A stretch of DNA of 64,000 nucleotides from Clostridia bacterium (GTDB lineage: Bacteria > Bacillota > Clostridia > Oscillospirales > CAG-272). The notes beneath the pieces were generated by a model. The model was not told the origin of the DNA, made no database searches, and was given only the letters and a program-made list of their open reading frames with translations. The position numbers and the translations under genes were made by a program. Shown here one piece after another: positions 1-64,000 of this stretch. Location: the NCBI GenBank assembly GCA_017396225.1, contig JAFQMP010000015.1, forward strand, positions 18,446-82,445. The letters are read 5' to 3'. Each line of letters opens with the position of its first letter. Position 1 is the first letter of the stretch.

Positions 1-716
1 GCCTTGAAAAGATTATCTGCGGCGGCGCGCCCCTGAACCCCGAAATGGTCAAGAATTTTGAAGCGTTCGGCGTACAAATCTGCGAGGGCTACGGTATTAC
101 CGAATGCTCGCCCCTGATTGCCGTTACCCCCTATTTTGCACCCAAGAGAGCCTCTGTCGGCCCCGCCGTGCCCTGCTGTGAAAGCCGCATTGCACCCATG
201 GGTCAGATGAGCCCTACCGGCTATGAGGAGGGTGAAATTCAGGTCAAGGGTGACAACGTGATGATTGGCTACTACAACAACCCCGAGCAGAATGCAAGCG
301 CCTTTACCGAGGACGGCTGGTACCGCACAGGTGACGTTGGCTATATGGACGAGGACGGCTATATCTTCATCACGGGCCGCCTGAAGTCGGTTATCGTGCT
401 GGAAAACGGCAAAAACGTCTTCCCCGAGGAGATTGAGGAATACCTTGAGGGCATTGAGGAAATTGCAGAGAGTGTTGTTGTCGGTCGCAAGGATACCGAC
501 GGCGAAACCGTTCTGCTGACCGCTGTTGTCTATCCCAACAAGGATATCTTCCCCGAGGGCACCGATGAAAAGGTTGTTTACGATGCGATCTGGGCAAAGC
601 TTGCAGAGCTCAACAAATCGCTTCCGTCCTTCAAGAAGCTGAAGGGCCTTGAGCTGAGAGAGACCGAGTTCGAAAAGACCACCTCGCGCAAAATCAAGCG
701 TCATCTGGTAAAATAA
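1..716 (+). CDS. AMP-dependent acyl-CoA synthetase/ligase (ANL family), C-terminal part; 5' end lies outside the window
   Basis: Frame is open from the window edge (codon phase of nt 3) to TAA 714-716. ANL motifs 'EGYGITE' and 'YRTGDVGYMDEDGYIFITGR', C-terminal 'SRKIKR'. A hairpin terminator follows. Confidence 0.8.
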   Translation, partial: LEKIICGGAPLNPEMVKNFEAFGVQICEGYGITECSPLIAVTPYFAPKRASVGPAVPCCESRIAPMGQMSPTGYEEGEIQVKGDNVMIGYYNNPEQNASAFTEDGWYRTGDVGYMDEDGYIFITGRLKSVIVLENGKNVFPEEIEEYLEGIEEIAESVVVGRKDTDGETVLLTAVVYPNKDIFPEGTDEKVVYDAIWAKLAELNKSLPSFKKLKGLELRETEFEKTTSRKIKRHLVK

Positions 717-728
717 AGATAAGAGAAA

Positions 729-758
729 GGCTCCGTGCGGTGCACGGAGCCTTTTTTT
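729..758. terminator. intrinsic terminator between convergent genes
   Basis: 9-bp stem GGCTCCGTG/CACGGAGCC (729-737/743-751) followed by a T7 run. It lies between the stops of the ligase (+) and the 323-aa gene (-). Confidence 0.7.
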
Positions 759-774
759 GCGATTTTCGCGAAGT

Positions 775-1746
775 TTAATAGGTGGGCGAGTTCAGATACC
801 ACAGCCCATCGTCCTGCAGTGTCAGCGCCACGGTAATGGTCATAATTTCACCCTCCTTACCGGGAACGTAGGTGTCAATATCCACATAGACGTCCTTGGC
901 ATTGCTCTTACGCTTTTCACTCATACGCATGGTTTCAAAGAGATAGGTGCGTGCCACCGATACACCCTTTTCGGTATTGAGCATCATCAGGTAGGTGCGC
1001 CCCTCGCTGTCGGTATAGTCCATATAGCGCGCATACAGCATACCGCCCGTGCCGCCGATTGCAATACCTGTAAAAATACTCTCGTAAACCGAATTCAGGA
1101 AATCCTTGGCATAAACCTCTGCTGCCAAATCCTTCAATTCCTCGATTGTGCCGTATTTGCAATCAAGGCGCACATAATCGTAGTGCTCGGGGTCTGCGGC
1201 GGTATAGGTAAATTCAGGCTCAACCTCTTGGTAATCGGGCAGGGCATAGTAATACTTACCCCCGCGCACAAAAATCGGCGTTTCGCCGTCTGCAGGCGCC
1301 GTCAGCACCTTCGCATAGCGGTACCTGCCTACCATAGCAACCGTCAGGGAACCGCCTTTTTCCACATCTACATACTGACCGTCCCCCACCTTGCGGCAAA
1401 ACTGATAGGCGAGAATATCCCCCACCGCAGCATCGGTAAAGGTATAATAGAGCATTTCTATCTCCGTCTGCGTTTCGGAAAACGCATAGCTGTCGCCGTT
1501 TTTTGTCAGGTAAAAGAACTCACGCGGATAGCGCGCCGCGTAAATGCGCGGATAGGTCGGCAAACCCTTGCCCCAATAAATTTCGTTGATTTCGTGCGAG
1601 GCGTTGACCAGCAGCTCTACGCGCTCACGAATGGCATCTAACGCAGGCGGGCGCTTGTTTCGCACGTGCCGCACAATGAGAAATGTGCCGAGACCGCCCA
1701 GCACCAGCAGGATTGCCAGCGCCACGGCAATTAAGCGTTTTTTCAT
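775..1746 (-). CDS. hypothetical membrane-anchored protein (single N-terminal TM helix)
   Basis: 323-aa ORF. N-terminus 'MKKRLIAVALAILLVLGGLGTFLIV' is a signal-anchor; the rest has no motif I recognise. Codon usage resembles its neighbours. Confidence 0.6.
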   Translation of the reverse strand: MKKRLIAVALAILLVLGGLGTFLIVRHVRNKRPPALDAIRERVELLVNASHEINEIYWGKGLPTYPRIYAARYPREFFYLTKNGDSYAFSETQTEIEMLYYTFTDAAVGDILAYQFCRKVGDGQYVDVEKGGSLTVAMVGRYRYAKVLTAPADGETPIFVRGGKYYYALPDYQEVEPEFTYTAADPEHYDYVRLDCKYGTIEELKDLAAEVYAKDFLNSVYESIFTGIAIGGTGGMLYARYMDYTDSEGRTYLMMLNTEKGVSVARTYLFETMRMSEKRKSNAKDVYVDIDTYVPGKEGEIMTITVALTLQDDGLWYLNSPTY

Positions 1747-1840
1747 AGTATCTCCGTTTTTTCACCCCGTTTAGGGGGATTTTACAAGATAGCCCCAGAT
1801 ATATCGAAATATCCGGGGCTATTTTTGTCAGAATGGCAAA

Positions 1841-4393
1841 TTATTCGCCGTCACTCTCCGTCAGGACAGGTGCGGCAGCCTCTGCCGCAGGCGCACCCTC
1901 TGCGGGTATTTCGGGCGTAGCCTCTGTGGTGACGGCGCTCTCCTCCTCGTCCTCGTGGGCAACCTGAGAGAAGCCCGCAAGCGTCTGTCCCTCGCCAAGG
2001 CGCATCACAATCACGCCTGCGGCGGTACGGGAATAGGTGTTAATCTGTGCCACGGGGGTACGGATAACCGTGCCCGTATTGGTAATCATCATAAGGTCAT
2101 CGTCATCGGTAACGGCTGCAATACCTGCAAGCAAACCGGTCTTATCGGTCAGGTTGTGGCAGGTAACGCCAAGGCCGCCTCTGCCCTTCACGCGGAAGTC
2201 CTCAAACGGCGTGCGCTTGCCGTAGCCGTTCTCGGTCACGGTAATCAGCTGCTTGGTATCGTCAACAATGACGGCACCGACTACAAAGTCGCCCTCGCGG
2301 AGCTTCACGCCGCGCACACCACGTGCCGTACGGCTGAGGGGTCTCACCTGGCTCTCGCTGAAGCGTGCGGCACTGCCCTCATGTGTGGCAAGCAGCACGT
2401 CCTTGTCGCCCATGCTGTGCATCACAAATACAAGCTCATCGCCCTCGTCAAGGTTCAGGGCAATCTTACCGCCCTTGCGCTGATACTCATATTCGGAAAG
2501 CAGTGTGCGCTTGATGACACCGTACCTGGTTACCATGGTCAGGTACTCGTTCTCACCAAAGCCCTCAACAGAAATCATCGCGGTAATCTTTTCACCGGGT
2601 ACGGTTTCAATCAGGTTGACGATATTCGTGCCCTTTGCGGTGCGCGATGCCTCGGGAATCTGGTATGCCTTACGCATAAACACCTTGCCGGTATTGGTAA
2701 AGAGCATCAGGTAAGAGTGGCTGTGTACAACCATGAGCTTTTCAATAAAGTCCTCCTCCTTGGTCGTCATACCGATAATACCCTTGCCGCCCTTGTGCTG
2801 TGCCGCATAGGTATCGGCAGGCAGACGCTTGATGTAGCCCGCGTGGGTCAGGGTAATCACGCAATCGTGGCGCTCAATGAGGTCCTCAAGGCTGATATCA
2901 TCGGTTGCGGGTACAATCTCGGTGCGACGTGCATCGGCGTACTTGCGGCGGATTTCCAGCATCTCGGTCTTGATAATCTCCTTAATCTTGTCCTCATCGG
3001 CAAGAATACCGCGCAAATCGGTAATCAGCGCGTGGAGCTTATCAAGCTCGTCCTCAATCTTCTGCCTTTCAAGCCCCGTCAGCTTGCCGAGCGTCATCTC
3101 GACAATGGCCTGTGCCTGGGTTTCGGTCAGGCCAAAGCCTGCCATCAGCTTTTCCTTGGCATCGGGAATCGACGCGGTGGAGCGAATCAGATTGACGATA
3201 TCGTCAATGTTGTCATTGGCAATCTTGTATCCCTCCAGAATATGAGCGCGCGCCTCTGCCTTATCCAGCTCAAACTGGGTACGGCGGCGGATAACGTCCT
3301 TCTGGTGTGCGATGTAATGGTCAAGAATCTGGGGCAGGGAAAGCACCTTGGGCTCGCCGCCAACCAGTGCCAGCATATTGATAGCACAGGTATCCTGCAG
3401 TTGGGTATTCTTGTAAAGCTGATTGAGAATTACCTGACAGTTGACGTCACGGCGGCACTGAATGATAATATTGATACCGTTACGGCCGTTGGATACGTCC
3501 TTGATATCGGTAATGCCCTCAATGCGCTTGTCGCGTACCAGCGCAGCAATCGACTGTACCAGCATCGACTTATTAACCTGATAGGGCAGCTCGGTGACGA
3601 TAATCTGGTTCTTCTCCTCATTGATTTCGCAGCGAGAGCGTACCAGCACACGACCGCGACCGGTCTTGTAGGCATCAATAATGCCGTTGACACCGTAGCA
3701 GATGGCAGCGGTAGGGAAGTCGGGACCGTGCATATGCTCCATCAGGTCCTCAACCGTGCACTCGGGATTATCCATACGGCAAATGGTGGCATCAATGACC
3801 TCGCCCAGGTTGTGGGGGGGAATATTGGTTGCCATACCGACCGCAATACCCACCGAGCCGTTGACAAGCAGGTTGGGGAAGCGAGAGGGGAGCACCAGGG
3901 GCTCACGCAGACGATTGTCAAAGTTCGGGCCAAAGGGAACAACCTCTTTTTCAAGGTCTGCCATCAGCTCGTCTGCGATTTTCGCAAGACGTGCCTCAGT
4001 ATAACGGTATGCAGCAGCGCTATCGCCGTCCACCGAGCCGAAGTTGCCGTGACCCTCTACAAGCGGGTAACGGAGCGAGAAATCCTGTGCCATACGTACC
4101 ATTGTGCCGTAAACGGCAGCATCACCGTGGGGGTGATAGCGGCCAAGCACGTTACCGACTGTGGTAGCCGACTTACGGAAGGGCTTGTCCGCGGTCAGGT
4201 GGTCCTCGTACATGGCGTACATAATACGGCGCTGACCGGGCTTCATGCCGTCGCGAACGTCGGGCAGGGCACGGGACATAATCACCGACATGGAGTACTC
4301 GATAAAGGCCTGCTTTACGCGTTTCTCCATTTCAACGTTTTCAATTCTCTGATTTGGAAATTCGATATTTTCACTCTTGTGTTCTACAGCCAT
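1841..4393 (-). CDS. gyrA: DNA gyrase subunit A
   Basis: 850 aa. '[22 protein letters not shown]' and the active-site Tyr region '[11 protein letters not shown]', with C-terminal beta-pinwheel repeats. Lies directly downstream of gyrB. Confidence 0.97.
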
Positions 4394-4414
4394 TGCGATT
4401 TATCTCCTTTCTCA

Positions 4415-6397
<1,983 letters not shown>

Positions 6398-6405
6398 TCA
6401 AACCG

Positions 6406-6669
6406 TTACTCGTTCAAGCTTCCGTGCTCACTTCTACCAAGCAGGGCAGCCGTGGAAATTTGTGAAAAGCATATCCCAAATCCCTTATTTTTTTCATAAA
6501 GCACGAAGGATTTCGGTATTTCCTCACTGGCGGCCTCCACCTCGCCGCGGCGACCTGCACCGCTTAAAAATTTTCTGGTTGTAGTGGAAACCGTTGCAGT
6601 ATCTGCATCAAAGATACCGATGATTTTCTTTTTTCTGAGGTTTTTGTTATTACCGACGTGTAAAAACAT
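6406..6669 (-). CDS. remB: DUF370/RemB-like small protein (the conserved recF-gyrB spacer gene of Firmicutes)
   Basis: 87 aa, starting 'MFLHVGNNKNL..KKIIGIFD', typical of the DUF370 family. Its position between recF and gyrB matches B. subtilis yaaB/remB. Confidence 0.55.
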   Translation of the reverse strand: MFLHVGNNKNLRKKKIIGIFDADTATVSTTTRKFLSGAGRRGEVEAASEEIPKSFVLYEKNKGFGICFSQISTAALLGRSEHGSLNE

Positions 6670-6681
6670 CTTTGTTCCCTC

Positions 6682-7794
6682 TTATTCTTCTTTTTGGTGA
6701 TAGCTGCCGCCCTTGACAAGGATACAACGCTCACCCGCAAAATCCGCAGCCTCACAGGCCGTTAAAATCACCTGTTTTCCTTTAATCTTTTTTAAGAGAT
6801 ATTCTTTTCTGCTGCGGTCAAGCTCGGATAATACATCATCAAACAAAAATACGGGATATTCGCCTGTTTCCTCACGGCAGAGCTCTCCTTCTGCCAGCTT
6901 TAAGGCAAGTGCCAGGCTTCTTTGTTGCCCTTGTGAGCAAAAGGTACGCGCCGCGCGACCGTTCAGCAGCACCTCTACGTCATCTTTATGTATACCCCAG
7001 AGAGTCGTGCCTGCCGCCCATTCGCGTTCCATATTTCTGCTTAATTTATCATATAATATTTTTTCGGTTTTGTCGTTATCTGCATAGTCAGAAATTTCCT
7101 TCATACAGGGACCCAGATAGCAAAGGCTCGGTTTCTCACGTGCATCTGTCATTTCGGCAAAGCATTCCTTCATATAACGCTCTGCACGCCCTATAAACAG
7201 TGCGCGGCGGGCGGCAATATATGCCCCCTCCTTAGCCAATTGCTTAGACCAGACATCTCCCGTTTCATAAAACAGTGTGGGATTATCCTCTGCGGACCTG
7301 ATTAAAGCATTTCTTTGCTTCAAAACGTGATGATAGCGCTGTAATGCAGCAAGATATAAGGGCTCTGCCGCACAAATGGCAATATCAAGAAAATTTCTTC
7401 TTTCACCCGGACCGTCCTTTATCAGAGATAAATGCTCCGGGCAAAAAAGAACTGCACGAAAGCTGCCGATAATTTCAGACATACGTCTGACACGTACGCG
7501 ATTTTTTTCGGCTGCACGCACACGATTGTTTCCAAGCAGAACAGAAATACTCTGGTCCCTTGTTCCTGCGTAAAAATCAAGTGAAATAAAGGCTTCCTTT
7601 TCTTCAAAGCGTATCAACTCATTCAGATGCTGCAAGCGAAAGCTTTTTCCGATTGAAACAAAATAAAGTGCCTCAAGCAGATTGGTTTTTCCCTCTGCAT
7701 TATCACCCAGCAACACATTAATACCCTCGTGAAAGGATATTTCTGCTTGTTCTATATTTCTGAAATTACGCAGTGTAATTTTTTTTGCAAGCAT
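6682..7794 (-). CDS. recF: DNA replication/repair protein RecF
   Basis: 370 aa. Walker A 'GDNAEGKTNLLEAL', signature 'SQGQQRSLALALKLAE', Walker B 'VFLFDDVLSELD'. Its start overlaps the dnaN stop. Confidence 0.95.
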   Translation of the reverse strand: MLAKKITLRNFRNIEQAEISFHEGINVLLGDNAEGKTNLLEALYFVSIGKSFRLQHLNELIRFEEKEAFISLDFYAGTRDQSISVLLGNNRVRAAEKNRVRVRRMSEIIGSFRAVLFCPEHLSLIKDGPGERRNFLDIAICAAEPLYLAALQRYHHVLKQRNALIRSAEDNPTLFYETGDVWSKQLAKEGAYIAARRALFIGRAERYMKECFAEMTDAREKPSLCYLGPCMKEISDYADNDKTEKILYDKLSRNMEREWAAGTTLWGIHKDDVEVLLNGRAARTFCSQGQQRSLALALKLAEGELCREETGEYPVFLFDDVLSELDRSRKEYLLKKIKGKQVILTACEAADFAGERCILVKGGSYHQKEE

Positions 7795-8948
7795 TATTCC
7801 TTAATACGAACAGGCAGGAGCATGAAAATATCCTCACAGCCCTCTTTTTCATCACCCACAGGCTCAATATTTACACTGGCTAGGGGAGAGGAAAGTGCAA
7901 GACGAACCATATCTCCCTCACAAGCACGCACAGAATCAATCAAAAATCTGTTGTTAAAGGCAATGGTAATATCTGTACCCTCATGTGCTATTTCAATTTC
8001 ATCATACGTGCTGCCGGCAGAGGAATTTGCAATAATTTTCAGCAGATTATCCTCAATCTGAAGCTTTACGTGTGTACGGACACTGCCTGCCACGCGCTCC
8101 TCGGTCACCAGTGCAGCACGGTCAAGCGCGGCAAGAAAGGCATCTCTGTTAAAGGTTGCATATATTTTATGCTGTCTGATAATGATGCGGTCATAATCCA
8201 TATACTCACCGTCAATCAGACGAGAGAAAAATACAATATTTTCAATGTGGAAAATAATATGACGGCGGGTCATATAAATTTTGACCTCTTTTTCCGCATC
8301 ACCGGTAATCAACTTATAAAGCTCATTTACGGTTTTAACAGGAACAATAAACTTAAAGCGCAAATCAGTACCGTCCTGATTATTATTTACAAGGTCGGTT
8401 TTGAGCTTACTTTTAGCAAGCTTTGCACCGTCGCAGGAAACAAGCGTAATGCTGTTATCCGAAACCTCAAAGGAGCAACCGTTGAGAATCGGACGCTGGT
8501 CATTTACACCCATTGCGTACATCACCTTGGAAAGCATTTCACGGAGAGTACCGCAGGGAAGTGCAAAGCCCTTCGCACTTTCAAGCAAAGGTAACTCAGG
8601 AAAATCACTGCCGGGAACAGCAATCATTTTATGAGAGGATTTACCACAGGTAAATGTAGCGCAAAGCTGATTATCAACAGTAAAGGTGACCTCATCTCCG
8701 TCCATTACACGCATGGTTCCGATAAATTTTTGTGCGTTGATGATGTAACTGCCTTCCTCAAGCACCTTGGTTTCGATGGTGGTTTTTACACCCTTTTCAA
8801 GGTCATAAGAGGTAAAGGTGCAAACATCAGGGTGCTTTGCCTCAATCAGAATACCGTCAATAGAGGAAAGTGTGGATTTGCCCGAGGCTGCAATCATCAG
8901 GGGAGATACTGCTGCAAGAATCTGCTGGCGATTGAAAATGATTTTCAT
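7794..8948 (-). CDS. dnaN: DNA polymerase III beta sliding clamp
   Basis: 384 aa with three-domain clamp length. Starts 'MKIIFNRQQIL' and lies between dnaA and recF. Confidence 0.93.
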   Translation of the reverse strand: MKIIFNRQQILAAVSPLMIAASGKSTLSSIDGILIEAKHPDVCTFTSYDLEKGVKTTIETKVLEEGSYIINAQKFIGTMRVMDGDEVTFTVDNQLCATFTCGKSSHKMIAVPGSDFPELPLLESAKGFALPCGTLREMLSKVMYAMGVNDQRPILNGCSFEVSDNSITLVSCDGAKLAKSKLKTDLVNNNQDGTDLRFKFIVPVKTVNELYKLITGDAEKEVKIYMTRRHIIFHIENIVFFSRLIDGEYMDYDRIIIRQHKIYATFNRDAFLAALDRAALVTEERVAGSVRTHVKLQIEDNLLKIIANSSAGSTYDEIEIAHEGTDITIAFNNRFLIDSVRACEGDMVRLALSSPLASVNIEPVGDEKEGCEDIFMLLPVRIKE

Positions 8949-9045
8949 AAAAATAAACTCCTTTTATTTGTCTTTATCGCCGCCCCTCGGGCGCGCGAAA
9001 AACTGATTTAATGAATAATATAAGGGTCGTAGTTTTATTAGGTGC

Positions 9046-9385
9046 TGTGGGTACTGTGGAAAACTCTCCAACTGCTTGAAAATAAAGGATTTTCCGTTTT
9101 TTGTCACAGGAAAATGTCGTGGTGTAATGAGAACAAACCAAACAGCGTAAAAATAAGAAAACAATGCTATTTTTCGTAAAATTGAATGAAACGCTTGAAA
9201 AACGGTTAAAATAATAAATTTAACGTGTTTTCCACAGCATGAACAGATGTGGAAAACTTTAATAATGGAAGGTAAAACAATGTTTTTTATTTTTACACAG
9301 AAAGAATTTCTAAGTAAATCAAGGATTTCAGAAAAAATCAAACGGTTTTTCACTGTTTTTTCACGATGTGGATAAGCAGTGGAAA
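9046..9385. other. oriC candidate: DnaA-box cluster in the dnaA-dnaN spacer
   Basis: Perfect box TGTGGATAA (=TTATCCACA) at 9367-9375. One-mismatch boxes TTTTCCACA 9228-9236 and TGTGGAAAA 9248-9256 form an inverted pair; another TGTGGAAAA is at 9055-9063. A weaker box TGTGGGTAC is at 9046-9054. The spacer is 437 bp and non-coding. Confidence 0.65.
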
Positions 9386-10723
9386 TCAGTCGCCGAGAAT
9401 TTCTTTTTTGAGATAATCAATATCTGCGGCGTAAAGGGGAGATTTGGTGATATTATCGGTAACAACCTTTAAGGAGGCCATTACAGTGGTATGGTCTCTG
9501 TTAAAAATTTTGCCGACATTGGGGTAAGACATTTCGGTAATATCGTGAATAAGATAGACTGCAATATGCCTTGCCGTTACAATTTCCTTGGTACGCTTTT
9601 TGCCGACAAGGTCCTCGCGGGAAATATCAAATTTTTTATAAACTGCCGCAAAAATTTTGTCAATGGTTACATTCAAGGGCTCGGTTTCGCCCAGCAGGTC
9701 AGAAACACAATCTCTGGCAAGCTCTAATGTAATGTTTCGTCCGTCAAGCATGCTCTTTGCCGTCAGCTTTTTGATAGCACCCTCAATCTGACGAATATTG
9801 GAACGCAGATTTTCCGCTAAGTACATCAGAACATCGGAGGGCAGGTCAATCTGCATATCCTCTGCCTTTTTCTTGATAATGGCGATACGTAATTCGAGGT
9901 CAGGCAAAATGATGTCTGCAAGCAAACCGCCTTCAAAGCGGGAGCGCAGACGCTCTGAGAGGGGATTGATGTCACGCGGCGGACGGTCGGAGGCAAGGAT
10001 AATCTGCTTGCCCTCCATAAACAGGGTATCGAAGGTGTTGAAAACCTCCTCCTGTGTACCAACCTTACCTGCAATAAACTGAATATCGTCAATCAGCAGA
10101 ACATCACATTCACGATAGCGGTCACGGAAGGCAGCCATTGTTTTATGTGTGATGCATTCCACCATGTAATTGACAAAATCCTCGCCCTTGGTATAAAGAA
10201 CCTTGGCAGAGGGCTTGCGCGTCAGAATTTCATTGACTACGGCATACATCAGGTGGGTTTTACCGACACCGGGCGGGCCGTAGATGAAAAGAGGGTTCCA
10301 CTCGTTTGAGGGGTTGCTTGCAACCTTCCAGCAAGCGGCTCTTGCAAACTTGTTGGTTTCACCGACAATGAAGTTGTTGAAGGTGTATCTTGAGCGGAGC
10401 GCCTTTTCCGCTACGTCCTCATCAGGGGGCGTTTGCGTTTGCAGTGCAATCGGCGTTTCCTCCTCCTCACAGCGGAAAAGCAGTGTTACGTCAAGCCCGC
10501 AGACAGAGGCAAATTTGCTCTCCAATTTCTCTTTATGCTTGGTTTCAAGCACCTTCTTTTTGAAGGAGGAGGTTGTGAGAAAGGTCAGTGTGGGGCCGAC
10601 AACCTCAAAGGATTCGGGCACAAGGTCACCGTACCAAAGGTCGCAAAAGGTTGCGGTATTTTCCTCAAGCATAGATTCCTTGACCATATCCCACATGACA
10701 ATAAACTCTTTTGGGCACTGCAT
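9386..10723 (-). CDS. dnaA: chromosomal replication initiator DnaA
   Basis: 445 aa. AAA+ Walker A 'GPPGVGKTHLM', Walker B 'LLIDDIQF', C-terminal DNA-binding signature 'NRDHTTVM'. Confidence 0.97.
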   Translation of the reverse strand: MQCPKEFIVMWDMVKESMLEENTATFCDLWYGDLVPESFEVVGPTLTFLTTSSFKKKVLETKHKEKLESKFASVCGLDVTLLFRCEEEETPIALQTQTPPDEDVAEKALRSRYTFNNFIVGETNKFARAACWKVASNPSNEWNPLFIYGPPGVGKTHLMYAVVNEILTRKPSAKVLYTKGEDFVNYMVECITHKTMAAFRDRYRECDVLLIDDIQFIAGKVGTQEEVFNTFDTLFMEGKQIILASDRPPRDINPLSERLRSRFEGGLLADIILPDLELRIAIIKKKAEDMQIDLPSDVLMYLAENLRSNIRQIEGAIKKLTAKSMLDGRNITLELARDCVSDLLGETEPLNVTIDKIFAAVYKKFDISREDLVGKKRTKEIVTARHIAVYLIHDITEMSYPNVGKIFNRDHTTVMASLKVVTDNITKSPLYAADIDYLKKEILGD

Positions 10724-10767
10724 CAGGGTGTCTCCTTTCCTGTCGTATCAAGTCGGTACGACACGAA

Positions 10768-10910
10768 CATATATTGAATATTATTATAATATAAAATTTA
10801 ATTATTTTCAAGTAAAATTTATATTAAATTATATAAATTATATAAAATTCATAAAATATTTACTTTTCCAAAGAAATTTTTTGAAAAAAAAGGGAACTTG
10901 ATTTTTTGAA
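10768..10910. other. very AT-rich tract upstream of dnaA (candidate unwinding element and/or divergent dnaA/copA promoters)
   Basis: About 140 bp that is almost entirely A/T ('atatattgaatattattataatataaaatttaattattttcaagtaaaatttatattaaattatataaattatataaaattcataaaatatt'), between GC-rich genes. No good DnaA box lies inside it. Confidence 0.5.
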
Positions 10911-10957
10911 ATAGATAGGATATACTAACAAAAGAGCATAAAAAAGGAGGAATAGAC

Positions 10958-13249
10958 TTGAAAAAAACAGTATTTTCCGTCAAGGGAATGACCTGCGCCG
11001 CCTGTGTCGCACACGTGGAGCGTGCCGCCCGTGAGGCTCTTGGCAAGGAGATAACCTTTACCGTCAGTCTGCTTTCCTCTACGTTGACCGTGACAGATGA
11101 GGCAGGAGATGAAGCGGCGCTGCTTGCAAGGCTTTCGGGAGCACTGTCCCGCGCGGGCTACGGTGTAGCACCGTTCGGTGATGCCGATACAGATGCAGGT
11201 GTCGAGCGCAAGCAGGAGAAAAAAAGGCTGATTTATTGCTTGGCGGTCACGGCGCTTTTGATGATTGTTGCCATGTGGCATATGACGCCGCTGCCGGCAC
11301 CCTTTATACTCAATGCTCCGCGCTATCCCCGCGCATTTTTTCTTTTGCAGGCGGCCTTGACGCTGGCGGTATTGGTGCCACAGCACCGTTTTTATCGAAA
11401 CGGCTTCAAATCGCTTTTTCACGGCACACCGAATATGGATTCCCTGGTGGCACTCGGTTCTGCTGCCTCGGTGATTTACGGCATCGTTGCAGGGGTCTTT
11501 ATTTTTGTTGGGGCAGGTACGGGAAACGAGGCATTGGTGCACGAGTATCTGCATGAGCTTTATCTTGAATCAGGGGCGATGATTTTAACGCTTGTTTCGC
11601 TTGGAAAATATTTGGAGGGCGGAGCCAGACATCGCGCCTTCGGTGCTGTCCGCGCCCTGCTTGATGAGGAAGCGCGCGTAGCAACGCGTGTCAGAGACGG
11701 CAAGGAGCAGGTGGTTTTACTGGGTGATATTTTGCAGGGCGATACTGTATTGGTGCCGCAGGGCGAAAAAATCCCCGTGGACGGTGTGGTGATTTCGGGC
11801 GAGGGCAGTGTCAATGAGGCAATGCTTACGGGAGAATCCCTGCCTCGAACCGTGCGCGAGGGGGACGAGGTATTCGGTGCAACGCTGCTTGCAGAGGGCA
11901 GGCTGCTGGTGCGCGTGATGAAGGTGGGTGAGGAAACGGCACTGCGCCGTATCGCCGCACTGCTTGATGAAACCGCAGCATCTAAGGCGCCGGTGCAGCG
12001 TCTTTGTGACCGCGTGAGCGCGGTTTTCGTGCCTGTTGTTATCGGTATTTCGGTGTTGACTGCGGTGCTTTGGCTCCTGCTCAGCCGTAACGTGTCAATG
12101 GCATTCCGTGCGGCGGCATCGGTGCTGGTGATTTCCTGCCCCTGTGCACTTGGTCTGGCAACCCCGACGGCAATTGCCGTGGGCTGTGGACGCGCCGCCC
12201 GATTCGGCGTGCTTTTTAAGAGCGCAGAGGCACTTGAGGTGCTGGCAAGCACCAAGACCCTGCTTACAGACAAAACAGGCACCCTGACAACGGGAAAAAT
12301 GACCGTTACCGACCGTATCGTGCTGGCGGGTACAGCGGAATATCTTGATGTGCTGACCGCCTCGCTTGAGGCAGGCTCCGCGCACCCCGTGGCAGAGCCA
12401 TTACGCGCTCTGACCGAGCAAAGGCTGCCGATAGCTGATTTTCGTACCGTGACTGGCCTTGGTGTGCTTGGCGCGACTGAGAGTGGGGCGACCTGCGCCG
12501 CAGGCGCTCCTCGCCTGTTTACGAGCGTATACGGTCTGCCGCAGCCGACCGATGATATCAAAAGCGAGGCAGACAGGCTTTCCCGCGAGGGAAAAAGCAT
12601 TGTGCTTGTTTCAGAGGGCGAGAGATTTCTTGGCTTGTTTGCCATAGCAGATACCCTGCGCCCCGACAGTGCCGCGGCAATTGCGGCGCTTCGCGCGGTG
12701 GGCATAGAAACCGTGATGCTGACAGGTGACAATCTGCAGGTTGCGGAAAAAATTGCTGCAGAGGCAGGCATCTCCCACGTACACGCCGCACTGCTGCCCG
12801 CCGATAAGGAGCGAATTGCTTCTGCGTATCGGGAAAGGGGCATTACCGCTATGGTTGGCGACGGCATCAATGATGCCCCCGCCCTTGCCGCAGCAGACGT
12901 GGGACTTGCCATTGGGGCAGGAACGGGCGTTGCGGTGGAATCCGCAGGTGTGGTGCTTTCGGGCAGCTCGCTTGCAGAGGCGGTTGCCGCCGTGGAGCTT
13001 GGGCGCAGAACACGCCGCATTATCCGTGAAAATTTGTTTTGGGCGCTCTTTTATAATGCCTTGTGTATTCCGCTTGCAGCAGGCGTTTTTTATCCCTTGT
13101 GGGGGCTGCTGCTCACGCCGATGATTGCATCGGCAGCCATGAGCTTTTCCTCGGTCTTTGTGGTATTAAACGCGCTCCGCTTGGGACGCTTTACGCCAAA
13201 GGCGCTTGCGCTGCGCGAAAGTGCGTGCCCGTTGCCTCGGAAAAAATAA
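10958..13249 (+). CDS. copA: copper-translocating P1B-type ATPase
   Basis: 763 aa. N-terminal HMA '[11 protein letters not shown]', TM6 '[11 protein letters not shown]', 'DKTGTLT', 'GDGINDAP'. TTG start preceded by an AAAAGGAGG RBS. Confidence 0.9.
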
Positions 13250-13254
13250 AAGAA

Positions 13255-13289
13255 AAAAACGGTGTGCGCCGTCGGCGCACACCGTTTTT
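13255..13289. terminator. bidirectional intrinsic terminator
   Basis: Hairpin AACGGTGTGCGCC-GTC-GGCGCACACCGTT flanked by an A-run and a T-run. It lies between the convergent copA and EIIC-like genes. Confidence 0.8.
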
Positions 13290-13293
13290 CTGA

Positions 13294-14451
13294 TTAGTCA
13301 AGCTTCAAATCATTTTCTTTAATCCAGCCGATGCGGCGCAGCACCCACGCAAAGCCAAGCGAAAGCAGCGCAGGAAGGATAAAGCAAATCACCGCAATGC
13401 CGACCCAGTCAAGCCAGGTCACGGTAGAGGGATATTCACCGCCAAACCAGCCGAGAATGATGCCGATGGGGCCAAGCAGCCCGCAGGTACCCATACCCGA
13501 GTTAATGGCGGCGCCGTACATCTGCATACGGAAGACGCAGGTGGCAAGGGGACCCGTGATAGCAGAGGCCAGTGTCGGGGGAATCCAGATGCGGGGATTA
13601 CGCACAATGTTGGGCATCTGAATCATACTGGTGCCAAGGCCCTGGGAAACCAGACCGCCCCAGCTGTTTTCCTTAAAGCTCATGACGGCAAAGCCAATCA
13701 TCTGCGCACAGCAGCCCGCAACGGCGGCGCCGCCCGCAAGGGCAAGCCCCTCTCTGTTGGCGGGAATGGCACCGGTGGCAAGGGCAGCGCCCGACAGACC
13801 GATTGCGGCACAGATTGCGGCAGAGCTGATAGGCAGGGTGAGGGCAACGCCGACAACCACCGAGATAATCAGGCCCATGAGGAAGGGACGCTGCTCGGTT
13901 GCCCAGCCGATAAAGTCGCCGATATAGCTGACCAGCTCACCGATGTAGGGTGCAACCAGCACGGCAAGCACGCCGCCGACAAAGACGGTGACAAAAGGGG
14001 TAACGAGAATATCAACCTTGGTTTCTTTGGAAATCGCTTTGCCAAACTCTACGGCGACAATGGCGATGAGGAGTACGGCAAGCGGGCCACCCGCGCCGCC
14101 CTGCGTATTGGCAGCAAGACCGACAAGCGCTGCGGAATACATAACAAGGGGCGGTGCCTTCAGCGCAAAGGCGATGGCAACGGCCATGGCAGGGCCTGCG
14201 GCGGTTGCGCCGTAGCCGCCAATGGTTTTGAAGAAGGTAAGACCGGGAATTAAGCCGATTGCGTTAAAAATGGTGGCAATCAGCAGTGAGCCAAAAAGAC
14301 CCAACGCCATTGCGCCGAGTGCATCAATGCCATAGCGCTTGGCGGAAAAAACAATATTCTTTCTTGCAAGAAATCTCGCAAAACGAGATTTTTGTTTGCG
14401 GGTATCGGTGGGTTCTTCTGCGGGTGCAACTTCTTTTTCAAGCTCTTTCAT
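13294..14451 (-). CDS. PTS EIIC-like integral membrane protein (PfoR/COG3641-type)
   Basis: 385 aa and polytopic. Gly/Ala-rich helices with 'GTSMIQMPNIVRNP' and 'GMGTCGLLGPIG' resemble PfoR-family EIIC-like proteins. No EIIA, EIIB or HPr gene is nearby. Confidence 0.5.
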   Translation of the reverse strand: MKELEKEVAPAEEPTDTRKQKSRFARFLARKNIVFSAKRYGIDALGAMALGLFGSLLIATIFNAIGLIPGLTFFKTIGGYGATAAGPAMAVAIAFALKAPPLVMYSAALVGLAANTQGGAGGPLAVLLIAIVAVEFGKAISKETKVDILVTPFVTVFVGGVLAVLVAPYIGELVSYIGDFIGWATEQRPFLMGLIISVVVGVALTLPISSAAICAAIGLSGAALATGAIPANREGLALAGGAAVAGCCAQMIGFAVMSFKENSWGGLVSQGLGTSMIQMPNIVRNPRIWIPPTLASAITGPLATCVFRMQMYGAAINSGMGTCGLLGPIGIILGWFGGEYPSTVTWLDWVGIAVICFILPALLSLGFAWVLRRIGWIKENDLKLD

Positions 14452-14469
14452 TTTGGAGAGTTCCTTTCT

Positions 14470-15225
14470 TTATTGTTTTTTGAAAAGGTCAAGAATGGGT
14501 GATGCGGCAAGGTCTGCCGCTCCGTGTGTTCTTTCGGTTAGCCGACCGAGCAGGGGGGTGTAGGACCTGTCCGAGAAGATGAAGTGCTCAAGCAGTGGGA
14601 TTTCCAGCAGATCAAGCGCTTCCTTCAGGCGGTGTGTCAGCGCAAAATCGTCATTTGACGGAATTGCCAGACCGCTTGGGTGGTTGTGCGCCACCACAAC
14701 TGCTGCTGCGTGCTTGGTGTAGGCACGCTCTGCCACGGTGCGCACCGAAATGGATACGCTTGAAACGGAGCCGTCGCCGACAGGAAAGCAATCAAGCGGG
14801 CGCAGGCTGTTGTCAAGCAGCAGGGCATACGCAAGCTCCTTGGTTGCGCCGATGAAGCGGGGGAGTAAAAATGCGGCAAGCTTTTTGGGGGTATCCAGTG
14901 CTGCCGGGCGTACTGAGCCCGCGCTCAGCTTTTCGGCGGTGTAGCGCTTGGCAAGCTCGCCAATCAGGGAGAGGAAAATTGCTGCGTTTTCACCGATGCC
15001 AAACACCGTTTCGAGGTGGGAGCGGTCAGCATCAAGGATACCTTCAATTGAGCCGAAGGCCTCAATCAGCGCGTGCGCGGTTTCGTTTGTATCGCCACGG
15101 GCGTTGGTGTGGTAAAGGAGCATTTCGAGCAGCTCGTGTGACGCAAAGGTGGCGGGGGCGGAGGCCTTGAAGCGCGCACGCATTCGCGCGCGGTGTCCTG
15201 TATGTGGATTCTTTTGTTCAGCCAT
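14470..15225 (-). CDS. radC: RadC-family JAB/MPN domain protein
   Basis: JAB motif 'VVAHNHPSG'. I moved the start to ATG 15225 (residue 17 of the track ORF), which has an AAAGGAAGG RBS. Confidence 0.85.
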   Translation of the reverse strand: MAEQKNPHTGHRARMRARFKASAPATFASHELLEMLLYHTNARGDTNETAHALIEAFGSIEGILDADRSHLETVFGIGENAAIFLSLIGELAKRYTAEKLSAGSVRPAALDTPKKLAAFLLPRFIGATKELAYALLLDNSLRPLDCFPVGDGSVSSVSISVRTVAERAYTKHAAAVVVAHNHPSGLAIPSNDDFALTHRLKEALDLLEIPLLEHFIFSDRSYTPLLGRLTERTHGAADLAASPILDLFKKQ

Positions 15226-15344
15226 AGAGTACCTTCCTTTATAAGAGGATATACTTATTTCAGTATGACACACAATTTGGAAAAAATCAAGGGGTTTGTG
15301 AAAAATTTGTCAGATTTTTTGAAAAAACCATTGCATTGAGCGAT

Positions 15345-15375
15345 AGAAAAAGCGCTCCCCAAAGGGGAGCGCCAA
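15345..15375 (-). terminator. intrinsic terminator downstream of MATE gene 1
   Basis: GGCGCTCCCC-TTT-GGGGAGCGC hairpin on the minus strand, followed by TTTTTCT. Confidence 0.7.
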
Positions 15376-15377
15376 TT

Positions 15378-16826
15378 TTAGTGATGAAGGGACAGGGCGT
15401 GGATTTCTTCCGCGGTTTTGCGCGTTTTGATGAGGTGCCTGAGGGAAAGCAGGGCGCAGATAAATTGGGCAATTGCGGTGAGCGCCCAGGAGATTGGGTA
15501 GGAAAGGTAGATGATTTCAAGTGTCGGATTGGCGCGGAAGACGGTGCAAATCCATACGATGCGGAGGAGACAGGCGCCGACCAACGAAATAAAGGTAGAG
15601 GAGAGTGATTTGCCAAGTCCGCGTACCACGCCGCAGCCCGTTTCCATAAAAGCGAGGAAGAAATAGGGAATGAACAAATAAAGCATACGGGAGTAGGCGG
15701 CGTCGTAGGCAAGGGCGGAAATCGTATCGGGTGTGCCGGGTGTGACATCGTAGAGTGCCAGCAGCGGCTCACGCAGCAGCAGCATACCAAATCCGAATAT
15801 TGCTGCCACGATGAAGGAGATAAGGTAGCAGCAGAGCATAACGCGCCGCACGCGCTCGTACTTGGCAGCCCCCACATTCTGGCTGGTAAAGGTGATAGAT
15901 GCCTGGTAGACCGAGTTTTGCGCGGTGTAGATAAAGCCCTCAAGATTTGCTGCTGCGGCGTTCCCCTTTACCACGGGCTGATAAGCGCTGCCTGCAGGGG
16001 CAAGCGCGTTGTTGACCTGTAGAATAGAGGATTGTATCAGCATATTGGAAATGGAGAAAAGAGAGCCCTGTACACCTGCGGGGAGACCGATGTAAACAAT
16101 ACTGCGGAAGGCGTGACGGTCAAAGCATAGTCTGCGTAGCGAAAAACGGCAGAAGCCTTTGTCGTGTGTAAGCTTGATGAGCAAAAGGACGGCGGATACG
16201 ACGTTGGAAAGCACGGTGGCAAGGGCGACGCCCTCGACCGACAGATGCAGCACAAGTACAAAGAAAAGATTAAAGACAACGTTGACAAGTCCTGCCACCG
16301 AGAGGATAACGAGCGGTGTTTTGGTGTCACCCTTGGCGCGGAAGATAGCAATCAGATAATTGGTCAGTGCAACGGCGGGGGCACCTGCAAAATAAATCTG
16401 ACAATAGAGCGTTGCGAGGTCAAGCAGCTTGCCCGCGGTGGTACCCATGAGTGCAAGCACAGGGCGGGAGATAATCAGGCCGATGACGGCGGCAATCATA
16501 CCGAAAGCAACACTCATCGCGATGGCGGTGTGTACGGTGCGTGAGGTTTGCTCCTCATCGCGGGCACCGAGGTGGCGCGCAACCATAACATTGGCACCTG
16601 TCGCAAAGCCCATAAAGACATTGATTACCAGGTTAATAAAGGAGCCTGTTACACCGATGGCGCCGACGGCGTCTGCCTCGGCAGAAAGGCCTACGACAAT
16701 CATATCGGCGGCATTATAAAGGGTTTGCAGCAGGTTTGTTGCCATCAACGGCAGTATAAAAATGAGAATTTTACCGAAAAGCGGCCCCTCGGTCATCACG
16801 AGCGGCCTTTTCTTTGTGGCTACCAT
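15378..16826 (-). CDS. MATE family efflux transporter (paralog 1)
   Basis: Polytopic; MatE N-terminus 'LMATNLLQTLYNAADMIVVG'. I trimmed the start to ATG 16826 because the longer track ORF runs through a consensus promoter and overlaps the divergent GNAT gene. Confidence 0.85.
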   Translation of the reverse strand: MVATKKRPLVMTEGPLFGKILIFILPLMATNLLQTLYNAADMIVVGLSAEADAVGAIGVTGSFINLVINVFMGFATGANVMVARHLGARDEEQTSRTVHTAIAMSVAFGMIAAVIGLIISRPVLALMGTTAGKLLDLATLYCQIYFAGAPAVALTNYLIAIFRAKGDTKTPLVILSVAGLVNVVFNLFFVLVLHLSVEGVALATVLSNVVSAVLLLIKLTHDKGFCRFSLRRLCFDRHAFRSIVYIGLPAGVQGSLFSISNMLIQSSILQVNNALAPAGSAYQPVVKGNAAAANLEGFIYTAQNSVYQASITFTSQNVGAAKYERVRRVMLCCYLISFIVAAIFGFGMLLLREPLLALYDVTPGTPDTISALAYDAAYSRMLYLFIPYFFLAFMETGCGVVRGLGKSLSSTFISLVGACLLRIVWICTVFRANPTLEIIYLSYPISWALTAIAQFICALLSLRHLIKTRKTAEEIHALSLHH

Positions 16827-16866
16827 TTTTTCACCGTAAGCGACAGGGCGCTTCCTTTCTAACCTC

Positions 16867-16895
16867 ATTATAATGACGCAAAGTGGCAAAGTCAA
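16867..16895 (-). promoter_or_regulatory. sigma-70-type promoter for MATE gene 1
   Basis: Minus strand reads TTGACT (16895-16890), a 17-nt spacer, then TATAAT (16872-16867), about 40 nt upstream of the ATG at 16826. Confidence 0.6.
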
Positions 16896-16994
16896 CCCTT
16901 TTTGATTTTTATTTATAAAAATCATTGCGCGAGGGGCTTGCATCGGTGGCGAAATGCTGTTATAATAGGGCAGAAGAACAAAGGGGGAGCGAAA

Positions 16995-17501
16995 ATGGAG
17001 CTGATACCAATTTGGGCAACCGATTTTGATGATATATATGAGGCGATGATTGAGGCATTTCCCTACGAGGAACGCCGTGACCGCGCGGCAGCGCGCGCAT
17101 TGCTTGATGAGCCTGCGTATCGGATTTTTCATACCGTAAGGGACGGTGTGCGCGTAGGCTTTATCACGGTCTGGGAGCTTGGGGATATCGCGTTTGCTGA
17201 GCATTTTGTGACCTATCCCGCATATCGCAACAAGGGATATGGCGCGCAGGTGATTGCGCGCTTACAGGGGCTTTATCCGCAGATTGTATTAGAGGTGGAG
17301 CCCCCCGACACACCGCTTGCCGCAAGGCGCATGGCGTTTTATGGGCGCACGGGCTTTGTGGCGAATGATTACCCTTATCTGCAGCCCTCGTATCACGGTG
17401 CGCGCGCAGGTGTGCCGCTTGTCCTGATGAGCTATCCCGAGGCACTTGTCAATCCCGAGGCGATTGCCGCAAGGCTTTATAAAGAGGTTTATAAGCAATA
17501 A
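16995..17501 (+). CDS. GNAT family N-acetyltransferase
   Basis: 168 aa from ATG 16995 (RBS AAGGGGGAG). Acetyl-CoA motif 'YRNKGYGAQVI'. Confidence 0.8.
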   Translation: MELIPIWATDFDDIYEAMIEAFPYEERRDRAAARALLDEPAYRIFHTVRDGVRVGFITVWELGDIAFAEHFVTYPAYRNKGYGAQVIARLQGLYPQIVLEVEPPDTPLAARRMAFYGRTGFVANDYPYLQPSYHGARAGVPLVLMSYPEALVNPEAIAARLYKEVYKQ

Positions 17502-17527
17502 AAAAAGCCCCATTCGGGGCTTTTTTA
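17501..17527. terminator. bidirectional intrinsic terminator
   Basis: AAAAAA-GCCCC-ATTC-GGGGC-TTTTTT between the convergent GNAT (+) and MATE 2 (-) genes. Confidence 0.8.
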
Positions 17528-18937
17528 TGTTTTTTGCGGTTTCGTTTTTTTGCGAATGACAATCAGCACCAGCAGGAGTTGGGCTGCCGTGGTCACAATC
17601 CAGGAAAGCGGATAGGAAATAAAGATAGAGGCAAGTGTCCCCCTCGTCGGAAACACCGTTGCAATCCAGACAATGCGCAGCAGGCAGGTGCCGACCAGGG
17701 TTATCAGGGTTGAGGTAACTGATTTTTTCAATCCCCTCGCCACACCTGTGCAGGTATCCAAAAAGGCGTAAAGCGGGAAGGGCAACAGGTGAAGGAGAAG
17801 GCGTTGATAGCCTGCGTCATAAGCAAGATAATCCAGGGTGCCGACGGCACCGTTTCTGACGCCATAGAGGGCGAGCAGCGGGGTTCTTGCAAAAAAGAGG
17901 ATAAGGGTGGCAACGGTGCCTAACAGCACGGTGGCAACCGAGCAGGCGAGGAAGGAGCGCCGCACGCGGTCATAGCGGTCAGCGCCTGCATTCTGGCTGG
18001 TAAAGGTCAATGCCGCCTGGTGGAGTGCGGTGCTGACGGCGAAGGCAAAGTTTTCAAGATTGGTGGCAGCCGCCGCGCCCTTCACAATAGGCTGATATGC
18101 GCTGCCCACGGGGGCAAGTGCGTTATTGACCTGCAGAATAGAGGATTGAATGATGATGTTGGAGAGGGAGAACATGGCCGATTGCAGACCTGCGGGCAAT
18201 CCCACGTGCAAAATCTCGCCGAATGCGGTGCGGTCAAAGCACAGGCGGCGCAGGGAGAAGCGGCAGGGGCTTTTATCCTTTGCCAAGCGAATGAGCAGCA
18301 CGACGGCGCTTGCGGCGTTGGAGATGGCGGTGGCAAGCGCCACGCCGTCCACCGACATATCAAATAAGAACACAAAGCCGAGATTTAATAAAACGTTCAG
18401 CAGACCGCCTGCCGTCAGTACGATAAAGGGCGTCTTGGTGTCGCCCTTGGCGCGCAGAATAGAAATGGCGTAGTTGGTGACAGATACGAAGGGGACACCC
18501 AGGAAATAGACCTTTGTGTAGAGGTCGGCAAGCTCCAGCAGCTTGTCCTCTGCGCCCATGAGGTGCAGCAGCGGGCGGGAAATCAGTGTGCCGACAGCGG
18601 CACAGGCAATGCCGAAAACAAGGCTCATCAGAATGGCGGTGTGGACGGTTTTGGAAACGCGGCCTTCGTCCTTGGCACCGAGGTGGCGCGCCACGATAAC
18701 GGTAGCGCCCGCGGCAAAGCCGATAAACAGATTGACAATCAGGTGCACGAGTGAGGAGCAGGCGCCGATTGCACCGACGGCATCTGGCTCTGATGAAAGC
18801 CCCACAATCACCATATCGGCGGTGCTGTACAGAATTTGCAACAGGTTGGTTGCAATAAGGGGTAATGCAAACCGGATAATGCGCGAAAAAATCGCTCCCT
18901 CGGTAAAATTGTGCTTTTTGAGCGCTGCGGTTTCCAA
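17525..18937 (-). CDS. MATE family efflux transporter (paralog 2)
   Basis: 470 aa. 'LIATNLLQILYSTADMIVVG', colinear with paralog 1 along the whole length. TTG start. Confidence 0.85.
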   Translation of the reverse strand: METAALKKHNFTEGAIFSRIIRFALPLIATNLLQILYSTADMVIVGLSSEPDAVGAIGACSSLVHLIVNLFIGFAAGATVIVARHLGAKDEGRVSKTVHTAILMSLVFGIACAAVGTLISRPLLHLMGAEDKLLELADLYTKVYFLGVPFVSVTNYAISILRAKGDTKTPFIVLTAGGLLNVLLNLGFVFLFDMSVDGVALATAISNAASAVVLLIRLAKDKSPCRFSLRRLCFDRTAFGEILHVGLPAGLQSAMFSLSNIIIQSSILQVNNALAPVGSAYQPIVKGAAAATNLENFAFAVSTALHQAALTFTSQNAGADRYDRVRRSFLACSVATVLLGTVATLILFFARTPLLALYGVRNGAVGTLDYLAYDAGYQRLLLHLLPFPLYAFLDTCTGVARGLKKSVTSTLITLVGTCLLRIVWIATVFPTRGTLASIFISYPLSWIVTTAAQLLLVLIVIRKKTKPQKT

Positions 18938-19080
18938 GGCTTTCCCCCCCTTTCTTTCGTTGCTTTTATTATAGGCTCTGCAAGCCGTAATGTCAATGTT
19001 TTATAAAAATAAAAGTAACGGTGGAATTTTTGCCCTGAATGTGTTATGATAAAAGAGGAATAACCGAAAGGAGATTGATT

Positions 19081-19380
19081 ATGGTCAAGCATATGATTAT
19101 CTGGAAAATGAAGGACGAGGTAGCCGATAAGGCGGCAACCGCGATGGAAATCAAGAGGGCACTTGAGGGGCTGGTCGGTAAAATCGAGGGCCTTATCGAG
19201 ATGCATATTCTCACCGAGTGCTATGCCTGCTCTGCAGGTGACGTGATGATGGATTCAAGCTTTACCGATTTTGCGGCACTTGAGGCATATCAGAAGCACC
19301 CCCTGCACGTTGCGATTGCAGACGGACTTGTCCGCCCCGCGATGTGCCAGCGACTTTCCTTCGATTATGACGTATTATAA
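19081..19380 (+). CDS. Dabb (stress-responsive dimeric alpha/beta barrel) family protein
   Basis: 99 aa from ATG 19081 (RBS GAAAGGAG). 'MVKHMIIWKMKD...AYQKHPLH' is typical of the Dabb domain. Confidence 0.75.
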   Translation: MVKHMIIWKMKDEVADKAATAMEIKRALEGLVGKIEGLIEMHILTECYACSAGDVMMDSSFTDFAALEAYQKHPLHVAIADGLVRPAMCQRLSFDYDVL

Positions 19381-19390
19381 AAAAGATAAA

Positions 19391-19419
19391 AAGAACTCCA
19401 CTGTGTGGAGTTCTTTTTT
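19391..19419. terminator. bidirectional intrinsic terminator
   Basis: AAGAACTCCAC-TGT-GTGGAGTTCTT hairpin plus a T-run, between the Dabb (+) and XRE (-) stops. Confidence 0.8.
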
Positions 19420-19420
19420 G

Positions 19421-19645
19421 CTATTTTTTAGCGGTGCGCGGATAAGGGCGCTCGTCGTCAGTTAGTCCGGCAAGGTAATCCATGCTGGTGTCCAGGGCAA
19501 GGGCGAGCTTGCGGCATTGCTCAAAGGTAAAGTAACGCTTGCCGCTTTCAATTTTAGAATAGTCGCTTTGGTCAATGCCCGTTAGCATCTGTATCCCGAT
19601 TTGCGTATAACCCTTTTTCTTGCGCAGCTCCTTCAATCGGCTCAT
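19421..19645 (-). CDS. XRE-family helix-turn-helix transcriptional regulator
   Basis: 74 aa. HTH_3 pattern 'LKELRKKKGYTQIGIQMLTGIDQSDYSKIESGKR'. Confidence 0.85.
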   Translation of the reverse strand: MSRLKELRKKKGYTQIGIQMLTGIDQSDYSKIESGKRYFTFEQCRKLALALDTSMDYLAGLTDDERPYPRTAKK

Positions 19646-19684
19646 TCAAATCCCCCCTCATATAAATTATGTCAATTTTCCCTA

Positions 19685-19713
19685 TTGAAAATAAGGTGAA
19701 ACTGACCTAAAAT
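19685..19713 (+). promoter_or_regulatory. sigma-70-type promoter for the small Cys-rich gene
   Basis: TTGAAA (19685-19690), 17-nt spacer, TAAAAT (19708-19713), about 20 nt upstream of the ATG at 19733. Confidence 0.5.
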
Positions 19714-19732
19714 ATAAGGGGAGGTGAGTAAA

Positions 19733-20017
19733 ATGGCTGAGATTTGTTTTGAATGCTATCAAAAGAGATGCAAATACAAATGTAGTAAGTATGATTTTAT
19801 ATTAACGTCGACCCCTGAACTTTGTGAGGGGTGCGGAGAATACAAACCTGTTATATTACAAAGAAGCAATTATTTTTCAGATTCGCGTTGGTTTATTATT
19901 GATTGCTTGCGGCTTTTTTTGCGCTTGTTTGGCGCTGGGATATGTGCACTTTTTTGCTTTTTGAAAAAGCGCAGAAAGCGCAAAAAGAATCAATCAAAAA
20001 AACGAAGATGTAAGTAA
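19733..20017 (+). CDS. small Cys-rich membrane protein with polybasic tail (hypothetical)
   Basis: 94 aa from ATG 19733 (RBS GGGAGGTGA). CxxC pairs at residues 5-8 and 31-34, one TM helix 'LFLRLFGAGICALFCFL', tail 'KKRRKRKKNQSKKRRCK'. AT-rich codon usage. Confidence 0.55.
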   Translation: MAEICFECYQKRCKYKCSKYDFILTSTPELCEGCGEYKPVILQRSNYFSDSRWFIIDCLRLFLRLFGAGICALFCFLKKRRKRKKNQSKKRRCK

Positions 20018-20075
20018 ACCCTCTTTTTGCGGGTTGCTTTGCGGCATTATTTCTCGTTTTGTAATTGTGCATAAC

Positions 20076-20106
20076 AAAAAGAACACCGCAGCGCGGTGTT
20101 CTTTTT
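20076..20106. terminator. bidirectional intrinsic terminator
   Basis: AAAAA-GAACACCGC-AGC-GCGGTGTTC-TTTTT between convergent genes. Confidence 0.8.
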
Positions 20107-20111
20107 GTTGC

Positions 20112-21437
20112 TTATCTGGGAGCGCCGACCTCGGCAGGCGCCTCGGCCTGTGCGGCAAGCTCCATTTTTTGCTTTGCCTCCTCACGTGCGGAGGTTTTAC
20201 CCTCGGGTCTGATATCACCTGCGCGGAGCAGCGACATTTTGGTCAGCATCGGGCCGACAAGCTCATAGACGAGCACGGCCATCAGGGTGATGTTGGAAAT
20301 AATCATGCCCTGTTCACCGAGCGCGTCCTTGGCCTTGATTGCCATGCCGAGCGCAACACCCGCCTGGGGCAGAAGGGTGATGCCGAGATATTTGACAATG
20401 TTGGGGTCACATTTTGTGAATTTTGCGCTTGCGTACGCACCGCTGTATTTGCCCACGGAGCGTGCAATAATGTAAACAACGCCGATGATGACAATGGCAA
20501 GGTCACCGAAGACCGAAAGCTCAAGCTCTGCACCGCTGAGGACAAAGAAGAGCAGGAACATCGGTGCCGTCCAACGGTCAAGTCTGTCCATTAGCTCCTC
20601 GGAGAAGTCACAGGTGTTGCAGAATACCGTGCCCAGCATCATACAGGTGAGCAGGGAGGAGAAGGCTACGTGTACACCGCCGACCTCAAACTTGAGCATA
20701 GAGAGCGCCACCGTCAGCAGCACAAAGCCCACCGACATCGAAAGACGCTTGGAGCGGGAATGGAAGAAGCGCTCAAAGAAGGTGATGAGGAAGCCCATAA
20801 TTGCACCGAGAAGGAGAGAAAGGACAATCTCAACCAGCGGCTCCACGATAATCGAAACAATGTCGGGCGAGCCTGCAATCAGCGCCTTGGATACGCCGAA
20901 GGAAATGGCAAAGAGAATGAGGCCGACAGCGTCATCAAGTGCAACGACGGGGAGCAGAATATCGGTAAGCGGCCCCTTTGCCTTGTACTGGCGGACAACC
21001 ATGAGGGTTGCGGCAGGGGCGGTTGCGGAGGCAACGGCACCAAGCACGATAGCCGCGGGTAGGGAGAGCTTGTCGGGCATTGCAAAGTGCAGACCGATGA
21101 GCGCGGCATCTACCAAAAGGGTTGCAACCACTGCCTGGAAAATGCCGATAATGGTTGCTTGCTTGCCGATTTTCTTCAATTGCGGCACGCGGAACTCGTT
21201 GCCGATAGAGAAGGCGATGAAGCCGAGCGCAACGTCACAGATGATGCCGAAGCTCTTGACGTTTTCGGCGCTGGTAAAGCCAAGACCGGGTACGTTAAAT
21301 GCGCCAAGCACGTAAGGACCAATCAGAATACCTGCAATCAGGTAAGCGGTCACGGCGGGGAGCGATGCCAGCTTAGCCAGACGCGAGAGCATCAGACCCG
21401 CAATCAGTGCTATGGCAAGGGGAAGCAGGATTTCCAT
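20112..21437 (-). CDS. cation:proton antiporter (CPA2, Na+/H+ exchanger family)
   Basis: 441 aa and polytopic. N-terminus 'LPAVTAYLIAGILIGPYVLG' is typical of the Na_H_Exchanger family. Short acidic/basic soluble tail. Confidence 0.8.
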   Translation of the reverse strand: MEILLPLAIALIAGLMLSRLAKLASLPAVTAYLIAGILIGPYVLGAFNVPGLGFTSAENVKSFGIICDVALGFIAFSIGNEFRVPQLKKIGKQATIIGIFQAVVATLLVDAALIGLHFAMPDKLSLPAAIVLGAVASATAPAATLMVVRQYKAKGPLTDILLPVVALDDAVGLILFAISFGVSKALIAGSPDIVSIIVEPLVEIVLSLLLGAIMGFLITFFERFFHSRSKRLSMSVGFVLLTVALSMLKFEVGGVHVAFSSLLTCMMLGTVFCNTCDFSEELMDRLDRWTAPMFLLFFVLSGAELELSVFGDLAIVIIGVVYIIARSVGKYSGAYASAKFTKCDPNIVKYLGITLLPQAGVALGMAIKAKDALGEQGMIISNITLMAVLVYELVGPMLTKMSLLRAGDIRPEGKTSAREEAKQKMELAAQAEAPAEVGAPR

Positions 21438-21564
21438 AAGATATCACCTCGTAGGATTTTTTGAAACCAACTGATTATAGCATTAAAGCGGCGAAAAAGT
21501 CAATAGTTTTTTACATATTTATTATAAATGTATTTATTCGTTTGCGCTATGGATTGCCACGCAC

Positions 21565-21593
21565 CAAAAAAAGCCGCCTTAAGGCGGCTTTTT
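21565..21593 (-). terminator. intrinsic terminator ending the acyl-transfer cassette
   Basis: Minus strand AGCCGCC-TTAA-GGCGGCT followed by a T7 run, immediately after the stop of the LRAT::PPTase gene. Confidence 0.8.
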
Positions 21594-22587
21594 ACGCTAA
21601 TTTTATATCCTTGAAGACGCGCACGGCGTGCGGCGTAGCGGTTGCAACCGACCAGGCGTAGGTCCTGTCTTCTACGGTAAGGCTGCCTTGTTTCAGAGAG
21701 GCGGTGGTGGTATCAATCTCGGAAAGACGCAGTCCGCCCTTCGCTTGCTTGAATACTGCCTCCTTGCCCGTAAAGCAGGAAATCAGATAGGCGGTTTTCT
21801 CGGCTGCGGGCAGGCCTTTCCATTCCGTTTGCTCGTTTTCGGTGAAAATACGCGCGGCAAGCGCCTCGTCACTGTGGGTGCGCACGCGCTCAATGTCAAT
21901 GCCGACAGGGGTGCGGGAAACGGCGACAGCCAGCGCTCCCTCACTGTGGGAAAGGGAAAATTCCGCACCGTTTACCGTCCAACCGCCGTAAGGCTGCTTG
22001 GCAAAGGTGAGGCCTTCGGCACGCAGGCCCAGGCTGCGCTCCAGTCCGTAGCAGAGCAGCTGCCAGACGTAGTGCTTTTCCAGGCGCACGCGCTCGTTTG
22101 CGGTTTCCTCGATTTCCGCACGTCTTTCCGCGCAGATGATTGGCACCGTGGGTGCGACATCGGGCATCTTTGCGAAATACACATCAACAAGCGGCAGATT
22201 ACGGAAATAGGCACGCACGTCCTCTGCCTGACGGCAGATTTGCTTGCCCGAAATACATTCGTTTGCAAAATGCTCGCAGTTGTTGTAAAGAATGTGGTAG
22301 CCCTTCATGCCGATTTTGGCTCTGGCGTAGGAGACGGTTTCTGCGGCACTGCGGCGCGGTTCTCCCTCGTCAAACAAAGCAACCTCAGGCTTGCCGCCTG
22401 CAAGAAACGCGGTGAGGTCTGCGGCAAGCACCGTAATCTCGCTGTCCTGCAATCTTGCGCGCGCCGAAGGGGGGAGACCAAACTGAATGACCTCTTTTTC
22501 GGACACGTAAATGCCAAAGTGATAAATGCCGCCCAGTGCAACACGAATCATATCGCCGTAGGCGGGCTTTTTATGCTCCCACCGCAT
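21592..22587 (-). CDS. fusion protein: N-terminal LRAT/HRASLS-type (NlpC/P60 superfamily) acyltransferase domain plus C-terminal Sfp-type 4'-phosphopantetheinyl transferase
   Basis: 331 aa. LRAT motifs 'GDMIRV..GIYHFGIYV' and the catalytic-Cys motif 'YHILYNNCEHFANEC'. PPTase motifs 'FSLSHSEG', 'GIDIE', 'FTGKEAVFK'. The start shares 1 nt with the ACP stop. Confidence 0.8.
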   Translation of the reverse strand: MRWEHKKPAYGDMIRVALGGIYHFGIYVSEKEVIQFGLPPSARARLQDSEITVLAADLTAFLAGGKPEVALFDEGEPRRSAAETVSYARAKIGMKGYHILYNNCEHFANECISGKQICRQAEDVRAYFRNLPLVDVYFAKMPDVAPTVPIICAERRAEIEETANERVRLEKHYVWQLLCYGLERSLGLRAEGLTFAKQPYGGWTVNGAEFSLSHSEGALAVAVSRTPVGIDIERVRTHSDEALAARIFTENEQTEWKGLPAAEKTAYLISCFTGKEAVFKQAKGGLRLSEIDTTTASLKQGSLTVEDRTYAWSVATATPHAVRVFKDIKLA

Positions 22588-22841
22588 CAGACAGCCTTTT
22601 TTTCGATGTAGTCAATGACGTCGCCAACGGTCCTGAAGTCCGAAAAGCCCACGTCATCAAAGCGCAGGTTGAAAAACTCCTCAATCGCAATGACAACATA
22701 GAGCACGCCGACAGAGGAAAGTCCTACATCGGTAATCAGGTTAGATGCTTCGGTCAGGCCCTCAAGTCTGTCATCGGCAGGGAGCGCCATTTTCATCACG
22801 TCAAGGAGCTTTTCCTTGATTTCATTTCTTTGCATTGCCAT
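22587..22841 (-). CDS. acyl/peptidyl carrier protein
   Basis: 84 aa and acidic. Ppant-attachment motif 'DVGLSSVGVLYVV'. The start overlaps the ligase stop. Confidence 0.8.
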   Translation of the reverse strand: MAMQRNEIKEKLLDVMKMALPADDRLEGLTEASNLITDVGLSSVGVLYVVIAIEEFFNLRFDDVGFSDFRTVGDVIDYIEKKAV

Positions 22842-24333
22842 TTAAGCTCCTCGCAATCTTCATCGCGGGGGTACGGATAAAATCGGTATCCCTGATGATA
22901 ATTTTGTTAATTCTCTCGAAAGAGGGAAGGGTTTCGTTGATTTCGGCAACAGCGGCCTTGAGGTAGGACTCCAAATCCGTGATGCCGAGCGCCGTGACGC
23001 TTGCTGCGCGGGGCAGTACCTCAAGCACCAGCATTTCATGTCCGTCCTCGCGGGTGTCGTAAACAAGGCAATCCTGTACCACGTCAAGGGCGTAGAATTT
23101 CACCTCAAGCTCAGCGGGGGAAACGTTTTCGCCCGTTGAGAGCACGATGATTTCCTTGGTACGTCCCGTGATATAAAGGAAGCCCTCCTCATCGATGCGG
23201 ACAAGGTCGCCTGTCTTGAAATAGCCGTCCTCGTAGGAGGTGGCGTTGTCCTCGTCAGTGACGTAGCCGTCCATCATATTGATGCCCTTCAGCCAGAGCT
23301 CGCCGTCTACAATCCTGTACTCCATGCCGTCATAAATCAGACCGACCGAATCGGGTTTGCGGAGCGCCTCGGGGTTGCCCGAAACAAGGTTGGCGGATTC
23401 GGTCAGACCGTAGCCGGGCAGCAGGGTGATGCCCATTTTGTCATATTCCTTGACAAGGTAGGGGGCAACAGGCGCTGCACCGCAGATAATGGTTTTCAAA
23501 TCTGCGCCGAGCATATTCCTGCCAAATTGGCGGGAAAGGTTGATTGCCATTTCGGCAAGCGCAGGCACCAGCACCAGAATGGTTGGCTTGAAAACGGCAA
23601 TATCGCGGAACATATCCTTGTTATTGCGGCAGATGTAGAGCGCGCTGCCCGTGTAAAGCGCTGTCATCAGGTTGCGGATTAAGCCGAATACATGGGTGAG
23701 AGGGAGCACAAGCAGATAGCGCTCCTCAAAGATTTTTTTGATACCGTAGCAGCCGTTTTTCGTGCCCGCAAGCACGGCGCGGTGGCTGAGTCTTGCGCCC
23801 TTGCTCTTGCCCGTGGTGCCGCCTGTAAAGAGGAAGGCACAGGGTGTTTCGGGTGGAACGGAAATGGCCGGCGTGGGCTCCTCGGCGGTGGCAGAGGAGG
23901 GAATCAGCGCAACCTGCGGCAGCTTTGCCTTCACCGAGGCAATCTTGTCGGCAAGCGATTCGTCATAGACGATTGCCTTCAGACCGAACTTGCAGCTGAT
24001 GCCGAATATGGTAGCGGCATCGAGGTGTGCAGGAAGCAAAACGGCAGGGAGTGCCGTGGTTGCGGCGGCAAGAAAGGCCTTGACAAAGCCCACCGAATTG
24101 GGGCTGAGAATGGCAACAAGCGAGCCTTGCTGCACGCCCTGCGTGCGATAAACGGTGCGGAAGGCGGCAATCTCATTATCAAGTGCCTTATAGGTGTATT
24201 CCTTGCCGTCCACAATGGCAATGTTATCGGGATAGGTGACAACACTGTGCTGCCACATTTCGGTAACGCTTGCAAAATCTATGATTTTGGCGAATGTTTC
24301 CGCATCGGTATATTGCTTAAATTTCTCATTCAT
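22822..24333 (-). CDS. AMP-dependent (ANL) acyl ligase
   Basis: 503 aa. 'FTGGTTGKSKG', 'PGYGLTES', 'FKTGDLVRIDEEGFLYITGR'. Resembles the partial ligase at 1-716. Confidence 0.88.
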   Translation of the reverse strand: MNEKFKQYTDAETFAKIIDFASVTEMWQHSVVTYPDNIAIVDGKEYTYKALDNEIAAFRTVYRTQGVQQGSLVAILSPNSVGFVKAFLAAATTALPAVLLPAHLDAATIFGISCKFGLKAIVYDESLADKIASVKAKLPQVALIPSSATAEEPTPAISVPPETPCAFLFTGGTTGKSKGARLSHRAVLAGTKNGCYGIKKIFEERYLLVLPLTHVFGLIRNLMTALYTGSALYICRNNKDMFRDIAVFKPTILVLVPALAEMAINLSRQFGRNMLGADLKTIICGAAPVAPYLVKEYDKMGITLLPGYGLTESANLVSGNPEALRKPDSVGLIYDGMEYRIVDGELWLKGINMMDGYVTDEDNATSYEDGYFKTGDLVRIDEEGFLYITGRTKEIIVLSTGENVSPAELEVKFYALDVVQDCLVYDTREDGHEMLVLEVLPRAASVTALGITDLESYLKAAVAEINETLPSFERINKIIIRDTDFIRTPAMKIARSLNGNAKK

Positions 24334-25057
24334 CTTGCGTTTCTCCTTGCAGCTTTGCGGATTGCTTTTTACTGCGAATCAGTCGCTTGTAAATGGGCAG
24401 TGATTCAAAGTAGTCCTTGAGCGCGAGCTCACGTGCGCGCAGGTCGTCACTCGCCGCGGTCAGTGCCGCCATAGAGGGCATTTTGCCCAGTGTCTCGGTA
24501 AGGTCAATCGGCTCGCCAATCACCACACGTTGACGCTGATACCACTTGTAGTGGTCTGCGATATAGACAGGCAGAATCGGCGCGCCCGCCTTGTGCGCCA
24601 TCAGCACGGCGCCCGATTTGAAGGCGAGAATTTCGCCCTTCCTCGTCTGGTTGACCTCTCCCTCGGGGAAAATGACAACCGCGTGACCGTTTTGCAAGCG
24701 CCCGACCACATCGTGGAAGGCGGATACCGTAAAATTGTCCTTGTCTACCTTGATGCAATGCACCCTTTCAAGGAAGGCGCCCATGGGACCCTTGGCGTAC
24801 AAATCCTTGGTGACCAGGCAGTGCAAGCGCCTGAAGGGGAAGGACACAAGCACCGTGAGGGGGTCAATAAAGCTCCTGTGGTTGGCGGAAATCAGAACGG
24901 CTCCCTTGGGTGTTCTGGTGCCGTAGGGGCGATAAATTTTAGGGCGCAGCCACAGCCATGTGAGGGGGCCGCCCGTGATTTTTACAAAGTCGTGCAGAAA
25001 ATTGTAAAATGGCCGCCACTTGCGCGGTCGTTTGGCTTTTTTATCGGATTGACGCAC
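24326..25057 (-). CDS. PlsC-family lysophospholipid/glycerol-phosphate acyltransferase-like protein
   Basis: 243 aa. Acyltransferase blocks 'NHRSFIDP' (HX4D), 'FPEGE', 'APILPV'. Its stop overlaps the ligase start by 8 nt. Confidence 0.8.
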   Translation of the reverse strand: MRQSDKKAKRPRKWRPFYNFLHDFVKITGGPLTWLWLRPKIYRPYGTRTPKGAVLISANHRSFIDPLTVLVSFPFRRLHCLVTKDLYAKGPMGAFLERVHCIKVDKDNFTVSAFHDVVGRLQNGHAVVIFPEGEVNQTRKGEILAFKSGAVLMAHKAGAPILPVYIADHYKWYQRQRVVIGEPIDLTETLGKMPSMAALTAASDDLRARELALKDYFESLPIYKRLIRSKKQSAKLQGETQDE

Positions 25058-25135
25058 CGTTTTACTCCTAACATAAGTATTAAAGTTATTATATCATATA
25101 CGTGCACGGATTTCAACTTTTTATTTGAGTTACCT

Positions 25136-25663
25136 TTATATCTTATGGTTGGCGCGCTTTAATACAAGCATCACAGCAGGGACAATCAGCAGCTGCAGAA
25201 GGATACCGGGCGAGGCATTCAGAATTGTGCTGACGAAAAAGGCGCGCCAGACAAAGGGGTTGCCCTTGAAGCCAAGCAGAAGCACCTCGGCCAGAAGGCG
25301 CACCGCGCGCCCGACAAGCATGGCAGGGAGCATGGCGAGGTAAACCGAGAGAATCGGTCGCTTGGGCAGGTGTGCGTATAAAATGCCCGTTATGATGCCG
25401 TAGGCAGCCATTTCAAAGGCAACCGCAATCGCGGTGGGGTACATCACGGGGACAGAAAACAAAAGAGAGCGCAGCAGGGGTAGGAAAAAGCCGATAACGG
25501 TGGCGTATTTCCAGCCGCAGATGAGTGCACAGAGAAATATGGGTAAGTGCATGGGGAGCAGCGCCTTGCCCAGCACGGGGATTTGCCCCGTCAGCATCGG
25601 CAAAATAAAGCCGAGTGCGAGAAACAGGGCGGAAAGGGTTAAGCTTTTAATGTTTTTGGTCAT
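25136..25663 (-). CDS. ECF transporter S (substrate-binding) component, substrate unknown
   Basis: 175 aa with about 6 TM helices. 'LPMHLPIFLCALICGWKY' is typical of solitary ECF S components. No A, A' or T genes are adjacent. Confidence 0.7.
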   Translation of the reverse strand: MTKNIKSLTLSALFLALGFILPMLTGQIPVLGKALLPMHLPIFLCALICGWKYATVIGFFLPLLRSLLFSVPVMYPTAIAVAFEMAAYGIITGILYAHLPKRPILSVYLAMLPAMLVGRAVRLLAEVLLLGFKGNPFVWRAFFVSTILNASPGILLQLLIVPAVMLVLKRANHKI

Positions 25664-25895
25664 AAGGCTTTGTAAAAATTGAGGGTGGGTGGGCGAACAT
25701 TTTTATTATACACGAAAATAGAGATATAAGCAAGAGAAATTGGGCAGGAGGTACTCGTCAGGCAAGCCGATGGCTTGCCATGAAGCAGCCCTCACCGCCT
25801 AAGGCGGTGTTTGCTACGCAAAACCGGGCGGCTTCCCCACGACTGCGCTACGCACAGCGCGGTTTCTCGCCTCTCCCACCCCACCAAAGGAAAGA

Positions 25896-25931
25896 AAAAG
25901 ACCCACCGCGCGAGGCGGTGGGCCTTTTCTT
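25896..25931 (-). terminator. intrinsic terminator after tRNA-Trp
   Basis: Stem CCCACCGC/GCGGTGGG (25902-25909/25915-25922) flanked by A/T runs, directly 3' of the tRNA on the minus strand. Confidence 0.7.
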
Positions 25932-26007
25932 TGGCAGGGGCAGGAGGACTCGAACCCACGACACCCAGTTTTGGAGACTGGTGTTCTACCGACTGAACTA
26001 TACCCCT
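25932..26007 (-). tRNA. tRNA-Trp (anticodon CCA), CCA end encoded
   Basis: Reverse complement AGGGGTATAGTTCAGTCGGTAGAACACCAGTCTCCAAAACTGGGTGTCGTGGGTTCGAGTCCTCCTGCCCCTGCCA. It has a 7-bp acceptor stem, anticodon loop CU-CCA-AA and T-loop GGTTCGAGTCC. Coordinates were cross-checked against an overlapping track ORF. Confidence 0.95.
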
Positions 26008-26020
26008 TTGTGACCTTGCT

Positions 26021-26049
26021 ATTATATCATATCTTTTTTTCTTTTGCAA
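26021..26049 (-). promoter_or_regulatory. sigma-70-type promoter for tRNA-Trp
   Basis: Minus strand TTGCAA (26049-26044), 17-nt spacer, TATAAT (26026-26021), 13 nt before the tRNA 5' end. Confidence 0.65.
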
Positions 26050-26156
26050 GGGGATTTTGAAAAAATATCAAAGTATATTTTCGTCGCATCTTCTTCGGTG
26101 AAAAGTGTACATTCATTATATATATAAAAAATATTGCGGAAAATGAAAAAATTCTC

Positions 26157-26185
26157 TTGACAGCGAGAGGGGAAAGTGATATAAT
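26157..26185 (+). promoter_or_regulatory. consensus sigma-70 promoter of the rpmG-secE-nusG-rplKA cluster
   Basis: TTGACA (26157-26162), 17-nt spacer, TATAAT (26180-26185). Predicts a leader of about 130 nt before rpmG. Confidence 0.7.
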
Positions 26186-26320
26186 GTGTCTTACCTCTGC
26201 GCGTGGGCTTTTTTGTTGCGCCGTCGCGCCAACCCGAAAGGGGACAGGCTCAATACCACCGAGAGGGAGGTACACGGGTAGTTACTACCTAATATTTTAT
26301 AATGGGAGGTGCCGAAAAAA

Positions 26321-26482
26321 ATGGCTAACGAAGCAAGAGTCAAGGTTACTCTTGTCTGCACTGAGTGCAAGCAGAGAAACTACGACACAAAGAAGAACAA
26401 GAAGAACGATCCGGACAGACTCGAGTTCAAAAAGCATTGCCCCTTCTGCAAAAAGCACACTCTTCACAGAGAATCCAAGTAA
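26321..26482 (+). CDS. rpmG: 50S ribosomal protein L33
   Basis: 53-aa ORF absent from the track because it is under 60 aa: [53 protein letters not shown]. It has the two CxxC pairs. RBS GGGAGGTG. Confidence 0.9.
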
Positions 26483-26503
26483 GGGTATAAGGAGAGTCGA
26501 ACG

Positions 26504-26884
26504 ATGAAAGCAAAAAGAAGTCTTGCACTGTTCCTTGTCTCCTGCCTTATCCTTTGCGCATTCTTCTGCTTTGGCGTTTCTGCTGCCGATGCAGCTGAGG
26601 CGGAGAACGAGGGTATTTCTACCTTCGCGCTCGTCTCCATCATCATTGGTGGTGTGGTTCTCGTTGCAGCCGTGGTGCTTTGCATCGTCAAGCGCAAAAA
26701 GCTTGCAGAGTCGCTTCGTGCATATAAGCGTGAGCTGAAGAATGTTACCTGGTTTTCGTGGAAGAACGTGGTTCGCAGCACGATTTTCGTTATTGTGGCA
26801 ATTCTTGTGGTTGCAACAGTGATTGGCGTGCTTGACTTCGCCTTCTTCCAGGGTCAGCGTCTGCTGGTTAAATGGATTGGTTGA
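26504..26884 (+). CDS. secE: preprotein translocase subunit SecE (with N-terminal extension)
   Basis: C-terminal 'YKRELKNVTWFSWKNVV' plus a TM helix is the SecE core. A strong RBS (TAAGGAGAG) at 26504 supports the 126-aa form with about 55 extra N-terminal residues. Confidence 0.8.
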   Translation: MKAKRSLALFLVSCLILCAFFCFGVSAADAAEAENEGISTFALVSIIIGGVVLVAAVVLCIVKRKKLAESLRAYKRELKNVTWFSWKNVVRSTIFVIVAILVVATVIGVLDFAFFQGQRLLVKWIG

Positions 26885-26888
26885 TAAG

Positions 26889-27458
26889 ATGAGCAACATC
26901 GATGGAATGAATGTTGGCCCGAGATGGTATGTGGCGCACACCTACTCCGGTTACGAAAACAAAATCAAAACAAGTCTTGAAAAGGTTATCGAAAACCGCG
27001 GTCTTGGCGACCTGATTTTTGATATCCGCATTCCCGTTGAGACCGTAATCGAGAAAAAAGGCGATACGGAAAAGGTCGTAGAGGTCAAGCTTTTCCCCTC
27101 TTACGTCTACATCAAAATGGTAATGAATGACGAAACCTGGCACGCCGTACGTAATATCGGTGGTGTCACCGGCTTTGTAGGCCCTGGGTCCCGTCCCACG
27201 CCCCTCTCCGCTGAGGAAGTGGCTGCGATTGGTCTTGAGGTCAGTGAAGCCGAGGCAACTGAGGAAGAACATCGCGTCACCCTTGCCTTCAAGGTGGGCG
27301 ACACAGTACAGATTATTTCCGGGTTGTTTGAGGGCTATAACGGCATCGTTGAGTCTATCACCGATGACCAGACCATGGCAACCGTGCTTGTCAAGCGTGG
27401 CCGCCGTGATATGCCTGTGGAGCTGGAGGTTTCCTGCCTTGCTCCCGAAAACGCCTGA
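26889..27458 (+). CDS. nusG: transcription termination/antitermination factor NusG
   Basis: 189 aa from ATG 26889. NGN 'WYVAHTYSGYENK', KOW 'GDTVQIISGLFEGYNGIVE'. Confidence 0.93.
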   Translation: MSNIDGMNVGPRWYVAHTYSGYENKIKTSLEKVIENRGLGDLIFDIRIPVETVIEKKGDTEKVVEVKLFPSYVYIKMVMNDETWHAVRNIGGVTGFVGPGSRPTPLSAEEVAAIGLEVSEAEATEEEHRVTLAFKVGDTVQIISGLFEGYNGIVESITDDQTMATVLVKRGRRDMPVELEVSCLAPENA

Positions 27459-27542
27459 TCCGGCGTCATAACGGATCGAATTGTGGGAGGGAAAAAATTT
27501 TTTGAGTTTCCCGTATAGTACCACTTAAGGAGGTTAACTAAA

Positions 27543-27968
27543 ATGGCTAAGAAAGTTATGGGTTATATCAAGCTGCAGCTTCCTGCCGGCAAAGCGACTC
27601 CCCAGCCGCCCGTAGGTCCTGCACTCGGTCAGTACGGTGTTGCAATCCCCGTATTCACCAAGGAATTTAATGAACGCACCAAGAACGACATCGGTCTTAT
27701 CATTCCCGTAGTTATTACGGTTTACGCCGACCGTTCCTTCACCTTTATCACCAAGACTCCCCCTGCTCCCGTTCTGATTAAGAAGGCTGCAGGCATCGAG
27801 ACTGCATCTGCTGCTCCCAACAAGACCAAGGTTGCTAAGATTACCAAGGAGCAGGTCAGAAAGATTGCAGAAACCAAAATGCCCGACCTCAACGCAGGCT
27901 CTATCGAGGCTGCTATGAGCATGATCGCAGGCACCGCACGCAGCATGGGCGTGGAAGTTGAAGAGTAA
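27543..27968 (+). CDS. rplK: 50S ribosomal protein L11
   Basis: 141 aa. '[22 protein letters not shown]'. Confidence 0.97.
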
Positions 27969-27982
27969 GGAGGAGCACGACA

Positions 27983-28669
27983 ATGGGAAAGAAGTATACC
28001 GATAGCGTAAAGCTTATTGAAAAGAGCAAGCTCTACGACCCCGCAGAGGCTCTTGCACTCGTTTGCCAGACCTCCAAGGCTAAGTTTGACGAAACCATTG
28101 AGGTTCACGTCCGCCTTGGTGTCGACTCCCGCCACGCTGACCAGCAGGTCCGCGGCGCAGTTGTTCTCCCCAACGGTACCGGTAAGACCGTACGCACCCT
28201 GGTCCTTACCAAGGGCGCAAATGTTGAGGCTGCTAAGGCTGCAGGCGCTGACTATGTTGGCGATATGGAGTACGTTGACAAGATTATGAAGGAGAACAGG
28301 TTTGAGTTCGACGTTGTAATCGCTTCCCCCGATATGATGGGCCTTGTAGGCCGTATGGGTAAGGTTCTGGGTCCCAAGGGCCTGATGCCTTCTCCCAAGG
28401 CAGGTACCGTTACCGCTGATGTTGCTCGCGCAGTAACCGAGGCTAAGGCAGGTAAGATTGAGTACCGTCTTGACAAGACCAACATTATCCACTGCCCCAT
28501 CGGCAAGGCATCTTTTGGTGCTGACAAGCTTGGTGAGAACTTTACCACCCTGCTTGCTGCTATCATCAAGGCTAAGCCCGCTGCTGCTAAGGGTCAGTAT
28601 ATCAAGTCCTGCGTCATTGCTTCGACGATGGGACCTGGCATTCGCATCAACTCCGCTAAGCTTGGTTAA
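27983..28669 (+). CDS. rplA: 50S ribosomal protein L1
   Basis: 228 aa of L1 family sequence, directly after rplK. rplJ-rplL do not follow. Confidence 0.97.
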
Positions 28670-28670
28670 T

Positions 28671-28992
28671 CCAAATTTGGACGAGAACAAAAAGGACACG
28701 GTTTTACCGTGTCCTTTTTTAGCGCCGACCGCTCGCTTGGAGTAGGGTTCTACACCTGCGCTCGTGATTGGCGCTTCTCGCCTCAAATTTGGATCAACCG
28801 TACGTAGCCGCGAGAATGAGAACAAAAAGACCGCAACTACGGTTGCGGCCTTTTTTAGCGCCGACCACGCACTTGCAGTAGGGTTCTACACCTGCGCTCG
28901 TGATTAGCGCTTCTCGCCTCAAATTTGGATCAACCGTACGTAGCCGTGAGAACGAGAACAAAAAGGACACGGTTATGCCGTGTCCTTTTGCT
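28671..28992. repeat. tandem repeat (about 135-bp period) carrying three intrinsic-terminator hairpins
   Basis: Hairpins with T-runs lie at 28689-28720, 28824-28856 and 28960-28989. They are separated by two copies of a ~108-bp segment (28721-28828 and 28857-28962) that differ at about 7 positions by eye. The middle hairpin has a completely different stem sequence. Confidence 0.85.
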
Positions 28993-29685
28993 TTAATCAA
29001 GATTTGCCAAAAACTCCTTCGTAATGGAAACGGCTGTTTTGGCGGCAAGGGGGCAGAACTCGGAAAATTCCATGCCGTTGCCGCCGTCGGAAATGGTGCG
29101 CAGCACCGCGAAGGGAACGCCGTTGACATAGGCAACGTGACCAATGGCGGCACCCTCCATTTCGCAGGCAAGGGCATCAAAATCTCTGACGAGCTTTTCC
29201 TTGGTGGAGGCCTTTTCTACAAACAGGTCGCCTGAGGCAATTGTGCCGACCATGCCGTTATAATCCAGCGCGGCGGTGGCTGTACAAAGCGCCTTCAGGA
29301 GGGTTTGGTCAGCTTTGATTTTTACAATATTAATGCCTGACAAGAGGCCCTGCGGGTCGCCGAGCGCGGTGGTGTTCATATCGTGCTGCACAACCTCATC
29401 GGCAAGCACGACGTCACCGACCTCCAGCATCGGGGAAAGACCGCCGGCGACACCTGTATTGAGCAGCGCGGTAACACCAAAGCGCAGAATCATTGCCTCG
29501 GCACAAATGGCGGCAAAGACTTTGCCGACGCCTGAGGTGGCAACCACGACATCGCGCCCGCAGAGCCTGCCCTCGGTAAAGGTGACGCCGCTGACAACGC
29601 TCTCGCGCGTGTCGGTCATTTCTGCAATCAGTCCTTCGGTTTCAATTTTCATGGCACCGATGATGCCGATAACCTGCTTATTCAT
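28993..29685 (-). CDS. mtnN: 5'-methylthioadenosine/S-adenosylhomocysteine nucleosidase
   Basis: 230 aa from ATG 29685 (RBS AGGAGG). 'IGIIGAMKIE', 'SGVGKV', 'ACEMEGAAIGHV'. The start overlaps the luxS stop. Confidence 0.9.
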   Translation of the reverse strand: MNKQVIGIIGAMKIETEGLIAEMTDTRESVVSGVTFTEGRLCGRDVVVATSGVGKVFAAICAEAMILRFGVTALLNTGVAGGLSPMLEVGDVVLADEVVQHDMNTTALGDPQGLLSGINIVKIKADQTLLKALCTATAALDYNGMVGTIASGDLFVEKASTKEKLVRDFDALACEMEGAAIGHVAYVNGVPFAVLRTISDGGNGMEFSEFCPLAAKTAVSITKEFLANLD

Positions 29686-30130
29686 AGTCAAAGCCTCCTG
29701 TCTGTGCCTCCAGCGCGATAATATAGGAGGCGCATTCATTTTTTGCGTCCTCAACGCTGAGGTTTTCATAGTTGCCGCATTCCTTGCGGGTGTTGCCGAA
29801 CATCGGTCCTGTGTGGGTCAGCACCGCGCGCAGTGCGGTGAGCAGTGCTTTGCGCACGCGCTCGGGGGCAACGCCGCGCGTTAAGAGATAAAATCCTGTT
29901 TGGCAGCCCATGGGGCCGAAATAAATAACTTTATCGCCGATTTCACCGTTTCGCATATAGGTGGCAAGCATGTGCTCCACCGAATGCATCGTGCGTGTTG
30001 ACATATATGAGCCCATATTGGGGCGGCGGGTACGTAAATCAAAGGTGATAATATCATCATCAATGCGGGAGATATACATACCGGGCATGATTTTGTCGTG
30101 GTCAACCGAAAAGCTTGTAATGCGTTCCAT
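29678..30130 (-). CDS. luxS: S-ribosylhomocysteine lyase (AI-2 synthase)
   Basis: 150 aa from ATG 30130 (RBS AAGGAG). Metal site 'HSVEHM' and 'GCQTGFY'. Confidence 0.93.
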   Translation of the reverse strand: MERITSFSVDHDKIMPGMYISRIDDDIITFDLRTRRPNMGSYMSTRTMHSVEHMLATYMRNGEIGDKVIYFGPMGCQTGFYLLTRGVAPERVRKALLTALRAVLTHTGPMFGNTRKECGNYENLSVEDAKNECASYIIALEAQTGGFDYE

Positions 30131-30143
30131 AGGGCGTTCTCCT

Positions 30144-30947
30144 TTATTTTTCTGCCGCCTCACGGCGGCGGTATTCGCTGGGGGTTGTCTGCATCTGCTT
30201 GATAAAGGCGCGGTTGAAGGTGCGTGATGTGGTAAAGCCGACAAGCTCCGCAATTTCCGTGACAGGGCGCTTACTGTGGCGCAGATGGTGGCAGGCGTAA
30301 GAAATGCGCAGGGAATTGATGTAATCGTTGAAATGCATATGCAGCTTGTCCGAAAACAGATGTGAGATATAATAGCGGCTGATGTGCAGCTCCCTTTCCA
30401 GTGTCGCAAGTGAGATTTCGTTTCGATAATTCTGCATACAGTAAGATAGGATAGATTTCAGGGGGTGCGTTTCTCCCGAGGGGGATTCCTTTAACTCCAT
30501 TTGACGGAGCAGGCGGGAAAAGAGCATCAGCAGAACGCCCTCGCGCTCGGCGTTGGTAAAGGTGTTGTCCTCTTCCGGCATTTCGGTGAGGCGGTAGAGC
30601 AGCCTTAGCACCTCTTTGTCGTTTGCCGCGCCCTTGATGACGTTTTTGCGTGGTAGCTTCTCGTGAAAAACGGTGCTGAGTGCGGGCATTAGATTGGGGT
30701 TAATGATGAGTAGTACATAATGCTCGTCGTCGTGTGATTCATAGCGGTGAATCTGATTGGGGAAGGCGATGAAAATATCGCCCGCCGCCAGCTCCTCCCG
30801 CTCGGCATCGGCAAAAGCAGTTGCCGAGCCATTCAGCATAATGGCCATTTCAATATGGTAATGCAGGTGCGCGGAGCAGCCAATGCGCCGCTGTGAGATT
30901 TCGGTCAGCGTGAGGTCTGTTTTTCGGTTCTCGTAAAAGACGAGCAT
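30144..30947 (-). CDS. AraC-family transcriptional regulator (cupin sensor plus HTH)
   Basis: 267 aa. N-terminal cupin-like half; C-terminal 'ISRYYISHLFS' and 'GFTTSRTFNRAFIKQMQTTPSEYR'. Confidence 0.85.
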   Translation of the reverse strand: MLVFYENRKTDLTLTEISQRRIGCSAHLHYHIEMAIMLNGSATAFADAEREELAAGDIFIAFPNQIHRYESHDDEHYVLLIINPNLMPALSTVFHEKLPRKNVIKGAANDKEVLRLLYRLTEMPEEDNTFTNAEREGVLLMLFSRLLRQMELKESPSGETHPLKSILSYCMQNYRNEISLATLERELHISRYYISHLFSDKLHMHFNDYINSLRISYACHHLRHSKRPVTEIAELVGFTTSRTFNRAFIKQMQTTPSEYRRREAAEK

Positions 30948-32059
30948 TGGCGGGAAATCTCCTTTCGTTTGATGCGGGGACCTATGGTGGTCAAAAGCTC
31001 ATAGGGAATGGTCTGCAGCCCTGCGGCGGCCTTTCGGATATCGTAAAAAATTTGCACAGGGTCCCCTGTTTTGACAGGGGTGTTTCCCAAATCCAGCATC
31101 ATATAGTCCATACAAATGCGCCCCACAATGGGAACCGTAAAGGCAACATTGTTGTGGAAAACACGCACCGTCTCACCACTAAATGCGCGCGAAATGCCGT
31201 CTCCGTAGCCAATTGGTACAGTGCCGATGCGCGTGGGGCGCTCGGTGACAAAGGCGCCGCCATAGCCAAGAGGCGTGCCTGACGGCAGGTCGTGTATCTG
31301 AACCACGGTAGAGAAAAGCGACAGTGCAGGGCAAAGTGGCAGGCGCGTTTTCACAGGGGAGATGCCGTAGAGCGCGAGACCGGGCCGCACGCCGTCCAAA
31401 ACGCTGTCAGGTAGTGTGAGCAGTGCTGCCGATGCGGCAGCGTGTGCGAAAAGAGAGTAGCCCTTGCTTGCCAATTGTGCGCGACAGGAAAGAAAACGCG
31501 CAAGCGCATGGGTTGTTGCTTGTATATCGGTATCTGCATTCGGAAAGTGCGTGTAAATGCCTGTGGGACAGATGCCCTTTTGACCGATAAGTGTGGCAAT
31601 GGTGTTGATTTCATCGGGGGAAAAGCCAAGGCGGTGCATACCGCAATCAAGCTTGATATGCACGGCAATCTCTGTGCCCGCAAGTCTTGCGGTGTGCGCG
31701 AGCGCAGCCGTGTATTCTGCCGAGAAAACAGTCTGTGTAATTTTATTTGCCGCAAGCCTTGCGGCGTGCTGCGGTGGGGTATAGCCGAGTATCAGAATGT
31801 CGGCAGATGGTGCGATTTTTCGTACCGTTAGCGCCTCTTTTAGCGTAGCAACGCCAAAAAAATCGCACCCTGCCCTCAGGAAAGCGCCTGTGGCGATGCG
31901 CAGGTCGTGTCCGTAGGCGTTGGCCTTGACAATGGCAATCACGCGGGGTGCTTTGCCGTTTGCGTGCGCGGCGGCGTACGCAGAAAGCTGCTGATAGTTT
32001 TGCATCAGTGCCGCGGTATCAATCAGCGCTGTGGCGCGCATCGGAGAAAAGTCGGTCAT
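30905..32059 (-). CDS. alr: alanine racemase
   Basis: 384 aa from ATG 32059 (RBS GAAGGAGGG). PLP-Lys motif 'AIVKANAYGHD'. The 3' end overlaps the AraC start by 43 nt. Confidence 0.9.
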   Translation of the reverse strand: MTDFSPMRATALIDTAALMQNYQQLSAYAAAHANGKAPRVIAIVKANAYGHDLRIATGAFLRAGCDFFGVATLKEALTVRKIAPSADILILGYTPPQHAARLAANKITQTVFSAEYTAALAHTARLAGTEIAVHIKLDCGMHRLGFSPDEINTIATLIGQKGICPTGIYTHFPNADTDIQATTHALARFLSCRAQLASKGYSLFAHAAASAALLTLPDSVLDGVRPGLALYGISPVKTRLPLCPALSLFSTVVQIHDLPSGTPLGYGGAFVTERPTRIGTVPIGYGDGISRAFSGETVRVFHNNVAFTVPIVGRICMDYMMLDLGNTPVKTGDPVQIFYDIRKAAAGLQTIPYELLTTIGPRIKRKEISRQCSSFTRTEKQTSR

Positions 32060-32162
32060 ACGCCCTCCTTCATCATAGCACAATTTTTGTCTGGTAGCAA
32101 GCCCAAACAGGCATTTTTTTGCAAACAATAGCATATTTTGTGGGGAGAGAGGTGGGGGTTTT

Positions 32163-32657
32163 ATGTTCAAACAAAAGTTACATATGTTGTTGCCGCTTTT
32201 TTTATTGTCCTTGCTGCTTTTTGGCTGTGGGCAAAAGCCTGATACGCTTGCGCCCTTTCGGGGGGCGTATTTTGCCGAGCTTTCAGGAACGCTTTACGGC
32301 ATGGAGTTTGCGGCAGCTGTTGAGATGACGGCGGCAAGCGGCGGGGGCACGCGTGCGGCTACGGTTACATTTTATGCACCCGCCGCGCTGGCGGGCACAA
32401 CCGTTGCGCGCAATCAAGCGGGTGAAATCAATATCACGGCGGGAGATGTGACCTTGCCCGATGTAGGCGGCGTTGGCGCGGCGCTCTTTTCCCTGTTTCC
32501 TGTGTCGGCGGAAATTACCGAAACTGAATTGACAGAGGAGGGGCATACGCGCGTGTGCGGAGAAGGATTTGTCCTGATACTTTTGCCTGACGGTACGCCG
32601 TATGAAATCAAAACCGATGCTGTGAGTGCCAGGGTTGTGCGCTTTGCGGAAAAATAA
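32163..32657 (+). CDS. hypothetical lipoprotein
   Basis: 164 aa. Signal peptide with lipobox 'LLLFGC'. No recognisable domain. Confidence 0.6.
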   Translation: MFKQKLHMLLPLFLLSLLLFGCGQKPDTLAPFRGAYFAELSGTLYGMEFAAAVEMTAASGGGTRAATVTFYAPAALAGTTVARNQAGEINITAGDVTLPDVGGVGAALFSLFPVSAEITETELTEEGHTRVCGEGFVLILLPDGTPYEIKTDAVSARVVRFAEK

Positions 32658-32696
32658 AAAAACCCCACTTGGTTGTGAAAACCAAGTGGGGTTTTA
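32656..32696. terminator. bidirectional intrinsic terminator
   Basis: AACCCCACTTGGTT-GTGAAA-AACCAAGTGGGGTT flanked by an A-run and a T-run, between convergent genes. Confidence 0.8.
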
Positions 32697-32704
32697 CTTG
32701 TATT

Positions 32705-33751
32705 TTACAGGTAGGGACGATAAAAGCGATATGCCGAGGGGAGTGCGTACCTTGTGTCAATTTCCTCGCGCGGTGCAAGAAAGCACCCGTCAGGGAGCTT
32801 CGCGGCATCGCAGATATCAAGCTGTACCTCGAAGCCCGTCATGTGCCATTCAAGGTGTGTGAAAATGTGCTTTGCCTCGCCAATCGGTGCGATGCGTAAG
32901 GGAGATAAGCCCATTCCCTGCAGCGTTGCCGCAACCTCTGCGGTGGTTTGCTTTCCGTCAAGGCAGAGGGGCTCAAAAAGCCCGGAAAGCAGCCCTGTTT
33001 CGGGTCTTTTACGCAGCACGACGGTGTCGTTTATGCGCAAAATCAGCACCGTGCGCGCCTCTTTTTTGCGCGGTGCAGGCTTGGCACGCAGCGGAATGGT
33101 GTCGGTTTTACCGAGCATTCTTGCCTGACAGCGGTCGGCAAGCGGGCAGACCTCACATTTTGGTGTGCCGTTGGGCAGGCAAACGGTTGCCCCCAATTCC
33201 ATGAGCGCCTGATTGAAAACGTCGGGGGCGTGGCCTGCGAGCTCTTTTGCCACGGCCGCGGTGAGCAGCTTTTTCGAGGCGGGCGCTAAAATATTTTCCG
33301 TAAATGCCAGCAGGCGTGCCGTGACGCGCAGCACGTTTCCGTCCACGGCGGGGTGGGGCAGCCCGAAGGCGAAGGAGGCGATGGCGCCTGCGGTGTAGTC
33401 ACCTATGCCGCACAGGGCGCGGATATCCTCATAGGTATCGGGAAAGTTGCCCCCGTGTTCGGTCATGATACTGTTTGCCGCCCTTTGCATATTGCGCACG
33501 CGGCTGTAGTAGCCAAGCCCTTCCCAGAGCTTTAAGAGCAAATCGGCGGGCGCCTCGGCGAGCGCCTTTACGGTGGGTAACGTGTCAAGAAAACGACGGT
33601 AATAAGGCAAAACAGCCTCTACGCGTGTTTGCTGGAGCATAATCTCGGATACCCAGATGCGGTAGGGGTCTTTTGTATGTCGCCACGGCAGGTCACGCTT
33701 GCTTTCCTCGTACCACGCGAGAAGTGGCGTTAAATCGGGTAATGTTAACAT
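32705..33751 (-). CDS. mutY: A/G-specific adenine DNA glycosylase
   Basis: 348 aa. HhH-GPD 'LCGIGDYTAGAI', Fe-S loop 'CLPNGTPKCEVCPLADRC', C-terminal NUDIX-like domain. Confidence 0.92.
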   Translation of the reverse strand: MLTLPDLTPLLAWYEESKRDLPWRHTKDPYRIWVSEIMLQQTRVEAVLPYYRRFLDTLPTVKALAEAPADLLLKLWEGLGYYSRVRNMQRAANSIMTEHGGNFPDTYEDIRALCGIGDYTAGAIASFAFGLPHPAVDGNVLRVTARLLAFTENILAPASKKLLTAAVAKELAGHAPDVFNQALMELGATVCLPNGTPKCEVCPLADRCQARMLGKTDTIPLRAKPAPRKKEARTVLILRINDTVVLRKRPETGLLSGLFEPLCLDGKQTTAEVAATLQGMGLSPLRIAPIGEAKHIFTHLEWHMTGFEVQLDICDAAKLPDGCFLAPREEIDTRYALPSAYRFYRPYL

Positions 33752-33773
33752 CGGTATGCTCCTTTCCTTGTCG

Positions 33774-33818
33774 TTAAAAACAGGGGAGAGAAGTCGTGCT
33801 GACGATTTCTCTCCCTGT
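33774..33818 (-). terminator. intrinsic terminator after the suf genes
   Basis: Minus strand CAGGGAGAGAAAT...TTCTCTCCCCTG hairpin followed by TTTTTAAC. Confidence 0.65.
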
Positions 33819-33821
33819 CAC

Positions 33822-34748
33822 TTATTTCAAAAATCCGCCGATGATTTGCTCCTCGGCTTCCTTTTCGGTAAGACCGAGCGTCATCAGCTTAATCAATTGC
33901 TCGCCTGCGATTTTACCGATAGCGGCCTCGTGAATCAGTGATGCATCGGGGTGATTTGCAAGAATTTCAGGTACGGCACTGACCGATGCGCCGTCCATGA
34001 TAATGGCGTCACATTCGGTGTGGCCCGAGCAGACGTTGTTGCCGTTGACGTGGGATACAAAAATCTGCTTGGATTGGTCACGCGCCACCGAGCGCGAGAT
34101 GACGTGTGTGCCGCAATCCTTGCCGTCAAGGTCAATTTCAAAATAGGTCTTGGCAACCTGGTCGCCGTGCGTCATCAGCTTTTCGCGCACGATGAGTGTT
34201 GCTCTGTCGGCAAGCTTGGCACGCGTGGTGCGGTCGGTGCTGTCCACGCCCTTAATCTGGGCAGTTTCCATTTCCATATAAGCGCCCTCGGCAAGCGTAA
34301 TCACAGAGGTGGGATTCATCACGTTGCGACCGTTGCCGTCCCCCTCGCCGTAGTGCTTTTCGATGTAGCGCACGCGGGAGTTTTTGCCGACGAAGAAGGA
34401 GTGCACACCGCTGTGCTCGCTTTCGTCCGAGCCGCCGTTGTGAATGCCGCAGCCCGCCACAATGGTGACGTCGCAGTCCTCGCCGATGTGGAAGTCGTTA
34501 TAGACGAGCTCCTTAAGACCCGTCTGGGCGAGCAGCACGGGAATATGCAGGCTCTCCTTTTTGGTGCCGGGTCTGATATAAATGTCAATACCGGGCTTGT
34601 CCGTTTTGGGAACAATTTCAATGTTCTCGGAGTTACCGGTGGCAAAGGTTTTGCCGTCTACGCGCAAGGAAAATGCGCCTGCAGGCACCTCGTGAATGCC
34701 CGCGACCTGCTCAAGCAGGTTCTTTTTGATGCTGTCAAGCGCTGCCAT
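33822..34748 (-). CDS. Fe-S cluster assembly scaffold, SufB/SufD family
   Basis: 308 aa from ATG 34748, which shares 1 nt with the sufC stop. Beta-helix-type SufBD sequence, ending 'EAEEQIIGGFLK'. Confidence 0.8.
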   Translation of the reverse strand: MAALDSIKKNLLEQVAGIHEVPAGAFSLRVDGKTFATGNSENIEIVPKTDKPGIDIYIRPGTKKESLHIPVLLAQTGLKELVYNDFHIGEDCDVTIVAGCGIHNGGSDESEHSGVHSFFVGKNSRVRYIEKHYGEGDGNGRNVMNPTSVITLAEGAYMEMETAQIKGVDSTDRTTRAKLADRATLIVREKLMTHGDQVAKTYFEIDLDGKDCGTHVISRSVARDQSKQIFVSHVNGNNVCSGHTECDAIIMDGASVSAVPEILANHPDASLIHEAAIGKIAGEQLIKLMTLGLTEKEAEEQIIGGFLK

Positions 34749-35476
34749 CAGCCATTCACCTCCGTGACACGGCAACCGCCGGAAATTGTGCCGAAAAGCA
34801 TGGGCAGCACCTCTTGCTTAGAGCCCTCTGCGGCAATTTTGCCGTCTGCCACCATGATGACCTTGTCCGCGATGTTGAGAATGCGCTCCTGGTGGGAGAT
34901 GATGAGGATTGAGCCCTGCGTTTTTTCGTGCATTTTTTCAAAAACCTTGATGAGGTTATTAAAGCTCCAGAGGTCGATGCCTGCCTCAGGCTCGTCAAAG
35001 ACCGAAAGCTTGGTGCCGCGCGCGAGAATTTCGGCAATTTCAATGCGCTTCAGCTCGCCGCCCGAAAGGGAAGCGTTGATTTCGCGGTTGACGTATTCCT
35101 TGGCGCAAAGCCCCACCTCGGAGAGGTAGGAGCACGCGGTGGCAACTGAGATTTTTTCGCCTGCCGCAAGGGAAATGAGGTCCTTGACCGTGAGGCCCTT
35201 AAAGCGGACAGGCTGCTGAAATGCAAAGCTGATGCCGCGTCTCGCGCGCTCGGTAATCGAGAGGTCGGTGATGTCCTCTCCGTCAAAAATGATGCGCCCC
35301 GCAGTGGGCTTGATGATGCCCGCAATAATCTTGGCAAGCGTGGATTTGCCGCTGCCGTTGGGGCCCGTAATCGCCACAAAGCGCTCGGAAATTTTCAGGT
35401 TTATGTCGTCTAAAATCTCGGTTTTCGCGCCTGCCTCGGCAGGGACGGAAAAGGAGATGTGTTGAAGCTCCAGCAT
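34748..35476 (-). CDS. sufC: Fe-S cluster assembly ATPase SufC
   Basis: 242 aa from ATG 35476 (RBS AAGGAG). Walker A 'GPNGSGKST', signature 'LSGGELKR', Walker B 'LSVFDEPEAGID'. Confidence 0.9.
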   Translation of the reverse strand: MLELQHISFSVPAEAGAKTEILDDINLKISERFVAITGPNGSGKSTLAKIIAGIIKPTAGRIIFDGEDITDLSITERARRGISFAFQQPVRFKGLTVKDLISLAAGEKISVATACSYLSEVGLCAKEYVNREINASLSGGELKRIEIAEILARGTKLSVFDEPEAGIDLWSFNNLIKVFEKMHEKTQGSILIISHQERILNIADKVIMVADGKIAAEGSKQEVLPMLFGTISGGCRVTEVNG

Positions 35477-35640
35477 AAAAACTCCTTGGTGCAATATAGT
35501 CTAAATTAGTATAGCACAGATAAGTCGATTTTTCAATAAGTTGGCGCGTTTTTTTATCGGTTGTTGTATTTTGACTGAAAATGTCGTTAAAAACCGTCAA
35601 AATCGGTAAAAAGTTTGTCAATTTTTTAACATCGTGCTAC

Positions 35641-35669
35641 TTGACGATAAAAAAACGGTGTGATATAAT
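35641..35669 (+). promoter_or_regulatory. sigma-70-type promoter of fumC
   Basis: TTGACG (35641-35646), 17-nt spacer, TATAAT (35664-35669), about 80 nt upstream of the fumC ATG. Confidence 0.65.
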
Positions 35670-35749
35670 ATATAATGATAATTTGCGGCAACGTCTCGCG
35701 CGCGTCGCGGGGCTATCGCATTATACTCTAAAATTTCAGGAGGGAACAC

Positions 35750-37126
35750 ATGGAATACCGCATTGAACATGACTCCATGGGTGAGGTCAGAGTACCTGCC
35801 GACAAATACTGGGCGGCACAGACCGAGCGTAGTCATGAAAACTTCCGCATCGGTGTCGGCATTGAGATTATGCCGCGCGAAATCACGCGTGCCTTTGGCA
35901 TTCTCAAAAAGGCAGCGGCAATGGCAAACGCCGCGCTGAAGCCCGAGAAGATGACTGCCAAAAAGCTTGAGGTAATCTCTCTCGCCTGCGACGAGGTGAT
36001 GTCGGGTGCACTCAACGACCACTTCCCGCTGGTTGTCTGGCAGACAGGCTCCGGCACACAGTCCAACATGAACGCAAATGAGGTTATCGCAAACCGTGCA
36101 AATGAGCTTGCAGGTGAGCGCCTCTGCCACCCCAACGATGATATCAATATGAGCCAGTCCTCGAACGATACCTTCCCCACTGCGATGCATATCGCGGCGG
36201 TTTGCGCGATTGAGGATAAGCTCTTCCCCGCAATCGACCTGCTTATCGACACCTTCAAGCGTCTTGAAAAGGAGAATGAGGGCATTGTGAAGAGCGGCCG
36301 TACCCACCTGCAGGACGCAACGCCCATTACCTTTACGCAAGAGATTTCGGGCTGGCGCACCAGCCTTGAGCGTGACAAGGAGCTGCTTGCTGCATCGTTG
36401 CCCACCCTCAAGGAGCTTGCGCTTGGCGGCACCGCAGTCGGCACGGGTCTGAACACCCCCAAGGGCTTTGACGTCAAGGTTGCCGAGGCTGTTTCCGAGA
36501 TTACCGGTAAGCAGTTCCGTACCGCGGGCAACAAGTTCCATGCACTGACTTCTAAGGACGAGCTCGTCTTCGCACACGGCGCAATCAAGGCGCTTGCCTG
36601 CGATATGATGAAGATTGCAAACGACGTCCGCTGGCTGGCGTCCGGCCCCCGTCTTGGCCTTGGCGAGATTTTCATTCCCGAGAACGAGCCCGGCTCCTCT
36701 ATCATGCCCGGTAAGGTCAACCCCACCCAGTGTGAGGCTGTCACTATGGTAGCCGTTCAGGTTATGGGCAACGACGTGGCTGTTGGCATGGCTGCCTCCC
36801 AGGGCAACTTTGAGCTGAACGTGTTTATGCCTGTCTGCATCTACAATTTCCTGCAGTCCGCCAGACTGCTGGCTGAGGCAATCGTGTCCTTTAACAACAA
36901 CTGTGCCGTCGGCATCGTTGCCAACAAGGAGAAGATGCACGGCAACCTCCACAACTCCCTGATGCTGGTTACGGCTCTCAACCCCTATATCGGTTATGAG
37001 AACGCCGCTAAGACTGCCAAGAAGGCATACAAGGAGGGCATCTCCCTGAAGGAGGCCTGCGTCGCACTTGGCTTCCTGACTGCTGAACGCTTTGATGAGG
37101 TGTTCCACCCCGAGCAGATGGTATAA
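35750..37126 (+). CDS. fumC: class II fumarate hydratase
   Basis: 458 aa. Fumarate-lyase signature '[15 protein letters not shown]'. Begins '[28 protein letters not shown]'. Confidence 0.95.
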
Positions 37127-37413
37127 TTGCTTGCATCTTTGGCGCGGCGCGAGCGACTGAGCGCGGCGACGTACCGTGTACGCCTTGCCTTGCTCATTCA
37201 CTCACGCGGCACTCAAATCTGCGGCGCAATGCTTAATTTTTGGCGCGGCGCAAGAAAAATTAACTCGCCCGTATGACGAAGGTTATACCAAAATCCGATT
37301 TCATTGACCGCAAGGTTATTTGAATATGCCGCGGGGCAGGGAACTGCCCCTGCGGCCCATGAACCTGACGAAAACCCTTTTCGCCAACAAATTTACATGA
37401 AGGGAAAAAGCAT

Positions 37414-38196
37414 ATGAAATTCAGTTATTACCCCGGCTGTACGCTGAAAACGAAGGCCAAAGACCTTGATGCATACATGCGCGCCTCTGCAGAGGCGCTG
37501 GGTGTAGAGCTTGCAGAGCTGCCCGAGTGGCAGTGCTGCGGTGCTGTTTACCCCATGGCTAAGGACGAGATTGCTACCAAGCTTTCCGCTGTTCGCGCGC
37601 TGATGAGCGCACGCGACCTCGGCACTGACCTGGTAACGCTCTGCTCCGCCTGCCACAATGTCATCAAGCAGGTCAACCACGACATGAAGACCGATGCTGA
37701 CATCGCACTTCGTGCAAACAATTACATCGGTGCAGAAACGCCTTATATGGGCGAGACTGCCGTGCTGCACTTCCTGGAGGTGCTGCGTGACCGTGTCGGC
37801 TTTGACACACTCAAGGCCAAGGTCAAGAACCCTCTCACGGGCCGCAAGATTGGCGCTTACTACGGCTGTCTGCTGCTCCGTCCTTCCAAGATTATGGCAA
37901 TGGACGACCCTGAGAACCCCACCATTATTGAGGATTTTATCCGTGCAATCGGCGCAGAGCCCGTGATTTACGGTATGCGCAATGAGTGCTGTGGCGGCTA
38001 CGTCACCCTTGAAAACAAGGGCGAGGCAGAACGCCGTAGCAACATCGTGCTGGAGAGCGCGAAGGCCAAGGGTGCCGACACCGTTGTAACGGCTTGCCCC
38101 CTCTGCCTCTACAACCTCAAGAAGAACGGTGGCTGCGATGACGTTTCCGTCGTTTACTTTACCGAGCTGCTTGCAGAAGCGCTCGGTGTGAAATAA
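37414..38196 (+). CDS. hdrB: heterodisulfide reductase subunit B-like protein (two CCG domains)
   Basis: 260 aa. CCG motifs 'YYPGC..WQCCG..LCSACH' and 'YYGC..ECCGG..ACPLC'. Confidence 0.88.
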   Translation: MKFSYYPGCTLKTKAKDLDAYMRASAEALGVELAELPEWQCCGAVYPMAKDEIATKLSAVRALMSARDLGTDLVTLCSACHNVIKQVNHDMKTDADIALRANNYIGAETPYMGETAVLHFLEVLRDRVGFDTLKAKVKNPLTGRKIGAYYGCLLLRPSKIMAMDDPENPTIIEDFIRAIGAEPVIYGMRNECCGGYVTLENKGEAERRSNIVLESAKAKGADTVVTACPLCLYNLKKNGGCDDVSVVYFTELLAEALGVK

Positions 38197-38209
38197 GGAG
38201 GAATAACTG

Positions 38210-38605
38210 ATGAGCCACAATAAAAATGCAGCCGCAGTAGAAGAAGTTCTGCGTTCCTCCGGTGTAGACGTACGCAAGTGCATGCGTTGCGGCAAGTGCA
38301 CCGCAACCTGCCCCGCATTTGATGAGATGGAGTATCACCCCCACCAGTTTGTCTACATGGTAGAGAAGGGCCAGATTGACAAGCTCGCTGCGTCCGATTC
38401 TATCTACCGTTGCCTTTCCTGCTTTGCCTGCATGGAGCGTTGCCCCCGTCAGGTAGAGCCCGCGAAGCTGATTGAGGCAGTCCGTCTGCACGTCATTCGC
38501 GCAAAGGGCGCAAATCACCTGAAGCCCGAACAAATTCCCGCAATGCTTGACGAGGACCTGCCGCAGCAGGCTATCGCCAGCGCATTCCGCAAATACAGCA
38601 AGTAA
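38210..38605 (+). CDS. hdrC: heterodisulfide reductase subunit C-like 2x[4Fe-4S] protein
   Basis: 131 aa. 'CMRCGKCTATCP' and 'CLSCFACMERCP'. Confidence 0.85.
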   Translation: MSHNKNAAAVEEVLRSSGVDVRKCMRCGKCTATCPAFDEMEYHPHQFVYMVEKGQIDKLAASDSIYRCLSCFACMERCPRQVEPAKLIEAVRLHVIRAKGANHLKPEQIPAMLDEDLPQQAIASAFRKYSK

Positions 38606-38620
38606 GGAGGAGAAGCGATT

Positions 38621-40618
38621 ATGCAAAGAATTGGCGTATTTGTCTGTCACTGTGGCACCAACATTGCCGCAACCGTCGACGTAAAGGCCGTTGTTGAGGC
38701 GCTTTCTCACGAGCCCGGCGTCGTATTTGCGACCGACTACCAGTACATGTGCTCCGAATCGGGTCAGACCCTGATGCGTGAGGCCATTCGCGAGCATAAG
38801 CTCGGCGGTGTGGTTGTCTGCTCCTGCTCTCCCCGTATGCACGAGGCTACCTTCCGTAAGGCAGCTGCCAAAGAGGGTCTTAACCCCTACATGGTAGAGA
38901 TTGCAAATATCCGTGAGCAGGTATCCTGGATTCATAAGGATATCAAGGAAGGCACTGAGAAGGCAATTATCCTTGGTCGTGCCGCTATCGCAAAGGTACA
39001 TCTCAATCAGCCCCTGCAGGCAGGCGAGAGCCCTGTTACCAAGCGCGCGCTTGTTATTGGTGGCGGTATCGCAGGTATTCAGACTGCGCTTGATATTGCC
39101 GAGGCAGGCTTCGAGGTCGACATTGTCGAGAAGGAGCCCACCATTGGTGGTAAGATGGCGCAGATTGACAAGACCTTCCCCACCCTTGACTGTGCCGCTT
39201 GTATCCTGACCCCCAAGATGGTGGACGTTGCACAGCACGAGAAGATTAAGATTTTCTCCTACAGTGAGATTGAGTCCGTCAAGGGCTTCGTCGGTAACTT
39301 CCGCGTGGCTATCCGCCGCAAGGCGCGTTACGTTGACGAGGACAAGTGCACCGGCTGCGGCATCTGCACCGAGAAGTGCCCGCAGAAGAAGGTCCCCAAC
39401 GAGTTCAACATGGGCTTTGACACCCGTCGCGCCGTTTACATTCCCTTCGCACAGGCAGTGCCGAAGGTTGCCACCATTGATGCAAACTACTGCACGATGC
39501 TGAAGACCGGCAAGTGTGGCGTTTGCGCCAAGTTCTGCGGCGTAGGTGCTATCGACTACAAGCAGCAGGACCAGATTGTGGAGCGCGAGTACGGTGCGAT
39601 TGTTGCCGCAACCGGCTTCAATCCCCTCAAGCCCACCCAGTATGACGAGCTTGGTTATGCGACCTGCGCTGATGTGGTGACCTCCCTTGAGCTGGAGCGT
39701 CTGATGAACGCAGCGGGCCCGACCGCAGGCACGCTGCTTCGTCCCTCTGACAAGAAGCACCCCCACACCATCGTATTTGTACAGTGCGTCGGCTCCCGTT
39801 GCGATGCAGAGAACGAAAAGGGCAAGCCCTACTGCTCCAAGATTTGCTGCATGTATACCGCGAAGCACGCGATGCTGATTCGCGATAAGTACCCCGACAC
39901 CGAGGTTTACGTATTCTATATTGACGTACGTACCCCTGGTAAGAACTTTGATGAGTTCTACCGTCGTGCCGTAGAGCAGTACGGTGTTCACTACATCAAG
40001 GGTCAGGTTGGTAAGGTTGTTGAGGAGAACGGCACCCTGAAGGTGCAGGCAAGCGACCTGCTTTCCGGCGAGCAGCTTCACATTGATGCTGACCTCGTTG
40101 TTCTGGCAACCGCTGTTGAGCCTGACAAGAGCGCGCGCGGCATCGCCACGATGCTGACCGCCAGCATGGATACCAACGACTTCTTCACCGAGGCACACGC
40201 AAAGCTTCGTCCCGTAGAGTCCCCCACCGCGGGCATTTTCCTCTCGGGCGTTTGCCAGGGCCCCAAGGATATTCCCGAAACCGTATCCCAGGCATCTGCC
40301 GCAGCCGCAAAGGTTATCGGTCTGCTTGCCAAGGATAAGCTGACCTGCAATCCCTGCGTGGCACAGTCCGATGAGCTGCTTTGTAACGGCTGCTCCTCCT
40401 GTGAGCGTGTATGTCCTTACGGTGCTATCACCTATTCCGACAAGGAATTCCGCGGTCCCAACCGCACCACCCTTATCCGTCGCGTTGCTTCCGTTAACCC
40501 TGCAGTTTGCCAGGGCTGTGGCGCTTGTACCGTAGCTTGTCCCTCCGGTGCAATGGATTTGAAGGGCTTCTCGAACAGACAAATTATGGCGGAGGTTGAC
40601 GCAATATGCAAGATGTAA
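38621..40618 (+). CDS. hdrA: heterodisulfide reductase subunit A-like FAD/Fe-S flavoprotein
   Basis: 665 aa. 'ALVIGGGIAGIQTALDIAEAG', 'FPTLDCAACILTPKM', inserted and C-terminal ferredoxin motifs 'CTGCGICTEKCP', 'CNGCSSCERVCP', 'CQGCGACTVACP'. Confidence 0.9.
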   Translation: MQRIGVFVCHCGTNIAATVDVKAVVEALSHEPGVVFATDYQYMCSESGQTLMREAIREHKLGGVVVCSCSPRMHEATFRKAAAKEGLNPYMVEIANIREQVSWIHKDIKEGTEKAIILGRAAIAKVHLNQPLQAGESPVTKRALVIGGGIAGIQTALDIAEAGFEVDIVEKEPTIGGKMAQIDKTFPTLDCAACILTPKMVDVAQHEKIKIFSYSEIESVKGFVGNFRVAIRRKARYVDEDKCTGCGICTEKCPQKKVPNEFNMGFDTRRAVYIPFAQAVPKVATIDANYCTMLKTGKCGVCAKFCGVGAIDYKQQDQIVEREYGAIVAATGFNPLKPTQYDELGYATCADVVTSLELERLMNAAGPTAGTLLRPSDKKHPHTIVFVQCVGSRCDAENEKGKPYCSKICCMYTAKHAMLIRDKYPDTEVYVFYIDVRTPGKNFDEFYRRAVEQYGVHYIKGQVGKVVEENGTLKVQASDLLSGEQLHIDADLVVLATAVEPDKSARGIATMLTASMDTNDFFTEAHAKLRPVESPTAGIFLSGVCQGPKDIPETVSQASAAAAKVIGLLAKDKLTCNPCVAQSDELLCNGCSSCERVCPYGAITYSDKEFRGPNRTTLIRRVASVNPAVCQGCGACTVACPSGAMDLKGFSNRQIMAEVDAICKM

Positions 40619-41043
40619 AAGAATTCAGACCCACCATCGTAGCGTTTTGCTGCAACTGGTGCTCCTACGCAGGCGCTGACCTTGCAGGCTCCAGCCGCCT
40701 TGGTTACCCAGCAGACGTCAAGATCATTCGCGTTCCTTGCTCCTGCCGTGTAAACCCGCTGTTTATTCTCCGCGCATTCCAGCGCGGTGCTGACGGTGTG
40801 ATTATGGCAGGCTGTCACCCCGGTGACTGTCACTACACCAGCGGCAACTACTTTGCCCGTCGCCGTATGACGCTCCTGTTCTCTATGCTTGATTACCTCG
40901 GCATCGAGCGCGAGCGTACCCGTGTGGAGTGGATTTCTGCCGCAGAGGGTGCAAAGTTTGCCAAGACCATGAACGAATTTGTTGCCACCGTTACTGCCCT
41001 TGGTGAGAACAAGAGATTGGAGGACCTGAGATGCAAGAAATGA
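40606..41043 (+). CDS. mvhD: MvhD/FlxD-like hydrogenase iron-sulfur subunit
   Basis: 145 aa. 'IVAFCCNWCSYAGADLAG', 'IIRVPCSCRVN', 'GVIMAGCHPGDCHY'. Overlaps the hdrA stop by 13 nt. Confidence 0.85.
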   Translation: MQDVKEFRPTIVAFCCNWCSYAGADLAGSSRLGYPADVKIIRVPCSCRVNPLFILRAFQRGADGVIMAGCHPGDCHYTSGNYFARRRMTLLFSMLDYLGIERERTRVEWISAAEGAKFAKTMNEFVATVTALGENKRLEDLRCKK

Positions 41044-42002
41044 TGGTAAAGCGTGCCGTAGAGCTTCTTGAAAACGGCACCGTTGACCGCGTTCTCGGCT
41101 GGACCACGGGCGAGTTTGCCTACGATATGACGCCTGCCGTATTCCGTTCCGCGGACGATTTGAAGAACGGCTTTGTTTACAACGATTTCTGCGCTGCAAA
41201 CCTCTCCAAGTACCTCATCAAGGAGTGCGTTGCAGGCGGCAAGATTCTGGTATTCCTCAAGCCCTGCGATACTTACAGCTTCAATCAGCTGATTGCTGAG
41301 CACCGTATCAAGCGCGAGATGATTTATGTCATCGGCATCGCTTGCGAGGGCAAGGCTGATATTGACAAGCTCAAGGACATGGGCATTGACGGCATCACCG
41401 GTATCACTGCAAAGGACGGCGTTTACACTGTTGCCACCATCTATGGTGATGCAACCGTAAAGGCAACCGATGCAATGGCAGAGAGATGCCTCTCCTGCAA
41501 GAGTAAGAAGCACATGGCTTATGACGAGCTGATTGGCGAGGACGGCGACGTTGTCGCTGATTGCGGTCGCTTTGATATGGTAGAAAAGCTGGAGGCTATG
41601 ACCCCCGATGAGCGTTACGAGTTCTGGCGCGGTGAGCTTTCCCGTTGCATTCGCTGCAACGCCTGCCGTAACGTCTGCCCCGCTTGCTCCTGCGAGAAGT
41701 GCATTTTCGACAACCCGGGTTCGGGCGTTTCTCAGAAGGCAGCCGTGAACTCCTTTGAGGAGAACATGTTCCACATTATCCGCGCCTTCCACGTAGCAGG
41801 TCGCTGCACCGACTGCGGTGAGTGTACCCGCGTTTGCCCGCAGAACATTCCGCTTCATCTGCTCAACCGTAAGTTTATCAAGGATATCAACGCGTTCTGG
41901 GGTGAGTACCAGGCGGGCGAGAATCCCGATGCAAAGCCTCCGCTTGGCAGATACGAGAAGGGCGACAGAGAGCCCGGTGAGTTTGGAGGTGTTCAGGCAT
42001 GA
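41031..42002 (+). CDS. Fe-S protein, FrhB/FlxC-like (2x[4Fe-4S] plus N-terminal flavin-type domain)
   Basis: 323 aa. 'CIRCNACRNVCPACSCEKC' and 'CTDCGECTRVCPQNIP'. The N-terminal half resembles the F420-hydrogenase beta-like fold. Overlaps mvhD by 13 nt. Confidence 0.65.
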   Translation: MQEMMVKRAVELLENGTVDRVLGWTTGEFAYDMTPAVFRSADDLKNGFVYNDFCAANLSKYLIKECVAGGKILVFLKPCDTYSFNQLIAEHRIKREMIYVIGIACEGKADIDKLKDMGIDGITGITAKDGVYTVATIYGDATVKATDAMAERCLSCKSKKHMAYDELIGEDGDVVADCGRFDMVEKLEAMTPDERYEFWRGELSRCIRCNACRNVCPACSCEKCIFDNPGSGVSQKAAVNSFEENMFHIIRAFHVAGRCTDCGECTRVCPQNIPLHLLNRKFIKDINAFWGEYQAGENPDAKPPLGRYEKGDREPGEFGGVQA

Positions 42003-43021
42003 AAAAGTTAAGCTTTGCAAAGCTGAATGAGTTCTTTGCTGCGATTGCGGCAAAGGAGGCGCTCTACCTTCCTGTTAATAATAATGTAGGAAAGGCTGAG
42101 TTTAAGCAGTGGAGCGAGGGCGTAGAGCTCTCCCATGCGCTCAATACCGTACGCTCCGCAAAGGATTTCTTCTTCCCCCAGACCGAGAACCTGATGAAGT
42201 TCAAAATGGAGGGCAAGAGCATCGAGGTTTCTGACGACCGCGCTGAGTGTGAGGATTTTGTCGTATTTGGCGTACGCGCTTGCGATGCCGCCAGCTTCAA
42301 GATTCTTGACAGCGTCTACCTCGTAGACCCCATTGATACCTACTACAAGAACCGCCGTGAGCACGGCACTATCATTACCCTTGCATGCGGCAAGCCTGCA
42401 GAGACCTGCTTCTGCGGTACCTTTGGTATCGATGCAGCCGACCCCGCAGGTGACGTCACCGCATGGGAGACCCCGGGCGCTTATATGCTCCGCGCAAACA
42501 CCGAGAAGGGCGAGGCTCTCCTTGCGCTTGTCGCTGACCTTCTTGAGGAGGGCTGCGAAAAGGCTGTTGCCGAGGCGCAGGCAAAGACCCGTGAGATTCT
42601 CTCCAAGCTGCCCCTTGCAGGTCTTTCGACCGAGGGCGTTGGCGTTGGCATGACCAAGGAGCTTTTCGACCGTCCCGAGTGGAAGACCCTCTCCGAGTCC
42701 TGCCTTGGCTGCGGCACCTGCACCTTCGTGTGCCCCACCTGCCAGTGCTACGACGTGCGCGACTTTGATACCGGTAACGGCATCAAGCGCTTCCGTTGCT
42801 GGGACTCCTGCATGTACTCCGACTTCACCCTGATGGCACACGGCAACTCCCGTAACTCTCAGGTAGAGCGCTTCCGTCAGCGCTTCATGCACAAGCTGGT
42901 GTACTACCCCGACAGAAACAACGGCACCTTTGGCTGTGTCGGCTGCGGCAGATGCCTTGCACGCTGCCCCATCTCGATGAACATCGTCAAGGTCATGAAA
43001 ACATTGGGAGGTAAGAACTGA
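41999..43021 (+). CDS. AsrA/HydB/FlxB-like Fe-S subunit
   Basis: 340 aa. 'CLGCGTCTFVCPTCQCYD' and 'CVGCGRCLARCP'. Length and N-terminus resemble anaerobic sulfite reductase subunit A. ATGA overlap with the upstream gene. Confidence 0.7.
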   Translation: MKKLSFAKLNEFFAAIAAKEALYLPVNNNVGKAEFKQWSEGVELSHALNTVRSAKDFFFPQTENLMKFKMEGKSIEVSDDRAECEDFVVFGVRACDAASFKILDSVYLVDPIDTYYKNRREHGTIITLACGKPAETCFCGTFGIDAADPAGDVTAWETPGAYMLRANTEKGEALLALVADLLEEGCEKAVAEAQAKTREILSKLPLAGLSTEGVGVGMTKELFDRPEWKTLSESCLGCGTCTFVCPTCQCYDVRDFDTGNGIKRFRCWDSCMYSDFTLMAHGNSRNSQVERFRQRFMHKLVYYPDRNNGTFGCVGCGRCLARCPISMNIVKVMKTLGGKN

Positions 43022-43848
43022 TGAATAACGAAACTTTGATTCCTTATGTTGGCATTGTGACCGAAATCACGCAGCAGACTCCCGACGTTAAGACCTTCCG
43101 TGTAGAGGCTCCCGGTGGCGGCAAGCTTTTTGAGCACAAGCCCGGCCAGTGTGCCATGCTCTCTGTTCCCGGCATCAGCGAGGCAATGATTTCCATTACC
43201 TCCTCGCCGACGAACACCGAGTATATGGAATTCAGCGTCAAGAAGTGCGGTTGCCTTACCGAGTGGCTCCACGCCATGGAGGTTGGTCAGATGATTACCG
43301 TCCGCGGCCCCTACGGTCGTAACTTCCCCGTGTATGATGAGCTGCTCGGCAAGGATTTGCTTTTTGTTGCAGGCGGTATCGGTCTTGCACCGCTGCGTTC
43401 TGTTATCAATTACGTGCGCGACAACCGCGATAAGTTTGGTACGGTTGATATCGTGTACGGCTCCCGTTCCAAGGAGGACCTCGTTTACTATGACGAGATT
43501 GTGACCGAATGGTGCAATACCCCCGGCTTCAATGTTCACCTTACCATCGACCGTGAGCAGGAGAACTGGGACGGTCACGTCGGCTTCGTTCCCAACTTTG
43601 TCAAGGAGCTGAATCCTGACCTCAAGAAGACCGTTTTGATGTGCGGACCTCCAATTATGATCAAGTTTACGCTTGGTGGCCTGATGGAGCTTGGCTTCAA
43701 GAAGGAGCAGGTCTACACCACCATGGAGCTTCGTATGAAATGCGGCATCGGCAAGTGCGGTCGTTGCAATATCGGCAACAAGTACGTCTGCAAGGACGGC
43801 CCCGTGTTCCGCTTTGACGAGCTTGACGAACTTCCCAACGAATACTAA
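43021..43848 (+). CDS. AsrB/HydG/FlxA-like FAD/NAD(P)H-binding [2Fe-2S] oxidoreductase subunit
   Basis: 275 aa. FNR-like fold ('PGQCAMLSVPG', 'LLFVAGGIGLAPLRS') and C-terminal 'CGIGKCGRCNIG'. Overlaps the upstream stop by 1 nt. Confidence 0.75.
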   Translation: MNNETLIPYVGIVTEITQQTPDVKTFRVEAPGGGKLFEHKPGQCAMLSVPGISEAMISITSSPTNTEYMEFSVKKCGCLTEWLHAMEVGQMITVRGPYGRNFPVYDELLGKDLLFVAGGIGLAPLRSVINYVRDNRDKFGTVDIVYGSRSKEDLVYYDEIVTEWCNTPGFNVHLTIDREQENWDGHVGFVPNFVKELNPDLKKTVLMCGPPIMIKFTLGGLMELGFKKEQVYTTMELRMKCGIGKCGRCNIGNKYVCKDGPVFRFDELDELPNEY

Positions 43849-43866
43849 TAAGGAGAAAGCACAACA

Positions 43867-44541
43867 ATGGAAAAAATGGTTAATATTTACCTTTACGGTA
43901 AAAAATATGAAGTGCCTGCCAGCCTCACCATTATGAATGCAATGGAGTATGCAGGCTACCAGCTGGTACGCGGTGTCGGTTGCCGTTGCGGCTTCTGCGG
44001 CGCCTGCGCTACCATCTACCGCATCAAGGGTCAGAATGAGCTGAAGACCTGCCTCGCTTGCCAGACCAAGGTTGAGGACAATATGTACATCGCAACGCTG
44101 CCCTTCTTCCCCCTTGTAAAGCAGCCCTACGATATTCAGAAGATTAAGCCCACCGAGCAGATTATGATGCAGCTTTACCCTGAGATTTATTCTTGTGTTG
44201 GCTGCAACGCCTGCACCAAGGCCTGCACGCAGGACCTCAAGGTGATGCAGTACATCGCTTACGCACAGCGCGGCGAGTACGAGAAGTGCGCTGAGGAGTC
44301 CTTTGACTGCGTTATGTGCGGCGTTTGCTCCTCTCGTTGCCCTGCAGGCATTACCCACCCGCAGGTTGGTCTGCTTGCACGCCGTCTGACCGGTAAGTAC
44401 CTCGCTCCCGAAACCGAGCATCTGCTTGCACGCGTTGCTGAGATTGAGGCGGGCGATTGCGAGGCTGCCCTTGACGAGATTATGGCAAAGACCGCTGAGG
44501 AGCTGAAGGCTCTTTACAACAACCGCGATTTCGAGCAATAA
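43867..44541 (+). CDS. FrdB/SdhB-like iron-sulfur subunit
   Basis: 224 aa. N-terminal [2Fe-2S]-type 'CRCGFCGACATIY..C', then 'CVGCNACTKAC' and 'CVMCGVCSSRCP'. Confidence 0.75.
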   Translation: MEKMVNIYLYGKKYEVPASLTIMNAMEYAGYQLVRGVGCRCGFCGACATIYRIKGQNELKTCLACQTKVEDNMYIATLPFFPLVKQPYDIQKIKPTEQIMMQLYPEIYSCVGCNACTKACTQDLKVMQYIAYAQRGEYEKCAEESFDCVMCGVCSSRCPAGITHPQVGLLARRLTGKYLAPETEHLLARVAEIEAGDCEAALDEIMAKTAEELKALYNNRDFEQ

Positions 44542-44554
44542 GGAGGTGCGAACA

Positions 44555-46204
44555 ATGTATACACAGGAAATGTTAGAATCCATCAAGCGCGTGGAAGCAA
44601 CTCGCGCCGCACGCCTTGCAGACGTTAAGGCAGGCATTCACCCCCGTCGTATGACGGCAGAGGAGAAGGTTCAGGTTAAAAAGGAGAACCACCCCGACTA
44701 CATCGCATCTCAGTTTGCTGAGCTGGTAATCGGCCCCAACAGAGGTGAGCGCGTGCCGCTTGAGCTTGCAGAGATGCTGCAGGCAAACCCCCGCGTAAAC
44801 CCCAAGGACATTGACCTTTCCAAGATTGATTATGACGTAGACGTTCTCGTCATCGGCGGCGGCGGCTCCGGCTCCGCAGCAGCTATTATGGCACACGAGA
44901 AGGGTGCTAATGTTATGATTGTGACCAAGCTCCGCCATGGTGATGCAAACACCATGATGGCAGAGGGCGGTATTCAGGCTGCTGACAAGCCCAACGACAG
45001 CCCTGCACAGCACTACCTTGACGTCATGGGCGGCGGCCACTTCAAGAACGTTCCCGACCTCGTCAGAAAGCTCGTTACCGATGCACCTATCTGCATCAAG
45101 TGGCTCAATGACCTCGGCGTTATGTTCGACAAAGAGGCTGACGGCACCATGGTTACCACCCACGGTGGCGGTACCTCCCGCAAGCGTATGCATGCCTGCA
45201 AGGATTACTCCGGCGCAGAAATCATGCGCGTCCTTCGTGACGAGGTGCAGAACCGCGGTATCCCGGTTGTTGACTTTACCTCCGCTATCGAGATTATCAA
45301 GGACGAGAAGGGCAGAGCAGCCGGTGCAGTTCTCATGAATATGGAAACCGGTGAGCTTCTCATCGCGCGTGCAAAGACCGTTATCATCGCGACAGGCGGT
45401 GCCGGTCGTATGCACTACCAGGGCTTCCCCACCTCCAACCACTACGGTGCAACCGCTGACGGTCTGGTTCTTGCTTACCGTGCAGGCGCACCCCTCCTTT
45501 ACGCTTACACCCTGCAGTATCACCCCACGGGTGCTGCATACCCCAGCCAGATTTTCGGCGCACTGGTTACCGAGAAGGTTCGCTCTATCGGCGCACAGCT
45601 TGTCAACAAGGACGGCGAGCCCTTCATGTACTCCCTTGAGACCCGTGACATCTGCGCTTCCGGCGTTATCCGTGAGTGCAAGCGGGGGGGCGGCGTTGAC
45701 ACCTTTAACGGCGGTCAGGGCGTATGGCTCGACTCTCCCATGATTGATATGATTCACGGCGAGGGCACCATTGAGAAGCGCATTCCCGCAATGCTTCGTA
45801 TGTACCTCAAGTACGGTATCGATATGCGTAAGCAGCCCATTCTGATTTATCCCACTCTCCACTACCAGAACGGTGGCATCAAGATTGGCGTAAACGGTAT
45901 GTCCGACGTTGAGAACCTGTTTGTTGCAGGTGAGGCAGTCGGCGGTATCCACGGTGAGAACCGTCTGATGGGTAACTCGCTGCTTGACATCATCGTATTC
46001 GGCCGCAACGCAGGCGTACACGCCGCAGCCGCCGCAAAGGAGGTCACCCTTGGCAAGAAGCTTACGCTCAGCCACGTGAAGGACTTCATGAAGGAGATGA
46101 AGGCAGCAGGCATCAAGACCGATGCTGTTTCTCCCAAGCTTCTTCCTCGCTACACCCACGGCAACCCCGTGTTTGATCAGCCCAACGCAAAGCTGATGAA
46201 GTAA
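44555..46204 (+). CDS. FrdA/SdhA/NadB-family flavoprotein (fumarate reductase-like catalytic subunit)
   Basis: 549 aa from ATG 44555 (RBS AAGGAGGTG; the track's GTG at 44546 sits inside the RBS). 'VLVIGGGGSGSAAA', 'QYHPTG', 'SLETRD', 'PTLHYQNGG', 'GEAVGGIHGENRLMGNSL'. Confidence 0.85.
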   Translation: MYTQEMLESIKRVEATRAARLADVKAGIHPRRMTAEEKVQVKKENHPDYIASQFAELVIGPNRGERVPLELAEMLQANPRVNPKDIDLSKIDYDVDVLVIGGGGSGSAAAIMAHEKGANVMIVTKLRHGDANTMMAEGGIQAADKPNDSPAQHYLDVMGGGHFKNVPDLVRKLVTDAPICIKWLNDLGVMFDKEADGTMVTTHGGGTSRKRMHACKDYSGAEIMRVLRDEVQNRGIPVVDFTSAIEIIKDEKGRAAGAVLMNMETGELLIARAKTVIIATGGAGRMHYQGFPTSNHYGATADGLVLAYRAGAPLLYAYTLQYHPTGAAYPSQIFGALVTEKVRSIGAQLVNKDGEPFMYSLETRDICASGVIRECKRGGGVDTFNGGQGVWLDSPMIDMIHGEGTIEKRIPAMLRMYLKYGIDMRKQPILIYPTLHYQNGGIKIGVNGMSDVENLFVAGEAVGGIHGENRLMGNSLLDIIVFGRNAGVHAAAAAKEVTLGKKLTLSHVKDFMKEMKAAGIKTDAVSPKLLPRYTHGNPVFDQPNAKLMK

Positions 46205-46212
46205 TTTTTGCA

Positions 46213-46243
46213 TACACGCCGCCGCCATTGGCGGCGGCGTGTA
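46213..46243 (+). terminator. GC-rich hairpin after the frdA-like gene (possible attenuating or processing hairpin; no U-tract)
   Basis: TACACGCCGCCGCC-ATTG-GCGGCGGCGTGTA perfect stem, not followed by a T-run. Confidence 0.35.
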
Positions 46244-46368
46244 CACCGCTTCCTTGCAGATCAAAAGACGTTTTCGGATAAAGACCACTTGCGGTGTTTA
46301 ATGCCGCCAAGCGCCTTTTCTTCTGTGTGGAAGCAAATCCTTTTTAATTATTTGGAGATATTCAAAAA

Positions 46369-47985
46369 ATGAAAAACGCAATTCGTATTATTTTGCTTGC
46401 GGTTGTTCTGGTGCTGCTTTGCTTCCCCTTTGTGGAGTTGGGTCGCCCTGCGAGCTCGGTGGCGGATATGGCCGCAAGGGCTACCGATAAGGAATATCAG
46501 GTTGTACCGATGGACAGCGAGTTTCCCATCGCCGTTAAAATTGACGACGAGGTCAAGGAGCTGACTGCCAAGGGTGCCGTCATAGCTACCAAGGGTAAGA
46601 ACTCTCTTACCGTCATTTATCTTGGCAGTAAGGCTGATGCCAAGGACGTTTACAATTACTACAAGGGTGAGCTTGACGACAACGTGGTGCTTGAGCGCAG
46701 CGGCAGTATCGTTTACTTTGGTACCGACGCGGCACGCGGCGAGCTGATTCGTCCCGCCTTCTTCAATACCTTCAAGGGTATTTTGAAGGTGAACGGTGTT
46801 TCCTTCTTGATTTACAGCGTGTTTGTTATTGCCGCGCTTGGTTATCTGCTTGGCCGTGTTACCTTTAAGGGCGTTAACCTTGGTACTGCGGGCGTATTCC
46901 TTGTGGCGCTTCTCTTTGGCTGCCTGTTCTATAAGGACCTTGCCTTCCAGCTGCCCGCCTACACCACCAACGCCTTGAAGGTTGTGGAAAACCTTGGCTT
47001 GATTCTTTTCGTAACCTCGGTTGGCTTTATTGCAGGCCCCAAGTTCTTCGGTAATCTGAAAAAGAACTTTAAGACCTATATTCTGCTTGGCTTGCTTATC
47101 ATTGTGTCGGGTGCCGCTGTTTGCGCACTTTGCGTACTGATTCAAAGCAACTTTACCGACCTGCCCAAGGGCGACCTTGCCGCTATTATGGCGGGCTTGT
47201 TCTCGGGTGCTCTCACCTCTACCCCTGCCTTCTCCGCTGCTAAGGCTGCCGCTACCGCACAGGGTATTGATGAGTCCCTCGTTGCCGTTGGTAACGGTAT
47301 CGCTTATATCTTTGGCGTTATTGGCGTTGTGCTTTTCGTACAGCTTGTTCCCAAGTTCCTCAAGGCCAATATGGCAGAGGAGCGCGCTAAGATTGCAGGC
47401 GGTGACGCCGATACGGGCGAGGAGCCTGTTGAGGCTGCAGAAACCAAGAAGATGATTGAGATTGACCCCTTCGGCATTGCCGCATTTGCACTTGCCGCTA
47501 TCATCGGTGTTATCGTTGGCTCTTTCAAGTTTGGCAACTTCTCCCTGACTACCACGGGCGGCTGCCTGCTTGTGGCGCTTGTCTTCGGCCACTTTGGCAA
47601 GATGGGCTCCATCAAGCTGATGCCCTCTGCGCAGACGCTTAAGGTTTTCCGTGAGTTTGGTCTGATGATCTTCCTCATCGGTGCAGGCGTTGCGGGTGGC
47701 GCTAAGTTCGTTCAGTACTTCGAGGCAATCTACTTCCTCTACGGCGCAATTATGACGCTGGTTCCCATGGTAATCGGCTTCTTCTTTGCAAAGTACGTGC
47801 TGAAGATGCACCTTCTCAACAGCCTTGGCTCGATTACGGGCGGCATGACCTCTACCCCCGCGCTCGGCACCCTGATTCAGGTTTCCGAGACCGAGGACGT
47901 AGGTGCCGCTTACGCTGCAACCTACCCCATTGCACTTATTTCCGTGGTGCTTTGCGCACAGTTTGTCATTATCCTCTTTGGTTGA
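46369..47985 (+). CDS. AAEx-family (AspT/YidE/YbjL/SucE-like) transporter with N-terminal extracytoplasmic domain
   Basis: 538 aa. Signal-anchor, a soluble domain of about 110 aa, then two homologous membrane halves, each starting with '..G..LG.(V/F)KFG..(L/S)LG/T.GG.L(V/L)ALLFG'-type hairpins ('VNLGTAGVFLVALLFG', 'FSLTTTGGCLLVALVFG'). Confidence 0.7.
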   Translation: MKNAIRIILLAVVLVLLCFPFVELGRPASSVADMAARATDKEYQVVPMDSEFPIAVKIDDEVKELTAKGAVIATKGKNSLTVIYLGSKADAKDVYNYYKGELDDNVVLERSGSIVYFGTDAARGELIRPAFFNTFKGILKVNGVSFLIYSVFVIAALGYLLGRVTFKGVNLGTAGVFLVALLFGCLFYKDLAFQLPAYTTNALKVVENLGLILFVTSVGFIAGPKFFGNLKKNFKTYILLGLLIIVSGAAVCALCVLIQSNFTDLPKGDLAAIMAGLFSGALTSTPAFSAAKAAATAQGIDESLVAVGNGIAYIFGVIGVVLFVQLVPKFLKANMAEERAKIAGGDADTGEEPVEAAETKKMIEIDPFGIAAFALAAIIGVIVGSFKFGNFSLTTTGGCLLVALVFGHFGKMGSIKLMPSAQTLKVFREFGLMIFLIGAGVAGGAKFVQYFEAIYFLYGAIMTLVPMVIGFFFAKYVLKMHLLNSLGSITGGMTSTPALGTLIQVSETEDVGAAYAATYPIALISVVLCAQFVIILFG

Positions 47986-48034
47986 TGTCTTTGGCGCAGA
48001 CCAAAAACACACACGAATTAAGTCATTGGACATT

Positions 48035-48076
48035 AAAACCTCCTTATTTATCTCTCGGGATATGTAAGGAGGTTTT
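48035..48076 (+). terminator. possible terminator of the transporter gene
   Basis: AAAACCTCCTTA...TAAGGAGGTTTT 12-bp stem with an 18-nt loop. The U-tract lies partly inside the stem. Confidence 0.4.
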
Positions 48077-48298
48077 CCATTGTTTGATATTGAGGGAGAA
48101 AACCTTACAGGCTTTCATTTTTATTGTGTGTTTTTTACCCGCGCTCTTGCCGTTCGGTGTATAGTATACACCTCTCACGGCAAGAACACGGCTTCTGCAC
48201 TCAAATCCATCTAACCAAAGCGGTTGATGCCTTTGGTGCAGAGCAAAAGCAGGGGATATGTACCCTGCAAAAAAATTAAACTTTTTTTCAAAAAGGTA

Positions 48299-48327
48299 TT
48301 GCTTTTTTGAAAAGACTATGCTATAAT
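48299..48327 (+). promoter_or_regulatory. sigma-70-type promoter for tRNA-Glu
   Basis: TTGCTT (48299-48304), 17-nt spacer, TATAAT (48322-48327), 17 nt before the tRNA 5' end. Confidence 0.65.
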
Positions 48328-48344
48328 ACTACCGTTGTCCAAAC

Positions 48345-48419
48345 GGCCCGTTAGTCAAGCGGCTAAGACGTCGCCCTCTCACGGCGAAGGCATGGGTTCG
48401 ATTCCCGTACGGGTCACCA
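48345..48419 (+). tRNA. tRNA-Glu (anticodon CUC), CCA end encoded
   Basis: GGCCCGTTAGTCAAGCGGCTAAGACGTCGCCCTCTCACGGCGAAGGCATGGGTTCGATTCCCGTACGGGTCACCA. Acceptor stem GGCCCGT/ACGGGTC, anticodon loop CU-CUC-AC. Coordinates were cross-checked against an overlapping track ORF. Confidence 0.93.
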
Positions 48420-48428
48420 AAAACAAAA

Positions 48429-48460
48429 GACCACCTCAAACGAGGTGGACTTTTGTTTTT
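48429..48460 (+). terminator. intrinsic terminator after tRNA-Glu
   Basis: Stem CCACCTC-AAAC-GAGGTGG followed by TTTTGTTTTT. Confidence 0.75.
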
Positions 48461-48635
48461 GACGGCCCATATGGGCCGTAATCGAACCCGGGGTGCCCAA
48501 GCAACCTGAACGCAAAAATTGATGCTGGCAATGGGGCACACATGGGTTCGCATACCCCGCCCGAAGATCGGGGAGCGCCTTGCAAAGCAAGGCATTCACC
48601 AGGCGCAGGGCGTGGGTATATTCGCCGCAGGCGAA

Positions 48636-48649
48636 ATTCCCGTACGGGT
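48636..48649 (+). repeat. partial copy of tRNA-Glu 3' end (att-like scar)
   Basis: ATTCCCGTACGGGT is identical to tRNA positions 48401-48414. A copy of CATGGGTTCG (tRNA 48391-48400) lies 85 nt upstream at 48541-48550. Confidence 0.7.
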
Positions 48650-48672
48650 TTTTGCACTATGAAGCAAGCCGA

Positions 48673-48795
48673 CTTGTATCAAGACAAGCACACGCCCCAT
48701 TACCACGCCCCTGATTTTATCCTGACTTTGCTCTTCTTATTAAGGCGAGCACTACATCTCCACGGCACAACCGAGCCGCTTGTATCAAGACAAGC
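48673..48795 (+). repeat. two exact 17-bp direct repeats CTTGTATCAAGACAAGC
   Basis: Copies at 48673-48689 and 48779-48795, 106 bp apart. Each contains the inverted pair CTTGT..ACAAG. Confidence 0.8.
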
Positions 48796-48849
48796 GCACA
48801 TCCCATGATCACTCACCTTACGTGAAGCTTACATTTCTGTACAAACTTA

Positions 48850-51414
48850 TTATGTCCCAGTATAATTATAAACCAAGGTGTAGCTGATCTTTTTATATCC
48901 AGTGCTTGTATAGTATTGATCCCAATACATTCCCTTGGTAACAGATGCCCACTGTGCGCTTGTACCTCTAAATCTTACATATCTAAGATTGGTGCACCAA
49001 TCGCATGCATTATCACCAATAGCATCCAACTTGGAACCAAGTGTGATACTTGTAAGACTACTACAACCGCTAAAAGCATCATCGCCAATTCTTGTTACGC
49101 TATTCGGCAATGATATACTGGTGAGCGTTTGACAATTTTCAAATGCATAGTCATTAATTACTTTTACGCCGTCTGATATTACAACATTTCTCACTAGAAC
49201 GCCATTTAAATATAGGTTTTTTGCATAATACAAAGGGTTAGAATCGTAGGTGTAAAAATCTAGAGCTGCCCACTTATCTATATCAGTTATATATACGGCG
49301 GTAAGCTTAGTGCAATTATAAAATGCGGAGTTGCCGATTTTGGTTACACCTTTTCCCATATATACAGTTTTCAGTTCTGTGCAATCAATAAATGCTTCAT
49401 CACCTATGCTAGTTATGTAATCGGGAATGGTGATGCTTGTAACGGTCTTATCTTTTATTCCCGTGATCTTAGTTGATGAAAAAATGAAATTCGACAGCGC
49501 AGGATCAACTTCTGATTTTGCTGTATAGGTAATGCTTTTTCTCGGCATGGCAAAGGTATAGGTCATTTCGCTTGAAATCAATGTTTCGCCATCATACCAT
49601 CCCAACCAAGTATATCCGGTATTGACGGTTGCGGTCAGTGTTACCATAGTGCCGGCAGTAATTCTTTTATTTGTATAAGAGGTATAGGTTCCGGCATTGT
49701 TGATATATACGCCGGGGCGCACCTCAATACGCTGATTTGATGTTGTCGATATTGTGTAGCTCTCCCATTTTGCGGTTAATGTAATGCCGTTAGGGATATT
49801 CCAAACTCCATCTTCAAACTTGGTTGTTCCATCGTACCAACCTTCGAACGTATATCCATCCTTGGTAGGGGTCGGCAAAGTAAAGGGCTGACCAAATACC
49901 ACGTTGAGGAAATTGTTGGAAAGAGAGCCGCCATCGGGATTCAAGGTGATTTTATATTTGAATTCGTAGTTGTTAACGGCGTAGGTCGCTTCGCTATCAC
50001 TAAATCCCCACGCTTTTAATTTCGCAACACATTCTGCTTGCTCTGGCTTTGTGGTGCATAAATCCTCTACAAAATGCTTCATGCAAAGAAGCGCATGGCT
50101 GTTCCAATCTTTGCCACAATTATTTACGGCATATTGAGCTTGAGCTTGCGTAAATTCCACATCCATTAATGCGTCGATATAATCGCTTTTAGGCCCAAGA
50201 ATGCCGTCCGCATCGATACATTCAATATATTCAACAGCTTTGGTGTTCCAATTCACCTCACAGTTAAACGCACCATGTTCACTATCTTGTACAGAATAAC
50301 CTTTCTCGTTGTTGAGATAAGAAATAACATCTAATGGGGAAATATAATAATCGTTTTCATTGGAATTCACAAAATCTTTGGCATGAATTTTAACGTAATA
50401 CCTCCAATTTATGCTTGCATTCTCAAGTGCATATTTAATATTTGTTTCTGTGAATTCGTGATCAGCTAGAAGATCAGCAATCATCTGAGGAAAGATGGTT
50501 GCATAATAATCATCATAACCCTCGGCTAAATTTTTTGCAGCGCCATTCCAGTTAACACCGCAGTTTTTAGCGATTGTTTCGGATTTTTCAAGAGGGTAAC
50601 CATATTCAATAAGCTTTGTTGTGGTTTCGTACTCCGACAAGTTTTCCTCTGTGGCAACTTGTTTTGCAACTTCAATAAGGTATGTATCCATGTTAACATA
50701 TTCTTCCGTGCTTCCCGTCAACATTTTTTCAAGGTTGCCTTCGAGAATATTTTGCAAGGAAGCCGTCATGATATCAGAAGTTCTAATCACGCAAGTCCCC
50801 ACCACTTTGTGTGAGCCGGAAGATAGAACGCCACCGTCAAATGTAGAAAGATATTCATTCCGCTTTTCGGCATCCTTCTGCGTTGGGTATATTTCAATGC
50901 TGCCACCCGCATCGGTGCCTTTTTCGACAAGTGTATTACCTGTTATCAGCTTTTGGTTTACAACATCAACAGAAAAGAAAATATCTGCAATGTAGCCGCC
51001 GGCTTTATTTAGTTGTCCGTTAGGGTCGTTATATTCAGTTGCAGCGGCTACCGCAACAACATTTGGAACTTTCTTTAATGCGTCAATTATAGAATCTTGA
51101 GTAAGAGGCGCTTGGTTGCTAACGAATTTGGCATATACCGACATATCACTTGATAACGGAGCATCAAGCAAAGAGTTGGCTGTAAAAGGTTTTTTCCATT
51201 CCCCATCATCCCAATACCAGCCATCAAAAGTATAACCTTCTTTGGTGGGATCATCGGGCATTTTAATTGTTTCATTGCCGCCGGTAGCGACAGTTGCGTA
51301 TGTTTCATCATCTACGATAAAATTAAGCTCAAACTCCGCCTTGCTACAAGATGATAGGCATAATAATAAAACAGCAATTAAGCATATTGATACAACAGCA
51401 ATTCGTCTTTTCAT
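48850..51414 (-). CDS. large mosaic surface lipoprotein: Listeria-Bacteroides (Flg_new) repeats, Ltp-like repeats, BspA-type leucine-rich repeats
   Basis: 854 aa. Lipobox 'LCLSSC'. 'GYTFDGWYWDDGEW' and 'GYTFEGWYDGTTKF' repeats. At least five '..(A/I)xYA(V/L)(N/E)N..(V/I)(N/D)W(N/R)..A' Ltp-like units. C-terminal 'ITSIGDEAFIDCTELKTVYMGKGVTKIGNSAFYNCTKL'-type LRRs. RBS GGGAGG. Confidence 0.8.
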   Translation of the reverse strand: MKRRIAVVSICLIAVLLLCLSSCSKAEFELNFIVDDETYATVATGGNETIKMPDDPTKEGYTFDGWYWDDGEWKKPFTANSLLDAPLSSDMSVYAKFVSNQAPLTQDSIIDALKKVPNVVAVAAATEYNDPNGQLNKAGGYIADIFFSVDVVNQKLITGNTLVEKGTDAGGSIEIYPTQKDAEKRNEYLSTFDGGVLSSGSHKVVGTCVIRTSDIMTASLQNILEGNLEKMLTGSTEEYVNMDTYLIEVAKQVATEENLSEYETTTKLIEYGYPLEKSETIAKNCGVNWNGAAKNLAEGYDDYYATIFPQMIADLLADHEFTETNIKYALENASINWRYYVKIHAKDFVNSNENDYYISPLDVISYLNNEKGYSVQDSEHGAFNCEVNWNTKAVEYIECIDADGILGPKSDYIDALMDVEFTQAQAQYAVNNCGKDWNSHALLCMKHFVEDLCTTKPEQAECVAKLKAWGFSDSEATYAVNNYEFKYKITLNPDGGSLSNNFLNVVFGQPFTLPTPTKDGYTFEGWYDGTTKFEDGVWNIPNGITLTAKWESYTISTTSNQRIEVRPGVYINNAGTYTSYTNKRITAGTMVTLTATVNTGYTWLGWYDGETLISSEMTYTFAMPRKSITYTAKSEVDPALSNFIFSSTKITGIKDKTVTSITIPDYITSIGDEAFIDCTELKTVYMGKGVTKIGNSAFYNCTKLTAVYITDIDKWAALDFYTYDSNPLYYAKNLYLNGVLVRNVVISDGVKVINDYAFENCQTLTSISLPNSVTRIGDDAFSGCSSLTSITLGSKLDAIGDNACDWCTNLRYVRFRGTSAQWASVTKGMYWDQYYTSTGYKKISYTLVYNYTGT

Positions 51415-51704
51415 AGAACAGACCTCCCTTGATCAAAAAAAGTGCGCCCCACGAAGGAACGCACCGAAAAAGTGTATTCCTCCTATTGTTGCTACACAAC
51501 CTCTGCGCCGTTTCCGGAAATGAGGAAAAAGAGAAACCACTTTTTGCCAAAGTATGTTTCCCGGAATTAACGCAAAATATTTGGTTGTGTAGCATGATTA
51601 TTATACCACAAACATTTCCGCTTTTCAATAGTAAGTAAATAAAATCCTGTCGCAAGCGCCGGAACAAAAATTAACAAATTGTTAACGACTTTTTTCTCAA
51701 AGTA

Positions 51705-51713
51705 TGATATAAT
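51705..51713 (+). promoter_or_regulatory. extended -10 promoter element upstream of the TAC operon
   Basis: TGaTATAAT (TG 51705-51706, TATAAT 51708-51713), about 45 nt before the first start codon. No good -35 element. Confidence 0.45.
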
Positions 51714-51755
51714 TAAAAAGCAGAAGTATAAATTTCGGTATAAGGAATGTGAAAA

Positions 51756-52313
51756 GTGGGAACAATGAATACATATACCGCATATCATGCTACTGACAAA
51801 AGCAATGTACAATCCATCATTACAAGCAATTTTACATTTCGCGAAAAAAGCACCCATTGGCTAGGTAATGGTGTGTATTTCTTTGTCGATAAAAGTTTGG
51901 CGATTGATTGGGGAAATAATTGTCCTACGACAAAATATGGCTGTATTAAAGATCCTGCAGTTATTGAAGCCATAATTTTTGTAGATGATGATTTCGTATG
52001 CGATATGCGAGAACTAGAAACACACAATAAAGTTAAACATGCTTTTGACATATTTTGGGAGTCTGTGTACAAGGCTCGTTATACCGCAAAATATGACAAT
52101 AACTTTATTGAAAAGTTAGAATGTGCATTTTTTAATTGGTTCACTAAGAAATTAGGGTGGAAATGCATCATTTGCAATTTTCAAAAAAGAACATTGCCTA
52201 TTGCCAAAAGCAAATTTGACAGTATGTTCAGCCAATTTCGCTTGCCTTATGTCGAAACACAAATATGCGTTAAAGATATTTCTTGTATTACAAATAGAAA
52301 GGAATTGTTGTAA
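51756..52313 (+). CDS. candidate toxin: H-Y-E class (PARP/DarT-like) ADP-ribosyltransferase-like protein
   Basis: 185 aa (GTG 51756 with AAGGAA 8 nt upstream; alternative ATG at 51765). Ordered motifs are 'AYHATD..NVQSII', 'GNGVYFF' and 'PYVETQICV'. Very AT-rich. First gene of a tight 3-gene operon. Confidence 0.55.
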   Translation: MGTMNTYTAYHATDKSNVQSIITSNFTFREKSTHWLGNGVYFFVDKSLAIDWGNNCPTTKYGCIKDPAVIEAIIFVDDDFVCDMRELETHNKVKHAFDIFWESVYKARYTAKYDNNFIEKLECAFFNWFTKKLGWKCIICNFQKRTLPIAKSKFDSMFSQFRLPYVETQICVKDISCITNRKELL

Positions 52314-52327
52314 TAGGAGGTGTTATT

Positions 52328-52630
52328 GTGATTTATAAAAAGATTGAAACAACTACAGATGAAGTATTGGAGTTTATCAAAGAAGCTGGCATAGAAATTG
52401 AGAGCACCCCTAGTTCCAAGGCTTTTCAAATTAGATTTCCTGATGATTCTATCATTGAAATGCCGCCGGATCTAAATATTTTTGGAGACATGTCACTATT
52501 TACCGCTACGGGAATTTATTCTTATAAAATTTCTATTGTCGAAAACAACGATAATCACTATGCTTTAGGGAATATGAATCGCGAGTACGATAACTATGTA
52601 GACCCGCTTAAATACATACCTGCAGCATAA
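52328..52630 (+). CDS. candidate antitoxin (small acidic protein, no recognisable domain)
   Basis: 100 aa. GTG start 7 nt after AGGAGGTG and 14 nt after the toxin stop. Aromatic C-terminal tail 'YDNYVDPLKYIPAA'. Confidence 0.5.
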   Translation: MIYKKIETTTDEVLEFIKEAGIEIESTPSSKAFQIRFPDDSIIEMPPDLNIFGDMSLFTATGIYSYKISIVENNDNHYALGNMNREYDNYVDPLKYIPAA

Positions 52631-52640
52631 CGGAGGATTT

Positions 52641-53051
52641 ATGGATAATACTAAAGAAAGCAATTTTCAATATACTAATCCTAGAATTACGAAATTCAGT
52701 TACATATTTACAGAATTATCTGACGGACAATGGGAAATAACTATGAAGCATAAAAAGAAAGTGGAAAAACTTTCTGAAAATGAAGCCAAAGTTGTTTTGG
52801 ATATGATAATCTGCGCAAGCGAAGATCCTTCTCCATTTGAGTTTTCTTTTTCCGTTGAAGCAAATTTCCGTTGGAAAGATTTTGATGCGGCAACTGTTTC
52901 TTCGTTATTAAGCCGAACCGCCCCTTCTTTGCTCGTCGGGTATGCAAGACCAATTGTTGCAATGTTTACAAATAGTTCTGGTATTATGCCTTTCAATATT
53001 CCGATGATTGACTTTACCAAAGAATCTATTGTTGATTTTTCCGAACTCTAA
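52641..53051 (+). CDS. SecB-like chaperone
   Basis: 136 aa. RBS GGAGG, 10 nt after the upstream stop. Colinear with E. coli SecB by eye: 'FQYTNPRITKFSY' vs 'FQIQRIYTKDISF', and 'APSLLVGYARPIVAMFTNSSGIMPFNIPMIDF' vs '[32 protein letters not shown]'. Confidence 0.75.
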   Translation: MDNTKESNFQYTNPRITKFSYIFTELSDGQWEITMKHKKKVEKLSENEAKVVLDMIICASEDPSPFEFSFSVEANFRWKDFDAATVSSLLSRTAPSLLVGYARPIVAMFTNSSGIMPFNIPMIDFTKESIVDFSEL

Positions 53052-53055
53052 TCAA

Positions 53056-53084
53056 GTTCGATTTACCCTGTCTCTGGGTCACCA
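53056..53084 (+). repeat. degenerate copy of the tRNA-Glu T-arm/acceptor 3' end (island right boundary)
   Basis: GTTCGATTTACCCTGTCTCTGGGTCACCA vs tRNA GTTCGATTCCCGTACGGGTCACCA. It is followed by the same 'AAAACAAAAG + hairpin + T-run' layout as downstream of the real tRNA. Confidence 0.6.
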
Positions 53085-53090
53085 CAAAAC

Positions 53091-53123
53091 AAAAGGCACC
53101 TGCCAATAGGCGGGTGTCTTTTT
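53091..53123 (+). terminator. intrinsic terminator of the TAC operon
   Basis: Stem CACCTGCC-AATA-GGCGGGTG (one G-U pair) followed by TCTTTTT. Confidence 0.7.
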
Positions 53124-53262
53124 GCTTTGTGGCGCGCTCGCGCGCGGAAGTCCCCAACACGCAAAACTAGTTCATTATCAACTTTTATGTGTTTAGGTGC
53201 GTGTATGGGGACGAAATATTGCTCCGCCGCTTCCGCGTCGGAAGCCTTGCAGGGCGGAGCAA

Positions 53263-53279
53263 ATTCCCGTACGGGTCAC
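53263..53279 (+). repeat. exact 17-nt copy of the tRNA-Glu 3' end
   Basis: ATTCCCGTACGGGTCAC is identical to 48401-48417 and is preceded by the hairpin TTGCTCCGCC...GGCGGAGCAA. A weaker third copy (AAATTCCCATACG + terminator-like hairpin) lies at about 53403-53448. Confidence 0.75.
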
Positions 53280-53476
53280 GCTTAGCGTATTGCGCTAAGC
53301 AAGAGCTTGACTTGGTGGCAACGCCACCACTTGCTATGCAAGACCGCCAAGCTCCCATCTCTTTGTATAGTATGGTGGAGCTTTTTTAGTGCAAGGTGTG
53401 GTAAATTCCCATACGCAACAAAAGGCCACCACGAATGCGGTGCTTTTCATCTCTCGCCTCTGCATGAAATTTGAAC

Positions 53477-53505
53477 TTGATAACTGTCTGAACCTATGAT
53501 ATAAT
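53477..53505 (+). promoter_or_regulatory. sigma-70-type promoter of the NhaC-family gene
   Basis: TTGATA (53477-53482), 17-nt spacer, TATAAT (53500-53505). Confidence 0.55.
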
Positions 53506-53562
53506 AAAAGAAAGATATCGCGCTTGTTTGTGATGCGCGTTTTCGAGAAAGGATTTGACGGT

Positions 53563-54906
53563 ATGGACGAAAAACAGCTGAAAACTGCGGACAACCTGGC
53601 GCCGGTTGGCCCCGGTGATGCGAAAAAAGGGAACTGGCTTGCCCTTTTACCGATTGTGGTATTCCTGGTGATTTACATTGGCGTCAGTGTGATTTTCAAG
53701 GATTTCTATCTGATGAGCGTGGTGGTGGCTTTTCTTGCCGCACTGCTTGTGGCATGCGTGCAGAACAGGGCGCTTTCCTTTGATGAAAAGCTTTCCGTTA
53801 TGGCGCGAGGCGTGGCCGACCAGAATATCATCACGATGATTCTGATTTTTCTTGCCGCAGGTATTTTTGCGGGCATTCTCGGCAGAGAGGGTGCGGCAGC
53901 GGTTGCCGACCTGCTGTTAAGCTTTATTCCTGCAAGGTTTTCGGTGCTGGTGATGTTTGTGGTGGCTTGCTTTGTGTCCACTGCTATGGGCACCTCGGTG
54001 GGCACCATTACGGTTATTGTGCCGATTGGCGTTGCCGTTGCTGAGGTGACAGGCATTTCCCCTGTTTTGTTTACGGCCTCGATTGTGGGCGGTGCGATGT
54101 TTGGTGACAACCTCTCCTTTATTTCCGATACGACAATTGCGGCAACCAGCACGCAGGGCTGCCAGATGCGCGATAAATTCCGTGAGAATTTCTTGATTGC
54201 ACTTCCTGCGGCAGTTTTGACGATTGTCATTTTGCTGATAATTGCGCTTTCGGGCGGCGAGGTGAACGCTTATGAGCCGCAGGCAATTAACCTTTGGCTG
54301 CTGCTGCCTTATTTCCTGGTTTTGATTGCGGGTATTCTCGGCATTAATGTGTTTCTTGTTCTGCTGGGCGGCATAGTGGTTGCTACCGTTGTCAAGCTGG
54401 CGCTTGGTGTGGGTGTGGCAAGTATTATTTCCGCGATGGGTAGCGGCGCCTCAGGCATGTTTGAGGTGATTATTGTGACGCTGCTGGTGTCGATGCTCTC
54501 GGCATTGATGCGCGAATTTGGCGGCTTTGATGCACTGCTTGCGGGCATCAAGCGCGTTTTCCGCGGTCGCGTGGGCGGTCAGCTTGGTGTGGCTACGCTG
54601 GTCAGCGCCATGGACGTGGCGACTGCCAACAACACCGTTGCCATTGTTATGGCGGCACCGATTGCCAAGAACATCAGCGAGGAATATGGCATTACCAATA
54701 CCAAAACGGCCTCTTTGCTTGATATTTTCGGCAGCGTGGTGCAGGGCTTGATTCCTTACGGTGCGCAGCTTCTGATTGCAACACAGCTTTCGGGTGTCAG
54801 TGCAGCACAAATGATGCCCTTTATGTTCTATCAGTACCTCCTTGCCATCAGCGCGGTGGTCTTTATGTTCCTGCCGAGCTTCAAGCTTGGCCGTAAAAAG
54901 GTGTAA
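53563..54906 (+). CDS. Na+/H+ antiporter NhaC-family transporter
   Basis: 447 aa from ATG 53563. Polytopic; 'GAMFGDNLSFISDTTIAAT' is an NhaC-family hallmark. Confidence 0.8.
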   Translation: MDEKQLKTADNLAPVGPGDAKKGNWLALLPIVVFLVIYIGVSVIFKDFYLMSVVVAFLAALLVACVQNRALSFDEKLSVMARGVADQNIITMILIFLAAGIFAGILGREGAAAVADLLLSFIPARFSVLVMFVVACFVSTAMGTSVGTITVIVPIGVAVAEVTGISPVLFTASIVGGAMFGDNLSFISDTTIAATSTQGCQMRDKFRENFLIALPAAVLTIVILLIIALSGGEVNAYEPQAINLWLLLPYFLVLIAGILGINVFLVLLGGIVVATVVKLALGVGVASIISAMGSGASGMFEVIIVTLLVSMLSALMREFGGFDALLAGIKRVFRGRVGGQLGVATLVSAMDVATANNTVAIVMAAPIAKNISEEYGITNTKTASLLDIFGSVVQGLIPYGAQLLIATQLSGVSAAQMMPFMFYQYLLAISAVVFMFLPSFKLGRKKV

Positions 54907-54908
54907 GT

Positions 54909-54942
54909 AAAAAGGTCAGGCGCATTGTGCCTGACCTTTTTT
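54909..54942. terminator. bidirectional intrinsic terminator
   Basis: AGGTCAGGC-GCATTGT-GCCTGACCT flanked by AAAA and TTTTTT, between convergent genes. Confidence 0.8.
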
Positions 54943-55273
54943 ATTGCAATTGAATGGAGAGCGCTACAATTTGCGGCGGATAACTCATCATGACCTGACC
55001 GCTGTACGTGATAGTGATGCTGTCGCCCACGGCGAGGTTCTTGCGTGCAATTTTTTTGCCCTTTGCGTTTTTATAAACGGTGTTCTCGCTTGTAATCACC
55101 AGATAGGGGCCGTCTGCTACGGGGCTTTCGGTGACGGTGACCTCTATTTTGTCTTCTATTTTGACAATTTTTGCAATCATGGAAAATTCCTCGCCCTCAG
55201 GATTCTCCCCTCCGCCGCAGGCGGACAGGCAGAGGAGTGCGACAAGGAGCAGGAGAGAATATAATTTCTTCAT
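54941..55273 (-). CDS. small lipoprotein (DUF3221/YobA-like beta-barrel guess)
   Basis: 110 aa. Lipobox 'LCLSAC'. The mature part resembles small OB-like lipoproteins; the family assignment is tentative. Confidence 0.55.
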   Translation of the reverse strand: MKKLYSLLLLVALLCLSACGGGENPEGEEFSMIAKIVKIEDKIEVTVTESPVADGPYLVITSENTVYKNAKGKKIARKNLAVGDSITITYSGQVMMSYPPQIVALSIQLQ

Positions 55274-55330
55274 TGGTTCTCCTTTTAAGAAAGCGCCACA
55301 CGGTGTGTGGCGCTTTCTTTATTGTAATGT

Positions 55331-56029
55331 TTATCTGTTGAGAATCAGCTTAGTGAGCTCGGTGGGAGCAACGATTTCGCTGCCGCGATAAACGCGCATA
55401 TTGCCCGATGCAATCTCGTCAATCAGCACAACCTCACCGTTGTTGTAGCCAAACTCAAACTTGATATCCCAGAGGTCAAGACCGATAGACTTAAGGTCGT
55501 CAGCGACAATCTTGGTAATCATCAGGGTCTGTGCCTTGAGGCTCTCAAACTGAGCAGGGGTCATTACACCGAGTGCGGCAAGGCCCTCGCCGGTAACCAG
55601 CGGGTCGCCCTTCTCGTCATTTTTGAAGGTGCATTCAACGTAGCCGCCCTCAAGACGGGTGCCGTTCTTGATATATTCGCCGTAACGACGGATAAAGCTT
55701 CCTGTTGCAACCAGACGGCAGATAACCTCAAGACCGCCGCCGCCCTGTGCCTTACCAAAGCACTCTGCGGGAAGAACCTCCATGGTTGCCTCCTCAACGT
55801 TAGCGGAAACGTAGTGGGTTTTGATGCCTGCCTTCTTCAGCATCTCAAAGTAGTAAACAGAGGTCTCCAGGTTTGCACGGCCGATGCCCTCAATGGTGAG
55901 GCCAACGCTGTTTTCGCCGGGGTCGAACACGCCGTCCTTGCCGGTGCAATCGTCCTTGAATTTGAGCAGAACATTGCCGTTTTCAAGCTGGTAAACGTCC
56001 TTGGTTTTACCCGTGTACAGTTTTTTCAT
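55331..56029 (-). CDS. purC: phosphoribosylaminoimidazole-succinocarboxamide (SAICAR) synthase
   Basis: 232 aa from ATG 56029 (RBS GAAGGAGA at proper spacing). '[11 protein letters not shown]', '[13 protein letters not shown]'-type C-terminus. Confidence 0.9.
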
Positions 56030-56129
56030 GGTCATTCTCCTTCATTTATAGGAATCAGAATTTTACAGTTTTATTATAAGCATAAAGAGCCCGTTTGTCA
56101 AGTAAAATCTTACGTCGTGCGACAGTTTT

Positions 56130-57014
56130 TTACAAAATGGATTTCTTATATTCCAGCGGTGACATATTGGTAAAGCGCTTAAAGCACATTGAGAAATATT
56201 GCGGCGTGTCAAACTGTAAAAGGGCGGCAATTTGTCCGAAATTACACTTGCCCTCGCGTATCAGACGCTTTGCCTCCTCAATCTTTAAGTAGTTGTAGTG
56301 CCTGACAATGCCGCCCGGGCGGTAGAGCGCAAACAGGTTTTTGACGGTGCTTTCGCTTTTGCCGAGCCTGGCAGCGATTTCGGGCACCGTCAGGCGGCCG
56401 TAGAGGTTTGCCTCCAGCAGGTCGAGAATTTCCTTGACAGGGTAGGGGATATCCACGCCGTCCACCTTGTAGTGGTAACGGCTGCGCTTTGCAAGCGCAC
56501 CCTCGTGGCGGTGCAGGCGAATGAGGAAGATTTCCAAAAGATTTTTTGTCATCTGGCTGCTGCCGAAGGGGGCGTTTTCTATCCTTGTCATCTTCTGCAG
56601 CAGGGGGTTGCGGCGGTCAACAAGTGAGTAGGCGGAAAGCGCCTCGCGGAAGAGCATGGATACAAGCGCCTTTTCCTCCTGTGTGAGAGGGAATATTTTT
56701 CCCCTGAAAAACTGCATTGCGCGGCTGCGGCACTCAAAGGTGATAATTGATACGTTGGGAGCGCTGCCCTCGCTTGCGCGAATGGCGTGAAACTCGCCCG
56801 GACGGTGGAAGGTTAGCTCGCCGCTTTTCAGGGCAAAGCGGCGCTTGCCCGCGGTGCAGAGCACCTCGCCGCGGTCCACGTAGACCATTTCCCAGAAATC
56901 GTGCTCCTCACCGTCATAGGCAAAGTCCTTTGAAAACTCCATATAAAACACGGTAATCAGCTTTTCTATGTTGAATGCTTTTTCAAAGCCGAGCCTTATA
57001 AATTTATCAGCCAT
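56130..57014 (-). CDS. AraC-family transcriptional regulator (cupin plus HTH), divergent from the sugar operon
   Basis: 294 aa. C-terminal 'QIAALLQFDTPQYFSMCFKRFTNMSPLEYK'. Confidence 0.85.
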   Translation of the reverse strand: MADKFIRLGFEKAFNIEKLITVFYMEFSKDFAYDGEEHDFWEMVYVDRGEVLCTAGKRRFALKSGELTFHRPGEFHAIRASEGSAPNVSIITFECRSRAMQFFRGKIFPLTQEEKALVSMLFREALSAYSLVDRRNPLLQKMTRIENAPFGSSQMTKNLLEIFLIRLHRHEGALAKRSRYHYKVDGVDIPYPVKEILDLLEANLYGRLTVPEIAARLGKSESTVKNLFALYRPGGIVRHYNYLKIEEAKRLIREGKCNFGQIAALLQFDTPQYFSMCFKRFTNMSPLEYKKSIL

Positions 57015-57135
57015 AAGATACCTCCGTGTCTGATTTTATAAATATTATAACCGATTTTATATTCCATTACAAGTACCGATATGATAAAATAAAATTAAAT
57101 AAGGCAGTCTTTTGCCAAAAAAGGAGGATTTTATT

Positions 57136-57846
57136 ATGTACACAGTACTTTGCATTTCCTGTCACCCCGATGATATGGAGATTGCCTGTGCAGGTACGCT
57201 GCTTAAATGCAAGGAGCGTGGCGACCGCGTTGTCATCTGCCACCTGTCGAGCGGCAACCTCGGTCACGTGATTATTCCGCCCGATGAGCTTTCGGTGATG
57301 CGCGCAAACGAGGCAAAGCGCAGTGCGGCACTTGCAGGCTTTGATGAGGTTATCTGGGGCGGCTTTGATGACCTGGAGATTTACGACAACAACAAAGTGG
57401 CGCGCGACAAGGTTGTTGAGGTCATTAAGCATGTAAAACCCGACTTTATCATCACCCACGACCCCGATGACTATATGCCCGACCACGTGGCAACCTCTAA
57501 GCTGGTATTTGATGCAGCCTTTGCGGCAACGCTCCCCAACTACCATGTCAAGACTGAGGGCGCGGCAAAAATGGTGCCTATTTTCTATATGGATACCCTT
57601 GCGGGCGTCGGCTTTAACCCCACCGAATACGTGGACGTTACCCCCTACATTGATAAAAAGCTTGAGATGCTTGAGTGCCACGAATCCCAGATTGTCTGGA
57701 TGCGCGATCACGACCACATTGATTTCCCCGATATGGTCAAGACCTGCTGCCGTTACCGTGGCTACCAGTGCGGCGCCGACTATGCCGAAGGCTTCAAGCA
57801 GTGCCACGTTTACCTGAAGGGTACGACCAAGCGTTACCTTCCCTGA
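57136..57846 (+). CDS. PIG-L/LmbE-family N-acetyl-sugar deacetylase
   Basis: 236 aa from ATG 57136 (RBS AAGGAGG). Motif 'SCHPDDMEIACAG', second His/Asp motif 'ITHDPDDYMPDH'. Confidence 0.8.
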   Translation: MYTVLCISCHPDDMEIACAGTLLKCKERGDRVVICHLSSGNLGHVIIPPDELSVMRANEAKRSAALAGFDEVIWGGFDDLEIYDNNKVARDKVVEVIKHVKPDFIITHDPDDYMPDHVATSKLVFDAAFAATLPNYHVKTEGAAKMVPIFYMDTLAGVGFNPTEYVDVTPYIDKKLEMLECHESQIVWMRDHDHIDFPDMVKTCCRYRGYQCGADYAEGFKQCHVYLKGTTKRYLP

Positions 57847-57884
57847 GTTCAATTAAAAATTAAAATATAAAGGAGAACGATACT

Positions 57885-58832
57885 ATGGATTTCATGTCTA
57901 CCGTGAAGGGCTCTGCTCTTGAAGGCTTCTACCCTGCAGGCTGGGATTTTGCTAAGATTGATGCGTGCATTGATGCGCCCGAGAAGATTACCGAGCGTCA
58001 GGCTCACTGGAACAAGGACTTTACCCCTATCAAGTGCGATAGCCTTGGCGCATTTGAGACCTATATGGGTCACGAGATTGCCATGCAGATTCGCCTTGCC
58101 AAGGAGCGTGGCGAAAAGCTTGCGATTATTCTGCCCGTAGGCCCTATGGGTATGTATAAATGGGTTGTTTACTTCCTCACCGAGTGGCGCGTTAAGTGCG
58201 ACCACGTGTACACCTTCAATATGGACGAGTGGGCTGACTCTGAGGGCAACACCCTTGCTCCCGATAACAGCGGTGCATTCCAGTATGCAATGGAGCACGC
58301 GCTTTTCAACCCTCTGGGTGAGCTGACTGTTCCTGCTGACCAGCGCAACTTTGCCACCAAGGCAAACCTGCCCACCTACCCCGAGAAGATTGCAAAGCTC
58401 AAGGCAGAGGGCGCAAAACTCGTTCTTGTTTACGGTATCGGCAGAATGTGCCACATCGCTTTCTGGGAGCCCACCTTTGCTGCTGACTATGCAACTGCCG
58501 AGGAGTGGGAGAAGGCACCTTACCGTATTGCTGCCAAGATTCACCCCCTGACCGTAGAGCAGAATGCACTGACCAGCTTCAAGTCCCGTACGACGCTTGT
58601 TCCTTGCCGCGCCAACACCATCGGCCCCGGCCTCTTCCTGCAGGCTGACTACGCCATTGGTGGCGCAGACGGCACCCTTGGCCGCGGTATGCAGTGGCAG
58701 GGTCTCTCCCTCTGGATGACGCTCCGCTACGGCAAGACCCCTTGGATTACTTCCTCTTACATTCCCACCCTTGCAGGTCGCCTCTTCTTCCTTGACGAGC
58801 TTGCAGGCCCGCTGGTTGCAGAGTGCAACTGA
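57885..58832 (+). CDS. NagB/6-phosphogluconolactonase-superfamily sugar-phosphate deaminase/isomerase-like protein
   Basis: 315 aa. '[13 protein letters not shown]', 'TFNMDEW' and '[13 protein letters not shown]' parallel the GlcN6P deaminase blocks (G.tP, NLDEY, GIG.DGHIAFNEP). Confidence 0.65.
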
Positions 58833-58833
58833 T

Positions 58834-59796
58834 ATGACAAAGCGAGAGGGAATTGCGGTTGTCGGCACGTTGCTTGTCGATAACCTTTACGAAATTTCCG
58901 CTTACCCTGCTGAGGGTGAGCTGACGCAGATTCGTGCGGTCAGCCTTGCCTGCGGCGGTCTGGTGCCGAACAACGGCATCGGCCTGAAGAAAATTGCGCC
59001 CGATATGCCTGTTTTTGCCGTCGGCAAGGTGGGCGCGGACGACGCAGGCAGATATGCGCTTGACACGATGTGTGCCGCAGGCGTTGATGTGTCGCTTGTC
59101 AAGGTTGTCCCTGCGGAGCGCACCAGCTTTACCGACGTGATGAGCGTTGCGGGTGGTCAGCGAACCTTCTTTACTTACCCGGGTGCATGCGCCACCTTTG
59201 GTGCCGATGATGTGCCGTGGGATAAGCTTACCTGTGAGATGCTGCACCTCGGCTATTTTCTGCTGCTTGAAAGGGTTGATGCAGGCGACGGTCTTGCTAT
59301 CTTAAAGGAAGCAAAGGCGAGAGGCATCAAAACCTCCATTGATTTGGTGAGCGAAAACAGCGACCGCTATCAGCTGGTGCTGCCCTGTTTGCCCTACGTT
59401 GATAACCTAATTATCAACGAGCTTGAGGCGGGTAAGCTTGCAGGCATGGAGACAACCGAGGAAAATCTTCCCGCGATTGCAGCAAAGCTGCTTGATATGG
59501 GCGTCCGTGAGCGCGTGATTATTCACCAGCCCAGCTTGGGACTTTGCTGTACGCGCGAGGGCGTTTGGACGCTGCCCTCCTGTCGTTTGCCCAAGGGCTA
59601 TATCAAGGGTAAGACCGGTGCGGGCGACGCCTTCTGCTCAGGTGCCTTGATTGCGATTGCCGGGAATGCGGCACCCCTTGACATTCTGGAGCTTGCTGAG
59701 GCGGCTGCTGTCGCATCGCTCACCGCCTCCGATGCAACAAGCGGTATTTTGCCCCGGAGAGAATTGCTTGAAAATATCAGAAAATTTGAAAGGTAA
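58834..59796 (+). CDS. PfkB-family carbohydrate kinase
   Basis: 320 aa from ATG 58834, 1 nt after the upstream stop. 'KTGAGDAFCSGAL' ATP/anion-hole motif. Confidence 0.85.
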   Translation: MTKREGIAVVGTLLVDNLYEISAYPAEGELTQIRAVSLACGGLVPNNGIGLKKIAPDMPVFAVGKVGADDAGRYALDTMCAAGVDVSLVKVVPAERTSFTDVMSVAGGQRTFFTYPGACATFGADDVPWDKLTCEMLHLGYFLLLERVDAGDGLAILKEAKARGIKTSIDLVSENSDRYQLVLPCLPYVDNLIINELEAGKLAGMETTEENLPAIAAKLLDMGVRERVIIHQPSLGLCCTREGVWTLPSCRLPKGYIKGKTGAGDAFCSGALIAIAGNAAPLDILELAEAAAVASLTASDATSGILPRRELLENIRKFER

Positions 59797-59802
59797 TAAA
59801 CC

Positions 59803-60657
59803 ATGTTAGTCAATCTGAAGGAAATTCTGGAGATTGCCGAGCGCGAGCAAATCGCAATCGGTATGTTCAACGCAACGGGCTTTGACAGCCTGCAGGCAGT
59901 GATTGCTGCGGCAGAGGAGCTGAATCAGCCTGTGATTATCGCACACGCAGAGGTGCATAACGTTTATAACGACATTTCCATTGTCGGCCCCGCGATGATT
60001 GCCGCTGCCAAGGCTGCAAAGGTGCCGGTTTGCGTGCATCTTGACCACGGCACCTCTATGGAGATGATTTACCGCGCACTGCGCATTGGCTTTACCTCGG
60101 TTATGATTGATGCTTCGCATCTTCCTTACGAGGAGAACCTTGCCCTCACCAAGCAGACCGTAGAAATGGCACACGCTATGGGCGTGTCTGTTGAGGCAGA
60201 GCTTGGTCGCCTTGTCACGGGTGAGGCGGGCAGCACTGAGGAGGTTGACACCACCCTCAAGGCAGAGGACTTTTACACCGACCCCGCTGAGGCAGAGGCG
60301 TTCTGTAAGGAGACCGGTGTGGACGCGCTTGCCATTGCATTCGGCACCGCACACGGCTTCTATACCGCGCAGCCCAAGCTTGACTTTGATGTTGTCAAGC
60401 GCGTAAAGGCCGCAACGGGTCTGCCCCTTGTTATGCACGGCGGCAGCGGCGTGTCCGAGGAGGGCTTCAAGACTGCGATTGCAGGCGGTATCCGTAAAAT
60501 CAACTACTATTCCTATATGTCCAAGGCAGGCTATGAGGCTGCCAAGGCTGAAATTGAGGCAGGTCACAGCAAATACCTGCACGACGTTGAGTTTGCCGCG
60601 ATGAAGGCAATGAAGGAAGACGTCAAGAAGGCAATTGCCATTTTTGCAAATCTTTAA
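59803..60657 (+). CDS. class II ketose-bisphosphate aldolase (FBA/tagatose-bisphosphate aldolase family)
   Basis: 284 aa. 'PVCVHLDHG', 'VMIDAS', 'LVMHGGSG'. Confidence 0.88.
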   Translation: MLVNLKEILEIAEREQIAIGMFNATGFDSLQAVIAAAEELNQPVIIAHAEVHNVYNDISIVGPAMIAAAKAAKVPVCVHLDHGTSMEMIYRALRIGFTSVMIDASHLPYEENLALTKQTVEMAHAMGVSVEAELGRLVTGEAGSTEEVDTTLKAEDFYTDPAEAEAFCKETGVDALAIAFGTAHGFYTAQPKLDFDVVKRVKAATGLPLVMHGGSGVSEEGFKTAIAGGIRKINYYSYMSKAGYEAAKAEIEAGHSKYLHDVEFAAMKAMKEDVKKAIAIFANL

Positions 60658-60672
60658 TAAGGAGCATTTATC

Positions 60673-61512
60673 ATGAAAAAGGGTATTAATATCTGGTCTT
60701 TCCCCCAGCAGACGCTGGCAGAGAGCTTTGCACTTGCCAAGGACGCAGGCTTTGAGGGCGTAGAGCTCGGTCTGCTTGCCGAGGGCGAGGTCAGCCTGAA
60801 GTCCACCGAAAAGGACTTGCTTGCCGTCAAGCAGTCCGCTGCCGACAACGGCATTGAGCTTTATAGCATTGCCACCGGTCTTTACTGGGACCACTGGCTC
60901 ACCGACGATTGCGCCAAGGAAAGACAGGTTGCAAAGGATATTGTCAAGAAGCACCTTGAGGTTGCAAAGACCCTTGGCTGCGATACCATTCTGGTTGTTC
61001 CCGGTTCGGTGCACGCAGAGTTTGCCGCACCCGGCAAGGTTGTGGATTACGTGACTGCCTACGAGCGCAGCCTGGAGGCGCTTACCGAGCTGAAGGCCGA
61101 TGCAGAGCGTCTTGGCGTAAATATCGGCATTGAGAACGTCTGGAATCAGTTCCTGAACTCTCCCGTTGAGATGCGCGACTTTATCGACAAGATTGACAGC
61201 CCCTTCGTTGGCAGCTATTTTGACGTCGGCAACGTGCTCTTCAACGGTCACCCCGAGCACTGGATTCGTGCGCTCGGCAAGCGTATCAAGAAGGTGCACT
61301 TCAAGGATTACCGCGTAGCGGCAGGCGGCCTGCACGGCTTTGTTGACCTGCTTGCAGGTGATGTGGATTATCCCGCAGTTGTCAAGGCCCTTGAGGAGAT
61401 TGGCTACGACGGCTGGGTATCCGCAGAGATGATTCCCAATTACAGACACTACACCGAGACCATTATTTACAACACCTCTAACGCCATGGACCGTATCCTT
61501 GGCAGAAAATAA
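60673..61512 (+). CDS. sugar phosphate isomerase/epimerase (xylose isomerase-like TIM barrel)
   Basis: 279 aa. 'GFEGVEL', 'IGIENVWN' and 'VHFKDY' are typical of the AP_endonuc_2 family. Confidence 0.8.
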   Translation: MKKGINIWSFPQQTLAESFALAKDAGFEGVELGLLAEGEVSLKSTEKDLLAVKQSAADNGIELYSIATGLYWDHWLTDDCAKERQVAKDIVKKHLEVAKTLGCDTILVVPGSVHAEFAAPGKVVDYVTAYERSLEALTELKADAERLGVNIGIENVWNQFLNSPVEMRDFIDKIDSPFVGSYFDVGNVLFNGHPEHWIRALGKRIKKVHFKDYRVAAGGLHGFVDLLAGDVDYPAVVKALEEIGYDGWVSAEMIPNYRHYTETIIYNTSNAMDRILGRK

Positions 61513-61530
61513 TCAAAGGAGAATTTTACA

Positions 61531-62514
61531 ATGCTGAAAGTAGGACTTATCGGCTGCGGCTTTATGGGCAGCATGCACGCAAATTGCTATCACAACATTG
61601 AGGGCGCTACTGTTGTGGCAGTCGCCGACATTCGCCCTGAGAAGGCAGAGGAGCTGGCAAAGCTCTCCGGTGCCAAGATTTACGCAACCGGCAAGGAGCT
61701 GATTGAAAACGCTGATGTTGACGTGATTGACATCTGCCTCCCCACCTACCTCCATGCAGAGCACGCGCTGCTCGCGATGGATAAGGTAAAGTACGTTTTC
61801 GTTGAGAAGCCCGTTACCCTCACCCTTGAGGAGGGCAAGGCTTTGATTGAGAAGGCAAAGGCTACCGGTGCGCAGGTGCAGGTCGGTCAGGTTATCCGTT
61901 TCTGGGACGAGTACGTAGAGCTTGCAAAGATTATCAAGGCAGGCACCTATGGTAAGGTTATCAACGCAAACTTCCGCCGCCTTTCTCCGCTTCCCACCTG
62001 GGGCTGGGAGGATTGGCTCTTTGACGTCAAGAAGTCGGGCGGCGCAGGTCAGGACCTGCACGTACACGATATCGACTACGTGCTTTCTCTCTTCGGTGAG
62101 CCTGAGAAGTTCCTTTCCGCAAAGAGCACGCTCGGCCGTGAGAACGACTACGTGGCAACCCTGATGCAGTATAAGGACTTCGTTGTTTCTGTTGAGGGCA
62201 CCTGGGCACTCCCCGGCACCTACCCCTTCACTGCAACCTTCCGCGTTGTCTTTGAGAAGGCAACCCTTGAGAATGCAGGCGGTAAGCTGATGTGCTATAC
62301 CGACGAGGGTGCGCAGGAAATCAAGATTGAGAAGGTTGAGCTGGCAGGTGAGGGCTACAAGGGCGGTAACGTTTCCGACCTTGGCGGCTACTACAACGAG
62401 CTTGTGTATTTCTGCGACAGAGCTGCAAAGGGCGAGGCTATCGAGCAGGCAACGGTTTGCGATGCAGTTGCTTCTCTTGACTTCCTCCTTCGTGAGCTTG
62501 CGTTCAAGGCATAA
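61531..62514 (+). CDS. Gfo/Idh/MocA-family NAD(P)-dependent oxidoreductase
   Basis: 327 aa. Rossmann 'LKVGLIGCGFMG', 'EKPV' motif. Confidence 0.85.
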   Translation: MLKVGLIGCGFMGSMHANCYHNIEGATVVAVADIRPEKAEELAKLSGAKIYATGKELIENADVDVIDICLPTYLHAEHALLAMDKVKYVFVEKPVTLTLEEGKALIEKAKATGAQVQVGQVIRFWDEYVELAKIIKAGTYGKVINANFRRLSPLPTWGWEDWLFDVKKSGGAGQDLHVHDIDYVLSLFGEPEKFLSAKSTLGRENDYVATLMQYKDFVVSVEGTWALPGTYPFTATFRVVFEKATLENAGGKLMCYTDEGAQEIKIEKVELAGEGYKGGNVSDLGGYYNELVYFCDRAAKGEAIEQATVCDAVASLDFLLRELAFKA

Positions 62515-62522
62515 TTTGCATG

Positions 62523-62556
62523 AAAAAGAACCGGTGCGAAAGCACCGGTTCTTTTT
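62523..62556. terminator. bidirectional intrinsic terminator
   Basis: AAAAA-GAACCGGTGC-GAAA-GCACCGGTTC-TTTTT between the convergent oxidoreductase and maf genes. Confidence 0.85.
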
Positions 62557-62578
62557 CATTGGTGAGTAATTTATGGTA

Positions 62579-63172
62579 TCAAAGCTCGGTCAGTGTGCGA
62601 CCAAGCAGCTCCTTTGTAAGCTGATTCAGGCGGAAAACGGGCAGACCGACGACGTTGAAATAGTCGCCCTCAAGTCCCTTGATAAAGAGGGAAGCGAGTC
62701 CTTGCACGGCGTAGGCGCCCGCCTTATCAGCAGGCTCGCCGCTTGACACGTACCAAGCGATGTCATTTTCACTCATATCGGAAAAGACAACGCCTGTGCG
62801 CTCGGCTGCGGCAAGCTCACGGTCACCGCAAAGGAGTGCCACGCCGGAAAGAACCTCGTGTGTGCTGCCCGAAAGCATACGGAGCATACGGGCGGCATCG
62901 TTTTCATCTGTGGGCTTTCCGAGGATTTGACCATCTGCCGCGACAACGGTATCCGAGGCGATGATAAGGGTGTCCTTATTCCATTCACCCTCGGCTGCAA
63001 GCAGGTCGCGCACCGCGCGTCCCTTGCGAAGCGAAAGCTCGGTGACAAGCGCAGCAGGATTCCGTTCCTCGCTGTGCTCGTCTGCGTCTGCGCTGATAAT
63101 CTCAAAGCGCACGCCGAGCATTTCGAGAATCTCGCGGCGGCGCGGGGATTTGGAGGCAAGAATGACGCGCAT
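62579..63172 (-). CDS. maf: Maf-family nucleoside triphosphate pyrophosphatase
   Basis: 197 aa. 'ILASKSPRRREIL', 'KAGAYAVQG'. Confidence 0.9.
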   Translation of the reverse strand: MRVILASKSPRRREILEMLGVRFEIISADADEHSEERNPAALVTELSLRKGRAVRDLLAAEGEWNKDTLIIASDTVVAADGQILGKPTDENDAARMLRMLSGSTHEVLSGVALLCGDRELAAAERTGVVFSDMSENDIAWYVSSGEPADKAGAYAVQGLASLFIKGLEGDYFNVVGLPVFRLNQLTKELLGRTLTEL

Positions 63173-63621
63173 TATTTGGTACCTGTGGAGCCAAAGCCGC
63201 CCGCACCGCGTGCTGTTTCGTCAAGCTCATCACAAACCGCGAAGGCTGCGGCGTAGACGGGCATAAACATCATCTGCGCAATGCGGTCGCCGCGTGCTAC
63301 AACAAAGTCCTCGTGACCTGTGTTGTGCAGGCTGACACCAATTTCGCCGCGGTAATCGGCATCAATCACACCAATGCCGTTTGACAGGCGAATGCCCTTT
63401 TTGCAGGCAAGACCGCTGCGAGGGGCAAGAATGGCAACCACATCGCTCGATTCGGGCGCAATGGCGATGCCTGTGGGAATGAGCGCGCGTTCACCGGGCG
63501 CAATGGTCACGGTGGTGCCCTCGTCAAGGGCGGCGCGCAGGTCTACGGCGGCGGAGCCGTCGGTGGCGTAGGTGGGGGCTTCCATACCGCGGGTTAATTT
63601 GATTTTTACGGGAATTTTCAT
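63172..63621 (-). CDS. dut: dUTP diphosphatase
   Basis: 149 aa. 'GSAAVDL', 'PRSGLACKKGI', 'GVIDADYRGEI'. Its stop overlaps the maf start. Confidence 0.92.
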   Translation of the reverse strand: MKIPVKIKLTRGMEAPTYATDGSAAVDLRAALDEGTTVTIAPGERALIPTGIAIAPESSDVVAILAPRSGLACKKGIRLSNGIGVIDADYRGEIGVSLHNTGHEDFVVARGDRIAQMMFMPVYAAAFAVCDELDETARGAGGFGSTGTK

Positions 63622-63868
63622 AATATATCCTTTTCCTTTGTTGATTTTATCGTTCTAAGGGCGCGCCGTTTGCACGCAGCTCGCTTTGCAGCGTGGGAAT
63701 ATCAACATCGTGCACGCTACGTTGCTTTGATGCATATTGAGGTTTCCCGGCGAAGCGTTTTGCTGCTTATATGATAGCACGCGTGCGAAAAAATTGCAAG
63801 ATAAATTGCTTGCTTTATGCGTTTTTTTGCGTGGTGCGCGGAAAAAGTCTAATTTGGTGGGGAGCGGC

Positions 63869-63897
63869 TTGCAATTTTTCCCCGAATGCGGTAAAAT
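63869..63897 (+). promoter_or_regulatory. sigma-70-type promoter for the last (partial) gene
   Basis: TTGCAA (63869-63874), 17-nt spacer, TAAAAT (63892-63897). Confidence 0.5.
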
Positions 63898-63934
63898 AAG
63901 AGGGTATTATGAAATAAAGGAAGGTTTTTCGTAA

Positions 63935-64000
63935 ATGACCGAACAGGAAAAGCAGGAGCGAAAGCGCGCGCGAATGCTGGAGGCACCAGCCAAGGGGCTG
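63935..64000 (+). CDS. 5' end of an unidentified gene (runs off the window)
   Basis: ATG 63935 after AAGGAAGG. Only 22 codons are visible (MTEQEKQERKRARMLEAPAKGL), so no product call is possible. Confidence 0.35.
   Translation, partial: MTEQEKQERKRARMLEAPAKGL

Follow-up and report, generated by a model that had tools for sequence, protein, structure and literature searches.

The lysolipid re-acylation system LplT-Aas, for which the mechanism of Aas has been described, has so far been reported in Gram-negatives only (PMC11416262). In rhodobacteria, the acyl-ACP synthetase AasR and the carrier protein AcpR are specialised for sphingolipid synthesis, and AasR, although 'acyl-CoA synthetase-like', acylates only its ACP, so that free fatty acids are directed to a single lipid pathway (PMC9386255). 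In the aryl polyene cluster, the acyl-ACP synthetase ApeH loads the ACPs ApeE/F without a CoA intermediate, the LPLAT ApeD links the acyl group to a lipid anchor, and the thioesterase ApeK and the Sfp-type PPTase AcpT complete the set (PMC8253772). Among bacterial cysteine enzymes, the permuted NlpC/P60 enzyme LnsA acts on lipids (PMC7387801), and the papain-like BtrH transfers acyl groups from an ACP (PMC10318531).

The locus described here is a four-gene cassette of an uncultured gut Clostridium, located on the minus strand of the window (the whole 64,000-nt stretch of DNA that was analysed), and the four genes together resemble a Gram-positive counterpart of the system with which E. coli re-acylates lysolipids. 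In order of transcription, the ORF listing gave an acyltransferase, AT1 (24326-25057, 243 aa, GTG start), a ligase, LIG1 (22822-24333, 503 aa), a dedicated ACP (22587-22841, 84 aa), and an LRAT::PPTase fusion (21592-22587, 331 aa), with overlaps of 8 nt (AT1/LIG1), 20 nt (LIG1/ACP), and 1 nt (ACP/fusion). The cassette has a near-consensus promoter on one side and a strong terminator on the other. The sigma-70-type promoter-like site (25088-25116, minus strand; TTGAAA-17 nt-TATAAT with a TG extension) showed 11 of 12 consensus matches, and a GGAG ribosome-binding site was read 8 nt upstream of the AT1 GTG start at 25057. Directly 3' of the fusion stop codon begins the hairpin AAAAAGCCGCC-TTAA-GGCGGCUUUUUUU, a predicted intrinsic terminator (21566-21591, minus strand) with a GCCGCC-TTAA-GGCGGC stem, an A/U-pair extension, and then 7 U, which folded at -19.6 kcal/mol (z = -3.5 relative to shuffled sequences). 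The hairpin was not called by the consensus scanner, probably because the T-run is taken up by the A/U pairs that lengthen the stem. An earlier note on this DNA had described the same four overlapping genes and strong terminator; the motifs that it quoted were all located in the four proteins by motif search, and its domain assignments proved right, all domains exceeding the Pfam gathering scores. The cassette lies ~11 kb from dnaA amid housekeeping genes, and its GC content is that of its flanks.

AT1 belongs to the PlsC/LPLAT family (PF01553 Acyltransferase, E 2e-20) and carries the HX4D motif NHRSFIDP (residues 59-66, 24860-24883) and FPEGE (residues 130-134; FPEG motif at 24656-24670). Hydropathy analysis predicted no TM helix in AT1. 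Its nearest solved structure was Thermotoga maritima PlsC (5kym, E 3.5e-10), and its best NCBIfam match overall was the generic PlsC domain model TIGR00530. The best protein-specific (equivalog) matches, far under their cut-offs, were to models of acyl-[ACP]--phospholipid O-acyltransferases, within the acyltransferase portion; weak NCBIfam matches to the ornithine-lipid O-acyltransferases OlsA and OlsF were also obtained. LIG1 is an adenylate-forming (ANL) ligase (PF00501 AMP-binding, E 1e-56, plus PF23562) with the motifs A3 FTGGTTGKSKG (169-179), A5 GYGLTE (307-312), A7 KTGDL, and A8 GRTKE, and with the A10 lysine within PAMKIAR. A paralogous ligase that shares the C-terminal domain of LIG1 is encoded at the window's left edge. 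The best solved relatives of LIG1 were FadD13 (3r44) and feruloyl/fatty-acyl-CoA synthetases (E about 1e-31), and the model scores, all under curated cut-offs, were 202 bits for NF004837 (acyl-CoA ligase) and 183 bits for MenE versus 107 bits for the Aas type. Judged by these scores, LIG1 is nearer to acyl-CoA ligases of the FadD13 and MenE kinds than to Aas, and loading of the ACP is therefore suggested by context and not by family membership. AasR/AcpR and ApeH provide precedents, being ligases annotated as acyl-CoA synthetases yet loading only a dedicated ACP.

The acyl-CoA ligase matches of LIG1 and the paralogue at the window edge would also suit a chance neighbourhood, in which a PlsC paralogue and an acyl-CoA synthetase of the ordinary kind lie beside the ACP/PPTase pair of another pathway, with no dedicated acyl-ACP route. 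This arrangement is highly improbable, as the four genes are translationally coupled and have been kept together in hundreds of species-level genomes, where some pairs are fused. The AT1-LIG1-ACP-fusion order and the overlapping junctions recur in homologues only 35-55% identical, which is more than chance. Among related loci, 53 have a 4-nt overlap of the ACP stop with the fusion start and 16 a 1-nt overlap, and the commonest LIG1/ACP overlap is 20 or 10 nt.

The ACP (minus strand, pI 4.35; PF00550 PP-binding, E 3e-5) has its predicted phosphopantetheine site at Ser43 (codon 22713-22715) in DVGLSSVG, where GLSS spans residues 40-43. Ser43 falls on the DSL serine in an alignment with FAS-type ACPs, and its conservation is >=90% across 77 orthologues. 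The fusion protein was examined using the ORF listing, Pfam, homologue searches, and an AlphaFold model (mean pLDDT 87.8), in which both domains are predicted to have the expected folds; no TM helix was predicted by hydropathy. Residues 1-125 (22213-22587, minus strand) form an LRAT/PLAAT-type permuted NlpC/P60 domain (PF04970 LRAT, residues 7-116, E 2e-15), with HFGIYV at residues 23-28 and NNCEHFANEC at residues 102-111. The catalytic residues are His23 (22519-22521) and, in NCEHF, Cys104 (22276-22278). Sequence searches of the PDB matched PLAAT4/RARRES3 (2lkt, 7zot) and HRASLS2 (4dpz), and Foldseek matched the modelled domain to HRASLS2 and PLAAT3/4 with target-normalised TM-scores of 0.7-0.83. 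Whether this half holds a competent His/Cys dyad had been asked in the earlier note; H23 and C104, like N103, E105, and H106, are invariant in 81 of 81 sequences. The third-triad position is Gln35, replaced by Ala in 12 of the 81 sequences, and not His. Residues from about 130 to 331 (21595-22200, minus strand) form an Sfp-type 4'-phosphopantetheinyl transferase domain (PF01648 ACPS, residues 227-315, E 2e-13) with key residues His214, Asp231 and Glu233 (GIDIE, 229-233), and Lys275, Glu276, and Lys280 (FTGKEAVFK, 272-280). It matched Sfp in sequence (1qr0, E 1.5e-6) and, as a model, in Foldseek (4mrt_A, E 2e-13, 219 columns), as well as the AcpT model (E 4e-11, under that model's cut-off). The catalytic residues of the PPTase are intact in 75 of the 81 orthologues, and most orthologues also carry a basic loop, KEKKKNR.

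The LRAT::PPTase fusion is real and conserved. Searches returned at least 524 matches among species-representative genomes, and 553 clusters (50% identity) were obtained at E<=1e-30; the named hosts are all uncultured Clostridia, save two contigs labelled Bacteroides and Butyrivibrio. That the architecture is undescribed, as had been supposed, agrees with a full-text literature search, in which no paper matched LRAT and PPTase together, and with public records that name the fusion only automatically (e.g., 'lecithin retinol acyltransferase family protein'). Loci with a deleted PPTase core (L048, L058, L060) or no PPTase (L081, L083) still keep the LRAT domain, and related PPTases occur without LRAT (L088-L090, L092-L094, L096-L097), so physical coupling is not obligatory in this census of loci, which is biased by retrieval with LRAT motifs.

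Most relatives have a larger operon of 7-8 genes, of which the window holds a reduced form; the cassette is thus not the self-contained unit that had been described. The additional genes encode a second ligase-carrier didomain, an MFS_2 transporter, a second acyltransferase (AT2), and often a membrane-anchored hydrolase, giving two ligase/carrier pairs and two acyltransferases. Linked MFS transporters, of the glycoside-pentoside-hexuronide/MFS_2 family and not LplT, were found in 59 of about 80 related loci, and the hydrolase, for which a single N-terminal membrane helix is predicted, in 37; both fit uptake or release of a lipid substrate. Neither an MFS transporter nor a second ligase or acyltransferase was found in the window, and hence the acceptor is not indicated locally. 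Natural fusions also occur: AT1 and LIG1 are joined as one 722-aa AT::ligase protein in L038, which is the Aas architecture, AT2 is fused to AT1 in L067, L071, and L073, and the PPTase is joined via a hydrophobic segment to the operon's hydrolase in L094. The two ligase/carrier pairs and two acyltransferases suggest a defined multi-acyl product, and the cassette could serve to make a specialised acylated product, either a lipid or a small molecule (an acylated sugar, glycolipid, or amino lipid), rather than to repair ordinary phospholipids, with the pairs feeding PlsC-type O-acyltransferases and LRAT acting either as the release enzyme or as a third acyltransferase of the N- or O-type. A private ACP and PPTase are typical of such pathways, as in the aryl polyene cluster and AcpR, and the transporter family and the OlsA and OlsF matches point the same way. 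PLAATs are also able to N-acylate amines. This product-specific role nevertheless seems quite unlikely: the operon lacks a head-group-forming enzyme (no glycosyltransferase, amino-acid-activating domain, or N-acyl synthase), the second ligase resembles fatty-acid ligases and not amino-acid adenylation domains, and the cassette sits among housekeeping genes near dnaA with the GC content of its flanks.

We propose instead that the cassette works like a split E. coli Aas, as a private acylation module that depends on a carrier protein, a model that, with its mechanistic steps, we consider evenly balanced between right and wrong. The Sfp-type PPTase would convert the apo-ACP to holo-ACP at Ser43, and LIG1 would adenylate a carboxylic acid and transfer it to the ACP thiol and not to CoA, the acid being most likely a fatty acid of exogenous origin. 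AT1 would then move the acyl group from acyl-ACP to the hydroxyl of a lipid acceptor (e.g., a lysolipid or a glycerol-phosphate-type acceptor) at the inner membrane face. The split Aas-like idea of the earlier note gained from the AT-then-ligase order, the L038 fusion, the AT1 equivalog matches, and the linked MFS transporters, and lost in its ligase part, given the affinities of LIG1. The earlier note had further tentatively assigned LRAT to the shuffling of phospholipid acyl chains, completing a Lands-type deacylation/re-acylation unit in which an LRAT phospholipase A/transacylase makes the lysolipid, AT1 re-acylates it via LIG1 and ACP, and the PPTase only primes the ACP. The matches to PLAAT2/3/4 phospholipase A/acyltransferases in sequence and fold, the invariant dyad, the Aas layout of AT1/LIG1, the basic loop, which could bind anionic membranes, and the precedent of LnsA are consistent with such a cycle, which we judge possible though rather unlikely. 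To our knowledge, PLAAT enzymes require a C-terminal membrane anchor, whereas the fusion has neither such an anchor nor a predicted TM helix; the partner of LRAT binds ACP and not membrane, and the window contains no gene for the supply or import of phospholipid substrates. Because LRAT is fused to an ACP-binding enzyme, a carrier thioester is indicated at least as strongly as a phospholipid, and in the split Aas-like module it is the most likely LRAT substrate. The PPTase partner would keep LRAT beside the ACP, where His23/Cys104, via an acyl-cysteine intermediate, would work on the same carrier-bound thioester pool, most likely editing or unloading misacylated ACP like a type II thioesterase, or passing the acyl group to a further acceptor. 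The Gln (or Ala) at the third-triad position would count against this role, and all characterised LRAT/PLAAT enzymes known to us draw acyl groups from phospholipid O-esters and not thioesters.

Compared with vertebrate LRAT/PLAAT (HRASLS) proteins, the bacterial domain has the same Pfam family, permuted His...Cys order, NCEHF motif, and fold, but lacks the C-terminal membrane anchor, is predicted to be cytoplasmic, has Gln/Ala in place of the third-triad His, and forms one protein with a PPTase, the gene lying in an ACP operon. The PPTase half shares with B. subtilis Sfp and group II PPTases a fold of two lobes, about 200 residues long, and the His, Asp/Glu, and Lys/Glu at catalytic and metal-binding positions; it differs in its N-terminal, putatively catalytic LRAT domain, and in one fusion sub-lineage that loses the PPTase catalytic core and keeps the LRAT part. 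As in AasR/AcpR, an acyl-CoA-synthetase-like ligase gene adjoins a small dedicated ACP gene, whereas the consumer there is serine palmitoyltransferase and not a PlsC-type acyltransferase, and neither PPTase nor LRAT is present. With the aryl polyene cluster, the cassette shares the function set of ACP-loading ligase, LPLAT, thioesterase, and Sfp-type PPTase; it is without chain-elongation enzymes, and the thioesterase-like role would fall to a PPTase-fused LRAT-fold cysteine enzyme. Relative to E. coli Aas/LplT, in which the Aas ligase works through acyl-ACP, the cassette has the same succession of PlsC-type acyltransferase and adenylate-forming ligase, joined as one protein in L038, and most related operons include a linked MFS transporter. 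Unlike that system, it is split into genes, has its own ACP, its own PPTase, and an added LRAT domain, has a ligase nearer to the FadD13/MenE type and relatives with an MFS_2/GPH transporter in place of LplT, and belongs to a Gram-positive host.

The cassette consists of four minus-strand genes encoding, in order, a PlsC-type acyltransferase (AT1, 24326-25057, 243 aa, GTG start), an ANL ligase (LIG1, 22822-24333, 503 aa), an acyl carrier protein (ACP, 22587-22841, 84 aa), and a fusion of an LRAT domain to a phosphopantetheinyl transferase (LRAT::PPTase, 21592-22587, 331 aa). The overlaps of 8, 20, and 1 nt claimed for these genes in the earlier note were borne out by the ORF listing, and all of the motifs that it quoted were found at their places in the cassette proteins. 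A promoter-like site (TTGAAA-17-TATAAT with a TG extension) is located at 25116-25088, and GGAG lies 8 nt ahead of the GTG start of AT1. The hairpin AAAAAGCCGCC-TTAA-GGCGGCUUUUUUU (-19.6 kcal/mol, z = -3.5) is found directly 3' of the fusion stop codon; it was not detected in a consensus terminator scan of the window, probably because an A/U extension of the stem uses up the T-run. An ECF-transporter S-component (PF12822, 175 aa, 25136-25663, minus strand) is encoded by the gene that immediately precedes the cassette. The gap of approximately 20 nt between this gene and the cassette promoter yielded no terminator, nor was a riboswitch found there in a search of the whole window against Rfam at gathering thresholds, which returned two tRNAs and nothing else. 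The Na+/H+ exchanger gene (20112-21437, minus strand), located beyond the terminator with a promoter-like site of its own, was ruled out as a cassette member. No transmembrane segments were predicted in the four cassette proteins, which contain weak hydrophobic stretches only.

The GC content of the cassette equals that of its flanks, and its neighbors are housekeeping genes. The rpmG-secE-nusG-rplK-rplA genes lie on one side, and the chromosomal origin region (1841-10723, minus strand) is located about 11 kb away on the other, comprising gyrA (1841-4393), gyrB (4415-6373), recF (6682-7794), dnaN (7794-8948), and dnaA (9386-10723), with the cumulative GC-skew minimum near 8 kb. Several other features of the window were recorded. 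Two MATE efflux paralogues (15378-17204, an ORF listed with too long a 5' part, and 17525-18937) are located on either side of a GNAT acetyltransferase gene on the opposite strand (16902-17501). An MTA/SAH nucleosidase-like gene (28993-29769, minus strand) adjoins a LuxS-like gene (within 29678-30409, minus strand), both so named from motif reading only, and the pair is followed by genes for an AraC-type regulator and an alanine racemase. A BspA-type leucine-rich-repeat surface protein of 854 aa (48850-51414, minus strand) and a 185-aa protein carrying a PARP-like ADP-ribosyltransferase domain (51756-52313) are encoded in a low-GC stretch (0.39-0.43, 48345-54000) that starts beside tRNA-Glu (48345-48419) and may have been acquired as an island.

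Both halves of the fusion protein belong to their respective Pfam families. The N-terminal half matched PF04970 with 57.4 bits against a cut-off of 24.3 (E 2e-15), residues 7-116 covering profile positions 2-119 of 120, and the C-terminal half matched PF01648 with 50.6 bits against a cut-off of 25 (E 2e-13, residues 227-315). An AlphaFold model of the fusion was built on 21 homologues, with a mean pLDDT of 87.8 and values of about 70-93 in the LRAT region, and was searched using Foldseek. The LRAT half matched HRASLS2 and PLAAT3/4 structures (4dpz, 7zot, 7zom, 4fa0, and 4dot; E 4e-6 to 1e-5; target-normalised TM-score 0.71-0.83), and by sequence it matched PLAAT4/RARRES3 (2lkt, 7zot) and HRASLS2. 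His23 precedes Cys104 of the NCEHF motif, which is the permuted order, and His23, N103, C104, E105, and H106 were invariant in all 81 orthologues. The residue that we equate with the third member of the PLAAT triad is Gln35; of the 81 sequences, 66 have Gln at this position, 12 have Ala, and 3 have Glu. The triad of the LRAT/PLAAT family is Cys-His-His (PMC10318531). The PPTase half has the two-lobed fold of about 200-230 residues typical of Sfp-type (group II) PPTases; it matched Sfp (4mrt_A, E 2e-13, 219 aligned columns), AASDHPPT, PptT, and PptAb in Foldseek, and the fusion matched Sfp 1qr0 by sequence (E 1.5e-6). The metal-binding and catalytic residues of this group (G-x-D-x-E, [WF]-x-x-K-E-x-x-x-K, and the His of the first lobe) are present as D231, E233, K275, E276, K280, and H214, which line up with GIDIE and the KE motif in Sfp; the catalytic residues, Asp231, Lys275, and Glu276 among them, were kept in 75 of 81 orthologues.

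The fusion is a conserved family and not an accident. At E<=1e-3, 452 proteins were retrieved from a 90%-clustered protein collection; the best 120 were all full length, were 48-73% identical, and contained both Pfam domains. The few matches with a name, annotated as 'phosphopantetheinyl transferase' or 'lecithin retinol acyltransferase family protein', belong to MAGs of Clostridia or Ruminococcaceae. A profile search of 1.84 billion representatives yielded 553 clusters at E<=1e-30, and at least 524 stretches with a fusion relative were found among species-representative genomes. By their titles the hosts are uncultured gut Clostridia (Oscillospiraceae, Acutalibacteraceae, Christensenellaceae, Faecousia, Scatosoma, Coproplasma, and Ruminococcus), and two fusion-bearing contigs are labelled Bacteroides and Butyrivibrio. 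One protein from the profile search (P0263, 1125 aa) carries 11 tandem LRAT domains (PF04970, E 1e-275). Literature searches on LRAT with PPTase, bacterial LRAT with ACP, PPTase fusions, and Gram-positive Aas/LplT returned no description of the cassette system or of the fusion, and a PPTase with LRAT as its fusion partner is described nowhere in the literature searched.

The remaining three proteins were assigned by the same means. AT1 matched PF01553 (73 bits against a cut-off of 23, E 2e-20) and contains both motif I (HX4D, NHRSFID) and motif III (FPEGE); the closest solved structure is PlsC of T. maritima (5kym, E 3.5e-10). Its top NCBIfam match overall was the generic PlsC domain model TIGR00530 and its top equivalog matches were to the acyltransferase part of acyl-[ACP]--phospholipid O-acyltransferases (Aas type), all with scores far under the curated cut-offs. 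With 71.8 bits, AT1 stays below the TIGR00530 cut-off of 102.95 for the 1-acyl-G3P acyltransferase subfamily. In the alignment with 5kym, the EGTR arginine of motif III is absent from its position, where AT1 has Gln after a 2-residue insertion (FPEGEVNQTRKG vs FPEGT--RSPDG). The missed threshold and the displaced arginine suggest that the acceptor of AT1 may be other than lysophosphatidic acid. The sequence FPEGEVN of AT1 resembles FPEGKVN, the motif of tafazzin, a CoA-independent transacylase; this likeness was set aside as evidence. LIG1 contains an AMP-binding domain (PF00501, E 1e-56) and the C-terminal domain PF23562, and ACP contains a PP-binding domain (PF00550, E 3e-5), all above the Pfam gathering thresholds. 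The adenylation motifs are kept in LIG1, including the A10 lysine, and its nearest relatives are acyl-CoA ligases such as FadD13 and MenE. ACP is acidic (pI 4.35) and can be aligned to FAS-type ACPs, where its Ser43 falls on the phosphopantetheine serine of the DSL motif; conservation of this serine across 77 orthologues is at least 90%. A second AMP-binding ligase, represented by its C-terminal part (45-716, plus strand) and running off the left edge of the window, likewise carries PF23562 and is 33% identical to LIG1 over 221 residues; it may be the housekeeping fatty-acid ligase.

Gene neighborhoods were compared by calling ORFs in 83 fetched loci and matching them to the window proteins and to the neighbors seen in locus L001; the loci had been retrieved by LRAT peptide patterns, so that the constancy of LRAT in this census is partly built in. 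Where the earlier note had taken the self-contained cassette as the unit, the commonest layout among the 83 loci was larger (LIG2 - MFS - AT2 - AT1 - LIG1 - ACP - fusion), and the window cassette is a reduced form of this operon. LIG2 (approximately 640-660 aa) is an AMP-binding domain fused to a PP-binding domain. The MFS gene, present in 59 loci after either LIG2 or the fusion, encodes a 635-aa protein of the MFS_2 (glycoside-pentoside-hexuronide) family that had no sequence match among solved structures, and a 365-aa alpha/beta hydrolase (Hydrolase_4) with one predicted N-terminal membrane helix follows in 37 loci. In the window, LIG2, MFS, and AT2 were not found by tblastn, the sole extra match being a paralogous ligase fragment at 12-449. 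The plain four-gene form was also present in several other loci (L002, L003, L013, L017, L019, and L076) and was followed by the hydrolase in two (L011 and L027). Zinc-ribbon membrane proteins (X185) downstream in some relatives look like unrelated neighbors.

The start of the fusion gene overlaps the ACP stop codon in 69 loci, and adjacent genes of the operon occur as pairwise fusions. AT1 and LIG1 form a single 722-aa protein in L038, which is exactly the layout of Aas, and AT2 is fused to AT1 in L067, L071, and L073. LIG1 is missing with ACP and the fusion kept in L031, L032, L036, and L041, and both LIG1 and the separate ACP are missing in L042, L069, and L070. The fusion itself varies as well. 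In a subfamily of about 280 aa (L048, L058, and L060, proteins P0141 and P0148, and others), some 55 residues that include GIDIE...FTGKEAVFK are deleted and the LRAT part is intact; in L081 and L083, ACP is followed by a 138-140 aa protein consisting of LRAT only. Locus L094 has no LRAT and encodes AT2 and AT1 followed by a 569-aa protein (P0256, 1709-3418 of that locus) in which a PPTase is joined to the hydrolase through a hydrophobic segment that is probably transmembrane.

Among close relatives of the window organism, an identical fusion protein was found on four more contigs, all from other samples; the whole cassette is visible on three of these (L084, L086, and L087). The gene beyond the terminator differs among these contigs, the Na+/H+ exchanger being replaced by two small genes of no known function in L084 (6667-7461) and L085, and the cassette terminator is the limit of this variation. 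Two related lineages share the flanking genes and do not have AT1-LIG1-ACP-LRAT. In the first, in which the flanks common with the window comprise the Na+/H+ exchanger, Dabb, GNAT, MatE, RadC, and PTS EIIC genes, a PPTase that stands alone and shares 64% identity with the C-terminal half of the fusion is encoded behind its own TTGACA/TATAAT promoter (L088 367-1014, L089 455-1102, and L090 130-777). In the second, a single in-frame protein joins an ECF S-component to the PPTase (P0220, 386 aa), with identities of 76% to the window ECF protein and 67% to the PPTase half; P0220 was recovered from two independent assemblies (L092 857-2017 and L093 875-2035). A tie of the ECF S-component and PPTase to pantothenate or CoA supply is conceivable. 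More distant stand-alone PPTases, approximately 40% identical, occur in unrelated contexts. The genuine forms without LRAT are P0223, P0220, P0224, and P0250; P0193 and P0207 were rejected as split PPTases, the former gene being cut by a contig edge and the latter being a frameshifted full fusion. Because relatives carry it both alone and variously fused, the PPTase seems to belong to the resident enzymes of these bacteria and to have been fused to partners repeatedly, and it may also serve other carriers in the window organism.

Domain identities, intact catalytic residues, conserved translational coupling, and pairwise fusions are shown by the analysis, and a working order for the cassette can be proposed. 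Given the adjacency of the genes and the overlap of the ACP stop with the fusion start, the PPTase domain would prime ACP, after which LIG1 would load it with a fatty acid. Resemblance of LIG1 to acyl-CoA ligases is compatible with this step by analogy, since AasR, which loads a fatty acid on AcpR (PMC9386255), and ApeH, which loads ACP (PMC8253772), both look like acyl-CoA synthetases. AT1 would then acylate a lipid hydroxyl in the manner of the Aas transferase domain (PMC11416262). The two ligase/carrier pairs of the full operon could provide acyl groups for its two acyltransferases, and its MFS protein and membrane-anchored hydrolase could serve in substrate supply or import; the hydrolase is probably extracellular, its catalytic domain lying outside the cell if the inferred topology holds.

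We favor the view that the LRAT domain acts on the thioester of the carrier, where it would be a transacylase or a thioesterase with an editing role, given that it is fused to an ACP-binding enzyme, that its gene start overlaps the ACP stop, that it has no PLAAT membrane anchor, and that BtrH, a papain-like ACP-dependent acyltransferase, provides a precedent (PMC10318531). If so, no earlier member of the LRAT/PLAAT family would have been linked to acyl-carrier-protein chemistry. The earlier note had read the domain as a phospholipid-acyl-shuffling phospholipase/transacylase. That reading is a serious rival because, to our knowledge, every characterised LRAT/PLAAT enzyme uses phospholipid esters as the acyl donor. 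A further scheme, to which we assign a low probability, would make the fusion a 'prime and trans-acylate' enzyme, in which LRAT moves acyl chains between membrane or host phospholipids and the ACP thiol through a Cys104 acyl-enzyme. This ATP-independent phospholipid:ACP transacylase, together with the ligase, acyltransferase(s), MFS_2 protein, and hydrolase, would constitute a Gram-positive lipid-scavenging/remodelling machine in uncultured gut Clostridia. The variants that keep ACP and the fusion without LIG1 (L031, L032, L036, and L041) are compatible with such a transacylase and do not demonstrate it; the reaction, if real, would belong to a class not described so far. The family is conserved and experimentally tractable, and it occurs widely among the uncultured gut Clostridia of humans and animals, Oscillospiraceae, Acutalibacteraceae, and Christensenellaceae among them. 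The function that we infer could explain the incorporation or remodelling of host and dietary lipids by these organisms, and the cassette offers a compact four-gene unit that is directly reconstitutable.

Compared with PLAAT enzymes, the fusion differs in that the third triad residue is not His and in that the C-terminal membrane anchor is absent; no hydrophobic segment was predicted in the fusion, and its C-terminal part is a PPTase domain. The LIG1/ACP pair parallels AasR/AcpR, in which a ligase gene likewise lies beside that of a small DSL-serine ACP. In Aas, an HX4D acyltransferase is followed by an adenylate-forming domain, and in the cassette AT1 is followed by LIG1 with the 8-nt overlap. 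Neither protein reached the cut-offs of the Aas equivalog models NF005959, NF006386, and NF005291 (AT1 37-65 bits and LIG1 107 bits against 886-1349), and LIG1 scored higher on acyl-CoA ligase models. A counterpart of LplT, the transporter partner of Aas, was not present in the window, and the MFS_2/GPH protein of the related operons did not match LplT. By analogy, the cassette most likely works like Aas, yet the curated models do not place it in the Aas family. Knowledge of LplT/Aas is stated to be confined to Gram-negatives, although lysolipid acylation has been observed in streptococci (PMC11416262); the operon family is a candidate Gram-positive counterpart of LplT/Aas lysolipid repair.

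What the first reader, a model, noticed from the sequence alone, without database searches (positions are those of the whole stretch)
35750..47985. fumC, hdrBCA-mvhD, Flx/Asr-like NADH module, FrdB/FrdA-like pair and an AAEx transporter: candidate flavin-based electron-bifurcating soluble fumarate reductase
Seen in the sequence: nine plus-strand genes (37414-46204) are translationally coupled. The junctions are gaps of 13, 15, 18 and 13 nt and overlaps of 13, 13, 4 and 1 nt.

The gene products are:
- HdrB-like, with two CCG motifs
- HdrC-like
- HdrA-like, with FAD and ferredoxin motifs
- MvhD-like
- an FrhB/FlxC-like Fe-S protein
- AsrA-like and AsrB-like subunits (FNR-type NAD(P)H/FAD fold plus 2Fe-2S)
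- an FrdB-like Fe-S subunit
- an FrdA-like flavoprotein

No siroheme AsrC-like subunit, hydrogenase large subunit, DsrC, MetF or formate dehydrogenase is present. Class II fumarase, with its own consensus promoter, lies directly upstream. An AAEx-family transporter lies directly downstream.

Established knowledge: FlxABCD-HdrABC of Desulfovibrio is a proposed NADH-dependent bifurcating complex. Methanogen thiol:fumarate reductase TfrB fuses an FrdB-like module to HdrB-like CCG domains, so Hdr-to-Frd electron wiring has precedent. Fumarate/succinate (about +30 mV) is a suitable high-potential acceptor relative to NADH (-320 mV) and ferredoxin. The AAEx family contains the succinate exporter SucE and the aspartate:alanine exchanger AspT.

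Inference: the locus encodes a cytoplasmic complex that couples NADH oxidation to simultaneous reduction of fumarate and ferredoxin (or the reverse), fed by fumarase, with succinate exported. I am not aware of a biochemically characterised Hdr/Flx-Frd complex of this composition.
Basis: partly seen in the sequence, partly recalled or inferred. Interest (0 to 1): 0.8.

Follow-up and report, generated by a model that had tools for sequence, protein, structure and literature searches.

The report
Hdr/Flx-linked soluble fumarate reductase operon
This gut Clostridia operon joins fumarase, a heterodisulfide-reductase/NADH-dehydrogenase module, a soluble fumarate-reductase pair and a transporter; it is the ortholog of the published but never purified "succinate operon" of Pseudoclostridium thermosuccinogenes, so it is real and widespread but not a new idea.

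Summary
All eleven ORFs, their junctions and their domain content are as described, with small corrections.

The cluster fumC-hdrBCA-flxDCBA-frdBA is a collinear ortholog (54-81% identity, full length) of the "succinate operon" of Pseudoclostridium thermosuccinogenes. Koendjbiharie and co-workers (2019 preprint; BMC Microbiol 2020) proposed that operon as an electron-bifurcating Flx-Hdr/fumarate reductase and showed by RNA-seq that it is co-regulated. A similar flx-hdr-tfrAB link was proposed for tubeworm symbionts (mSphere 2019).

I found no biochemical characterisation in the paper library.

New comparative evidence:
- At least 591 species genomes encode close relatives.
- In 80 loci the nine genes are always collinear, with no exception.
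- Where fumC is missing upstream, a malate dehydrogenase sits there instead.
- A rearranged bacterial version, an archaeal version without Flx, a NuoF-linked version and a natural FrdB-FrdA fusion all exist.
- The flavoprotein keeps every dicarboxylate catalytic residue.
- It has lost the covalent-FAD histidine and the C-terminal domain, and its nearest named family is TfrA.

Best reading: a cytoplasmic complex catalysing 2 NADH + fumarate + oxidised ferredoxin -> succinate + reduced ferredoxin. Bifurcation is inferred, not shown.

Verdict: new member of a known, still hypothetical, kind; moderate interest.

The parts
35641..35669 (+). sigma-70-type promoter (TTGACG, 17 nt, extended -10 TG-n-TATAAT) upstream of fumC
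   Evidence: 11 of 12 matches, TG present; sequence
35750..37126 (+). fumC, class II fumarate hydratase (458 aa)
   Evidence: Lyase_1 + FumaraseC_C; TIGR00979 716 bits, above its cut-off of 665. Present upstream in 37 of 45 testable related loci.
37127..37413 (+). 287-nt structured spacer between fumC and hdrB; no promoter-like or T-run terminator-like site on the + strand
   Evidence: MFE -108 kcal/mol, z = -4.46. Close relatives have only 26-30 nt here.
37414..38196 (+). HdrB-like subunit (260 aa) with two complete CCG motifs (C9, C41C42, C77xxC80; C151, C191C192, C227xxC230)
   Evidence: Full-length match to methanogen HdrB. The top NCBIfam hit is SdhE, the CCG subunit of type-E fumarate reductase.
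38210..38605 (+). HdrC-like 2x[4Fe-4S] subunit (131 aa)
38621..40618 (+). HdrA-like flavoprotein (665 aa): FAD domain plus an N-terminal, an inserted and a C-terminal Fe-S domain. Proposed bifurcation site.
   Evidence: 711 bits; residues 3-661 align with 5-648 of 5odc_A
40606..41043 (+). MvhD/FlxD-like subunit (145 aa)
   Evidence: FlpD positions 1-123 of 123, E = 6e-55
41031..42002 (+). FlxC-like Fe-S protein (323 aa), 2x[4Fe-4S] motif; no FrhB domain
41999..43021 (+). FlxB-like (AsrA / sulfhydrogenase-beta-like) Fe-S protein (340 aa)
   Evidence: Fer4_22; ShyB/HydB/AsrA models, all below cut-off
43021..43848 (+). FlxA-like NAD(P)H:FAD oxidoreductase with a C-terminal 2Fe-2S (275 aa). Proposed NADH entry site.
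   Evidence: FAD_binding_6, NAD_binding_1, DHODB_Fe-S_bind
43867..44541 (+). FrdB-like Fe-S subunit (224 aa): SdhB-type 2Fe-2S motif (C39, C44, C47, C65) plus two CxxCxxCxxxC(P) motifs
   Evidence: 77% identical to the P. thermosuccinogenes protein P0521. Naturally fused to the flavoprotein in P0122.
44555..46204 (+). FrdA/TfrA-like flavoprotein (549 aa) with a conserved 95-aa N-terminal extension, a non-covalent FAD site (Asn132) and no C-terminal Sdh domain
46219..46241 (+). GC-rich hairpin (CGCCGCCGCCATTGGCGGCGGCG) after frdA, without a T-run
   Evidence: read directly from the sequence; not listed by the terminator scan
46369..47985 (+). AAEx-family transporter (538 aa) with two Asp-Al_Ex repeats and an extra N-terminal ~140 aa. 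Candidate succinate exporter or dicarboxylate exchanger.
   Evidence: TIGR01625 136 bits against a cut-off of 72; AspT equivalogs far below cut-off. Downstream in 64 of 68 related loci. Absent from the P. thermosuccinogenes locus.

Best explanation
The locus is one operon for the last steps of the reductive branch to succinate in a quinone-independent, cytoplasmic form.

**Proposed path of carbon and electrons**
1. FumC makes fumarate from malate.
2. NADH is oxidised at FlxA (FAD, 2Fe-2S).
3. Electrons pass through the Fe-S proteins FlxB and FlxC and the MvhD-like FlxD to the FAD of HdrA.
4. At HdrA the electron pair is split.
   - The low-potential electron leaves through HdrA's ferredoxin domains to ferredoxin.
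   - The high-potential electron runs through HdrC, the CCG clusters of HdrB and the three clusters of the FrdB-like subunit to the non-covalent FAD of the FrdA/TfrA-like subunit.
5. The FrdA/TfrA-like subunit reduces fumarate to succinate.
6. The AAEx transporter exports succinate, or exchanges it for a C4 substrate.

**Net reaction:** 2 NADH + fumarate + Fd(ox) -> 2 NAD+ + succinate + Fd(red). This is about -40 kJ/mol under standard conditions, taking -320, +30 and about -450 mV.

**Physiological consequence.** Reduced ferredoxin can then drive Rnf or a hydrogenase. That would give Clostridia without quinones an energy yield from fumarate reduction.

**Shown here**
- Gene content, cofactor motifs and catalytic residues.
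- Obligate synteny.
- Orthology to the P. thermosuccinogenes operon.

**Inferred**
- That the subunits form one complex.
- Direct HdrB-to-FrdB electron transfer.
- Ferredoxin co-reduction.
- The substrate of the transporter.
For: **Orthology to the published operon**
- The window's ten genes from fumC to frdA are collinear with the P. thermosuccinogenes 'succinate operon' at 54-81% identity.
- That organism is a succinate producer. The operon was co-regulated about 4-fold in RNA-seq, and the same model was proposed for it (PMC7282089).

**Linkage**
- In 80 species-level loci the counts are hdrB 49/49, hdrC 50/50, hdrA 51/51, flxD 57/57, flxC 60/60, flxB 64/64, flxA 69/69 and frdB 73/73. There are no order violations.
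- At least 591 genomes carry close relatives.
- The gene set is kept, in a different order, in Maledivibacter halophilus: fumC-frdBA-hdrBCA-flxDCBA.
- hdrA-mvhD-hdrCB-frdBA also occurs in Bathyarchaeota.

**Substrate**
- The equivalents of E. coli SdhA H242, T254, E255, R286, H354 and R399 are H323, T339, E340, R364, H436 and R470. All are invariant in 41 family members.
- The best NCBIfam hit is TfrA. The nearest outgroup clusters are TfrA-like, and one of them passes the TfrA cut-off.
- The AF2 model (pLDDT 81, pTM 0.84) best matches E. coli FrdA and other SdhA/FrdA chains.
- fumC lies upstream in 37 of 45 loci. In four of the loci that lack it there (L011, L066, L072, L077), the gene just upstream is a lactate/malate dehydrogenase-family protein. 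The two I read, L011 and L066, carry Arg at the specificity position, so they are LDH-like malate dehydrogenases.

**Direction**
- The covalent-FAD His (SdhA H45) is Asn132 and is invariant.
- From established knowledge of E. coli FrdA H44 mutants, non-covalent FAD supports fumarate reduction but not succinate oxidation.

**Bifurcation module**
- HdrA matches, over its full length, the HdrA of the solved methanogen Hdr complex 5odc_A (711 bits). I know that complex (MvhAGD-HdrABC) to be electron-bifurcating.
- MvhD and HdrB/HdrC are complete.

**Precedent for CCG-to-FrdB wiring**
- HdrB's top NCBIfam hit is SdhE, the CCG subunit of a type-E fumarate reductase.
- Segments of the TfrB model match the FrdB-like protein, HdrC and HdrB, as if TfrB were a fusion of these modules.
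- A natural FrdB-FrdA fusion exists (P0122).
Against: - No biochemical data exist for this or any orthologous complex. FlxABCD-HdrABC itself has, to my knowledge, only genetic support as a bifurcating enzyme.
- HdrB keeps both CCG motifs, which in methanogens form a disulfide-reducing site, so a thiol/disulfide intermediate is not excluded.
- The FrdB-like subunit resembles SdhB/FrdB only weakly by sequence (25-36 bits). Its AF2 model was unusable (pLDDT 50.7).
- A gammaproteobacterial relative pairs FrdAB with a NuoF-like protein and no Hdr. The reductase module therefore does not need Hdr in itself.
- The presence of Rnf or a hydrogenase, and the absence of quinones, could not be checked from a 64-kb window.
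- The transporter is not conserved in P. thermosuccinogenes.
Confidence: 0.6

Rival explanations
1. Non-bifurcating NADH:fumarate oxidoreductase. The Flx and Hdr subunits act only as an electron wire from NADH to FrdAB, and ferredoxin is not reduced.
For: The gammaproteobacterial relative has only frdB-frdA plus a NuoF-like NADH-binding subunit. A simple NADH-linked version of this reductase is therefore plausible. NADH-to-fumarate transfer is strongly exergonic by itself.
Against: Seven extra redox subunits, including a complete HdrA with all ferredoxin domains, are conserved without exception in 80 loci. That would be an extravagant wire. In the solved Hdr complexes I know of, the full-length HdrA architecture is the bifurcating unit.
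Confidence: 0.15
2. Thiol-mediated two-step system. Flx-Hdr reduces an unidentified disulfide (a small thiol pair or a DsrC-like protein) with ferredoxin co-reduction. FrdAB, using HdrB's CCG site, acts as a thiol:fumarate reductase like methanogen TfrAB.
For: HdrB keeps all ten CCG cysteines. The flavoprotein's closest named family is TfrA. The published models mention thiols or a DsrC-like carrier (PMC7282089; PMC11636981).
Against: No DsrC-like or thiol-cofactor gene is in the cluster or its flanks. The FrdB-like subunit has no CCG domain of its own, unlike TfrB. Only one HdrB is present, and it would have to serve both half-reactions. The CCG subunit SdhE is part of a methylmenaquinol:fumarate reductase, an enzyme with no thiol substrate (NCBIfam name; the rest is my own knowledge).
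Confidence: 0.12
3. The flavoprotein reduces or oxidises a different substrate, such as another enoate or dicarboxylate (mesaconate, for example) or L-aspartate. The fumarase neighbourhood would then be coincidental.
For: The protein falls below every curated NCBIfam cut-off (TfrA 329 bits against 718). It has an unusual N-terminal extension and lacks the C-terminal domain. The FAD_binding_2 family includes urocanate and other reductases.
Against: All fumarate/succinate catalytic residues are invariant. The NadB-specific Glu121 is His. fumC is adjacent in most loci, and in four of those without it a malate dehydrogenase-family gene takes its place; two independent gene orders keep the link. 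The ortholog sits in a known succinate producer, whose published pathway assigns fumarate reduction to this operon (PMC7282089).
Confidence: 0.08
4. Reverse operation. Succinate is oxidised with confurcation of electrons from succinate and reduced ferredoxin onto NAD+.
For: Some electron-bifurcating enzymes are reversible. Some gut anaerobes consume succinate.
Against: The reaction is about +40 kJ/mol uphill under standard conditions. The covalent-FAD histidine needed for efficient succinate oxidation is replaced by Asn in all members. The cultured carrier produces succinate (PMC7282089).
Confidence: 0.03

Closest known systems
'Succinate operon' / Flx-Hdr-linked fumarate reductase of Pseudoclostridium thermosuccinogenes (Koendjbiharie & van Kranenburg 2019 preprint; Koendjbiharie et al. 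2020, PMC7282089)
   Same: Same ten genes in the same order (fumC, hdrB, hdrC, hdrA, mvhD, flxC, flxB, flxA, frdB, frdA) at 54-81% identity over full length. The proposed mechanism is the same.
   Different: The window comes from an uncultured animal-gut Clostridia/Oscillospiraceae lineage. It carries an AAEx transporter downstream where P. thermosuccinogenes has a 93-aa hypothetical protein, and no LysR regulator upstream. The published system is itself only a genomic and transcriptomic hypothesis.
FlxABCD-HdrABC of Desulfovibrio vulgaris (Ramos et al. 2015)
   Same: The same seven subunit types are present: an FNR-like FlxA with 2Fe-2S, two Fe-S proteins FlxB and FlxC, an MvhD-like FlxD, and HdrA, HdrB and HdrC.
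   Different: The gene order is hdrBCA-flxDCBA rather than flxABCD-hdrABC. The cluster is linked to FrdAB and fumarase. The D. vulgaris system is linked to ethanol metabolism (title of Ramos et al. 2015, cited), with DsrC as its proposed acceptor (my own knowledge). No DsrC is present here.
Thiol:fumarate reductase TfrAB of methanogens
   Same: It is a soluble, quinone-independent fumarate reductase. The flavoprotein's best curated match is TfrA, and the nearest outgroup clusters are TfrA-like. FrdB-like, HdrC-like and HdrB-like segments each match parts of the TfrB model.
   Different: TfrB is a single polypeptide with its own CCG domains and uses CoM-SH plus CoB-SH. Here the modules are separate proteins and the CCG protein is the HdrB of a full HdrABC. 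The flavoprotein scores 329 bits against the TfrA cut-off of 718, has an N-terminal extension and lacks the C-terminal domain.
MvhAGD-HdrABC of methanogens (PDB 5ODC), the structurally defined bifurcating Hdr
   Same: HdrA, HdrB, HdrC and MvhD are full-length homologs. Electrons would enter via MvhD and split at the HdrA FAD.
   Different: The electron donor module is an NADH-dependent Flx set, not a [NiFe] hydrogenase. The proposed high-potential acceptor is fumarate via FrdAB, not CoM-S-S-CoB.
Complex II type quinol:fumarate reductases and succinate dehydrogenases (FrdABCD, SdhABCD; type E SdhABEF with the CCG subunit SdhE)
   Same: The flavoprotein fold and catalytic residues match. The 2Fe-2S motif is SdhB-type. 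A CCG protein is associated with an SdhB-like subunit, as in type E enzymes.
   Different: There is no membrane anchor or quinone site. FAD is non-covalent (His replaced by Asn). There is no Succ_DH_flav_C domain. Both distal clusters have four Cys, so no 3Fe-4S motif is present.
flxABCD-hdrABC-korABCD-tfrAB clusters of tubeworm symbionts and Thioflavicoccus (Rubin-Blum et al. 2019, PMC6315080; PMC11636981)
   Same: These papers published the proposal that Hdr-Flx delivers electrons directly to a soluble fumarate reductase. The Bathyarchaeota locus found here (OFOR-hdrA-mvhD-hdrC-hdrB-frdB-frdA) has a similar layout.
   Different: The symbiont clusters are part of an autotrophic reverse TCA cycle and also contain 2-oxoglutarate:ferredoxin oxidoreductase. 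I did not test their sequence relationship to the window.

Membership tests
Flx-Hdr-linked fumarate reductase operon as described in P. thermosuccinogenes | Collinear gene set: fumarate hydratase, 7 Flx/Hdr genes, 2 fumarate reductase genes | tested here: met
   L086 carries fumC, hdrB, hdrC, hdrA, mvhD, flxC, flxB, flxA, frdB, frdA in the same order. This matches the paper's locus tags RS03365, RS03360-30 and RS03325-20.
Flx-Hdr-linked fumarate reductase operon as described in P. thermosuccinogenes | Orthology of each subunit | tested here: met
   tblastn identities of 54-81% over essentially full length for all ten proteins
Flx-Hdr-linked fumarate reductase operon as described in P. thermosuccinogenes | Co-transcription and co-regulation of the genes | not testable with these tools
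   RNA-seq exists only for P. thermosuccinogenes (PMC7282089). In the window only the overlaps and short gaps, and the lack of terminators, speak for one transcript.
Flx-Hdr-linked fumarate reductase operon as described in P. thermosuccinogenes | NADH- and fumarate-dependent ferredoxin reduction | not testable with these tools
   No report of it was found in the paper library.
FlxABCD-HdrABC NADH dehydrogenase/heterodisulfide reductase | FlxA with NAD(P)H/FAD domains and 2Fe-2S; FlxB and FlxC Fe-S proteins; MvhD-like FlxD | tested here: met
   Pfam and NCBIfam. FlxB and FlxC share the CxxCxxCxxxCP...C motif.
FlxABCD-HdrABC NADH dehydrogenase/heterodisulfide reductase | Complete HdrA (FAD plus Fe-S domains), HdrB with two CCG motifs, HdrC with two 4Fe-4S | tested here: met
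FlxABCD-HdrABC NADH dehydrogenase/heterodisulfide reductase | Disulfide acceptor (DsrC or heterodisulfide) as the high-potential substrate | tested here: not met
   No DsrC-like gene is in the cluster or its flanks. An FrdAB pair occupies that position instead.
SdhA/FrdA flavoprotein family (complex II type) | FAD_binding_2 fold with capping domain and the catalytic His, Thr-Glu, Arg, His, Arg set | tested here: met
   Pfam 224 bits. H323, T339, E340, R364, H436 and R470 are invariant. Top fold hits are 1kf6_A and other FrdA/SdhA chains.
SdhA/FrdA flavoprotein family (complex II type) | Histidine for covalent 8-alpha-FAD linkage | tested here: not met
   SdhA H45 aligns with Asn132, which is invariant in 41 sequences.
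SdhA/FrdA flavoprotein family (complex II type) | C-terminal Succ_DH_flav_C domain, membrane anchor and quinone site | tested here: not met
   No Pfam hit beyond residue ~480. The curated models match only up to about model position 415-420. No anchor gene is in the cluster.
Thiol:fumarate reductase TfrAB | TfrA equivalog score | tested here: not met
   329.5 bits against a cut-off of 718. It is nevertheless the best-scoring family.
Thiol:fumarate reductase TfrAB | Fe-S subunit fused to CCG domains (TfrB) | tested here: not met
   The FrdB-like protein is 224 aa and has no CCG domain. The CCG domains reside in the separate HdrB.
L-aspartate oxidase NadB | NadB equivalog score, the conserved Glu121, and a stand-alone enzyme without an Fe-S partner | tested here: not met
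   TIGR00551 scores 261 bits against 453. Glu121 aligns with His203. The protein is always paired with the FrdB-like subunit, in 73 of 73 loci.
SdhB/FrdB iron-sulfur subunit | N-terminal 2Fe-2S domain (CxxxxCxxC...C) followed by a dicluster domain | tested here: inconclusive
   The motifs are present and invariant. The N-domain matches the TfrB and dhsB models in register, but at only 30-36 bits, below cut-offs. PDB profile hits to FrdB/SDHB are weak. The AF2 model is too poor for a fold search.
AAEx (aspartate:alanine exchanger) transporter family | Two Asp-Al_Ex membrane repeats | tested here: met
   PF06826 scores 202 bits over 2 stretches. TIGR01625 scores 136 bits against a cut-off of 72.
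AAEx (aspartate:alanine exchanger) transporter family | Equivalence to a characterised member (AspT, or the succinate exporter SucE) | tested here: not met
   The AspT equivalog TIGR03802 scores 133 bits against 547. No SucE-specific model was hit. The substrate is not testable here.

The most novel reading that the evidence does not exclude
The nine proteins form a single cytoplasmic flavin-based electron-bifurcating enzyme: an NADH-dependent fumarate:ferredoxin oxidoreductase. It would be the first bifurcating system with fumarate as the high-potential acceptor and with direct HdrB-to-FrdB cluster wiring, without a thiol intermediate.

It would give quinone-free Clostridia an Rnf-coupled form of 'fumarate respiration'. 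It is present in at least several hundred gut and rumen species. Modular relatives exist in Bathyarchaeota (no Flx, next to a 2-oxoacid:ferredoxin oxidoreductase) and in Gammaproteobacteria (NuoF-linked).
Probability: 0.5. Interest if true: 0.7.

Novelty: new member of a known kind. Interest (0 to 1): 0.42.

Why it matters
If the model holds, a large group of gut and rumen Clostridia make succinate with a soluble enzyme that also generates reduced ferredoxin. At least 591 species genomes matched the search.

That would change energy and hydrogen budgets for these organisms. It would explain succinate formation without menaquinone. It would also add a new acceptor class to electron bifurcation.

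The enzyme has been proposed in print but never isolated. The comparative data here add three things:
- They show how widespread and invariant the gene set is.
- They name cultured carriers for biochemistry: P. thermosuccinogenes and Maledivibacter halophilus.
- They identify natural variants useful for dissecting the mechanism: the FrdB-FrdA fusion, the Flx-less archaeal form and the NuoF-linked form.

Tried and rejected
- **FrdB-like structure.** The AF2 model came out at pLDDT 50.7, too poor for a fold search. The SdhB-like fold of that subunit therefore rests on motifs and weak profile hits only.
- **PDB profile search with the FrdB-like alignment.** It was dominated by generic 2x[4Fe-4S] proteins. 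FrdB/SDHB matched only weakly.
- **Rfam scan of 35000-48900.** It found no riboswitch or leader, only a tRNA.
- **The 2019 preprint** (10.20944/preprints201912.0288.v1) is not held. Its content is known only through PMC7282089.
- **Literature searches for a purified enzyme** found nothing. The two extra papers I opened to check, PMC9044749 and PMC8085960, add nothing on this enzyme.
- **NadB (L-aspartate oxidase)** was considered and rejected.
- **The 'FrhB-like' label for the FlxC-like protein** was rejected, because it has no FrhB domain.
- **Apparent absence of fumC in the near-identical contig L002.** This is a gene-calling artefact. The caller took the antisense ORF, and tblastn finds fumC at 100% identity.
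- **Cluster look-ups of the 50%-identity representatives.** They gave no cultured organism. P. thermosuccinogenes was reached only through the FrdB-like profile search.
- **Rest of the genome.** I could not check it for Rnf, hydrogenases or menaquinone genes.

Full report
**1. The observation**

The ORF list reproduces the eleven plus-strand genes at the stated coordinates, and the eight junctions exactly. The gaps are 13, 15, 18 and 13 nt and the overlaps are 13, 13, 4 and 1 nt. The last gap holds if frdA starts at ATG 44555, which sits 8 nt behind AAGGAGG. The mechanical ORF begins at GTG 44546.

Pfam and NCBIfam give the following:
- a class II fumarase above its equivalog cut-off;
- an HdrB-like protein with two CCG domains;
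- an HdrC-like dicluster protein;
- a full-length HdrA;
- a full-length MvhD (FlpD) protein;
- two Fe-S proteins;
- an FNR-type NAD(P)H/FAD protein with the DHODB-type 2Fe-2S;
- a 224-aa 2Fe-2S plus dicluster protein;
- a FAD_binding_2 flavoprotein;
- a two-repeat Asp-Al_Ex transporter.

A near-consensus extended -10 promoter lies at 35641-35669. No T-run terminator-like hairpin separates fumC from hdrB. A GC hairpin without a T-run follows frdA.

- The 323-aa protein has no FrhB domain and is only a distant paralog of FlxB.
- The flavoprotein has a 95-aa N-terminal extension and lacks the C-terminal Sdh domain.
- Both distal cluster motifs of the FrdB-like protein have four cysteines.

**2. 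Whose genes these are**

The flavoprotein has hundreds of 87-100% identical relatives. They are annotated only as 'FAD-binding protein' and come from Clostridia / Oscillospiraceae (Ruminococcaceae) MAGs.

The best 80 (73-98% identity) are all gut, caecum, colon or rumen Clostridia. They are labelled Oscillospiraceae, Acutalibacteraceae, Lachnospiraceae, Faecalimonas, Tyzzerella or Candidatus Scatosoma.

**3. Linkage**

I searched all eleven window proteins against those 80 loci with tblastn. I counted only positions that the contig actually covers.

| Gene | Present / testable loci |
|---|---|
| hdrB | 49/49 |
| hdrC | 50/50 |
| hdrA | 51/51 |
| flxD | 57/57 |
| flxC | 60/60 |
| flxB | 64/64 |
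| flxA | 69/69 |
| frdB | 73/73 |
| fumC | 37/45 |
| AAEx | 64/68 |

All were on the same strand and there were no order violations.

In four loci without fumC upstream (L011, L066, L072, L077) the gene directly before hdrB belongs to the lactate/malate dehydrogenase family. The two sequences I read carry Arg in the GIARKPG/GVARKAG loop. This is the position whose Gln-to-Arg change turns LDH into MDH (established knowledge), so they are LDH-like malate dehydrogenases.

The neighbourhood therefore spells out oxaloacetate -> malate -> fumarate -> (this complex) -> transporter.

**4. Prior art**

A full-text search found Koendjbiharie et al. 2020 (PMC7282089). It describes a 'succinate operon' in Pseudoclostridium thermosuccinogenes with these parts:
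[quoted passage not shown] - fumarate reductase (RS03325-20);
- a hypothetical protein proposed as a succinate transporter.

The operon was about 4-fold up-regulated under CO2 limitation. Fumarate reduction was assumed to be linked to ferredoxin reduction 'as proposed previously' by Ramos et al. [quoted passage not shown]

A profile search with the FrdB-like protein returned the P. thermosuccinogenes protein at 77% identity (P0521). Its contig carries LysR, fumC, hdrB, hdrC, hdrA, mvhD, flxC, flxB, flxA, frdB, frdA and a 93-aa ORF. All ten shared proteins are 54-81% identical to the window's over full length. The window cluster is therefore the ortholog of that published operon.

Independently, Rubin-Blum et al. 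2019 (PMC6315080) and a 2024 expression study (PMC11636981) proposed that flxABCD-hdrABC feeds a soluble 'thiol:fumarate reductase' and 2-oxoglutarate:ferredoxin oxidoreductase in tubeworm symbionts.

Eight literature searches found no purified or assayed enzyme.

**5. The reductase module**

By curated models the flavoprotein is closest to methanogen TfrA, at 329 bits. Generic SdhA/FrdA scores 267 bits and NadB 261 bits. All are below cut-off.

The library of 50%-identity representatives holds only about ten full-length clusters with the N-terminal extension. Beyond them, at 37-41% identity, eight of the ten clusters I scanned score best as TfrA, and one passes the TfrA cut-off. The other two score best as a fumarate reductase/succinate dehydrogenase flavoprotein or as NadB.

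Alignment to E. coli SdhA (1nek_A) maps the catalytic residues as follows:

| E. coli SdhA | Window protein |
|---|---|
| H242 | H323 |
| T254 | T339 |
| E255 | E340 |
| R286 | R364 |
| H354 | H436 |
| R399 | R470 |

All six are invariant in a 41-sequence family alignment. The covalent-flavinylation His45 aligns with an invariant Asn132. The NadB-specific Glu121 aligns with His203.

From established knowledge of E. coli FrdA His44 variants, non-covalent FAD is compatible with fumarate reduction but not with efficient succinate oxidation. This fixes the likely direction.

The AF2 model is good (pLDDT 81.3, pTM 0.84) and the N-terminal extension is confidently helical. Its best PDB matches are E. 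coli FrdA and other SdhA/FrdA chains, followed by the soluble flavocytochrome c3 fumarate reductases.

The FrdB-like subunit has an SdhB-type CxxxxCxxC...C motif (C39, C44, C47, C65) and two invariant CxxCxxCxxxC(P) motifs. Its N-domain matches the TfrB and SdhB models in register, but weakly. A 727-aa natural fusion of the FrdB-like protein and the flavoprotein exists (P0122). The structure prediction for the FrdB-like subunit failed.

**6. The electron-input module**

HdrA aligns over residues 3-661 with residues 5-648 of the HdrA of the crystallised methanogen Hdr complex 5odc_A (711 bits). I know that complex (MvhAGD-HdrABC) to be electron-bifurcating. HdrB aligns over its full length with methanogen HdrB and keeps all ten CCG cysteines.

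HdrB's best NCBIfam hit is SdhE, the CCG subunit of methylmenaquinol:fumarate reductase. Separate segments of the TfrB model match the FrdB-like protein, HdrC and HdrB. CCG proteins wired to SdhB-like subunits thus have two precedents, one of them with no thiol substrate.

**7. Variants elsewhere**

- Maledivibacter halophilus, a named species with a genome assembly, has fumC-frdB-frdA-hdrB-hdrC-hdrA-flxD-flxC-flxB-flxA. The set is the same in a different order, with frdA 62% identical.
- A Bathyarchaeota contig has a three-subunit 2-oxoacid:ferredoxin oxidoreductase followed by hdrA-mvhD-hdrC-hdrB-frdB-frdA. It has no Flx genes, and frdA is 57% identical.
- A marine gammaproteobacterial contig has only frdB-frdA plus a NuoF-like NADH-binding subunit, with frdA 46% identical.

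FrdAB thus behaves as a terminal-reductase module that is coupled to different electron-input modules. The Hdr coupling is old and has been reassembled more than once.

**8. Mechanism**

The best-supported model is this:
1. NADH is oxidised at FlxA.
2. Electrons travel through FlxB, FlxC and FlxD to the HdrA flavin.
3. They bifurcate there, one branch to ferredoxin and the other through HdrC, HdrB and FrdB to the FrdA flavin and fumarate.

With -320 mV for NADH, +30 mV for fumarate/succinate and about -450 mV for ferredoxin, the four-electron reaction is about -40 kJ/mol. These are established potentials and the arithmetic is mine.

Shown here: the parts, their cofactor motifs, their invariable co-occurrence and the pathway context.

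Inferred: a physical complex, direct HdrB-to-FrdB transfer, ferredoxin reduction, and export of succinate by the AAEx protein. The AAEx protein is a divergent family member, far below the AspT equivalog cut-off. It is not conserved in P. thermosuccinogenes.

Rivals, in order of plausibility: a non-bifurcating NADH:fumarate reductase; a thiol- or DsrC-mediated two-step system; another substrate; reverse operation.

**9. Verdict**

It coincides with a hypothesis already in the literature for the orthologous operon, so this is a new member of a known, still untested, kind.

Its residual interest lies in two points. The predicted enzyme class has never been demonstrated. It also turns out to be very widespread and strictly conserved in gut and rumen Clostridia.

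Noticed in passing
window 1841-10723 (- strand): Replication-origin neighbourhood: gyrA (1841-4393), gyrB (4415-6373), dnaN (7794-8948) and dnaA (9386-10723). GC drops to 0.42-0.45 at 6-10 kb, and the GC skew changes sign there.
   Followed up: partly
window 51756-53051 (+ strand): Three small co-directional genes: a PARP-like ADP-ribosyltransferase domain protein (185 aa, just at the Pfam cut-off), a 100-aa protein with no family, and a SecB-like chaperone (136 aa). They resemble a toxin-antitoxin-chaperone triad with an ART toxin. They sit in the low-GC stretch at 48-54 kb.
   Followed up: partly
window 48850-51414 (- strand): An 854-aa BspA-type leucine-rich-repeat / Listeria-Bacteroides-repeat surface protein in a region of 39-43% GC, against about 54% elsewhere. 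It may have been acquired horizontally.
   Followed up: no
window 48345-48419 (+) and 25932-26007 (-): tRNA-Glu(CTC) lies just downstream of the transporter gene and is followed by a terminator-like hairpin at 48431-48448. tRNA-Trp(CCA) lies at 25.9 kb.
   Followed up: yes
window 37127-37413: The 287-nt fumC-hdrB spacer folds far better than shuffles (z = -4.46). It carries TTGGCGCGGCGC twice; a third copy is at 32473, although three copies in the window is within chance (10 of 100 shuffles). Close relatives (L007, L044) have only 26-30 nt here. It looks like an inserted structured element of unknown role.
   Followed up: partly
window 33822-35494 (- strand): sufBD-like and sufC-like Fe-S assembly genes diverge from the fumC promoter, next to an operon that needs more than 15 Fe-S clusters.
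   Followed up: no
L011 1725-2741, L066 1775-2779, L072 1289-2236, L077 1833-2780: In loci without fumC upstream, the gene just upstream of hdrB belongs to the lactate/malate dehydrogenase family. The two sequences I read (L011, L066) have Arg at the substrate-specificity position, so they are LDH-like malate dehydrogenases. NCBIfam would name them L-lactate dehydrogenase.
   Followed up: yes
L085 744-9415 (Bathyarchaeota contig): An archaeal version: 2-oxoacid:ferredoxin oxidoreductase alpha/beta/gamma, then hdrA, mvhD, hdrC, hdrB, frdB, frdA, with no Flx genes. The electron donor is unknown.
   Followed up: partly
L084 9366-12891 (Gammaproteobacteria MAG); P0286 (Prochlorococcus sp. MIT 1201): A three-gene frdB-frdA-NuoF-like module without Hdr occurs in marine Gammaproteobacteria/Thiotrichales. 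A 42%-identical homolog with the same N-terminal extension is annotated in a Prochlorococcus genome. I did not examine its context.
   Followed up: partly
P0122 (727 aa): A natural fusion of the FrdB-like Fe-S protein to the flavoprotein.
   Followed up: partly
P0107 (616 aa): P0107 shows an internal duplication of the segment around KLRxGDANTMMAEGGIQAADKPNDSPA. It is probably an assembly artefact.
   Followed up: partly
L002 1193-2683: In a contig identical to the window, the public gene call at the fumC position is a 496-aa antisense ORF with no Pfam hit. fumC is in fact there at 100% identity. Context tables built on those calls would miss the fumarase link.
   Followed up: yes
80 related loci: Conservation within the cluster is uneven. 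FrdA, FrdB, HdrA and FlxD have median identities of 80-85%. HdrB, HdrC, FlxB and FlxC have medians of 61-67%. The AAEx gene ranges from 42 to 90%, which suggests turnover or replacement of the transporter.
   Followed up: no
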